Positions 1 to 23,785 of a stretch of DNA of 23,785 nt are shown here, one piece after another; within the stretch, counting starts at the first letter, position 1; each line of letters begins with the position of its first letter. The translations under genes were made by a program, and so were the position numbers. The DNA is taken from the IMG/VR virus record IMGVR_UViG_2734482546_000011; one strand, 5' to 3'. The stretch comes from a virus. Its lineage: Duplodnaviria > Heunggongvirae > Uroviricota > Caudoviricetes. The notes beneath the pieces were generated by a model that saw only the letters and a list, made by a program, of their open reading frames with translations, ran no database searches and was not told where the DNA came from.

Positions 1-426
1 TTAGTGCGGAAATATTTGTGTAGTGTTCTGTATGTTCTCAGTAAAGAGTAATGAATTATCAAAGGTATAGTAATACCTTTTGTTTTCGTGGATATTTGTA
101 ATCCATCTGAAAACCCCTGCTGTAGCAAGATTTTTCCTGTATTCGTAAAATGATAACTCTCCTGATTTGAATCCTTTTAAGGTGGCTTCTATAAGGCATT
201 TATTTTTTGAAAATCTTACATTTACAACCTTACCCTGTCCTTTTATTAAAACCGTATTATCGTTTTCAAGAACAAGATGAATATTCTCTGTGGCTAAATA
301 GTAAATGTAATGTGAGACATTGTGACGTTTTAGTTCAGAATAAAACCAGTGATAGTTTAAATTATTTCGCACTTTATCGAATATTTGTTTAAAAATGGCA
401 ACCTGAGCCATTGTAGTACCTTCCAT
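1..426 (-). CDS. Hypothetical protein, 141 aa (136 aa if the second in-frame ATG at 409-411 is the true start); AT-rich accessory gene next to cos, function unknown
   Basis: Complete minus-strand ORF (start codon 424-426, stop TAA at 1-3). Visibly AT-rich compared with the structural genes. The second in-frame Met is preceded by a GAAGG Shine-Dalgarno-like sequence, whereas the first ATG has a C-rich upstream region. Same orientation as, and immediately downstream of, the 77-aa ORF. Position matches ybcV/ydfO-type genes in E. coli cryptic prophages, by synteny only. Confidence 0.6.
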
Positions 427-468
427 GTGATATGAGGGGGCGTAGTCTGCACGATTATCTAAATTGCT

Positions 469-702
469 TCAATCTGGTCTAACCTGTTTTCTGAGCAATT
501 CAGTAATGTCACTCTTTTCTTTGTTTGCTTCAGGCGAAACTCTTTTTTCTGAGCACAGTCTCCGGCGGCAGGCTTCAATGACCCAGGCTGAGAAATTCCC
601 GGACCCTTTTTGAACAAGAGCGATGTTAATTTGTTCAATCATTTGGTTAGGAAAGCGGATGTTGCGGGTTGTTGTTCTGCGGGTTCTGTTCTTCGTTGAC
701 AT
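469..702 (-). CDS. ylcI: YlcI/YnfO-like small basic protein (DUF3950-type), 77 aa; possible ribbon-helix-helix DNA binder
   Basis: Complete minus-strand ORF. The N-terminus MSTKNRTRRTTTRNIRFPNQMIEQINIAL...GSGNFSAWVIEACRRRL matches my recollection of E. coli DLP12 YlcI, which also sits beside a Nu1 homologue. Arg/Thr-rich basic N-terminal segment. No search was run. Confidence 0.6.
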   Translation of the reverse strand: MSTKNRTRRTTTRNIRFPNQMIEQINIALVQKGSGNFSAWVIEACRRRLCSEKRVSPEANKEKSDITELLRKQVRPD

Positions 703-859
703 GAGGTTGCCCTGTATTCAGTGTCGCTGATTTGTATTGTCTGAAGTTGTTTTTACGTTAAGTTGATGCAGATCAATTAATACGATACCTGCGTCATAAT
801 TGATTATTTGACGTGGTTTGATGGCGTAGATGCACGTTGTGACATGTAGATGATAATTA

Positions 860-1080
860 TTATCATTTTGCGGGTCCTTTCCGGCGATCCGACAGGTTAC
901 GGGGCGGAAGGCGCGCGGGTTTTCGCTATTTATGACAATTTTCCGGTTTAAGGCGTTTCCGTTCTTCTTCGCCGTAACCTAATGTTTTTATTTAAAACAC
1001 CCCCTGAAAAGAAAGGAAACGACAGGTGCTGAAAACGGGCTTTTTGGCCTCTGTCGTTTCCTTTCTCTGTTTTTGTCCGT
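860..1080. other. cos DNA-packaging site: cosQ-like region (about 860-890), cosN (902-913), cosB with Nu1-binding repeats R3 (about 951-970), R2 (about 1007-1025, inverted) and R1 (about 1051-1068)
   Basis: Flanking sequence closely matches the lambda right-end/left-end junction as I recall it (CCGACAGGTTACG | 12-mer | CGCGGGTTTTCGCTATTTATG...). The CGTTTCC(T)TTCT-type R elements lie directly upstream of nu1. Confidence 0.85.
902..913. other. cosN 12-nt cohesive-end segment, GGGCGGAAGGCG
   Basis: Located by alignment of conserved flanks with lambda cos. The first six bases match lambda GGGCGG; the last six differ (see findings). Confidence 0.6.
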
Positions 1081-1090
1081 GGAATGAACA

Positions 1091-1610
1091 ATGGAAGTCA
1101 ACAAAAAGCAGCTGGCTGACATTTTCGGTGCGAGTATCCGTACCATTCAGAACTGGCAGGAACAGGGAATGCCCGTTCTGCGAGGCGGTGGCAAGGGTAA
1201 TGAGGTGCTTTATGACTCTGCCGCCGTTATAAGATGGTATGCCGAAAGGGATGCTGAAATTGAGAACGAAAAGCTGCGCCGGGAAGTTGAAGAACTGCGG
1301 CAGGCCAGCGAGACAGATCTCCAGCCAGGGACTATTGAGTACGAACGCCATCGACTTACGCGTGCGCAGGCCGACGCACAGGAGCTGAAAAATGCCAGAG
1401 ACTCCGCTGAAGTGGTGGAAACCGCATTCTGTACTTTCGTGCTGTCGCGGATCGCAGGTGAAATTGCCAGTATTCTCGACGGGATCCCCCTGTCGGTGCA
1501 GCGGCGTTTTCCGGAACTGGAAAACCGACATGTTGATTTCCTGAAACGGGATATCATCAAAGCCATGAACAAAGCAGCCGCGCTGGATGAACTGATACCG
1601 GGGTTGCTGA

Positions 1611-1636
<26 letters not shown>
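1091..1636 (+). CDS. nu1: Terminase small subunit gpNu1, 181 aa
   Basis: Near-identical over its full length to lambda Nu1 as recalled (MEVNKKQLADIFGASIRTIQNWQEQGMPVLRGGGKGNEVLYDS...); N-terminal HTH; directly downstream of cosB. Confidence 0.97.
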
Positions 1637-5317
<3,681 letters not shown>

Positions 5318-5337
<20 letters not shown>

Positions 5338-6637
5338 TCTCCCGCATATTGCCAGCATGGCTTTTAATGAGCCGCTGATGCTTGAACCCGCCTATGCGCG
5401 GGTTTTCTTTTGTGCGCTTGCAGGCCAGCTTGGGATCAGCTGCCTGACGGATGCAGTATCCGGCGACAGCCTGACTGCCGGAGAGGCACCCGCGGCGCTG
5501 GCGTTATCCGGTGATGATGACGGACCACGACAGGCCCGCAGTTATCAGGTAATGAACGGCATCGCCGTGCTGCCGGTGTCCGGCACGCTGGTCAGCCGGA
5601 CGCGGGCGCTGCAGCCGTACTCGGGGATGACCGGTTACAACGGCATTATCGCCCGTCTGCAACAGGCTGCCAGCGACCCGATGGTGGACGGCATTCTGCT
5701 CGATATGGACACACCGGGCGGAATGGTGGCGGGAGCATTTGACTGCGCTGACATCATCGCCCGTGTGCGTGACATAAAGCCGGTATGGGCGCTGGCCAAT
5801 GACATGAACTGCAGCGCAGGTCAGCTGCTTGCCAGTGCCGCCTCCCGGCGTCTGGTCACGCAGACCGCCCGGACAGGCTCCATCGGCGTCATGATGGCTC
5901 ACAGTAATTACGGCGCTGCACTGGAGAAACAGGGCGTGGAAATCACGCTGATTTACAGCGGCAGCCATAAGGTGGATGGCAACCCCTACAGCCATCTACC
6001 GGATGATGTCCGGGAAACATTGCAGTCCCGGATGGATGCAACCCGCCGGATGTTTGCACAGAAGGTGTCGGCATATACCGGCCTGTCCGTGCAGGCTGTG
6101 CTGGATACCGAGGCTGCAGTGTACAGCGGTCAGGAGGCCATTGATGCCGGACTGGCTGATGAACTTGTTAACAGTACCGATGCGATCACCGTCATGCGTG
6201 ATGCACTGGATGCACGTAAATCCCGTCTCTCAGGAGGGCGAATGACCAAAGAGACTCAATCAACAACTGTTTCAGCCACTGCTTCGCAGGCTGACGTTAC
6301 TGGCGTGGTGCAAGCGACGGAGGGCGAGAACGCCAGCGCGGCGCAGCCGGACGTGAACGCGCAGATCACCGCAGCGGTTGCGGCAGAAAACAGTCGCATT
6401 ATGGGGATCCTCAACTGTGAGGAGGCTCACGGACGCGAAGAACAGGCACGCGTGCTGGCCGAAACCCCCGGTATGACCGTGGAAACGGCCCGCCGTATTC
6501 TGGCCGCAGCACCACAGAGTGCACAGACGCGCAGTGACACTGCGCTGGATCGTCTGATGCAGGGGGCACCGGCACCGCTGGCTGCAGGTAACCCGGCATC
6601 TGATGCCGTTAACGATTTGCTGAACACACCAGTGTAA
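5318..6637 (+). CDS. C: Head maturation protease / scaffold gpC, 439 aa, GTG start
   Basis: Matches lambda gpC from (M)TAELRNLPHIASMAFNEPLMLEP.... GTG at 5318-5320 is preceded by a GAGGAGGAG Shine-Dalgarno. Overlaps the 3' end of B in another frame. The track ORF 5183-6637 extends upstream of the real start. Confidence 0.93.
6032..6637 (+). CDS. nu3: Scaffolding protein gpNu3, 201 aa, nested in-frame within the C-terminal part of C
   Basis: In-frame internal ATG at 6032 giving MDATRRMFAQKVSAY..., the same arrangement and length as lambda nu3. Confidence 0.85.
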   Translation: MDATRRMFAQKVSAYTGLSVQAVLDTEAAVYSGQEAIDAGLADELVNSTDAITVMRDALDARKSRLSGGRMTKETQSTTVSATASQADVTGVVQATEGENASAAQPDVNAQITAAVAAENSRIMGILNCEEAHGREEQARVLAETPGMTVETARRILAAAPQSAQTRSDTALDRLMQGAPAPLAAGNPASDAVNDLLNTPV

Positions 6638-6646
6638 GGGATGTTT

Positions 6647-6979
6647 ATGACGAGCAAAGAAACCTTTACCCATTACCAGCCGCTGGGCAATAGTGACCCG
6701 GCTCATACCGCAACCGCGCCCGGCGGATTGAGTGCGAAAGCGCCTGCAATGACCCCGCTGATGCTGGACACCTCCACCCGTAAGCTGGTTGCGTGGGATG
6801 GCACCACCGACGGTGCTGCCGTTGGCATTCTTGCGGTTGCTGCTGACCAGACCAGCACCACACTGACGTTCTACAAGTCCGGCACGTTCCGTTATGAGGA
6901 TGTGCTCTGGCCGGAGGCTGCCAGCGACGAGACGAAAAAACGGACCGTGTTTGCCGGAACGGCAATCAGCATCGTTTAA
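6647..6979 (+). CDS. D: Head decoration protein gpD, 110 aa
   Basis: Matches lambda gpD ([41 protein letters not shown]...). The ATG at 6647 is chosen over 6641 by homology. Confidence 0.95.
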
Positions 6980-7034
6980 CTTTACCCTTCATCACTAAAG
7001 GCCGCCTGTGTGGCTTTTTTTACGGGATTTTTTT

Positions 7035-8060
7035 ATGTCGATGTACACAACCGCCCAGCTGCTGGCGGCAAATGAGCAGAAATTTAAGTTTGATCCGCTG
7101 TTTCTGCGTCTCTTTTTCCGTGAGAGCTATCCCTTCACTACGGAGAAAGTCTATCTCTCACAAATTCCGGGACTGGTAAACATGGCGCTGTACGTTTCGC
7201 CGATTGTTTCCGGTGAGGTTATCCGTTCCCGTGGCGGCTCCACCTCTGAATTTACGCCGGGATATGTCAAACCCAAGCATGAGGTGAATCCGCAGATGAC
7301 CCTGCGTCGCCTGCCGGATGAAGATCCGCAGAATCTGGCGGACCCGGCTTACCGCCGCCGTCGCATCATCATGCAGAACATGCGTGACGAAGAGCTGGCC
7401 ATTGCTCAGGTCGAAGAGATGCAGGCAGTTTCTGCCGTGCTCAAGGGCAAATACACCATGACCGGTGAAGCCTTCGATCCGGTTGAGGTGGATATGGGCC
7501 GCAGTGCGGCGAACAACATCACACAGTCCGGCGTCACGGAGTGGAGCAAGCGTGACAAGTCCACGTATGACCCGACCGACGATATCGAAGCCTACGCGCT
7601 GAACGCCAGCGGTGTGGTGAATATCATCGTGTTTGACCCGAAAGGCTGGGCGCTGTTCCGTTCCTTCAAAGCCGTCAAGGAGAAGCTGGATACCCGTCGC
7701 GGCTCTCATTCCGAGCTGGAGACAGCGGTAAAAGACCTGGGCAAAGCGGTGTCCTATAAGGGAATGTATGGCGATGTGGCCATCGTCGTGTATTCCGGAC
7801 AGTACGTGGAAAACGGCGTCAAAAAGAACTTCCTGCCGGACAACACGATGGTGCTGGGGAACACTCAGGCTCGCGGTCTGCGCACCTATGGCTGCATTCA
7901 GGATGCGGACGCACAGCGCGAAGGCATTAACGCTTCTGCCCGTTACCCGAAAAACTGGGTGACCACCGGCGATCCGGCGCGTGAGTTCACCATGATTCAG
8001 TCAGCACCGCTGATGCTGCTGGCTGATCCTGATGAGTTCGTGTCCGTTCAACTGGCGTAA
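7035..8060 (+). CDS. E: Major capsid protein gpE, 341 aa
   Basis: Matches lambda gpE (MSMYTTAQLLAANEQKFKFDPLFLRLFFRESYPF...). The track ORF starts 27 nt upstream (7008); the start is set by homology. Confidence 0.96.
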   Translation: MSMYTTAQLLAANEQKFKFDPLFLRLFFRESYPFTTEKVYLSQIPGLVNMALYVSPIVSGEVIRSRGGSTSEFTPGYVKPKHEVNPQMTLRRLPDEDPQNLADPAYRRRRIIMQNMRDEELAIAQVEEMQAVSAVLKGKYTMTGEAFDPVEVDMGRSAANNITQSGVTEWSKRDKSTYDPTDDIEAYALNASGVVNIIVFDPKGWALFRSFKAVKEKLDTRRGSHSELETAVKDLGKAVSYKGMYGDVAIVVYSGQYVENGVKKNFLPDNTMVLGNTQARGLRTYGCIQDADAQREGINASARYPKNWVTTGDPAREFTMIQSAPLMLLADPDEFVSVQLA

Positions 8061-8062
8061 TC

Positions 8063-8089
8063 ATGGCCCTTCGGGGCCATTTTCTCTCT
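8063..8089 (+). promoter_or_regulatory. Intercistronic GC-rich hairpin (ATGGCCC-TTCG-GGGCCAT, UUCG tetraloop) followed by a U/C-rich tract; possible mRNA-stability or attenuation element between E and FI
   Basis: Perfect 7-bp inverted repeat with a TTCG loop 3 nt after the E stop codon, followed by TTTCTCTCT and then the GGAGG Shine-Dalgarno of FI. Confidence 0.35.
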
Positions 8090-8101
8090 GTGGAGGAGTT
8101 C

Positions 8102-8500
8102 ATGACGAAAGATGAACTGATTGCCCGTCTTCAGGAGCTGGGTGAGCAATTGAACCGCGATGTCAGTTTGACGGGAACGAAAGAAGAACTGGCGCTTCGT
8201 GTGGCAGAGCTGGAAGAAGAGCTTGATGACACGGATGAAACTGCCGGTCAGGACACCCCTCTCAGCCGGGAAAATGTGCTGACCGGGCATGAAAATGAGG
8301 TGGTATCAGCGCAGCCGGATACCGTGATTCAGGATACGGCTGAACTGGTCACGGTCGTGGCACTGGTGACGCTGCATACTGATGCACTTCACGCCACGCG
8401 GGATAAACCTGTGGCATTTGTGCTGCCGGGAACGGCGTTTCGTGTCTCTGCCGGTGTGGCAGCCGAAATGACAGAGCGCGGCCTGGCCAGAATGCAATAA
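8102..8500 (+). CDS. FI: DNA-packaging accessory protein gpFI, 132 aa
   Basis: Matches lambda FI (MTKDELIARLQELGEQLNRDVSLTGTKEELALRVAELEEELDDTDE...). GGAGG Shine-Dalgarno at 8093-8097. Confidence 0.95.
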   Translation: MTKDELIARLQELGEQLNRDVSLTGTKEELALRVAELEEELDDTDETAGQDTPLSRENVLTGHENEVVSAQPDTVIQDTAELVTVVALVTLHTDALHATRDKPVAFVLPGTAFRVSAGVAAEMTERGLARMQ

Positions 8501-8511
8501 CGGGAGGCGCT

Positions 8512-8865
8512 GTGGCTGATTTCGATAACCTGTTCGATGCTGCCATTGCCCGCGCCGATGAAACGATACGCGGGTACATGGGAACGTCAGCCACCATGAC
8601 ATCCGGTGAGCAGTCAGGTGCGGTGATACGTGGTGTTTTTGATGACCCTGAAAATATCAGCTATGCCGGACAGGGCGTGCGCGTTGAAGGCTCCAGCCCG
8701 TCCCTGTTTGTCCGGACTGATGAGGTGCGGCAGCTGCGGCGTGGAGACACGCTGACCATCGGTGAGGAAAATTTCTGGGTAGATCGGGTTTCGCCGGATG
8801 ATGGCGGAAGTTGTCATCTCTGGCTTGGACGGGGCGTACCGCCTGCCGTTAACCGTCGCCGCTGA
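8512..8865 (+). CDS. FII: Head-tail joining protein gpFII, 117 aa, GTG start
   Basis: Matches lambda FII (MADFDNLFDAAIARADETIRGYMGTSAT...). GGGAGG Shine-Dalgarno at 8502-8507. Confidence 0.95.
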   Translation: MADFDNLFDAAIARADETIRGYMGTSATMTSGEQSGAVIRGVFDDPENISYAGQGVRVEGSSPSLFVRTDEVRQLRRGDTLTIGEENFWVDRVSPDDGGSCHLWLGRGVPPAVNRRR

Positions 8866-8876
8866 AAGGGGGATGT

Positions 8877-9455
8877 ATGGCCATAAAAGGTCTTGAGCAG
8901 GCCGTTGAAAACCTCAGCCGTATCAGCAAAACGGCGGTGCCCGGTGCCGCCGCAATGGCCATTAACCGCGTTGCTTCATCCGCGATATCGCAGTCTGCGT
9001 CACAGGTTGCCCGTGAGACAAAGGTACGCCGGAAACTGGTAAAGGAAAGGGCCAGGCTGAAAAGGGCCACGGTCAAAAATCCGCAGGCCAGAATCAAAGT
9101 TAACCGGGGGGATTTGCCCGTAATCAAGCTGGGTAATGCGCGGGTTGTCCTGTCCCGCCGCAGGCGTCATAAAAAGGGGCAGCGTTCATCCCTGAAAGGT
9201 GGCGGCAGCGTGCTTGTGGTGGGTAACCGTCGTATTCCCGGCGCGTTTATTCAGCAACTGAAAAACGGCCGGTGGCATGTTATGCAGCGTGTGGCCGGGA
9301 AAAACCGTTACCCCATTGATGTGGTGAAAATCCCGATGGCGGTGCCGCTGACCACGGCGTTTAAACAGAATATTGAACGGATACGGCGTGAACGTCTTCC
9401 GAAAGAGCTGGGCTATGCGCTGCAGCATCAACTGAGAATGGTAATAAAGCGATGA
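8877..9455 (+). CDS. Z: Tail completion protein gpZ, 192 aa
   Basis: Matches lambda gpZ (MAIKGLEQAVENLSRISKTAVPGAAAMAINRVASSAISQSASQVARETK...). Confidence 0.95.
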   Translation: MAIKGLEQAVENLSRISKTAVPGAAAMAINRVASSAISQSASQVARETKVRRKLVKERARLKRATVKNPQARIKVNRGDLPVIKLGNARVVLSRRRRHKKGQRSSLKGGGSVLVVGNRRIPGAFIQQLKNGRWHVMQRVAGKNRYPIDVVKIPMAVPLTTAFKQNIERIRRERLPKELGYALQHQLRMVIKR

Positions 9456-9847
9456 AACATACTGAACTCCGTGCAGCCGTACTGGATGCACTGGAGAAGC
9501 ATGACACCGGGGCGACGCTTTTTGATGGTCGCCCCGCTGTTTTTGATGAGGAAGATTTTCCGGCAATTGCCGTTTATCTCACCGGCGCTGAATACACGGG
9601 CGAAGAGCTGGACAGCGATACCTGGCAGGCGGAGCTGCATATTGAAGTTTTCCTGCCTGCTCAGGTGCCGGATTCAGAGCTGGATTCGTGGATGGAGTCC
9701 CGGATTTATCCTGTGATGAGCGATATCCCGGCACTGTCAGATTTGATCACCAGTATGGTGGCCAGCGGCTATGACTACCGGCGCGACGATGATGCGGGCC
9801 TGTGGAGTTCAGCCGATCTGACTTATGTCATTATCTATGAAATGTGA
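9452..9847 (+). CDS. U: Tail terminator protein gpU, 131 aa
   Basis: Matches lambda gpU ([22 protein letters not shown]...). ATGA overlap with Z. Confidence 0.95.
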
Positions 9848-9854
9848 GGACGCT

Positions 9855-10595
9855 ATGCCTGTACCAAATCCTACAATGCCGGTGAAAGGTGCCGGGACCA
9901 CCCTGTGGGTTTATAAGGGGAGCGGTGACCCTTATGCGAACCCGCTTTCAGACGTTGACTGGTCGCGTCTGGCAAAAGTTAAAGACCTGACGCCCGGCGA
10001 ACTGACCGCTGAGTCCTATGACGACAGCTATCTCGATGATGAAGATGCAGACTGGACTGCGACCGGGCAGGGGCAGAAATCTGCCGGAGATACCAGCTTC
10101 ACGCTGGCGTGGATGCCCGGAGAGCAGGGGCAGCAGGCGCTGCTGGCGTGGTTTAATGAAGGTGATACCCGTGCCTATAAAATCCGCTTCCCGAACGGCA
10201 CGGTCGATGTGTTCCGTGGCTGGGTCAGCAGTATCGGTAAGGCGGTGACGGCGAAGGAGGTGATTACCCGCACGGTGAAGGTCACCAATGTGGGACGTCC
10301 GTCGATGGCAGAAGATCGCAGCACGGTGACGGCGACGACCGGCATGACGGTGACACCCGCCAGTGCTTCCGTAGTGAAAGGGCAGAGCACCACGCTGACC
10401 GTGGCATTCCAGCCGGATGGCGCAACCGACAAGAGCTTCCGTGCGGTGTCTGCGGATAAAACAAAAGCCACCGTGTCGGTCAGTGGTATGACCATCACCG
10501 TGAAAGGTGTTGCTGCAGGCAAGGTCAACATTCCGGTCGTATCTGGTAATGGTGAGTTTGCTGCGGTTGCAGAAATCAACGTCACCGCCAGTTAA
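9855..10595 (+). CDS. V: Major tail tube protein gpV, 246 aa
   Basis: Matches lambda gpV ([36 protein letters not shown]...) with the C-terminal Ig-like domain. The track ORF starts upstream (9825); the start is set by homology. Confidence 0.95.
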
Positions 10596-10610
10596 TCCGG
10601 AGAGTCAGCG

Positions 10611-11033
10611 ATGTTCCTGAAAACCGAATCATTTGAACATAACGGTGTGACCGTCACGCTTTCTGAACTGTCAGCCCTGCAGCGTATTGAGCATCTCGAC
10701 CTGATGAAACGGCAGGCAGAACAGGCGGAGTCAGACAGCAACCGGAAGTTTACTGTGGAAGACGCCATCAGAACCGGCGCTTTTGTGGTTGCGATGTCCC
10801 TGTGGCATAACCATCCGAAGAAGACGCAGATGCCGTCCATGAATGAAGCCGTTAAACAGATTGAGCAGGAAGTGCTTACCACCTGGCCCACAGAGGCAAT
10901 TTCTCATGCTGAAAACGTGGTGTACCGGCTGTCCGGTATGTATGAGTTTGTGGTGAATGATGCTCCTGAACAGGCAGAGGACGCCGGGCCTGCAGAGCCT
11001 GTTTCTGCGGGAAAGTGTTCGACGGTGAGCTGA
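10611..11033 (+). CDS. G: Tail assembly chaperone gpG, 140 aa
   Basis: Matches lambda gpG (MFLKTESFEHNGVTVTLSELSALQRIEHLDLMKRQAEQAE...). Confidence 0.95.
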   Translation: MFLKTESFEHNGVTVTLSELSALQRIEHLDLMKRQAEQAESDSNRKFTVEDAIRTGAFVVAMSLWHNHPKKTQMPSMNEAVKQIEQEVLTTWPTEAISHAENVVYRLSGMYEFVVNDAPEQAEDAGPAEPVSAGKCSTVS

Positions 11034-11449
11034 GTTTTGCCCTGAAACTGGCGCGTGAGATGGGGCGACCCGACTGGCGCGCCATGCTTGCCGGGATGTC
11101 ATCCACGGAGTATGCCGACTGGCACCGCTTTTACAGTACCCATTATTTTCATGATGTTCTGCTGGATATGCACTTTTCCGGGCTGACGTACACCGTGCTC
11201 AGCCTGTTTTTCAGCGATCCGGAGATGCATCCGCTGGATTTCAGTCTGCTGAACCGGCGCGAGGCTGACGAAGAGCCTGAAGATGATGTGCTGATGCAGA
11301 AAGCGGCAGGGCTTGCCGGAGGTGTCCGCTTTGGCCCGGACGGGAATGAAGTTATCCCCGCTTCCCCGGATGTGGCGGACATGACGGAGGATGACGTAAT
11401 GCTGATGACAGTATCAGAAGGGATCGCAGGAGGAGTCCGGTATGGCTGA
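10611..11449 (+). CDS. T: Tail assembly chaperone gpG-T fusion made by a programmed -1 ribosomal frameshift at 11009-11015; T-frame portion 11015-11449
   Basis: Slippery heptamer G GGA AAG at 11009-11015 near the 3' end of G. The -1 frame continues open as VFDGELSFALKLAREMGRPDWRAM..., which matches lambda T. The T frame has no independent start with an RBS. Confidence 0.88.
11009..11015 (+). other. Programmed -1 frameshift slippery site GGGAAAG (recoding signal)
   Basis: Canonical X XXY YYZ heptamer in the G frame, positioned where the conserved G/G-T frameshift of long-tailed phages occurs. Confidence 0.85.
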
Positions 11450-14003
11450 ACCGGTAGGCGATCTGGTCGTTGATTTGAGTCTGGATGCGGCCAGATTTGA
11501 CGAGCAGATGGCCAGAGTCAGGCGTCATTTTTCCGGTACGGAAAGTGATGCGAAAAAAACAGCGGCAGTCGTTGAACAGTCGCTGAGCCGACAGGCGCTG
11601 GCTGCACAGAAAGCGGGGATTTCCGTCGGGCAGTATAAAGCCGCCATGCGTATGCTGCCTGCACAGTTCACCGACGTGGCCACGCAGCTTGCAGGGGGGC
11701 AGAATCCCTGGCTGATCCTGCTGCAACAGGGTGGTCAGGTTAAGGACTCCTTCGGCGGGATGATCCCCATGTTCAGGGGGCTTGCCGGCGCGATCACCCT
11801 GCCGATGGTGGGGGCCACCTCGCTGGCGGTGGCGACCGGTGCGCTGGCGTATGCCTGGTATCAGGGCAACTCAACCCTGTCCGATTTCAACAAAACGCTG
11901 GTCCTTTCCGGTAATCAGGCGGGACTGACGGCAGATCGTATGCTGGTCCTGTCCAGAGCCGGGCAGGCGGCAGGGCTGACGTTTAACCAGACCAGCGAGT
12001 CACTCAGCGCACTGGTTAAGGCGGGGGTAAGCGGTGAGGCTCAGATTGCGTCCATCAGCCAGAGTGTGGCGCGTTTCTCCTATGCATCCGGCGTGGAGGT
12101 GGACAAGGTCGCTGAAGCCTTCGGGAAGCTGACCACAGACCCGACGTCGGGGCTGACGGCGATGGCACGCCAGTTCCATAACGTGACGGCGGAGCAGATT
12201 GCGTATGTTGCTCAGTTGCAGCGTTCCGGCGATGAAGCCGGGGCATTGCAGGCGGCGAACGAGGCCGCAACGAAAGGGTTTGATGACCAGACCCGCCGCC
12301 TGAAAGAGAACATGGGCACGCTGGAGACCTGGGCAGACAGGACTGCACGTGCATTCAAATCCATGTGGGATGCGGTGCTGGATATTGGTCGTCCTGATAC
12401 CGCGCAGGAGATGCTGATTAAGGCAGAGGCTGCGTTTAAGAAAGCAGACGACATCTGGAATCTGCGCAAGGATGATTATTTCGTTAACGATGAAGCACGG
12501 GCGCGTTACTGGGATGATCGTGAAAAAAAACGCCTGGAGCGGGATGCAGCCCAAAAGAGGGTAGATCAACAGCGTCAACAGGACAAAAATGCGCAGCAGC
12601 AGAGCGATACCGAAGCGTCACGGCTGAAATATACCGAAGAGGCGCAGAAGGCTTACGAACGGCTGCAGACGCCGCTGGAGAAATATACCGCCCGTCAGGA
12701 AGAACTGAACAAGGCACTGAAAGACGGAAAAATCCTGCAGGCAGATTACAACACGCTGATGGCGGCGGCGAAAAAGGATTATGAAGCGACGCTGAAAAAG
12801 CCGAAACAGTCCGGCGTGAAGGTGTATGCGGGCGATCGTCAGGAAGACAGTGCTCATGCGGCCCTGCTGACGCTTCAGGCAGAACTCCGGACGCTGGAGA
12901 AGCATGCCGGAGCGAATGAGAAAATCAGCCAGCAGCGCCGGGATTTGTGGAAGGCAGAAAGTCAGTTCGCGGTACTGGAGGAGGCGGCACAACGTCGCCA
13001 GCTGTCCGCACAGGAGAAATCCCTGCTGGCGCATAAAGACGAGACGCTGGAGTACAAACGCCAGCTGGCTGCACTTGGTGACAAGGTTACGTATCAGGAG
13101 CACCTGAATGCGCTGGCGCAGCAGGCGGATAAATTCGCACAGCAGCAACGGGCAAAACGGGCAGCCATTGATGCGAAAAACCGGGGGCTGACTGACCGGC
13201 AGGCAGCGCGGGAAGCCACGGAACAGCGCCTGAAGGAACAGTATGGCGATAATCCTCTGGCGCTGAATAACGTCATGTCAGAGCAGAAAAAGACCTGGGC
13301 GGCTGAAGACCAGCTTCGCGGGAGCTGGATGGCAGGCCTGAAGTCCGGCTGGAGTGAGTGGGAAGAGAGCGCCACGGACAGTATGTCACAGGTTAAAAGT
13401 GCAGCCACGCAGACCTTTGATGGTATTGCACAGAATATGGCGGCGATGCTGACCGGCAGTGAACAGAACTGGCGCAGCTTCACCCGCTCCGTGCTGTCCA
13501 TGATGACAGAAATTCTGCTTAAGCAGGCAATGGTGGGGATTGTCGGGAGTATCGGCAGCGCCATTGGCGGGGCTGTTGGTGGCGGCGCATCCGCGTCAGG
13601 TGGTACAGCCATTCAGGCCGCTGCGGTGAAATTCCATTTTGCAACCGGGGGATTTACGGGAACCGGCGGCAAATATGAGCCAGCGGGGATTGTTCACCGT
13701 GGTGAATTTGTCTTCACGAAGGAGGCAACCAGCCGGATTGGCGTGGGGAATCTCTACCGGCTGATGCGCGGCTATGCGGAAGGTGGTTATGTGGGCGGTG
13801 CCGGAAGTCCGGCGCAGATGCGGCGGGCTGAAGGCATTAATTTTAATCAGAACAATCACGTGGTGATTCAGAACGACGGTACGAATGGTCTGCCAGGTCC
13901 ACAGATGATGAAGGCCGTGTATGACATGGCCCGCAAGGGTGCCCGTGATGAAATTCAGACACAGATGCGTGATGGTGGCCTGTTCTCCGGAGGTGGACGA
14001 TGA
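11442..14003 (+). CDS. H: Tail tape measure protein gpH, 853 aa
   Basis: Same length as lambda gpH and matching sequence (MAEPVGDLVVDLSLDAARFDEQMARVRRHF...). Coiled-coil-rich middle, Gly-rich C-terminal segment. 8-nt overlap with T. Confidence 0.96.
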   Translation: MAEPVGDLVVDLSLDAARFDEQMARVRRHFSGTESDAKKTAAVVEQSLSRQALAAQKAGISVGQYKAAMRMLPAQFTDVATQLAGGQNPWLILLQQGGQVKDSFGGMIPMFRGLAGAITLPMVGATSLAVATGALAYAWYQGNSTLSDFNKTLVLSGNQAGLTADRMLVLSRAGQAAGLTFNQTSESLSALVKAGVSGEAQIASISQSVARFSYASGVEVDKVAEAFGKLTTDPTSGLTAMARQFHNVTAEQIAYVAQLQRSGDEAGALQAANEAATKGFDDQTRRLKENMGTLETWADRTARAFKSMWDAVLDIGRPDTAQEMLIKAEAAFKKADDIWNLRKDDYFVNDEARARYWDDREKKRLERDAAQKRVDQQRQQDKNAQQQSDTEASRLKYTEEAQKAYERLQTPLEKYTARQEELNKALKDGKILQADYNTLMAAAKKDYEATLKKPKQSGVKVYAGDRQEDSAHAALLTLQAELRTLEKHAGANEKISQQRRDLWKAESQFAVLEEAAQRRQLSAQEKSLLAHKDETLEYKRQLAALGDKVTYQEHLNALAQQADKFAQQQRAKRAAIDAKNRGLTDRQAAREATEQRLKEQYGDNPLALNNVMSEQKKTWAAEDQLRGSWMAGLKSGWSEWEESATDSMSQVKSAATQTFDGIAQNMAAMLTGSEQNWRSFTRSVLSMMTEILLKQAMVGIVGSIGSAIGGAVGGGASASGGTAIQAAAVKFHFATGGFTGTGGKYEPAGIVHRGEFVFTKEATSRIGVGNLYRLMRGYAEGGYVGGAGSPAQMRRAEGINFNQNNHVVIQNDGTNGLPGPQMMKAVYDMARKGARDEIQTQMRDGGLFSGGGR

Positions 14004-14329
14004 AAACCTTCCGCTGGAAAGTGAAACCCGGTATGGATGTGGCTTCGGCCCCTTCTGTAAGAAAGGTGCGCTTTGGTGATGGCTATTCCCAGCGAGCGCC
14101 TGCCGGGCTGAATGCCAACCTGAAAACGTACAGCGTGACGCTTTCTGTCCCCCGTGAGGAGGCCATGGTACTGGAGTCGTTTCTGGAAGAGCACGGGGGC
14201 TGGAAAGCCTTTCTGTGGACGCCGCCTTATGAGTGGCGGCAGATAAAGGTGACCTGCGCAAAATGGTCGTCGCGGGTCAGTATGCTGCGTGTTGAGTTCA
14301 GCGCAGAGTTTGAACAGGTGGTGAACTGA
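14000..14329 (+). CDS. M: Tail tip assembly protein gpM, 109 aa
   Basis: Matches lambda gpM (MKTFRWKVKPGMDVAS...). ATGA overlap with H. Confidence 0.95.
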   Translation: MKTFRWKVKPGMDVASAPSVRKVRFGDGYSQRAPAGLNANLKTYSVTLSVPREEAMVLESFLEEHGGWKAFLWTPPYEWRQIKVTCAKWSSRVSMLRVEFSAEFEQVVN

Positions 14330-15027
14330 TGCAGGATATCCGGCAGGAAACACTGAATGAATGCACCCGTGCGGAGCAGTCGGCCAGCGTGGTGCTCTGG
14401 GAAATCGATCTGACAGAGGTCGGTGGAGAACGTTATTTTTTCTGTAATGAGCAGAACGAAAAAGGTGAGCCGGTCACCTGGCAGGGGCGACAGTATCAGC
14501 CGTATCCCATTCAGGGGAGTGGTTTTGAACTGAATGGCAAAGGCACCAGTACGCGCCCCACGCTGATGGTTTCTAACCTGTACGGTATGGTCACCGGGAT
14601 GGCGGAAGATCTACAGAGTCTGGTCGGCGGAACGGTGGTCCGGCGTAAGGTTTACGCCCGTTTTCTGGATGCGGTGAACTTCGTCAACGGAAACAGTGAC
14701 GCCGATCCGGAGCAGGAGGTGATCAGCCGCTGGCGCATTGAGCAGTGCAGCGAACTGAGCGCGGTGAGTGCCTCTTTTGTACTGTCCACGCCGACGGAAA
14801 CAGATGGCGCTGTTTTTCCGGGACGTATCATGCTGGCCAACACCTGCACCTGGACCTATCGCGGCGATGAGTGCGGTTATCACGGTCCGGCGGTCGCGGA
14901 TGAATATGACCAGCCAACGTCCGACATCACGAAGGATAAATGCAGCAAATGCCTGAGTGGCTGTAAGTTTCGCAATAACGTCGGCAACTTTGGCGGCTTC
15001 CTTTCCATTAACAAACTTTCGCAGTAA
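14329..15027 (+). CDS. L: Tail tip protein gpL, 232 aa
   Basis: Matches lambda gpL (MQDIRQETLNECTRAEQSASVVLWEIDL...). C-terminal Cys cluster (CTWTYRGDECGY...CSKCLSGC) consistent with the Fe-S site reported for gpL. TGATG overlap with M. Confidence 0.95.
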   Translation: MQDIRQETLNECTRAEQSASVVLWEIDLTEVGGERYFFCNEQNEKGEPVTWQGRQYQPYPIQGSGFELNGKGTSTRPTLMVSNLYGMVTGMAEDLQSLVGGTVVRRKVYARFLDAVNFVNGNSDADPEQEVISRWRIEQCSELSAVSASFVLSTPTETDGAVFPGRIMLANTCTWTYRGDECGYHGPAVADEYDQPTSDITKDKCSKCLSGCKFRNNVGNFGGFLSINKLSQ

Positions 15028-15032
15028 ATCCC

Positions 15033-15776
15033 ATGACAGAGACAGAATCAGCGATTCTGGCGCACGCCCGGCGATGTGCTCCAGCGGAGTCGTGCGGCTT
15101 CGTGGTAAGAACGCCGGAGGGGGAAAGATATTTCCCCTGCGTGAATATCTCCGGTGAGCCGGAGGCGTATTTCCGTATGTCGCCGGAAGACTGGCTGCAG
15201 GCAGAGATGCAGGGTGAGATTGTGGCACTGGTCCACAGCCACCCCGGTGGTCTGCCCTGGCTGAGTGAGGCCGACCGGCGGCTGCAGGTGCAGAGTGATT
15301 TGCCGTGGTGGCTGGTCTGCCGGGGGGCGATTCACAAGTTCCGCTGTGTGCCACATCTTACCGGGCGGCGCTTTGAGCACGGGGTGACGGACTGTTACAC
15401 GCTGTTCCGGGATGCTTACCATCTGGCGGGGATTGAGATGCCGGATTTTCATCGTGAGGATGACTGGTGGCGTCACGGTCAGAATCTCTATCTGGATAAT
15501 CTGGAGGCCACAGGGCTGTATCAGGTGCCGTTGTCAGCGGCGCAGCCGGGCGATGTGCTGCTGTGCTGTTTTGGTTCATCGGTGCCGAATCATGCCGCCA
15601 TTTACTGTGGTGACGGCGAGCTGCTGCACCATATTCCTGAACAACTGAGCAAACGAGAGAGGTATACCGACAAATGGCAGCGACGCACACACTCCCTCTG
15701 GCGTCACCGGGCATGGCACGCATCTGCCTTTACGGGGATTTGCAACGATTTGGCCGCCGCATCGACCTTCGTGTGA
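15033..15776 (+). CDS. K: Tail tip assembly protein gpK (JAB/MPN-type metalloprotease plus NlpC/P60-like region), 247 aa as the longest ORF; the 199-aa start traditionally annotated in lambda corresponds to the ATG at 15177
   Basis: ORF opens 6 nt after the L stop. Contains HSHPGGLPWLSEAD, a canonical HxHx7Sx2D JAMM motif, with candidate upstream Glu residues only in the extended N-terminus. A GGAGG Shine-Dalgarno precedes the internal ATG at 15177. Overlaps I by 103 nt in a different frame. Confidence 0.85.
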   Translation: MTETESAILAHARRCAPAESCGFVVRTPEGERYFPCVNISGEPEAYFRMSPEDWLQAEMQGEIVALVHSHPGGLPWLSEADRRLQVQSDLPWWLVCRGAIHKFRCVPHLTGRRFEHGVTDCYTLFRDAYHLAGIEMPDFHREDDWWRHGQNLYLDNLEATGLYQVPLSAAQPGDVLLCCFGSSVPNHAAIYCGDGELLHHIPEQLSKRERYTDKWQRRTHSLWRHRAWHASAFTGICNDLAAASTFV

Positions 15777-16345
15777 AAACGGGTGCCGAAGCCATCCGGG
15801 CGATGGCCACACAGCTCCCTGCGTTTCGTCAGAAGCTGAGCGACGGCTGGTATCAGGTGCGTATTGCCGGGCAGGATGTTAGCACGTCCGGATTAACGGC
15901 ACAGTTACATGAGGCTCTGCCTGACGGCGCTGTGATTCATATTGTTCCCAGAGTCGCCGGGGCCAAGTCAGGTGGTGTATTCCAGATTGTCCTGGGAGCA
16001 GCCGCCATTGCCGGATCATTCTTTACCGCCGGAGCCACCCTTGCAGCATGGGGGGCTGCCATTGGTGCCGGTGGTATGACCGGCATTCTGTTTTCTCTCG
16101 GTGCCAGTATGGTGCTCGGCGGTGTGGCTCAGATGCTGGCACCGAAAGCCAGAACTCCCCGCACACAGACAACGGATAACGGTAAGCAGAACACCTATTT
16201 CTCCTCACTGGATAACATGGTTGCCCAGGGCAATGTTATGCCTGTTCTGTATGGTGAAATGCGCGTGGGGTCACGTGTGGTATCTCAGGAGATCAGCACG
16301 GCAGACGAAGGGGACGGTGGTCAGGTTGTGGTGATTGGTCGCTGA
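15674..16345 (+). CDS. I: Tail tip assembly protein gpI, 223 aa
   Basis: Matches lambda gpI (MAATHTLPLASPGMARICLYGDLQRFGRRIDLRVKTGAEAIRAM...). Hydrophobic Gly/Ala-rich central segment. Confidence 0.95.
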   Translation: MAATHTLPLASPGMARICLYGDLQRFGRRIDLRVKTGAEAIRAMATQLPAFRQKLSDGWYQVRIAGQDVSTSGLTAQLHEALPDGAVIHIVPRVAGAKSGGVFQIVLGAAAIAGSFFTAGATLAAWGAAIGAGGMTGILFSLGASMVLGGVAQMLAPKARTPRTQTTDNGKQNTYFSSLDNMVAQGNVMPVLYGEMRVGSRVVSQEISTADEGDGGQVVVIGR

Positions 16346-16405
16346 TGCAAAATGTTTTATGTGAAATCGCCTCCGGGCGGTTTTATCGTTTATGGAGCAT
16401 GACGA

Positions 16406-19400
16406 ATGGGTAAAGGCAGCAGTAAGGGGCATACCCCGCGCGAAGCGAAGGACAACCTGAAGTCCACGCAGCTGCTGAGTGTGATCGATGCCATCAGCGA
16501 AGGGCCGGTTGAAGGTCCGGTGGATGGATTAAAAAGCGTGCTGCTGAACAGTACGCCGGTGCTGGACAATGAGGGGAATACCAACATCTCCGGCGTCACG
16601 GTGGTGTTCCGGGCAGGTGAGCAGGAGCAGTCACCGCCGGAGGGATTTGAATCCTCCGGCTCCGAGACGGTGCTGGGTACGGAAGTGAAATATGACACGC
16701 CGATCACCCGGACCATCACGTCGGCAAACATTGACCGACTGCGTTTTACCTTCGGTGTACAGGCACTGGTGGAAACCACCTCAAAGGGAGACAGGAATCC
16801 GTCTGAAGTTCGCCTGCTGGTTCAGATACAGCGTAACGGTGGCTGGGTGACGGAAAAAGACATCACCATTAAGGGCAAAACCACCTCGCAGTATCTGGCC
16901 TCGGTGGTGGTGGATAACCTGCCGCCGCGCCCGTTTAATATCCGGATGCGCAGAATGACGCCGGACAGCACCACAGACCAGCTGCAGAACAAAACGCTCT
17001 GGTCGTCATACACCGAAATCATCGATGTGAAACAGTGCTACCCGAACACGGCACTGGTCGGCGTACAGGTGGATTCGGAGCAGTTCGGCAGCCAGCAGGT
17101 GAGCCGTAATTATCATCTTCGCGGGCGCATTCTGCAGGTGCCGTCGAACTATAATCCGCAGACGCGGCAATACAGCGGTATCTGGGACGGAACGTTAAAA
17201 CCGGCATACAGCAACAACATGGCCTGGTGTCTGTGGGATATGCTGACCCATCCGCGCTATGGCATGGGGAAACGTCTTGGTGCGGCAGATGTGGATAAAT
17301 GGGCGCTGTATGTCATCGGCCAGTACTGTGACCAGTCGGTGCCGGACGGCTTTGGCAGCACGGAGCCGCGCATCACCTGTAATGCCTGGCTGACCACACA
17401 GCGCAAGGCGTGGGATGTGCTCAGTGATTTCTGCTCGGCGATGCGCTGTATGCCGGTATGGAACGGGCAGACGCTGACGTTCGTGCAGGACCGACAGTCG
17501 GATAAGGTGTGGGCCTATAACCGCAGTAATGTGGTGATGCCGGATGATGGCGCGCCGTTCCGCTACAGTTTCAGCGCCCTGAAAGACCGCCATAATGCCG
17601 TTGAGGTGAACTGGATTGACCCGGATAACGGCTGGGAGACGGCGACAGAGCTTGTGGAGGATACGCAGGCCATTGTCCGTTACGGTCGTAACGTCACGAA
17701 GATGGATGCCTTTGGCTGTACCAGCCGGGGGCAGGCACACCGCGCCGGGCTGTGGCTGATTAAAACGGAACTGCTGGAGACGCAGACCGTGGATTTCAGC
17801 GTGGGTGCTGAAGGGCTTCGTCATGTACCGGGCGATGTCATTGAAATCTGCGATGATGACTATGCCGGTATCCGCACCGGCGGGCGCGTGCTGGCGGTGA
17901 ACAGCCAGACCCGGACGCTGACGCTCGACCGTGAAATCACGCTGCCATCCTCCGGCACCACGCTGATAAGCCTGGTTGACGGGCAGGGGAATCCGGTCAG
18001 CGTGGAGGTCCAGTCCGTCACCGACGGCGTGAAGGTAAAAGTGAGCCGTGTTCCTGACGGTGTTGCTGAATACAGCGTGTGGGGGCTGAAGCTGCCGACG
18101 CTGCACCAGCGATTGTTCCGCTGCGTGAGNNNNNNNNNNNNNNNNNNNNNNNNNNNNNNNNNNNNNNNNNNNNNNNNNNNNNNNNNNNNNNNNNNNNNNN
18201 NNNNNNNNNNNNNNNNNNNNNNNNNNNNNNNNNNNNNNNNNNNNNNNNNNNNNNNNNNNNNNNNNNNNNNNNNNNNNNNNNNNNNNNNNNNNNNNNNNNN
18301 NNNNNNNNNNNNNNNNNNNNNNNNNNNNNNNNNNNNNNNNNNNNNNNNNNNNNNNNNNNNNNNNNNNNNNNNNNNNNNNGCTGACAGTCCGGGCAGTAAA
18401 TGCGTGGGGGCAGCAGGGCGATCCGGCGTCGGTATCGTTCCGGATTGCCGCACCGGCAGCGCTGTCGCGGATTGAGCTGACGCCGGGCTATTTTCAGATA
18501 ACCGCCACGCCGCATCTTGCGGTTTATGATCCGACGGTACAGTTTGAGTTCTGGTTCTCGGAAAAGCGGATTGCGGATATCAGGCAGGTTGAAACCACAG
18601 CACGCTATCTTGGCACGGCGCTGTACTGGATAGCCGCCAGTATCAATATCAAACCGGGCCATGATTATTACTTTTATATCCGCAGTGTGAACACCGTTGG
18701 CAAATCGGCATTCGTGGAGGCTGTTGGTCAGCCGAGTGATGATGCATCCGGTTATCTGGATTTTTTCAAAGGCGAGATAGGGAAAACCCATCTGGCTCAG
18801 GAGCTGTGGACGCAGATTGATAACGGTCAGCTTGCGCCTGACCTGGCTGAAATCAGGACGTCCATTACGGATGTCAGCAATGAAATCACGCAGACCGTCA
18901 ATAAGAAACTGGAAGACCAGAGTGCGGCAATTCAGCAGATACAGAAGGTTCAGGTTGATACAAATAATAACCTGAACAGCATGTGGGCTGTGAAGCTGCA
19001 GCAGATGCAGGACGGACGCCTTTATATCGCGGGTATTGGTGCCGGTATTGAGAACACCCCTGACGGCATGCAGAGTCAGGTGCTGCTGGCGGCGGACAGG
19101 ATTGCGATGGTTAATCCTGCGAATGGCAACACAAAACCGATGTTTGTTGGTCAGGGCGATCAGATATTCATGAACGACGTGTTCCTGAAACGCCTGACGG
19201 CCCCCACCATTACCAGCGGTGGAAATCCATCGGCATTTTCCCTGACTCCGGACGGAAAGCTGACCGCTAAAAATGCGGATATCAGTGGCAGTGTGAATGC
19301 GAACGCCGGGACGCTCAACAATGTCACGGTAAATGAAAACTGTACGATTAAGGGCATGCTGGAGGCGACTCAGGTCAGAGGTGACTTCGTTAAAGCTGTA

Positions 19401-19811
19401 TCCAAATCATTTCCGAAACAGGCTGGTACGTGGGGTAACACGGAAACACCAAACGGGACGGTTACAGTCACCATAAGCGATGATCATAACTTTGACCGCC
19501 AGATTATTATTCCGCCCATTATTTTTAACGGTATAGCGTATGACGATCCGGGGAGCGGAAATAACCCAGGAGGCACGCGATACACGGGTTATGGTTTTGA
19601 AGTTCGCAAAAACGGCGTATTAATCGCATCCAGAGAAACTAAAGGTGCCATTCCCGGTAGTTACAGTGCAGTTATTGATATGCCTAGTGGTGGTGGTAGC
19701 GTCACTCTGGAGTTTAAGATTTTCCAGAAAGGCAATCAGGGGGCAGGCAATATCACCGACTGTACGGTGATTGTGACCAAAAAAGCGGCTTCCGGCATCA
19801 GTATTCGTTGA
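16406..19811 (+). CDS. J: Central tail fibre / tail tip attachment protein gpJ (host specificity protein), interrupted by an N run at 18130-18369
   Basis: N-terminal roughly 575 aa and the segment after the gap (…[25 protein letters not shown]…[27 protein letters not shown]) match lambda J. Stop TGA at 19809-19811. Frame before the gap (start 16406) and frame after it (ending at 19811) differ, so the true length of the gap is not a multiple of 3 as represented. Confidence 0.88.
18130..18369. other. Run of 240 N (unknown or masked sequence) inside J
   Basis: Literal n characters in the sequence. Confidence 1.
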
Positions 19812-19833
19812 AATATTTATAACCCCAATAAAT

Positions 19834-19857
19834 GGCGTCAGGAATGACGCCTTTTTT
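19834..19857 (+). terminator. Rho-independent terminator downstream of J
   Basis: GGCGTCA-GGAA-TGACGCC hairpin followed by TTTTTT, 23 nt after the J stop. Confidence 0.75.
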
Positions 19858-19881
19858 ATTGCAGAAAAGCGAGAGGTAATT

Positions 19882-20762
19882 ATGCGTAAAGTTTGTGCAG
19901 CCATTTTGTCCGCAGCCATTTGCCTGGCCGTATCCGGTGCGCCTGCATGGGCGTCTGAACATCAGTCCACGCTGAGCGCGGGGTATCTTCATGCCCGGAC
20001 CAACGTTCCCGGCAGTGATGATCTGAACGGGATTAACGTGAAATACCGTTATGAGTTTACGGATACGCTGGGGCTGGTGACGTCATTCAGCTATGCAGGA
20101 GACAAGAATCGCCAGCTGACCCGTTACAGCGATACCCGCTGGCATGAAGATTCCGTGCGTAACCGCTGGTTCAGCGTGATGGCGGGGCCGTCTGTGCGCG
20201 TGAATGAATGGTTCAGCGCGTATGCGATGGCGGGTGTGGCTTACAGCCGTGTGTCGACTTTCTCCGGGGATTATCTCCGCGTAACTGACAACAAGGGGAA
20301 AACGCACGACGTGCTGACCGGAAGTGATGACGGTCGCCACAGCAACACGTCTCTGGCGTGGGGAGCTGGCGTGCAGTTTAACCCGACCGAATCCGTGGCC
20401 ATTGATATTGCTTATGAAGGCTCNNNNNNNNNNNNNNNNNNNNNNNNNNNNNNNNNNNNNNNNNNNNNNNNNNNNNNNNNNNNNNNNNNNNNNNNNNNNN
20501 NNNNNNNNNNNNNNNNNNNNNNNNNNNNNNNNNNNNNNNNNNNNNNNNNNNNNNNNNNNNNNNNNNNNNNNNNNNNNNNNNNNNNNNNNNNNNNNNNNNN
20601 NNNNNNNNNNNNNNNNNNNNNNNNNNNNNNNNNNNNNNNNNNNNNNNNNNNNNNNNNNNNNNNNNNNNNNNNNNNNNNNNNNNNNNNNNNNNNNNNNNNN
20701 NNNNNNNNNNNNNNNNNNNNNNNNNNNNNNNNNNNNNNNNNNNNNTCGGTTATAAATTCTGA
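19882..20762 (+). CDS. lom: Outer-membrane protein Lom (Ail/Lom/OmpX family beta-barrel; lysogenic-conversion moron), 3' part interrupted by an N run
   Basis: Signal peptide MRKVCAAILSAAICLAVSGAPAWA and the following 180 aa match lambda Lom. After the N run the sequence GGT TAT AAA TTC TGA (GYKF stop) matches the Lom C-terminus but in a different frame from the 5' part. GAGAGG Shine-Dalgarno at 19871-19876. Confidence 0.85.
20424..20745. other. Run of 322 N inside the 3' part of lom
   Basis: Literal n characters. Confidence 1.
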
Positions 20763-20788
20763 TTAGCCAGGTAACACAGTGTTATGAC

Positions 20789-20816
20789 AGCCCGCCGGTT
20801 CAGGCGGGCTTTTTTG
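20789..20816 (+). terminator. Rho-independent terminator downstream of lom
   Basis: AGCCCGCC-GGTTCA-GGCGGGCT hairpin followed by TTTTTT, about 27 nt after the lom stop. Confidence 0.8.
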
Positions 20817-20826
20817 TGGGGTGAAT

Positions 20827-23785
20827 ATGGCAGTAAAGATTTCAGGTGTACTGAAAGACGGCACAGGAAAACCGGTACAGAACTGCACAATCCAGCTGAA
20901 AGCAAAACGTAACAGCACCACGGTGGTGGTGAACACGCTGGCCTCAGAAAATCCGGATGAAGCCGGGCGTTACAGCATGGACGTTGAGTACGGTCAGTAC
21001 AGCGTTATTCTGTTGGTGGAAGGATTCCCGCCGTCACATGCCGGGACCATCACCGTGTATGAAGATTCCCGACCCGGTACGCTGAATGATTTTCTCGGTG
21101 CCATGACGGAGGATGATGCCCGTCCGGAGGCTCTGCGCCGTTTTGAACTGATGGTGGAAGAGGTGGCGCGTAACGCGTCCGCGGTGGCACAGAACACGGC
21201 AGCCGCGAAGAAGTCAGCCAGTGATGCCGGCACATCTGCCCGTGAGGCGGCAACCCATGCGACTGATGCTGCAGGCTCAGCGCGTGCAGCCAGCACGTCA
21301 GCCGGACAGGCCGCGACTTCGGCTCAGGAGGCGTCTTCCAGCGCAGGAACGGCATCAACAAAGGCCACTGAAGCATCAAAAAGTGCTGCCGCTGCAGAGT
21401 CCTCAAAAAGCGCGGCGGCCACCAGTGCCGGTGCGGCGAAAACGTCAGAAACGAATGCTGCAGCGTCACAAAAATCAGCAGCCACTTCTGCATCCACTGC
21501 GACAACGAAAGCGTCAGAAGCCGCCACTTCAGCCAGAGATGCGGCGGCCTCCAAAGAGGCGGCAAAATCATCAGAAACGAACGCCTCCACAAGCGCCAGC
21601 AGTGCAGCCTCCTCGGCAACGGCGGCAGGAAATTCCGTGAAGGCGGCAAAAACGTCCGAGACGAATGCTAAGTCTTCTGAAACGGCAGCGGAACAGAGCG
21701 CCTCAGCTGCGGCAGACTCTGAGACAGCAGCTGCATCATCGGCCCGTGAGGCGTCCATTAAGGCAGAGGAGGCAGCAGTCAGTGCCACCGCCGCCGGAAA
21801 ATCGGCAGAAAGCGCCGCATCATCCGCTTCAACAGCCACAACGAAGGCTGGCGAAGCCACTGAACAGGCCAGCGCAGCAGCGAGGTCTGCTTCCGCAGCG
21901 AAGACATCCGAAACGAACGCGAAAGCGTCGGAAACCAGCGCAGAATCCTCAAAAACGGCTGCCGCATCGTCCGCCAGTTCGGCGGCGTCATCGGCATCAT
22001 CTGCGTCTGCTTCAAAAGATGAGGCGACCAGACAGGCGTCAGCAGCGAGGGGCAGCGCCACGACGGCATCCACGAAGGCGACAGAGGCTGCTGGCAGTGC
22101 GGCAGCGGCNNNNNNNNNNNNNNNNNNNNNNNNNNNNNNNNNNNNNNNNNNNNNNNNNNNNNNNNNNNNNNNNNNNNNNNNNNNNNNNNNNNNNNNNNNN
22201 NNNNNNNNNNNNNNNNNNNNNNNNNNNNNNNNNNNNNNNNNNNNNNNNNNNNNNNNNNNNNNNNNNNNNNNNNNNNNNNNNNNNNNNNNNNNNNNNNNNN
22301 NNNNNNNNNNNNNNNNNNNNNNNNNNNNNNNNNNNNNNNNNNNNNNNNNNNNNNNNNNNAGTTCAGCTCAGCAGTGCGACTAACAGCACTTCCGAGTCAC
22401 AGGCGGCAACGCCAAAAGCCGTTAAGGCCGCGTATGACCTGGCTAACGGGAAATACACCGCACAGGACGCTACGACAGCACAAAAAGGAATTGTCCAGCT
22501 CAGTAGTGCAACCAACAGCACATCTGAAACGCTTGCTGCGACACCGAAAGCAGTGAAAGCAGCTAATGACAATGCGAATGGTCGGGTACCTTCTGCCCGT
22601 AAGGTGAATGGTAAGGCGCTTTCAGCGGATATAACACTGACGCCGAAAGATATTGGTACGCTTAACTCAACAACAATGTCATTCAGCGGTGGTGCTGGTT
22701 GGTTCAAATTAGCAACGGTAACCATGCCACAGGCGAGTTCTGTTGTTTCAATTACGTTGATTGGTGGCGCTGGATTTAACGTGGGGTCACCTCAACAGGC
22801 AGGTATATCTGAACTTGTTTTACGTGCAGGTAATGGTAATCCGAAGGGGATTACTGGTGCTTTATGGCAGCGCACATTGACAGGGTTTACAAATTTTGCC
22901 TGGGTTAATACATCTGGTGATACTTACGATATTTACGTTGCAATCGGAAATTATGCGACTGGTGTAAATATTCAATGGGATTATACCAGTAATGCCAGCG
23001 TGACGATTCATACGTCACCAGCATATTCTGCTAATAAGCCGGAAGGGTTAACGGACGGTACAGTTTATTCACTCTATACGCCATCAGAGCAGTTTTATCC
23101 GCCTGGCGCACCAATCCCGTGGCCATCAGATACCGTTCCGTCTGGCTATGCCCTGATGCAGGGGCAGGCTTTTGACAAATCTGCATACCCGAAACTTGCA
23201 GCGGCTTATCCGTCAGGCGTGATCCCTGATATGCGTGGCTGGACGATTAAGGGCAAACCTGCCAGTGGTCGGGCCGTATTGTCTCAGGAACAGGACGGCA
23301 TTAAATCGCATACCCACAGCGCCAGCGCATCCAGTACGGATTTGGGGACGAAAACCACATCGTCGTTTGATTACGGCACTAAATCCACGAATAACACTGG
23401 TGCGCATACCCATAGTTTAAGTGGCAGCACGAATGCAGCTGGTAATCACAGCCATAGAGATGGCCGTCGATTTAACCCCAGTGTTTTTAAAGATACTTAT
23501 CAATATGGTTATACAAGCTCAGGTCAAAATACCTGGGGTGTACAAGGCTCAGTAGGTATGTCTACGGGGTGGTTAGCGAATACCAGTATAGATGGTAATC
23601 ATAGCCATTCACTGTCCGGCACAGCAGCATCTGCAGGTGCACACGCGCATACTGTCGGTATTGGTGCTCATACGCACTCCGTTGCGATTGGTTCACATGG
23701 ACACACCATCACCGTTAACGCTGCTGGTAACGCGGAAAACACCGTCAAAAACATCGCATTTAACTATATTGTGAGGCTTGCATAA
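20827..23785 (+). CDS. stf: Side tail fibre protein Stf, interrupted by an N run at 22110-22359; stop TAA at the window end
   Basis: N-terminus [37 protein letters not shown]... matches lambda Stf. Long Ala/Ser/Thr-rich shaft with recurring AAKTSETNA units. After the gap, in another frame, a duplicated [22 protein letters not shown] fibre motif and a C-terminal region with HxH repeats ending [11 protein letters not shown]. The expected tfa gene would lie beyond the window. Confidence 0.85.
22110..22359. other. Run of 250 N inside stf
   Basis: Literal n characters. Confidence 1.

Follow-up and report, generated by a model that had tools for sequence, protein, structure and literature searches.

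A Qin-type ynfO–ydfO locus left of cos in a lambda-like phage, probably two independent accessory genes

Layout of the locus

The window analysed here, a stretch of 23,785 nucleotides from a virus of the class Caudoviricetes (IMG/VR record IMGVR_UViG_2734482546_000011), opens inside a lambda-like prophage or phage. On its plus strand, the gene for Nu1 lies at 1091–1636 and that for gpA, which differs from lambda gpA at 4 residues, at 1611–3536. Alignment to the annotated cos site of lambda DE3, together with a regular-expression search of related loci, placed cosQ (GGGTCCT) at 872–878 and the 12-nt cohesive-end position of cosN at 902–913, both on the plus strand. These two features form the right-hand boundary of a cassette of two minus-strand open reading frames (ORFs), which a preliminary description had rightly put immediately left of cos; the cohesive-end position stands 200 nt from ATG 702, the start of the first gene of the cassette. 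A search of 1–1200 against Rfam (E ≤ 1) returned only chance miRNA-like matches, on the cosB hairpin.

Both ORFs are present at the coordinates first reported for them, 469–702 (77 aa) and 1–426 (141 aa). Among 2000 composition-preserving shuffles of 1–702, none held an ATG-initiated ORF of at least 136 codons, the longest having 130, while an ORF of 77 codons arose by chance in 151, so that the length of the shorter ORF alone is unremarkable. We accept it as real because homology, not length, settles the question (72.8 bits to Pfam family DUF3950), and the longer ORF has a Pfam match as well (see below). As for the 141 aa and the 42-nt gap between the genes given in the preliminary description, the frame is indeed open from ATG 426, but ATG 411 (M6 of the 141-aa reading) is the likelier start, which shortens the product to 136 aa and widens the gap to 57 nt. 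A Shine-Dalgarno-like GAAGG, read from the sequence, stands at 419–423 on the minus strand, 7 nt before ATG 411; nothing comparable precedes ATG 426, and both RefSeq and the K-12 annotation place the start at the equivalent of ATG 411. The gene thus annotated covers 1–411 on the minus strand, its stop codon being the first three bases of the window, and the DNA beyond lies outside the view.

The DUF3950 gene, an orthologue of ynfO

The product of the 77-aa gene (469–702, minus strand) matches Pfam DUF3950 (PF13132) with 72.8 bits (cut-off 25; 2e-20) and NCBIfam YlcI_YnfO_N (NF041551) with 35.2 bits (cut-off 30), and 75 of its 77 residues are identical to YnfO of the Qin prophage of Escherichia coli K-12. 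The proposal that this was a protein of YlcI/DUF3950 type with a basic N-terminus is hence confirmed. It consists of an Arg-rich N-terminus, a conserved core (residues 1–50) and a variable C-terminal tail (51–77): across DUF3950 proteins, the first 50 residues are almost invariant, and the tails are of at least seven unrelated types. Comparison of codons 1–50 of the window gene with those of copies lying next to HNH endonuclease genes (HNH-type copies) gave 26 differences in 150 nucleotides, comprising 17 synonymous and 4 non-synonymous codon changes, and the DNA upstream of the gene is unrelated between the two. Because synonymous changes so outnumber the others beside unrelated upstream DNA, it is the YnfO protein, and not the DNA alone, on which strong purifying selection acts.

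The DUF3950 gene is always the first to be read leftward from the packaging module, both with Nu1-type terminases, at a distance of about 389 nt, and with HNH-type ones, at 41 nt. In 76 of 80 viral loci with a YnfO-type gene, as in Qin, a Nu1-type gene lies divergent from it at this distance of about 389 nt. Furthermore, ynfO/ylcI persists in Qin and DLP12, cryptic prophages that no longer package DNA. A cross-species genome scan for DUF3950 reached only Escherichia and Shigella and brought no extra diversity for a deeper profile; matches in many other "species" were rejected as lambda control-DNA contaminants of about 3.5 kb or 48.5 kb. A scan of viral contigs with the 77-aa protein retrieved near-identical copies only, and it served for linkage counts, not for diversity.

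It is plausible, from motif comparison, that YnfO is a small ribbon-helix-helix (RHH) DNA binder of the type of Arc and Mnt, the repressors of phage P22. YnfO is likewise small and begins with a basic arm (MSTKNRTRRTTTR), after which a predicted strand motif, N-I-R-F-P, aligns with N-L-R-W-P of Arc. In the Arc–operator structure, N11 and R13 of Arc contact bases. The strand motif is followed by a helix, a K-G-S-G-N-F-S turn (compare N-G-R-S-V-N-S in Arc; G-x-x-N-x-S in common) and a second helix. The AF2 monomer model agrees in outline, with an extended N-terminus and helices at 19–32 and 34–53 (pLDDT 72–87 over residues 11–50). An alignment of DUF3950 with Arc by hhalign found the correct register with P = 0.013 over 22 columns, and that with Mnt gave P = 0.19, from shallow profiles (Neff 1.6) of low power. 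YnfO has no significant sequence or profile match to Arc or Mnt, and its structural matches are weak: Foldseek of the model against the PDB returned only noise (E > 5), a profile of 20 DUF3950 sequences had no match among PDB sequences at E ≤ 10, and neither the 77-aa protein nor three truncated DUF3950 cores matched any RHH family of Pfam at E ≤ 10, the cores matching DUF3950 only. We therefore speak of resemblance rather than membership.

The DUF1398 gene, an orthologue of ydfO, ybcV and lambdap78

The translated 141-aa ORF matches Pfam DUF1398 (PF07166) with 147 bits (cut-off 22; 3.3e-43) over profile positions 1–119 of 119. Its product shares 75% identity with K-12 Qin YdfO and 99% with alleles frequent among other prophages of E. 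coli. A match at 1.4e-69 links it to PDB 2HH8, the NMR structure of YdfO, and it has the fold of this solved member, a solution structure from structural genomics that was deposited without assignment of a function. Modelling presents YdfO as an internally duplicated alpha/beta platform that would be soluble, the model having neither a signal peptide nor a membrane segment. We found no structural relative of known function for this fold and none among known toxins. NCBIfam gave sub-threshold noise only with the DUF1398 protein. Single-sequence HMMER against 1.84 billion cluster representatives yielded no more than 189 clusters at E ≤ 0.001, and many of these aligned to just a portion of the query.

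Published work indicates that ydfO/ybcV/lambdap78 is dispensable for lytic growth: CRISPRi knock-down of lambdap78 was scored as non-essential (PMC10695390), and active lambda recombinants had acquired ybcV::kan from DLP12 (PMC3945230). A glycogen screen that used the ASKA library included and scored a clone over-expressing ybcV (PMC2853380). We would also like to comment on the role of YdfO in oxidative stress (H2O2) quoted in PMC4077768. The paper cited there, PMC3105296, reports YfdK, YfdO and YfdS of CPS-53 and never ydfO; the supposed phenotype is a mix-up of gene names with YfdO of CPS-53.

Comparison with Qin, DLP12 and lambda

The preliminary description had considered, among other readings, a conserved pair of the lambdoid right arm such as ylcI with ybcV/ydfO in DLP12 and Qin, and our comparison bears this out. 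The closest counterpart is Qin of K-12, where nohA/Nu1 lies divergent about 388 nt away, ynfO (b4533) measures 234 bp, the gap is again 57 nt and ydfO (b1549) measures 411 bp; the same PdhR-type box stands at the 3' end of ynfO. The differences are that the DUF1398 allele is the divergent one, with the 75% identity given above, whereas the DUF3950 proteins are nearly the same, and that Qin is decayed, whereas the cassette of the window lies within an apparently complete packaging and structural region.

In DLP12 (ylcI-ybcW-ybcV) and at the right end of lambda, members of both families likewise occupy the interval from bor/Rz to cos and are read against the late genes. However, an insert of about 613 bp carrying ybcW or lambdap79 on the other strand separates them there, the DNA flanking it being 83–94% identical to the window. 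In lambda, moreover, the YlcI ORF is unannotated, has 64 aa and diverges in its tail from residue 50 onward. BLAST of window 1–1100 against lambda DE3 aligned 1–485 at 82.8% and 540–1100 at 94.5% identity, with the extra lambda DNA between; the segment at 486–539 is thus specific to the Qin type and is replaced by the insert in lambda and DLP12. Unlike lambda, the window has no lambdap79, which is reported to trigger the Vulcan defence system; lambda escapers of Vulcan arise by recombination with Qin that removes lambdap79, and the recombinants are viable (bioRxiv 10.64898/2026.09.04.749371).

The preliminary description had further proposed profile searches against DUF3950 and DUF1398, which gave the above-cut-off matches of 72.8 and 147 bits, and a check of conservation across lambdoid prophages. 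With megablast, window 1–1100 matched 4480 of the 5426 complete genomes of E. coli (about 83%), the match covering at least 80% of its length in 2636, as well as 166 phage records. The pair is therefore already known: these are named K-12 genes, ynfO and ydfO, paralogous to ylcI and ybcV, and they are ordinary and very common in lambdoid prophages of E. coli.

Composition and the mosaic junction

The cassette had been described as AT-rich moron cargo. This holds for the DUF1398 coding sequence (31.4% GC) and for the tail of its neighbour (36.9% in DUF3950 codons 51–77), but not for DUF3950 codons 1–50, whose 48.7% is near that of the surrounding genes (54.1% in the rest of the window) and which are always present and fixed in position. 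The DUF1398 gene itself has the marks of a moron: low GC, location on the minus strand, and replacement elsewhere by PerC or TonB_C genes or by small ORFs.

The drop in GC does not set in where the 77-aa gene begins but near a mosaic junction at about 540–552, and it coincides, within about 486–552, with the start of the variable tail and with the breakpoint between lambda and Qin. Both the variable YnfO tails and the fall in GC can be understood because the junction between conserved and exchangeable DNA falls within the 3' part of ynfO. De Paepe et al. reported that cutting at cos promotes recombination leftward of the site and that exchanges of this region between lambda and DLP12 occur readily (PMC3945230). 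We infer that the conserved YnfO core and the cos-proximal DNA form one arm of a recombination-prone boundary, with cargo turning over to its left. On this view, the tail of YnfO is a recombination scar and the first 50 residues are the conserved unit.

Promoters and regulation

The non-coding DNA that forms the leader and promoter region upstream of the DUF3950 gene (703–871, minus strand), with AGGG 7 nt before the ATG, is conserved in Nu1-type relatives and unrelated in HNH-type ones. A scan of this region for a minus-strand sigma-70 promoter came out empty, and by eye no pair of hexamers had acceptable spacing; the earlier failure to place −35 and −10 boxes within 703–800 was thus reproduced. 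A repeat search found an inverted repeat, ATCAATTAATACG-N7-CGTCATAATTGAT, at 772–804, with 13-nt arms that are 85% complementary. It is the only operator candidate upstream of the gene, and a weak one because it is absent from the HNH-type upstream regions.

A weak candidate for a sigma-70-like promoter of the DUF1398 gene was found by consensus scan at 454–481 on the minus strand (TAGACC, 16 nt, GATAAT; 9 of 12 matches). Its −10 hexamer is conserved in relatives and its −35 reads CAGACC in most of them; it failed the same scan in the 99% identical prophage of strain 582. The terminator region falls beyond the window; in strain 582, the nearest minus-strand terminator-like site lies about 430 nt downstream. 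A predicted PdhR-type box, ATCTGGTCTAACCTGTT, occupies 472–488, within the last DUF3950 codons, and overlaps the candidate −35. Apart from the 3-nt spacer, it is identical to the Qin site, AAcaGGTcagACCAgaT (reverse strand). Genomic SELEX had located this Qin site between ynfO and ydfO; an equivalent one lies between ybcV and ybcW in DLP12, and loss of pdhR lowered ybcV mRNA 10-fold (PMC7660256). The homology shared with lambda (1–485) stops just upstream of the candidate −35, inside the PdhR-type box. Because it reaches into this box, most of the control region seems to move together with the DUF1398 gene, a soft prediction given the failed promoter scan in the prophage of strain 582.

Two published observations concern the expression of this gene family in the host. 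In K-12, whose Qin prophage is cryptic, an ionic liquid induced ydfO by a factor of 12 on arrays and of 117 by qPCR, which shows that its expression is host-dependent (PMC4077768). Over-production of T4 MotB, which perturbs H-NS silencing, raised ybcV and ybcW more than 1000-fold (PMC7827196); as evidence on the control of these two genes, this is suggestive only, since lambda DE3 genes rose too.

Linkage between the two genes

In 79 of the 80 viral contigs that carry a YnfO-type gene, DUF1398 follows directly downstream, co-oriented and 57–60 nt away; in the exception, an IS5 insertion replaces DUF1398 and ynfO is intact. Co-transcription in the Qin-type arrangement is thus possible. Elsewhere, the association loosens. 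None of the representatives looked up for three other DUF3950 tail types has DUF1398 downstream: in two, an HNH endonuclease gene stands divergent at 41 nt, and small ORFs and Rz1, or a TonB_C gene, follow; the third neighbours Nu1 and is followed by a convergent PerC gene. In a fourth representative, of more divergent sequence, DUF1398 does stand 101 nt downstream. Conversely, all five distant DUF1398 homologues inspected (about 28–44% identity to the query) are solitary in ordinary chromosomal contexts with no DUF3950 neighbour, one being a ycgX-like gene beside bluR/bluF. In lambda and DLP12, lambdap79/ybcW splits the two genes, and because it sits on the opposite strand between ylcI and ybcV, ybcV must have its own promoter there. 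Moreover, one YnfO sequence is paired with two DUF1398 alleles that are only about 75% identical to each other, so that the pair shows no co-variation. Taken together, gene order and sequence comparison indicate that ynfO and ydfO are two independent accessory genes, not an obligate pair.

Interpretation and alternative explanations

We consider it probable that the window opens in a Qin-type ylcI/ybcV locus of the kind that lambda-like prophages of Escherichia carry between the lysis genes and cos, and that its two genes are independent accessory genes read against late transcription. Under this scenario, ynfO would keep its place as the gene read leftward next to the packaging module, irrespective of what sits downstream, and would encode a small Arg-rich protein, most likely an RHH dimer that binds DNA. 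The other gene, ydfO, would be AT-rich, host-regulated and exchangeable cargo with its own upstream control region, including the PdhR-type box; our guess is that its product, a protein of unique fold, has a binding rather than a catalytic role. Reshuffling at the 3' junction of ynfO is probably aided by cos-stimulated exchange, and the cargo turning over left of this boundary would include DUF1398, ybcW, PerC or TonB_C genes. The locus retains some value in that ynfO and ydfO are both still y-ome genes, best studied as separate genes and not as a toxin–antitoxin pair; future work might take residues 1–50 of YnfO as the conserved unit and bear in mind that the literature phenotype of YdfO traces to YfdO.

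The preliminary description had also drawn attention to the order of a small DNA binder and a larger partner as that of type II toxin–antitoxin and abortive-infection modules. In that case, YnfO would serve as autorepressor and RHH antitoxin, its C-terminal tail neutralising a toxin encoded by the DUF1398 gene; we regard this reading as very improbable, and the comparison does not support it. The two genes occur apart in both directions, a divergent gene separates them in lambda and DLP12, where YlcI has a different tail, and a single YnfO accompanies dissimilar alleles of the supposed toxin. PADLOC-DB 2.0 gave no match for the 77-aa protein and only a sub-threshold one for the 141-aa protein (Csx23, E = 0.025, 12.6 bits), and the only Pfam match of the latter outside DUF1398, HEPN_AbiA_CTD at 15.8 bits, is far below its cut-off of 27. 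Nor does the DUF1398 fold have a relative among known toxins; the ybcV over-expression clone could be scored in the glycogen screen, and the published disruptions of DUF1398 genes leave the phage viable. The IS5 locus, having lost DUF1398 and kept ynfO, is uninformative here, this being the survivable direction. That DUF1398 is a structural protein of the head or envelope is scarcely credible, even though PHROG 413 is labelled "head protein" and lambda records name lambdap78 a "putative envelope protein". The gene lies on the strand opposite to the late operon and outside the block of head genes, lambdap78 is non-essential and ybcV::kan phages are viable, homologues occur in non-phage chromosomal contexts, and the model is a soluble alpha/beta domain with no signal peptide or membrane segment. 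Both labels look like propagated guesses.

YnfO/YlcI might instead be an accessory factor of packaging or late transcription, binding DNA in the vicinity of cos or where the terminase operon begins, and modulating read-through or the use of cos, with DUF1398 as a passenger. The constant position of the DUF3950 gene at Nu1-type and HNH-type modules despite unrelated flanks, the strong purifying selection, and its orientation, which, judging from lambda biology and gene order, would be antisense to the late transcript, are what one would expect of such a factor. We nonetheless find it distinctly improbable: laboratory lambda grows normally without any known factor from this region and its copy is unannotated, no motif is common to the Nu1-type and HNH-type upstream regions, the gene survives in two prophages that do not package, and linkage to a recombination-prone boundary may by itself explain the fixed position (PMC3945230). 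Somewhat less unlikely is a role of DUF1398 in lysogenic conversion, as a single gene whose product would target the host or other phages, for example in stress tolerance, exclusion or anti-defence. The gene is AT-rich and exchangeable and, in lambda and DLP12, lies beside bor, the classic position of a moron; the PdhR site and the induction by ionic liquid indicate host control (PMC7660256, PMC4077768), and the neighbouring lambdap79 is sensed by a defence system, so that the region does interact with immunity (bioRxiv 10.64898/2026.09.04.749371). Against it, the often-quoted H2O2 phenotype belongs to another gene and PADLOC has no matches. This reading is compatible with that of two independent accessory genes, which it merely sharpens. 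Finally, a joint reading, in which YnfO/YlcI, from its antisense place where lysis and packaging genes meet in both Nu1-type and HNH-type lambdoid phages, would be an unrecognised, highly conserved RHH regulator of late read-through into the terminase genes or of adjacent cargo and DUF1398 a PdhR-regulated host-interaction or anti-defence factor of a new fold, appears unlikely; only the fixed position, the purifying selection and the RHH-like motifs speak specifically in its favour.

Cohesive ends and adjacent sites

The 12-nt cohesive-end sequence at 902-913 of the window reads GGGCGGAAGGCG, while its lambda counterpart is GGGCGGCGACCT. Six consecutive changes occupy the right half of the site, and the flanks are identical in the two phages. 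Despite the altered cohesive end, the terminase is nearly that of lambda, with only four residue differences in gpA and three in Nu1. Exact copies of a 34-mer spanning the variant cos are present on 14 IMG/VR contigs, as well as in the near-identical prophage carried by E. coli strain 582. For the canonical 34-mer, the count was at least 120 contigs. Annealing between the variant ends of the window and lambda ends would not occur.

Between cosN and the start of Nu1, there are three copies of the sequence CGTTTCC(G/T)TTCT, one of them inverted, at 954-965, 1009-1021 and 1055-1066. Their positions match those of the gpNu1-binding sites R3, R2 and R1 of lambda cosB. The same stretch contains a 26-nt inverted repeat (1010-1066), and this repeat explains why terminator-like and miRNA-like matches arose there by chance.

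A short distance to the left of cosQ is the palindrome GATGATAATTATTATCAT (849-866), which resembles the Fur-box consensus; lambda carries a similar sequence there. The palindrome overlaps the best plus-strand promoter-like site of the region, located within 839-866 (GTGACA, a 16-nt spacing and TATCAT; 10 of 12 matches) and directed toward cos and Nu1.

YlcI/YnfO and YdfO genes in other genomes

An intact 64-aa YlcI/DUF3950 ORF is present in lambda itself, between the opposite-strand gene lambdap79 and cos. It is encoded on the minus strand at 4068-4262 of the retrieved lambda DE3 locus (L002), corresponding to about 48109-48303 of lambda. This ORF is without annotation in the DE3 record examined (NC_042057), and zero features were listed for J02459 beneath the match.

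In the scan of genome contigs (loci L119-L153), YlcI also matched genomes labelled as non-Escherichia. Most of these have the gene on contigs of ~3.5 kb or ~48.5 kb, which resemble lambda control DNA; among them are genomes labelled Streptomyces, Pedobacter, Cohnella and Pseudomonas, as well as various metagenome-assembled genomes. Such a pattern appears to reflect contaminated public assemblies, not the true distribution of the gene.

As for the DUF1398 gene, over-expression of K-12 YdfO, whose gene is orthologous to window 1-411, has been described as raising oxidative-stress resistance (PMC4077768), with Wang et al. 2010 given as the source. That work (PMC3105296) reports on three proteins of prophage CPS-53, namely YfdK, YfdO and YfdS, and ydfO is not mentioned anywhere in it. 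We therefore rejected this phenotype for YdfO; its attribution is a mix-up of gene names.

Of the 80 YnfO-type loci, 79 carry DUF1398. The sole exception, on a single viral contig (L049), has an IS5-type transposase gene (438-1454) directly downstream of ynfO, at the usual place of DUF1398.

Follow-up and report, generated by a model that had tools for sequence, protein, structure and literature searches.

Does a lambda-type cos site in which most of the cohesive end's right half differs from that of lambda still represent a functional packaging site? This question is raised by the DNA analysed here, a 23,785 nucleotide stretch (IMG/VR record IMGVR_UViG_2734482546_000011, hereafter the window) that holds part of a prophage only. 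Gap-free alignment with the deposited lambda genome (PV340536.1) placed GGGCGGAAGGCG at window positions 902–913 opposite the lambda sequence GGGCGGCGACCT, and direct reading gave CCGACAGGTTACG (889–901) and CGCGGGTTTTCGCTATTTATG (914–934) as its flanks. Cohesive-end bases 7, 8, 9, 10 and 12 are unlike those of lambda and bases 1–6 and 11 (C) are alike, so that 7 of 12 positions are identical. An initial annotation made from the sequence had positioned this 12-mer by its conserved flanks and had reported five of the last six bases changed, from CGACCT to AAGGCG; the alignment bears out the placement, the coordinates, the lambda sequence used and the extent of the change. The same annotation had named alignment as a check, and lambda's own 12-mer is absent from the window at the aligned site. 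As identity to lambda between 700 and 1100 is 94.3% (23 mismatches in 401 bp), five mismatches in six bases are far denser than the background, and a rough estimate of the probability that any 6-bp window in the 401 bp would hold at least five of the 23 mismatches is approximately 4 × 10⁻⁴.

The elements surrounding the altered block are those of lambda. The 7-bp packaging-termination element cosQ (GGGTCCT, 872–878, plus strand; bp -30 to -24 from the top-strand nick) is the same as in lambda and lies at the same offset, and in a sample of loci selected by their Nu1 protein, and hence chosen independently of cosN, columns -29, -28, -25 and -23 to -21 were invariant; the role of cosQ has been described previously (PMC4669245; PMC9026076). 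The cosN core, read directly and by lambda alignment as the 12-bp cohesive end plus a CG on each side, occupies 900–915, and from the homologous sites of lambda and of N15 (record note; PMC9026076) the nicks are predicted to lie at 901/902 on the top strand and 913/914 on the bottom strand. CG dinucleotides are present at both predicted nicks (C900-G901 and C914-G915); this flanking CG has been reported as conserved (PMC4669245) and was conserved in the Nu1-selected sample too. On the plus strand the left half of cosN, GGGCGG (902–907), is invariant in all 41 distinct cos segments scored from that sample, and is followed by the right half AAGGCG (908–913; lambda CGACCT), in which C11 at window position 912 is common to both sequences. 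Within cosB, the critical TerS (Nu1) binding site R3 (AGGCGTTTCCGTTCTT, bp 50–65, extent according to PMC9026076) lies at 951–966 on the plus strand, and the 16-bp R sequence CTGTCGTTTCCTTTCT occurs as R2 at 1010–1025 on the minus strand and, by direct reading and lambda alignment, as R1 at 1051–1066 on the plus strand. Lambda R2 and R1 are one and the same 16-mer (PMC9026076), as they are in the window. R3, R2 and R1 are all identical to those of lambda, there is no indel between cosN and R3 relative to lambda, bp 13–34 are identical and the architecture and spacing are the same; the window is set apart by an A35C change in the spacer and a few changes between R3 and R2. The locus thus combines the left half, both CG dinucleotides, the cosQ offset, the R3/R2/R1 spacing and adjacent Nu1 and then A genes expected of a lambda-like cos, and it has the pattern of a right-half variant, in that its cosN changes are confined to bp 7–12 and spare the left half, both adjoining CG dinucleotides and cosQ. 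The A-to-C change at window position 936 (cos bp 35) falls in an otherwise invariant cosN-R3 spacer (TATTTATGACAATTTT), and C at this position is common to 10 AAGGCG loci and one CGACCT locus.

The genes downstream of cos are similarly close to lambda. Nu1, encoding the small terminase subunit TerS (1091–1636, plus strand; 181 aa), is 98.3% identical to lambda Nu1 and starts, like its counterpart in the lambda record used, with an ATG at cos bp 190, and A, encoding the large subunit TerL, the cosN-nicking endonuclease (1611–3536, plus strand; 641 aa), specifies a protein 99.4% identical to lambda gpA, from which it differs by T151S, D185E, L404R and T466I. The view that Nu1 and A are essentially lambda-like, taken in the initial annotation, therefore stands. 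From Nu1 to I every morphogenesis gene is full length with 94–100% amino-acid identity to lambda, and J is full length with a C-terminal third diverged from that of lambda. Nothing in the packaging module looks decayed. The window itself seems to form one end of IMG/VR contig UViG_2667527914_000011. At the host-range end of the window (18381–23782) the C-terminal third of J is 59% and lom 41% identical to lambda, with side tail fibre genes matching in part. As the products of Nu1 to I, like the N-terminal half of J, remain 94–100% identical, the receptor-binding parts appear to have been swapped.

To determine how common the allele is, a 45-mer spanning the variant block was used, for which a megablast seed is possible only if that block is present. 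Of 5,426 complete E. coli genomes, 158 gave hits, at a total of 169 places of which four matched at 100%, and the lambda equivalent gave hits at 8,401 places in 4,481 complete E. coli genomes. AAGGCG was the second commonest allele in every collection in which alleles were compared; it occupied 8 of the 77 loci in the Nu1-selected sample and was present in approximately 78 IMG/VR viral contigs and 31 metagenome contigs. Its share of lambda-like cos sites is about 2% in complete E. coli genomes, about 10% beside lambda-type Nu1 in IMG/VR and nearly half on plasmids. In PLSDB 23 plasmids carry the variant, most of them non-mobilizable and close to 46 kb in size; E. coli, Shigella sonnei, E. albertii and E. 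fergusonii are their sources, and the allele is also carried by Escherichia sp. E1V33. Two phage records contain the same 12-mer, YDC107_1 (classified Ravinvirus) and PhiR46_1, the latter treated here as a transmissible phage solely on the basis of the host field of its record (ECOR13). The exact 45-mer also lies in E. coli strain 582, inside an apparently complete lambdoid prophage with exo/bet/gam, repressor, O/P, Q and lysis genes and Nu1-J, the sole marked pseudogene being ren.

These occurrences bear directly on the possibility that the block is an artefact at the cohesive ends, whether of assembly, as had been suggested, or of sequencing. Apart from the general property of cos sites that reads of linear virion DNA end there, nothing was found in favour of an artefact, whereas hundreds of independent assemblies, finished chromosomes and plasmids among them, contain the identical 12-mer, and several unrelated flanks surround it. 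The suggestion is refuted by these data, and we regard an artefactual origin as virtually impossible.

A scan of genome contigs across species returned 11 loci only. Four of these consist of a lambda cos fragment alone, 97–99.8% identical to lambda and with no other lambda sequence, in assemblies of Raphidiopsis brookii (L147, 2226–2626), Aeromicrobium sp. (L148, 2213–2614), Alicyclobacillus fastidiosus (L150, a ‘plasmid’, 1834–2233) and Archangium violaceum (L149, 5246–5505). The fragments in these non-enteric assemblies are approximately 400 bp long, or approximately 260 bp in Archangium violaceum, and look like contamination by the cos cassette of cosmid or fosmid vectors. In a full-text literature search for the 12-mer the sole match was an unrelated plant paper.

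To place AAGGCG among other alleles, sequences were scanned with the flanks held fixed (ACGGGGCGG......CGCGGGTTTTCGC) and bp 7–12 left free. Among the matches listed from IMG/VR there were at least 112 CGACCT, at least seven AAGGCG and at least one CGACCG, and targeted scans recovered CAGGCG (4), CAGACG (3), CTGACG (1), TGACCT (2), AGACCT (2), GAGCGT (2), AAGCGT (1), AAGGCT (1) and CAACCT (1); the corresponding bases of N15 are CGTCCG. The idea that no intermediates exist between CGACCT and AAGGCG was ruled out by the targeted scans, which yielded CAGGCG, CAGACG, CTGACG, CGACCG and others. A chain of observed alleles can be drawn from lambda to the variant (CGACCT, CGACCG, CAGACG, CAGGCG, AAGGCG), in which the step from CGACCG to CAGACG comprises three substitutions or a compensating insertion and deletion. 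Among the 41 distinct segments of the Nu1-selected sample the only variable columns from bp -3 to +34 are 7, 8, 9, 10 and 12, a count that is partly circular for bp 13–25 in that segments without the canonical right flank, which have single changes such as G14T, were set aside. Columns 7–10 and 12 change together as a block. Single-step variants are rare within each major class, with about six contigs around CGACCT, which is not quite as free drift at bp 7–12 predicts. The G14T change itself (…CGACCTCTCGGG…) was seen in three IMG/VR loci with the canonical CGACCT (L239, L272 and L282); since it alters the reportedly conserved CG at the bottom-strand nick, these may be weakened cos sites.

The AAGGCG block occurs together with lambda-type, 21-like and N15/Monarch-like cosB/TerS and with at least 10 left-flank haplotypes, and four of four allele combinations were seen between the block and the SNPs at -5, -10 and +35. 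This diversity of cosB/TerS types, left flanks and allele combinations indicates that the block has recombined into many backgrounds. At one locus (L061, cos +189 onward) AAGGCG precedes a TerS that is chimeric, its N-terminal DNA-binding domain being 21-like and its C-terminus lambda-like, and a lambda-like gpA comes next. At another (L084, cos +146 onward) it precedes an N15/Monarch-like TerS, and no recognisable lambda-type TerL was found within 3.5 kb after that gene. Two simple origins for the block were considered. A small inversion of the lambda block was rejected, since it would give the reverse complement, AGGTCG, and not AAGGCG. The AAGGCG hexamer occurs again at window positions 950–955 (cos bp 49–54), at the start of cosB R3, but copying of the block from cosB is not favoured, as a 6-mer has a probability of about 10% of matching by chance on one or other strand of some 200 bp and the allele also occurs with cosB types lacking the hexamer in the first 100 bp or so after cosN; its presence in R3 is probably due to chance.

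If AAGGCG demanded a terminase adapted to it, residues of gpA or Nu1 should follow the allele. None did so in gpA (14 variant-linked sequences compared with 35 others) or in Nu1 (15 compared with 51), the variable columns of both proteins being either common to both allele classes or rare private changes. Nu1 proteins identical to that of the window adjoin both alleles (21 canonical, four variant), and the RefSeq TerS WP_000453567.1 was found both in a chromosomal prophage and in a phage-plasmid. In favour of a gpA or Nu1 that specifically recognises AAGGCG, four residues of the window gpA are unlike those of lambda, and one of these changes, L404R, falls in the nuclease region; R404, however, was found in only three of the 14 variant-linked gpA sequences, those of the window, of L005 (apparently the window's own contig) and of L013. 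Co-evolution of the terminase, already thought unlikely in the initial annotation, is thus extremely improbable. The L404R change (window 2820–2822; IDSQRDRYE compared with IDSQLDRYE in lambda) is non-conservative, was confined to the same three loci among those examined and shows no general association with the cosN allele. It lies three residues from D401, which we take to be a catalytic Asp of the nuclease, and could affect the window's own copy of gpA.

In a larger set, the pN/pS of the A gene was 0.048 beside AAGGCG (44 full-length sequences) and 0.042 beside CGACCT (31 sequences), and pS was 0.074 between the classes compared with 0.076 and 0.064 within them. As pN/pS is similar and pS between classes is no larger than within, the terminase adjoining the variant is under the same strong purifying selection and belongs to the same gene pool. 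In a first sample, full-length lambda-like gpA was encoded at 14 of the 16 variant loci with enough sequence, and the gene was disrupted at 13 canonical loci.

Published genetics indicates that the two halves of cosN differ in their tolerance of change. Differences at bp 7–12 have been described as ‘common’ among lambda-like phages (Feiss 2015, PMC4669245), N15 and phiD326 differing from lambda at two of these positions (bp 9 and 12) and Gifsy-1 at three (bp 8, 9 and 11) (PMC4669245). According to PMC4669245, many right-half mutations have a minimal phenotype whereas their symmetric counterparts in the left half have severe effects (Xu & Feiss 1991), with G2C, a left-half mutation, lowering yield approximately 10-fold (Xu & Feiss 1991), and the asymmetry depends on the proximity of cosB (Hang et al. 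2001). With lambda TerL, yields from cosN-lambda and cosN-N15 were equal (120 and 132 pfu per cell, respectively; PMC4669245, Table 4). These experiments concern single and double changes (bp 9 and 12 in N15) compared with five in the window allele, and efficient cutting of a right-half variant by a lambda-type TerL has been shown for the N15 allele only (PMC4669245, Table 4); for AAGGCG the indications are indirect, namely the intact and selected terminase genes that adjoin it and the occurrence of identical Nu1 proteins beside both alleles. The window allele retains the elements found conserved in the published studies, namely bp 1–6, both CG dinucleotides, cosQ and R3, together with C11. 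The context of its bottom-strand nick, 5'-CG|CG, is that of N15 (CG|CG; CG|AG in lambda), and the variant and lambda 12-mers are equal in GC content (10 of 12 bases) and similar in predicted Tm (52.8 against 51.2°C).

Impaired packaging had been put forward as one consequence of the block change, and in its fuller form this reading holds that cosN is inactivated or weakened and that this prophage and similar ones are on the way to becoming cryptic. Five simultaneous changes beside the bottom-strand nick, a fall in symmetric pairs within the 16-bp core from five to four and the failure to find any sequence ending at the nick are in its favour. Against it, the allele is widespread, the adjoining terminase genes are intact and selected as strongly as those beside the canonical allele, gpA is full length at the 14 of 16 variant loci given above and disrupted at 13 canonical ones, and all 20 morphogenesis genes of the window have their full length. 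Moreover, an apparently complete prophage carries the allele, as do phage-plasmids of E. coli, Shigella sonnei, E. albertii and E. fergusonii and a deposited phage whose record lists a separate host, and right-half changes are known to be tolerated (PMC4669245). Impairment is not supported by these data and is very unlikely. The explanation that we favour, with considerable confidence, is that 872–1066 is the complete lambda-type cos of a lambda-like prophage and that 902–913 is a natural, very probably functional cosN allele. Among phage sequences searched from bp 1, viral sequences and the 31 metagenome contigs, none of those with the allele was found to begin or terminate at a predicted nick, so that cleavage at AAGGCG is inferred, as are the nick positions and the packaging competence of this prophage.

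By homology to lambda, a functional AAGGCG site would be expected to work as follows. TerS (Nu1) bound at R3 would position one TerL (gpA) on the right half of cosN, with a second TerL on the left half, and two nicks 12 bp apart would be made, in the top strand after G901 and in the bottom strand at 913/914. The resulting virion ends would be a left overhang of 5'-GGGCGGAAGGCG and a right overhang of 5'-CGCCTTCCGCCC, and because these are perfectly complementary, cyclisation after injection would be normal. Bases 7–12 would be largely free to change because the bottom-strand nick would be set by the TerS-cosB anchor rather than by base reading; the left half, C11 and the CG at each nick would stay fixed. 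Drift in a diverged lineage of lambda-like phages is the probable origin of AAGGCG. The linking alleles CGACCG, CAGACG and CAGGCG persist at low frequency, and recombination inside the invariant core has since carried AAGGCG from one packaging module to another; its abundance is greatest in N15-like phage-plasmids with a head module of lambda type.

Comparison with named systems places AAGGCG among other right-half variants. N15, with cosN GGGCGGCGTCCG, and phiD326 have lambda-like 12-nt 5' ends with changes in the right half only (bp 9 and 12); N15 shares G12 with the window allele but carries two changes compared with five; its cosB is simple, with one R3 only, and its TerL is only approximately 65% identical to that of lambda, in contrast to the lambda-type cosB and terminase of the window. 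The coliphages mEp213 and LLS carry CGCGCT (GGGCGGCGCGCT), which differs from lambda at bp 9 and 10 (PMC12315714). These phages and Salmonella phage Gifsy-1 are right-half variants too, with other and fewer substitutions and, according to the respective papers, different head/terminase modules (PMC4669245; PMC12315714). The AAGGCG 12-mer itself is shared by the N15-like (Ravinvirus) phage-plasmids YDC107_1, PhiR46_1 and pEC21Z151-46K, together with a lambda-type cosB and Nu1/A, although their left flank differs from that of the window at bp -5 and -10. E. coli plasmids with the allele include NZ_CP101200.1 (L307, 19788–19832). In the plasmid that was examined, protelomerase, RepA, cB/cro/Q-type control and lysis genes are followed by the variant cos with a lambda-type terminase and a full lambda-like head and tail module, a combination of backbone and module that identifies it as an N15-like phage-plasmid. 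These phage-plasmids are linear-plasmid prophages with protelomerase and RepA, whereas the closest chromosomal relative of the window, that in strain 582, is an integrated lambdoid prophage. Plasmid-borne copies account for 16 of the 169 places with the variant (about 9.5%) compared with 20 of 8,401 with the canonical allele (0.24%), so that a plasmid location is some 40 times likelier for AAGGCG. N15-like phage-plasmids may be a reservoir of the allele.

The initial annotation had also proposed that the ends would be incompatible with those of lambda-type cos, and as sequence logic this is right, since 7 of 12 positions would pair. As the ends of any one phage come from a single site, the mismatch matters only for hybrid chromosomes cut from two cos alleles. 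In an experiment of this kind two mismatches caused a fourfold loss of yield and both alleles emerged in the progeny (Feiss 2015, PMC4669245). AAGGCG and CGACCT might accordingly be cohesive-end compatibility types under frequency-dependent selection, or the block might spread as a cassette of about 12 bp through heteroduplex formed at unlike ends. Positive frequency-dependent selection would then keep the types uniform because chromosomes of mixed allele cyclise poorly, and AAGGCG would be native to N15-like phage-plasmids and mark a partly isolated gene pool. Such a process would add to the explanation favoured above and would not replace it. The two abundant alleles five differences apart with rare single-step neighbours, the absence of linkage between the block and SNPs 5–35 bp away, the strong plasmid enrichment and the fourfold yield loss are all in keeping with it. 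The A gene, however, is undifferentiated between the allele classes and so gives no sign of isolated gene pools, old haplotypes shuffled in a mosaic phage population explain the pattern equally well, and hybrid cos-to-cos chromosomes need mixed concatemers, which may be rare. On balance, selection or spread of this kind is unlikely. If it did operate, the sticky-end sequence would be a previously unrecognised barrier to, or conduit for, exchange among co-resident lambdoid phages, and a new question is posed only if the two-peak distribution of alleles proves to be maintained by selection.

Judged by its sequence and distribution, AAGGCG is a real and recurrent allele, very probably functional, and a further member of the documented right-half class. 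It is ordinary in being a common natural variant in a part of cosN already known to tolerate change. For annotation, GGGCGGAAGGCG ought to be accepted as a valid cohesive end of the lambda type, as cos finders that use the literal lambda 12-mer miss the phages and phage-plasmids that carry AAGGCG. For the lambda-like phages more generally, the known tolerance of the right half of cosN, so far two or three changes, would be extended to five of six, and a tolerance of five changes fits a bottom-strand nick set by TerS at cosB and not by base recognition.

Follow-up and report, generated by a model that had tools for sequence, protein, structure and literature searches.

A mosaic J gene in a lambda-like prophage combines a long central-fibre shaft with a phage 434-type receptor-binding domain and most likely specifies OmpC

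Abstract

We analysed J, the gene for the tail-tip attachment protein, in a 23,785-nt stretch of a lambda-like prophage (IMG/VR record IMGVR_UViG_2734482546_000011; hereafter the window) and found that its divergence from lambda consists of two independent modules split by a conserved block. In the reading that we favour, J is a recombinational mosaic in which a hub and FNIII domains of lambda/434 type are followed by a shaft and upper fibre of another, longer type (+28 aa), an allele common to phi458, cdtI and the J proteins of many Stx phages, then by a conserved lower fibre, and lastly by a C-terminal Ig-like receptor-binding domain (RBD) which, together with the downstream gene lom, represents the phage 434 (h434) allele. 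Since the RBD is of 434 type, the porin recognised is most likely OmpC and not LamB. We put the probability of this whole reading at about 0.78.

Results and Discussion

Position and layout of J

The window covers the left (morphogenesis) arm of the prophage, where ORF lengths are as in lambda from Nu1 through I, and positions 914-18129 form one collinear block against lambda 13-17228, with 97% nucleotide identity to lambda and equally to 434. J lies where the lambda gene order places it, preceded by H, M, L, K and I and followed by lom and stf; 3' of it are a gene of the Ail_Lom family and side-fibre genes with phage_tail_N. Its N-terminal 574 codons, which encode the hub domains (16406..18129, + strand), fall within the same 17.2 kb stretch of 97% nucleotide identity to both phages, and their product matches lambda J residues 1-574 at 97% identity, with hits to Pfam FNIII-A_GpJ and Phage-tail_3. 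A run of 250 N then interrupts J (18130..18379) and conceals the equivalent of lambda J residues 575-689, or ~115 codons. The first base after the run is 18380; a reading frame of 476 open codons starts at 18381 and closes with a stop whose last base is 19811. Residues of this C-terminal fragment are numbered here with residue 1 at nt 18381. The translation of 18381-19811 contains all of the peptides quoted in the initial annotation, although the range given there began at 18370 and positions 18370-18379 are still N.

In the C-terminal part of J, Pfam recognises Ig_J (its last 25 residues), Ig_J_second, Phage_Tail_Tip and Ig_GpJ_C, and the Pfam matches in J exceed the curated cut-offs with the exception of the truncated Ig_J. 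The lambda J chains 8iyk and 8xcg in the PDB match the fragment with E = 5e-170. The domain architecture of lambda gpJ, comprising a hub, two FNIII/Ig domains, a fibre and a C-terminal Ig-like RBD, is present, and J is assigned by homology to the family of the lambda gpJ tip attachment protein, the central tail fibre.

Two replaced modules on either side of a conserved lower fibre

The 476-aa fragment was aligned with the J proteins of lambda (J02459), 434 (OL657226) and phi458 (OP434518), and identities were counted per domain following the lambda domain scheme of Ge and Wang (PMC11101478). FNIII-2, the second Ig-like domain (residues 1-118; 18381..18734, + strand; Pfam Ig_J_second, E = 1.4e-38), is 95% identical to lambda, 97% to 434 and 99% to phi458. 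It had been proposed that J is lambda-like after the N run up to ...FVEAVG, and this is borne out by the 95% identity in FNIII-2 and by the 97% identity before the run. Moreover, the lambda-like upstream part of J is equally 434-like, at 97% nucleotide identity to both.

The next domain, the equivalent of the alpha-helical shaft (residues 119-200; 18735..18980, + strand), is a long variant with 44% identity to lambda and 46% to 434, and it is 100% identical to phi458. The upper central straight fibre (residues 201-260; 18981..19160, + strand), which lies within Pfam Phage_Tail_Tip, is likewise divergent, at 58% to lambda, 58% to 434 and 100% to phi458, so that the first module (nt 18735-19160) has 44-58% identity to lambda and 434 and 100% to phi458. 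The lower central straight fibre (residues 261-324; 19161..19352, + strand) is the conserved block, with 91% identity to lambda, 89% to 434 and 98% to phi458. It is succeeded by the Ig-like RBD of phage 434 (h434) type (residues 325-476 plus the stop; 19353..19811, + strand; coding nt 19353-19808 without the stop; Pfam Ig_GpJ_C, E = 1e-25), which is 95% identical to 434, 40% to lambda and 97% to phi458. Judged by these identities, the shaft and upper-fibre module is unlike both lambda and 434, whereas the module made up of the RBD and lom is 434-like.

A 90-nt sliding comparison places the boundaries at the nucleotide level. Both lambda and 434 are matched at 90% or more up to ~18740; identity then drops as far as 27-34%, staying within 27-68% until ~19150, is ~90% to lambda/434 across 19150-19330, and from ~19330 to the J stop amounts to 37-60% with lambda versus 87-99% with 434. 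The flanks of the divergent stretches are ~90-99% identical to lambda. Such an abrupt drop in identity between conserved flanks points to module replacement with sharp mosaic boundaries and not to drift. The initial annotation had described a divergence from ~18740 onward with a conserved block inside it; the start of the divergence and the block are both confirmed, but the single continuous divergent C-terminus that it envisaged gives way to two modules. Over the last 250 aa, J shares 134/239 residues (56%) with lambda J, well short of an identity above 95%. The interpretation as typical lambdoid mosaicism also holds, with sharp nucleotide boundaries and with modules that are found separately in other phages.

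A 434-type receptor-binding domain in one block with lom

Over its full length the RBD is identical to 434 J at 145/152 positions (95%), with no indels, and nt 19464-19677 are 99% identical to 434. In contrast, comparison with lambda J residues 986-1132 gives 56/141 identities (40%) and 17 gap positions, and a lambda-type (LamB-binding) RBD, which would show high identity to lambda 986-1132, was rejected at this 40%. Insertions or deletions with respect to lambda occur at its positions 1011/1012, 1043-1049, 1078 and 1099-1114. In natural J homologues, four indel hotspots at 1012, 1049, 1077 and 1107 separate specificity lineages (PMC6646904). At all four of these hotspots the window RBD has the 434 state, with a length identical to that in 434. 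What distinguishes it from 434 are seven substitutions, S343A, Q347K, A348V, N358D, I447V, Q449H and G454R (window residue first, fragment numbering), six of which are at lambda-equivalent positions 1004-1017 and 1099-1104, adjoining hotspots 1012 and 1107.

Among phage records, identity to the window RBD is bimodal (74 at 90% or above, 168 below 60% and none between 60 and 90%), and the h434-type class is therefore discrete. Within the RBD there is an extra breakpoint near nt 19460: the 5' side is 100% identical to phi458, whereas nt 19464-19722 are 99% identical to 434 versus 88-93% to phi458. Several of the residues that vary from 434 recur within the class; MB56 J ends in ...NQGAGNI, as does that of the window, and the RBDs of Evi and 2B8 are 99.3% identical to it.

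The alignment carries the 434-like block past the end of J and through lom, as the same block to which the RBD belongs: positions 18980-20423 align to 434 as one piece, at 91% nucleotide identity. J is followed by a terminator-like hairpin (19834..19851, + strand), GGCGTCAGGAATGACGCC and then TTTTTT, and at the corresponding site between J and lom the annotation of phage 434 gives a terminator. The lom gene itself, for an outer-membrane protein of the Ail/Lom family (19882..20423, + strand; Pfam Ail_Lom, E = 7e-109), is of 434 type and is truncated by the second N run of the window. Its product is identical to 434 Lom at 174/180 residues (97%) versus 39% identity to lambda Lom.

Nearest known systems

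The same mosaic, with J proteins of 1165 aa, is present in phi458 (OP434518), E. coli MB56 (gpJ, WP_257181960.1), cdtI, ev099, Ayreon, mEp332 and Stx2 phages, to which the fragment is 95-98.5% identical at the nucleotide level. The shaft module of phi458 and MB56 is 100% identical to that of the window in amino acids. The phi458 J differs from the window at 7 residues over 476 aa, and within nt 19464-19722 the window is nearer to 434 than to phi458.

The J protein of 434 (OL657226, UMO75286.1) resembles that of the window in its RBD (95%, without indels), its hub/FNIII region (97% at the nucleotide level) and its lower fibre (89%), and 434 also has a downstream terminator and lom of the same type (Lom 97%). 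However, its shaft and upper fibre are 46-58% identical and 28 residues shorter, and the RBD differs by the seven substitutions. Accordingly in length, 434 J has 1137 aa and the window J, which has the N run inside it, ~1165 aa as expected from its relatives. Lambda J (PDB 8iyk, 8xcg) shares the family and the domain order, with 97% identity over the first 574 aa, 95% in FNIII-2 and 91% in the lower fibre; it is unlike the window J in its RBD (40%, four indel sites), in its shaft (44%, 28 aa shorter) and in the associated Lom (39%). The EHEC siphophage phi330 and the Salmonella phage Gifsy-1 also have lambda-like central fibres whose tip binds OmpC (PMC12502783, PMC12312913), and the phi330 RBD is reportedly 35-40% identical to the 434 and lambda RBDs (PMC12502783). 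In contrast to 434, the RBDs of these two phages are unrelated or distantly related to that of the window, with no meaningful RBD match in the case of Gifsy-1.

Predicted receptor and mode of action

When lambda J is swapped for the tail-fibre gene of 434, receptor use changes from LamB to OmpC, the receptor of 434 (PMC3509688, PMC11101478). By analogy with that exchange and on the identity of its RBD, the receptor of the phage studied here is most likely OmpC and not LamB. A receptor other than that of lambda is expected from the 40% identity and four indel sites of the RBD, together with the 44% identity of the shaft and the 39% identity of Lom. The initial annotation had regarded a different outer-membrane receptor as probable and had recommended alignment to J alleles of other receptor specificities. 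We concur with the former, and an RBD that is 95% identical to 434 without indels allows the putative receptor to be named more precisely; the recommended alignment showed an RBD near-identical to that of the OmpC-using 434 and no real similarity to the phi80 J tip.

Phages phi80, N15 and HK022 use FhuA. A phi80-type tip was rejected, as neither the RBD nor the lower fibre matched phi80 J, and a J of phi80/N15/HK022 type was rejected on gene content, with lom 3' of J and not the gp22-gp23-cor set annotated in phi80. The Gifsy-1 J tip was also rejected, there being no meaningful similarity in the RBD. In the literature we found no receptor assays for phages that carry exactly this combination of long shaft and 434-type RBD, nor direct receptor data for phages with the identical allele (phi458, Ayreon, ev099, ev243, mEp332 and the PhiR series).

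Lambda J forms a trimeric central fibre, and the bottom loops of its three Ig-like RBDs enter the trimeric LamB; on contact with LamB the RBDs move apart, residues 809-861 of the shaft adopt a new fold and the tail is opened (PMC11101478). The mechanism here is likely the same, with a trimeric fibre and RBD loops that enter a trimeric porin, and it is from lambda that we infer OmpC use, trimer geometry and the mode of triggering. On this model the central fibre would be built of three J chains, and loops at the base of each RBD would penetrate the trimeric porin, most likely OmpC; contact with this receptor would then trigger a refolding of shaft and fibre and the opening of the tail tip.

Competing explanations

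The alternative that survives best accepts that the RBD is of 434 type by descent, and proposes that its seven clustered substitutions have shifted it towards a different general porin, for example OmpF, or towards particular natural OmpC alleles as opposed to K-12 OmpC. Six of the seven residues that differ adjoin hotspots 1012 and 1107, which is in keeping with such a shift, as is the micro-mosaicism within the RBD (nt 19464-19722, 99% to 434 versus 88-93% to phi458). Moreover, a few J mutations add OmpF to the receptors of lambda (PMC6646904), and phage 21 gains OmpC and then OmpF by few J mutations (PMC11336670). As one J mutation can be enough to add a porin in phage 21 (PMC11336670), the preference for a porin or an OmpC allele may be shifted here. 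However, the RBD retains 95% identity to 434 with no indels, and a number of the residues that differ are the usual ones elsewhere in the class (MB56, Evi, 2B8). That these residues are common to other natural members suggests polymorphism of a neutral or fine-tuning kind in a single receptor class, and we consider a shifted specificity unlikely.

A second alternative concerns the integrity of the gene, and holds that J is decayed, with an interruption inside the N-run region and a divergent C-terminus that has no function in the prophage. The frames from 16406 and 18381 do differ by one base across the 250-N run, and the run is ~92-95 nt shorter than the homologous stretch, which measures ~342-345 nt in lambda, phi458 and E. 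coli MB56 (J being 3498 nt in the latter two). However, each of the three N runs in the window disagrees in length with close relatives, the second being 322 N in place of only ~41 nt, and as none of the three preserves its length the frame offset is most simply a masking or scaffolding artefact. No stop interrupts either visible part of J, and both are 96-99% identical to intact J proteins of 1165 aa; moreover, all of the upstream head and tail genes are lambda-like in length. The N run is thus unlikely to represent a true deletion or frameshift in J, and a decayed gene is a distinctly improbable explanation of the divergent C-terminus.

Continued use of LamB as in lambda, with the divergence of the tip arising from neutral drift, can be given next to no credence, for although the fold and domain family are common to lambda J, the RBD has 40% identity to lambda with indels at all four specificity hotspots, nucleotide identity collapses from at least 90% to 37-60% between conserved flanks, indicating replacement, and the RBD is near-identical to the allele of the OmpC-using 434.

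The long shaft

We return to the mosaic J with its long shaft, whose equivalent in lambda and 434 is shorter by 28 residues. HMMER alignments find ~30 residues (fragment ~147-176; segment 29-58) that have no counterpart in lambda J, and fragment residues 151 onward align to a distant J-like fibre of solved structure (9l9p_S). The longer form of the shaft also occurs in the J proteins of distant proteobacterial phages, and therefore the short lambda/434 shaft may be a derived state. An AF2 model of the shaft (single-sequence monomer, mean pLDDT 74) consists of a helix, a five-residue break at NGQLA and a long helix with pLDDT 86-94, which hints that the segment is helical. The 28 extra residues were considered as four coiled-coil heptads, and this was rejected: hydrophobic occupancy of the a/d positions is non-significant against shuffles (P = 0.17), and accordingly we make no claim of heptads.

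A tentative extension of the mosaic reading, for which the odds are low, is that the long shaft is always a discrete module, functionally matched to natural hosts and paired here with a 434-type RBD that has substitutions beside the specificity loops. With a longer shaft the fibre might reach farther through O-antigen or capsule, or the added length might alternatively alter the threshold for the shaft refolding that opens the tail, and the substitutions in the RBD loops might tune binding to particular OmpC alleles. If this were true, shaft length would be a second, unrecognised determinant of host range in J besides the RBD.

Reassortment and prevalence of the modules

Among phage records, 65 contain the long shaft at 95% amino acid identity or above and 74 the 434-type RBD at 90% or above. 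The two occur together in 25, counted where a single locus spans at least 80% of the 1431-nt query. The modules are also found apart: in Lambda_ev066 the long shaft (98.6%) is joined to an unrelated RBD (39.6%), and a short shaft occurs with an RBD of the window type (96-99%) in 434, Evi, 2B8, ev207, mEp460 and PhiR49_1. The whole fragment of the J allele has 97.3% nucleotide identity to phage phi458, 95-96% to cdtI, ev099, Ayreon, mEp332 and several Stx2 phages, and 98.5% to the gpJ of an E. coli MB56 prophage, an intact protein of 1165 aa. The J allele is already represented among sequenced phages and can be put down to the usual exchange of modules by related phages; the host-range allele of 434 was recognised decades ago.

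The whole allele is present in 1169 of the 5426 complete E. coli genomes, again as a locus that spans at least 80% of the query, and the 434-type RBD alone in 2092 (~39%). Lambda's own RBD is found in 96 of the 5426 (~2%), in every case at 99% identity or above, and the five listed genomes of those 96 all belong to laboratory strains, among them derivatives of K-12 and B as well as DE3 lysogens. The numbers of 2092 versus 96 indicate that natural lambda-like prophages are usually without the lambda tip.

If the prophage can be induced, OmpC and not LamB should set its host range, which is a small practical consequence. In this context it is lambda that is the odd one out, and divergence of the tip from that of lambda is not unusual but the expected state in a natural prophage.

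Structure of the tail-tip region

Similarity to phage 434 extends well beyond the Ig-like receptor-binding domain (RBD, 19353-19808), a 434-type domain at the C-terminus of the tail-tip gene J. The adjacent lom gene (19882-20423), encoding an Ail/Lom outer-membrane protein, is the 434 allele, its product being 97% identical at the amino acid level to 434 Lom vs 39% to lambda Lom. The similarity also reaches into the start of the side tail fibre gene stf (93% nucleotide identity), ending at 21248. Terminator-like hairpins, each followed by a T run, lie after J (19834-19851) and after lom (20789-20810), and phage 434 has annotated terminators at the positions equivalent to both. Since lom is the 434 allele, the 434-like block covers the RBD, lom and the terminator between them, together with the start of stf to 21248.

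Moreover, the RBD itself contains an additional recombination breakpoint, at about 19460. Upstream of this position the window is identical to phage phi458 (100% nucleotide identity over 18654-19460), whereas from 19464 to 19722 it is 99% identical to 434 and only 88-93% identical to phi458.

None of the three N runs preserves length when the window is aligned to its relatives. The first (18130-18379, 250 bases) replaces a part of J that would be approximately 342-345 nt long, which puts the sequence on either side in different frames, whilst the second (20424-20745, 322 bases), at the end of lom, has a counterpart of just ~41 nt in 434 and phi458. The third (22110-22359, 250 bases) splits stf. 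Because ORF calling passed straight across these runs, the ORFs called at 16406..18475, 19882..20766, 20821..22383 and 21665..23785 are partly artefacts. At the left end of the window, a minus-strand ORF of 141 aa (1-426) contains a DUF1398 domain (E = 3e-43); it is located upstream of position ~914, where homology to lambda begins near cos.

Tip alleles and the side tail fibre

Of 5426 complete E. coli genomes, 2092 carry the 434-type J RBD and 96 carry that of lambda itself. Every match to the lambda RBD is at least 99% identical, and the five carriers listed among these matches are all laboratory strains. Among natural genomes, the LamB-type tip of lambda is rare.

Lastly, stf (20821-23785) carries Pfam phage_tail_N, Phage_fiber_2 repeats and a Collar domain. 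At its start and in its last 150 nt the gene shares 87% nucleotide identity with lambda stf, but it is divergent in between. The stf stop is the final codon of the window, and therefore no tfa is visible within it. Lambda Stf binds OmpC (PMC7291167), the receptor predicted by homology for the 434-type RBD of this prophage; if both assignments are true, one porin might be the target of side and central fibres alike.

Follow-up and report, generated by a model that had tools for sequence, protein, structure and literature searches.

The window analysed here, 23,785 nt of DNA from a tailed virus (IMG/VR record IMGVR_UViG_2734482546_000011), closes with the gene order J-lom-stf, the terminal part of the late tail operon. 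The last of these genes raises the question of what kind of fibre it encodes, and whether its AT-rich distal kilobase was exchanged as one unit. Taken as a whole, the best explanation is with high probability a lambda-type side tail fibre gene (stf) of an E. coli prophage. The AT-rich kilobase is composed of two separately exchanged cassettes within conserved joints and not of a single unit.

Gene organization and neighbourhood

The gene starts with an ATG at 20827 and ends with a TAA stop at 23783-23785, the last bases of the window; it and the features described below are on the plus strand. The Pfam domains of the product are phage_tail_N, Phage_fiber_2 (twice), Collar and Phage_fiber. The modules begin with the N-terminal domain of lambda Stf and an Ala/Ser/Thr shaft; two or more Phage_fiber_2 repeats, the middle module, the collar and the needle follow. 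The gene occupies the same position after J and lom as stf of Ur-lambda, which encodes a fibre of 774 aa together with Tfa. An intrinsic-terminator-like hairpin followed by a T-run (20789..20816; stem of 8 pairs, 7 of them G-C, then TTTTTTG) is present downstream of lom, 10 nt before the ATG of stf; by analogy with lambda, anti-terminated late transcripts presumably extend past it. An Rfam scan of the whole window gave no match.

The tfa gene itself would lie beyond the window. In alleles at least 99% identical, tfaQ is located directly 3' of stf, the final A of the TAA doubling as the A of the tfa ATG, and is followed by pinQ; near-identical stf copies in complete genomes are located at the Qin site. 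The tfaQ product of these relatives shares 95% identity with lambda Tfa and 29% with the T4 chaperone gp38 (E 6e-19). The presence of pinQ prompted a check for a pin-type invertible tail-fibre switch, as known from Mu (Gin/G), P1 (Cin/C) and e14 (Pin/P). This possibility was rejected, as the relatives carry a single tfa and the inverted repeats found were weak (14-21 nt, 76-88% complementary) and not convincing.

N-terminal domain and proximal rod

The N-terminal domain (aa 1-134; 20827..21228), expected to attach the fibre to the tail, matches the full-length Pfam model PF08400 (phage_tail_N) with an E-value of 3.2e-72 and hardly differs from residues 1-100 of lambda Stf when the two are aligned. 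In Ur-lambda, Stf residues 1-91 form a collar around the tail (PMC12617516). The proximal rod follows at 21133..22109 (aa 103-427 visible, running on into a masked gap) with a continuous AxxAxxS heptad register. N-terminal domain and coiled-coil region together are approximately 87% identical to Ur-lambda at the DNA level, and the rod carries an insertion of exactly 105 aa (15 heptads) relative to lambda.

The first-pass annotation had described the shaft as an Ala/Ser/Thr-rich low-complexity region with AAKTSETNA-type units. The composition was borne out (residues 111-427 contain 37% Ala, 23% Ser and 12% Thr), as were the units, of which four of the form AAK(T/S)SETNA are present at aa 203, 245, 273 and 357. 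"Low-complexity" alone is an insufficient description, since the pattern is that of a heptad coiled coil. The spacings between the units (42, 28 and 84 aa) are each a multiple of 14, and the hydrophobic residues show a 3.5/7-residue periodicity with a normalised spectral power of about 41 at period 3.5, a value matched in none of 2000 shuffles. The near-identical relative L002 keeps the AxxAxxS register without a break over 51 heptads (aa 103-459), with Ala at position d in 47 and Ser at position g in 36 of the 51. These features suggest a coiled-coil fold for the rod. The register agrees with the model of Ur-lambda Stf, which places a coiled coil proximally (residues 102-393) and includes a receptor-binding domain of gp37 type (PMC12617516), and this agreement was counted in favour of the identification as a side tail fibre. 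A reading of the shaft as a DNA tandem repeat was rejected: Tandem Repeats Finder reported just two trivial 9-nt arrays, and the repetition is found at the level of the protein heptad.

Masked gap and integrity of the gene

The rod is interrupted in the window by a run of 250 N (22110..22359), masked or unassembled sequence whose length is without meaning. If the 250 nt are taken literally, the frames 5' (from 20827) and 3' (from 22361) of the run differ by one base, which would fit a decayed pseudogene like that of laboratory lambda PaPa, the classic case (PMC12617516), with a frameshift inside the gap splitting the gene and no fibre being made. Split stf genes also occur in several isolated relatives, with three CDS in PhiR30_1 and two in ev099. 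Such decay is nevertheless very improbable here. All three N-runs of the window disrupt the frame, and in place of those in J and lom the relatives have 342 nt and 41 nt; since the length of these runs does not reflect the sequence they replace, the shift of frame at the gap in stf carries no information on intactness and was dropped as an indication of a PaPa-like frameshift. In complete genomes, alleles of 99% identity or more read through the corresponding position in frame, with 252 nt and three repeat copies in L002 and 120 nt and two repeat copies in L003. No stop codon interrupts the visible parts on either side of the gap.

Phage_fiber_2 repeats, middle module and collar

The sequence resumes with Phage_fiber_2 repeats of a 44-aa unit, two or more in number (22361..22594), which match PF03406 in two stretches (E 4.6e-35) and also the tail fibre protein S of phage Mu (5yvq, 8ju3). 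The two visible copies, at 22361-22449 and 22493-22581, each match the Pfam domain; this type of gene has two or three copies, lambda one. The duplicated motif had been noted as similar in protein and diverged in DNA, and over the first 24 codons the copies are indeed 92% identical in protein and 72% in DNA, with different codons used at 16 of the 22 identical residues. Its proposed role as a recombination linker also gained support, as in all eight lambdoid phages compared DNA similarity stops where the last Phage_fiber_2 repeat ends (22570-22575). The repeats form the left recombination joint and would also provide a hinge.

The middle module (22576..23090), the most AT-rich long segment, replaces lambda residues ~395-530. 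It is probably a beta-sandwich according to a structure model of moderate confidence (pLDDT 63); its sequence gave no matches in PDB or Pfam. A large protein database search returned short partial proteins only (≤ 308 aa), which limited the alignment depth. The collar domain (23105..23248; PF07484, E 4.2e-12), which constitutes the right recombination joint, was aligned to the collar of the T4 gp37 tip structure 2XGF, in which the chain matches from residue 15.

Needle and head

The last 243 aa of Stf match the crystallised T4 gp37 tip (PDB 2XGF) with 65% amino acid identity and an E-value of 7e-85. Layout (collar, needle, head) and C-terminus are conserved between the two, and the conserved parts are only 67-78% identical in DNA; the remainder of the protein is of lambda type, different from gp37. 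Seven HxH boxes were found, at nt 23309, 23405, 23447, 23600, 23642, 23669 and 23696. They contain 14 of the 15 His residues of the distal 474 aa, and none of 20000 shuffles had seven or more boxes. The first limb of the needle, from collar to head (23309..23455), contains boxes 1-3 (HTH 23309, HTH 23405, HSH 23447), which align with T4 gp37 H883/885, H915/917 and H929/931. The second limb (23600..23785) runs from the head through boxes 4-7; it ends with the conserved C-terminal residues (...[11 protein letters not shown]) and the TAA. The resemblance to gp37-type tips claimed from the boxes thus holds for all seven, which pair one to one with T4 H883, 915, 929, 966, 980, 989 and 998. Seven iron ions are reported for the T4 gp37 tip (PMC11705849); from the conserved histidines, the boxes of Stf may likewise coordinate iron or another metal.

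Lambda Stf has eight HxH boxes and a SFDYGTKTTG duplication that is not present here. The two proteins have the Phage_fiber_2 motif, collar and HxH needle in common, and their last 26 aa are identical (...[28 protein letters not shown]). The distal regions as a whole are not the same: tip protein identity is 72%, the head loops are unrelated, and the middle module has no lambda counterpart.

Between HxH boxes 3 and 4 lies the head cassette (23441..23608; 168 nt). It is bounded by two GNHSH boxes that form 19-nt direct repeats and encodes a variable, putatively receptor-binding loop of 48 aa (23456-23599); the loop at the equivalent place has 45 aa in lambda and 34 aa in T4, the latter without sequence similarity. 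T4 receptor mutations at residues 938-955 (PMC5221442) map onto the position of this loop. Of 5426 complete E. coli genomes, 1142 carry the cassette.

Base composition and mosaic structure

The distal 1.1 kb had been described as noticeably AT-rich from 22600. AT-richness was confirmed (GC 0.479 for 22592-23782 versus 0.555 for the rest of the window), but the drop is patchy and does not form a single block. The GC of the shaft (0.61) is high because of its Ala codons, so that GC3 is the fairer measure. GC3 is 0.60 in the N-terminal domain, 0.51 in the shaft, 0.48 in the repeats, 0.35 in the middle module, 0.48 in the collar and 0.42 in needle plus head, with 0.27 in the head loop. In the other late genes, 155-codon windows have a mean GC3 of 0.654 (sd 0.060, minimum 0.465); the middle module and the head loop are below every such window elsewhere in the operon.

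A DNA comparison with eight lambdoid phages was used to map breakpoints, which recur at 22575, 23091-23105, 23424 and 23590-23648; similarity to all eight phages resumes at the collar (23091-23105). Six phages (PhiR42_1, PhiR26_1, PhiR68_2, mEp460, Kati and PhiR34_1) are 94-96% identical in N-terminal domain and rod and 98% identical in collar, needle and head, including the same head cassette, and carry a different, longer middle module at 22576-23090. A literature search on the PhiR phages found no paper. K-12 Rac StfR (b1372) has the same downstream tfa-pin arrangement as the relatives of the window. Its collar/needle protein is identical outside the head cassette except for one conservative substitution after HxH box 2 (HTHSVS in StfR, HTHSLS here), whereas its head cassette and middle module are both unrelated. 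The head cassette also occurs in gp37 of P896 (Gaprivervirus, T-even), where it is 96% identical in DNA over the 168 nt, 98% at third positions and 92% in loop protein; in the needle flanks third-position identity is 34-52%. Everything else in the P896 protein is T-even gp37, with extra HxH and SFDYGTK repeats, and at the same location lambda, T4 and K-12 StfR have unrelated sequence. Horizontal exchange of the tip, as proposed in the first-pass annotation, is upheld by this nearly identical cassette within diverged flanks and by the StfR frame with its unrelated head.

The AT-richness might instead stem from amino acid content or from local selection on codons, the gene being inherited vertically, and the contrast is in part driven by amino acids, as the shaft illustrates (GC 0.61, GC3 0.51). 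This reading is already contradicted and has next to no probability. GC3, which is largely independent of amino acid content, falls in precisely the two cassettes, these are exactly the segments that differ between phages otherwise 94-98% identical, and one of them is shared with a T-even gene almost without change at third positions.

Predicted function and significance

By homology, the product would, if expressed, form a trimeric side tail fibre whose N-terminal domain docks onto the tail tip and whose long alanine-zipper coiled coil constitutes the proximal rod. The Phage_fiber_2 repeats would act as a hinge, followed by the beta-sandwich module, the collar and a six-stranded needle, in which the seven HxH pairs per chain may hold seven metal ions on the axis of the trimer, by analogy with T4 gp37. 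The loop between boxes 3 and 4 would be the terminal head that touches a cell-surface receptor, and this contact would allow fast reversible adsorption before that of J. The Tfa chaperone, presumably encoded just downstream, would be required for folding. Trimeric Stf fibres on the virion and faster adsorption are established for Ur-lambda (PMC12617516). That Stf is a second host-range determinant is suggested by homology and by published work on the Stf of lambda and Gifsy-1 (PMC12617516, PMC12312913).

The tip may still be specific for OmpC like lambda Stf and T4 gp37, in which case it would add no host range and only speed adsorption to the same porin. The lambda-like collar, needle frame and Tfa partner fit such a retention, and both characterised relatives use OmpC (PMC12617516, PMC5221442). 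It is nevertheless rather unlikely: the 48-aa head loop cannot be aligned with the loops of lambda, T4 or StfR, the specificity mutations of T4 fall in this loop, and the Stf of Gifsy-1 binds an LPS core sugar instead (PMC12312913). A wider reading is put forward tentatively, at somewhat less than even probability for all its parts jointly. It holds that 23441-23608 is a currently mobile specificity cassette, passing between the prophage pool and virulent T-even phages via the GNHSH repeats; that it specifies a receptor other than the OmpC bound by the heads of lambda and T4; that its T-even-like GC3 of 0.27 points to import from virulent phages; and that the beta-sandwich module could add a carbohydrate-binding contact.

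Three conserved joints, namely the collar, the GNHSH boxes and the Phage_fiber_2 repeat, are the sites of the recombination by which this gene evolves; middle module and head cassette are swapped independently, also across the boundary between temperate and virulent T-even phages. The 3' ends of T4 genes 37 and 38 have been ascribed to exchange with lambda (PMC3157838), and engineered Stf chimeras are functional (PMC11338833). The elements involved have long been established: the side tail fibres of lambdoid phages, their relationship to the T4 gp37 tip, the needle whose HxH boxes bind iron, and exchange at motifs that are conserved. Sequence and annotation of this stf allele are already available from isolated phages and from hundreds of E. 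coli genomes. The locus therefore has little weight as a discovery, and its practical value is that of a fine map of two exchangeable cassettes with sharp, recurrent joints. The allele described here, K-12 StfR, lambda and P896 provide natural frames with different heads, and the cassette map is directly usable to engineer the host range of lambda-based delivery particles. The locus is also a clean natural case in which temperate and virulent phages have exchanged an adhesin.

Gene context and reading frame

The window carries the late operon of a lambda-like phage, with the gene order nu1 to J, lom, stf. The side tail fibre gene stf occupies the + strand from its ATG at 20827 to a TAA at 23783-23785, the final bases of the window. 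At ≥99% identity it is present in many complete Escherichia coli genomes; in the two genomes examined, the allele resides in a prophage at the Qin site, adjoining tfaQ, pinQ, ydfK, ynfT and a truncated ydfJ. The top isolated-phage match is PhiR42_1, where the annotation reads "side tail fibre protein Stf". In relatives tfaQ is the next gene, overlapping the stf stop codon (product 95% identical to lambda Tfa, 29% to T4 gp38), and on this basis a chaperone gene should lie directly beyond the window's end. A gene for a serine invertase of the Pin family (pinQ, pinR) stands tail-to-tail after tfa in relatives and in K-12 Rac (L002 7701-8291, L014 6085-6675, respectively). A check for an invertible segment revealed a single tfa, and none of the inverted repeats was convincing as a crossover site; the arrangement has the look of what is left of an invertible fibre switch.

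A strong terminator-like hairpin (20789-20810; 20789-20816 including downstream bases) lies 10 bases 5' of the stf ATG. A second, bidirectional one at 19834-19851 separates J from lom; lom is thus flanked by hairpins, which fits its separate expression in lysogens together with read-through by late transcripts. The final 475 amino acids of J (18384-19811) are 59% identical to lambda J and the last ~130 are strongly diverged; the central fibre probably makes no use of lambda's LamB-binding domain. Minus-strand ORFs of 199 and 249 amino acids lie opposite the shaft (21050-22073), are the by-product to be expected of periodic GCN-rich coding, and resemble orf206b, annotated opposite stf in the lambda record.

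N-runs interrupt J (18130-18379), lom (20424-20745) and stf (22110-22359). The stf frames on either side of the 250-N run are 1 base apart if the run length is taken literally. This offset was considered as a sign of a frameshift in stf and set aside as uninformative, as the runs in J and lom also break frame: where J has 250 Ns, three relatives have 342 nt, and the 322 Ns in lom stand for 41 nt in relatives. In two alleles ≥99% identical to the window's, from complete E. coli genomes, the stf run corresponds to 252 nt (L002) and 120 nt (L003), in frame in both. All three runs are untrue to length and each breaks its gene's frame; ORF calls across them are artefacts, and the frame change in stf is no evidence of a frameshift. 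Separately, stf is split into 2 or 3 CDS in the isolated relatives PhiR30_1 (L007 868-4261) and ev099 (L009 2233-4269); side-fibre loss, as in lambda PaPa, seems recurrent.

N-terminal domain, rod and repeats

Stf matches the Pfam families phage_tail_N (residues 1-134, E 3e-72), Phage_fiber_2 (twice), Collar and Phage_fiber, the last being a 14-residue His-box repeat. Ala makes up 37% of the shaft, Ser 23% and Thr 12%, and AAK(T/S)SETNA units stand at residues 203, 245, 273 and 357, which bears out the Ala/Ser/Thr-rich shaft with recurring units of the first-pass annotation. The shaft is more than generic low-complexity sequence: its hydrophobic residues keep a period of exactly 3.5/7, matched by 0 of 2000 shuffles, in an unbroken heptad register, which also makes the AAKTSETNA spacings multiples of 14. 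In L002 the AxxAxxS pattern forms 51 consecutive heptads (residues 103-459) whose register never shifts, with Ala at position d in 47 and Ser at position g in 36. The lambda Stf rod has 36 heptads, the difference being a single insertion of exactly 105 residues (15 heptads). Such a rod is in line with the model published for the Ur-lambda fibre, in which residues 1-91 form a collar and 102-393 the proximal coiled coil, with a hinge next and then a distal part resembling gp37 (PMC12617516).

Beyond the gap, the Phage_fiber_2 copies at 22361-22449 and 22493-22581 share 92% of their residues but 72% of their nucleotides over the 24 codons compared, with different codons at 16 of 22 conserved residues, bearing out the reported tandem motif alike in protein and diverged in DNA. 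L002 and L003 (alleles >99% identical) differ by one 132-nt (44-residue) unit, with three copies in the former and two in the latter (5351-5734 and 5351-5602); the window therefore has at least two visible copies, and a third may be hidden. This copy-number polymorphism is the result of unequal recombination.

Putative receptor-binding tip

The last 243 residues of Stf match the crystal structure of the T4 gp37 tip (2XGF) with E 7e-85; at the protein level the tip is 65% identical to that of T4 and 72% to that of lambda. Seven HxH boxes account for 14 of the 15 distal His residues (at least seven boxes in 0 of 20000 shuffles), and in the alignment each of the seven has its own counterpart in T4, at H883, 915, 929, 966, 980, 989 and 998, so the proposed likeness to the gp37 tip stands. 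Lambda Stf has eight boxes. In T4 gp37 the HxH motifs bind seven iron ions, according to PMC11705849. Between boxes 3 and 4, a loop of 48 residues (23456-23599, + strand) occupies the position of the T4 head domain, where mutations at residues 938-955 alter OmpC or LPS recognition (PMC5221442); it is unalignable with the T4 (34 residues) or lambda (45 residues) loop. The gp37 of the T-even phage P896 (L013 696-3884) has extra needle repeats, with more HxH boxes and, as in lambda, a duplicated SFDYGTK unit; needle length is variable by whole repeat units.

Base composition and cassette exchange

Composition was followed as GC3, because Ala codons inflate the GC of the shaft. From the N-domain (0.60) GC3 falls through the shaft (0.51) and the repeats (0.48) to 0.35 in the middle module (22576-23090); the collar (23105-23248) has 0.48, needle and head together 0.42, and the head loop 0.27. 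In 155-codon windows of the remaining late genes the mean is 0.654 (sd 0.060), with none below 0.465, and distal stf is indeed AT-rich against the rest of the operon. The head loop value equals that of the entire P896 gp37.

N-domain and rod show 87-96% DNA identity to eight lambdoid phages. In all eight, similarity breaks off at 22570-22575, where the last Phage_fiber_2 repeat finishes, and is back at 23091-23105, the collar start; in six it is lost again at 23382-23424, 3' of HxH box 2, and returns at 23590-23648. The shared breakpoints therefore define two cassettes, middle module and head, between conserved joints. The proposed exchange of the AT-rich distal kilobase is thus supported, though it involves two cassettes and not one unit. 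The head cassette is found in seven lambdoid phages, in 1142 of 5426 complete E. coli genomes and, unexpectedly, in P896 gp37: over 23441-23608 (168 nt, spanning both GNHSH boxes, which are 19-nt direct repeats) DNA identity to P896 is 96%. Third-position identity is 98% in the loop but drops to 34% for the collar and 52% for the C-terminal limb. In K-12 Rac StfR, collar and needle frame are protein-identical to the window save for a single residue, conservatively replaced, just past HxH box 2, whereas the head cassette is unrelated. The pattern is that described for T-even adhesins, in which conserved motifs serve as the sites of recombination (Tetart et al. 1998, cited in PMC3157838), and it fits the accepted account of T4 genes 37 and 38, whose 3' ends are held to come from an exchange with lambda (PMC3157838).

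Proposed function

By homology Stf would be a trimer, its N-domain docking on the tail tip and its alanine-zipper rod holding the distal half outward. Axial metal ions would be expected to staple the needle, and the head would touch a surface receptor, giving fast reversible adsorption before J binds its own receptor. A role for Stf alongside J is published for Ur-lambda (PMC12617516) and Gifsy-1 (PMC12312913), and engineered Stf chimeras are functional, so the modularity is real (PMC11338833). The first-pass observation is confirmed as a whole, all four of its component observations holding, and its interpretation is supported with refined details. The allele is a common one that earlier records already annotate, and stf shows no departure from known biology; mildly notable is a head cassette so sharply bounded and nearly identical to that of a virulent T-even phage.
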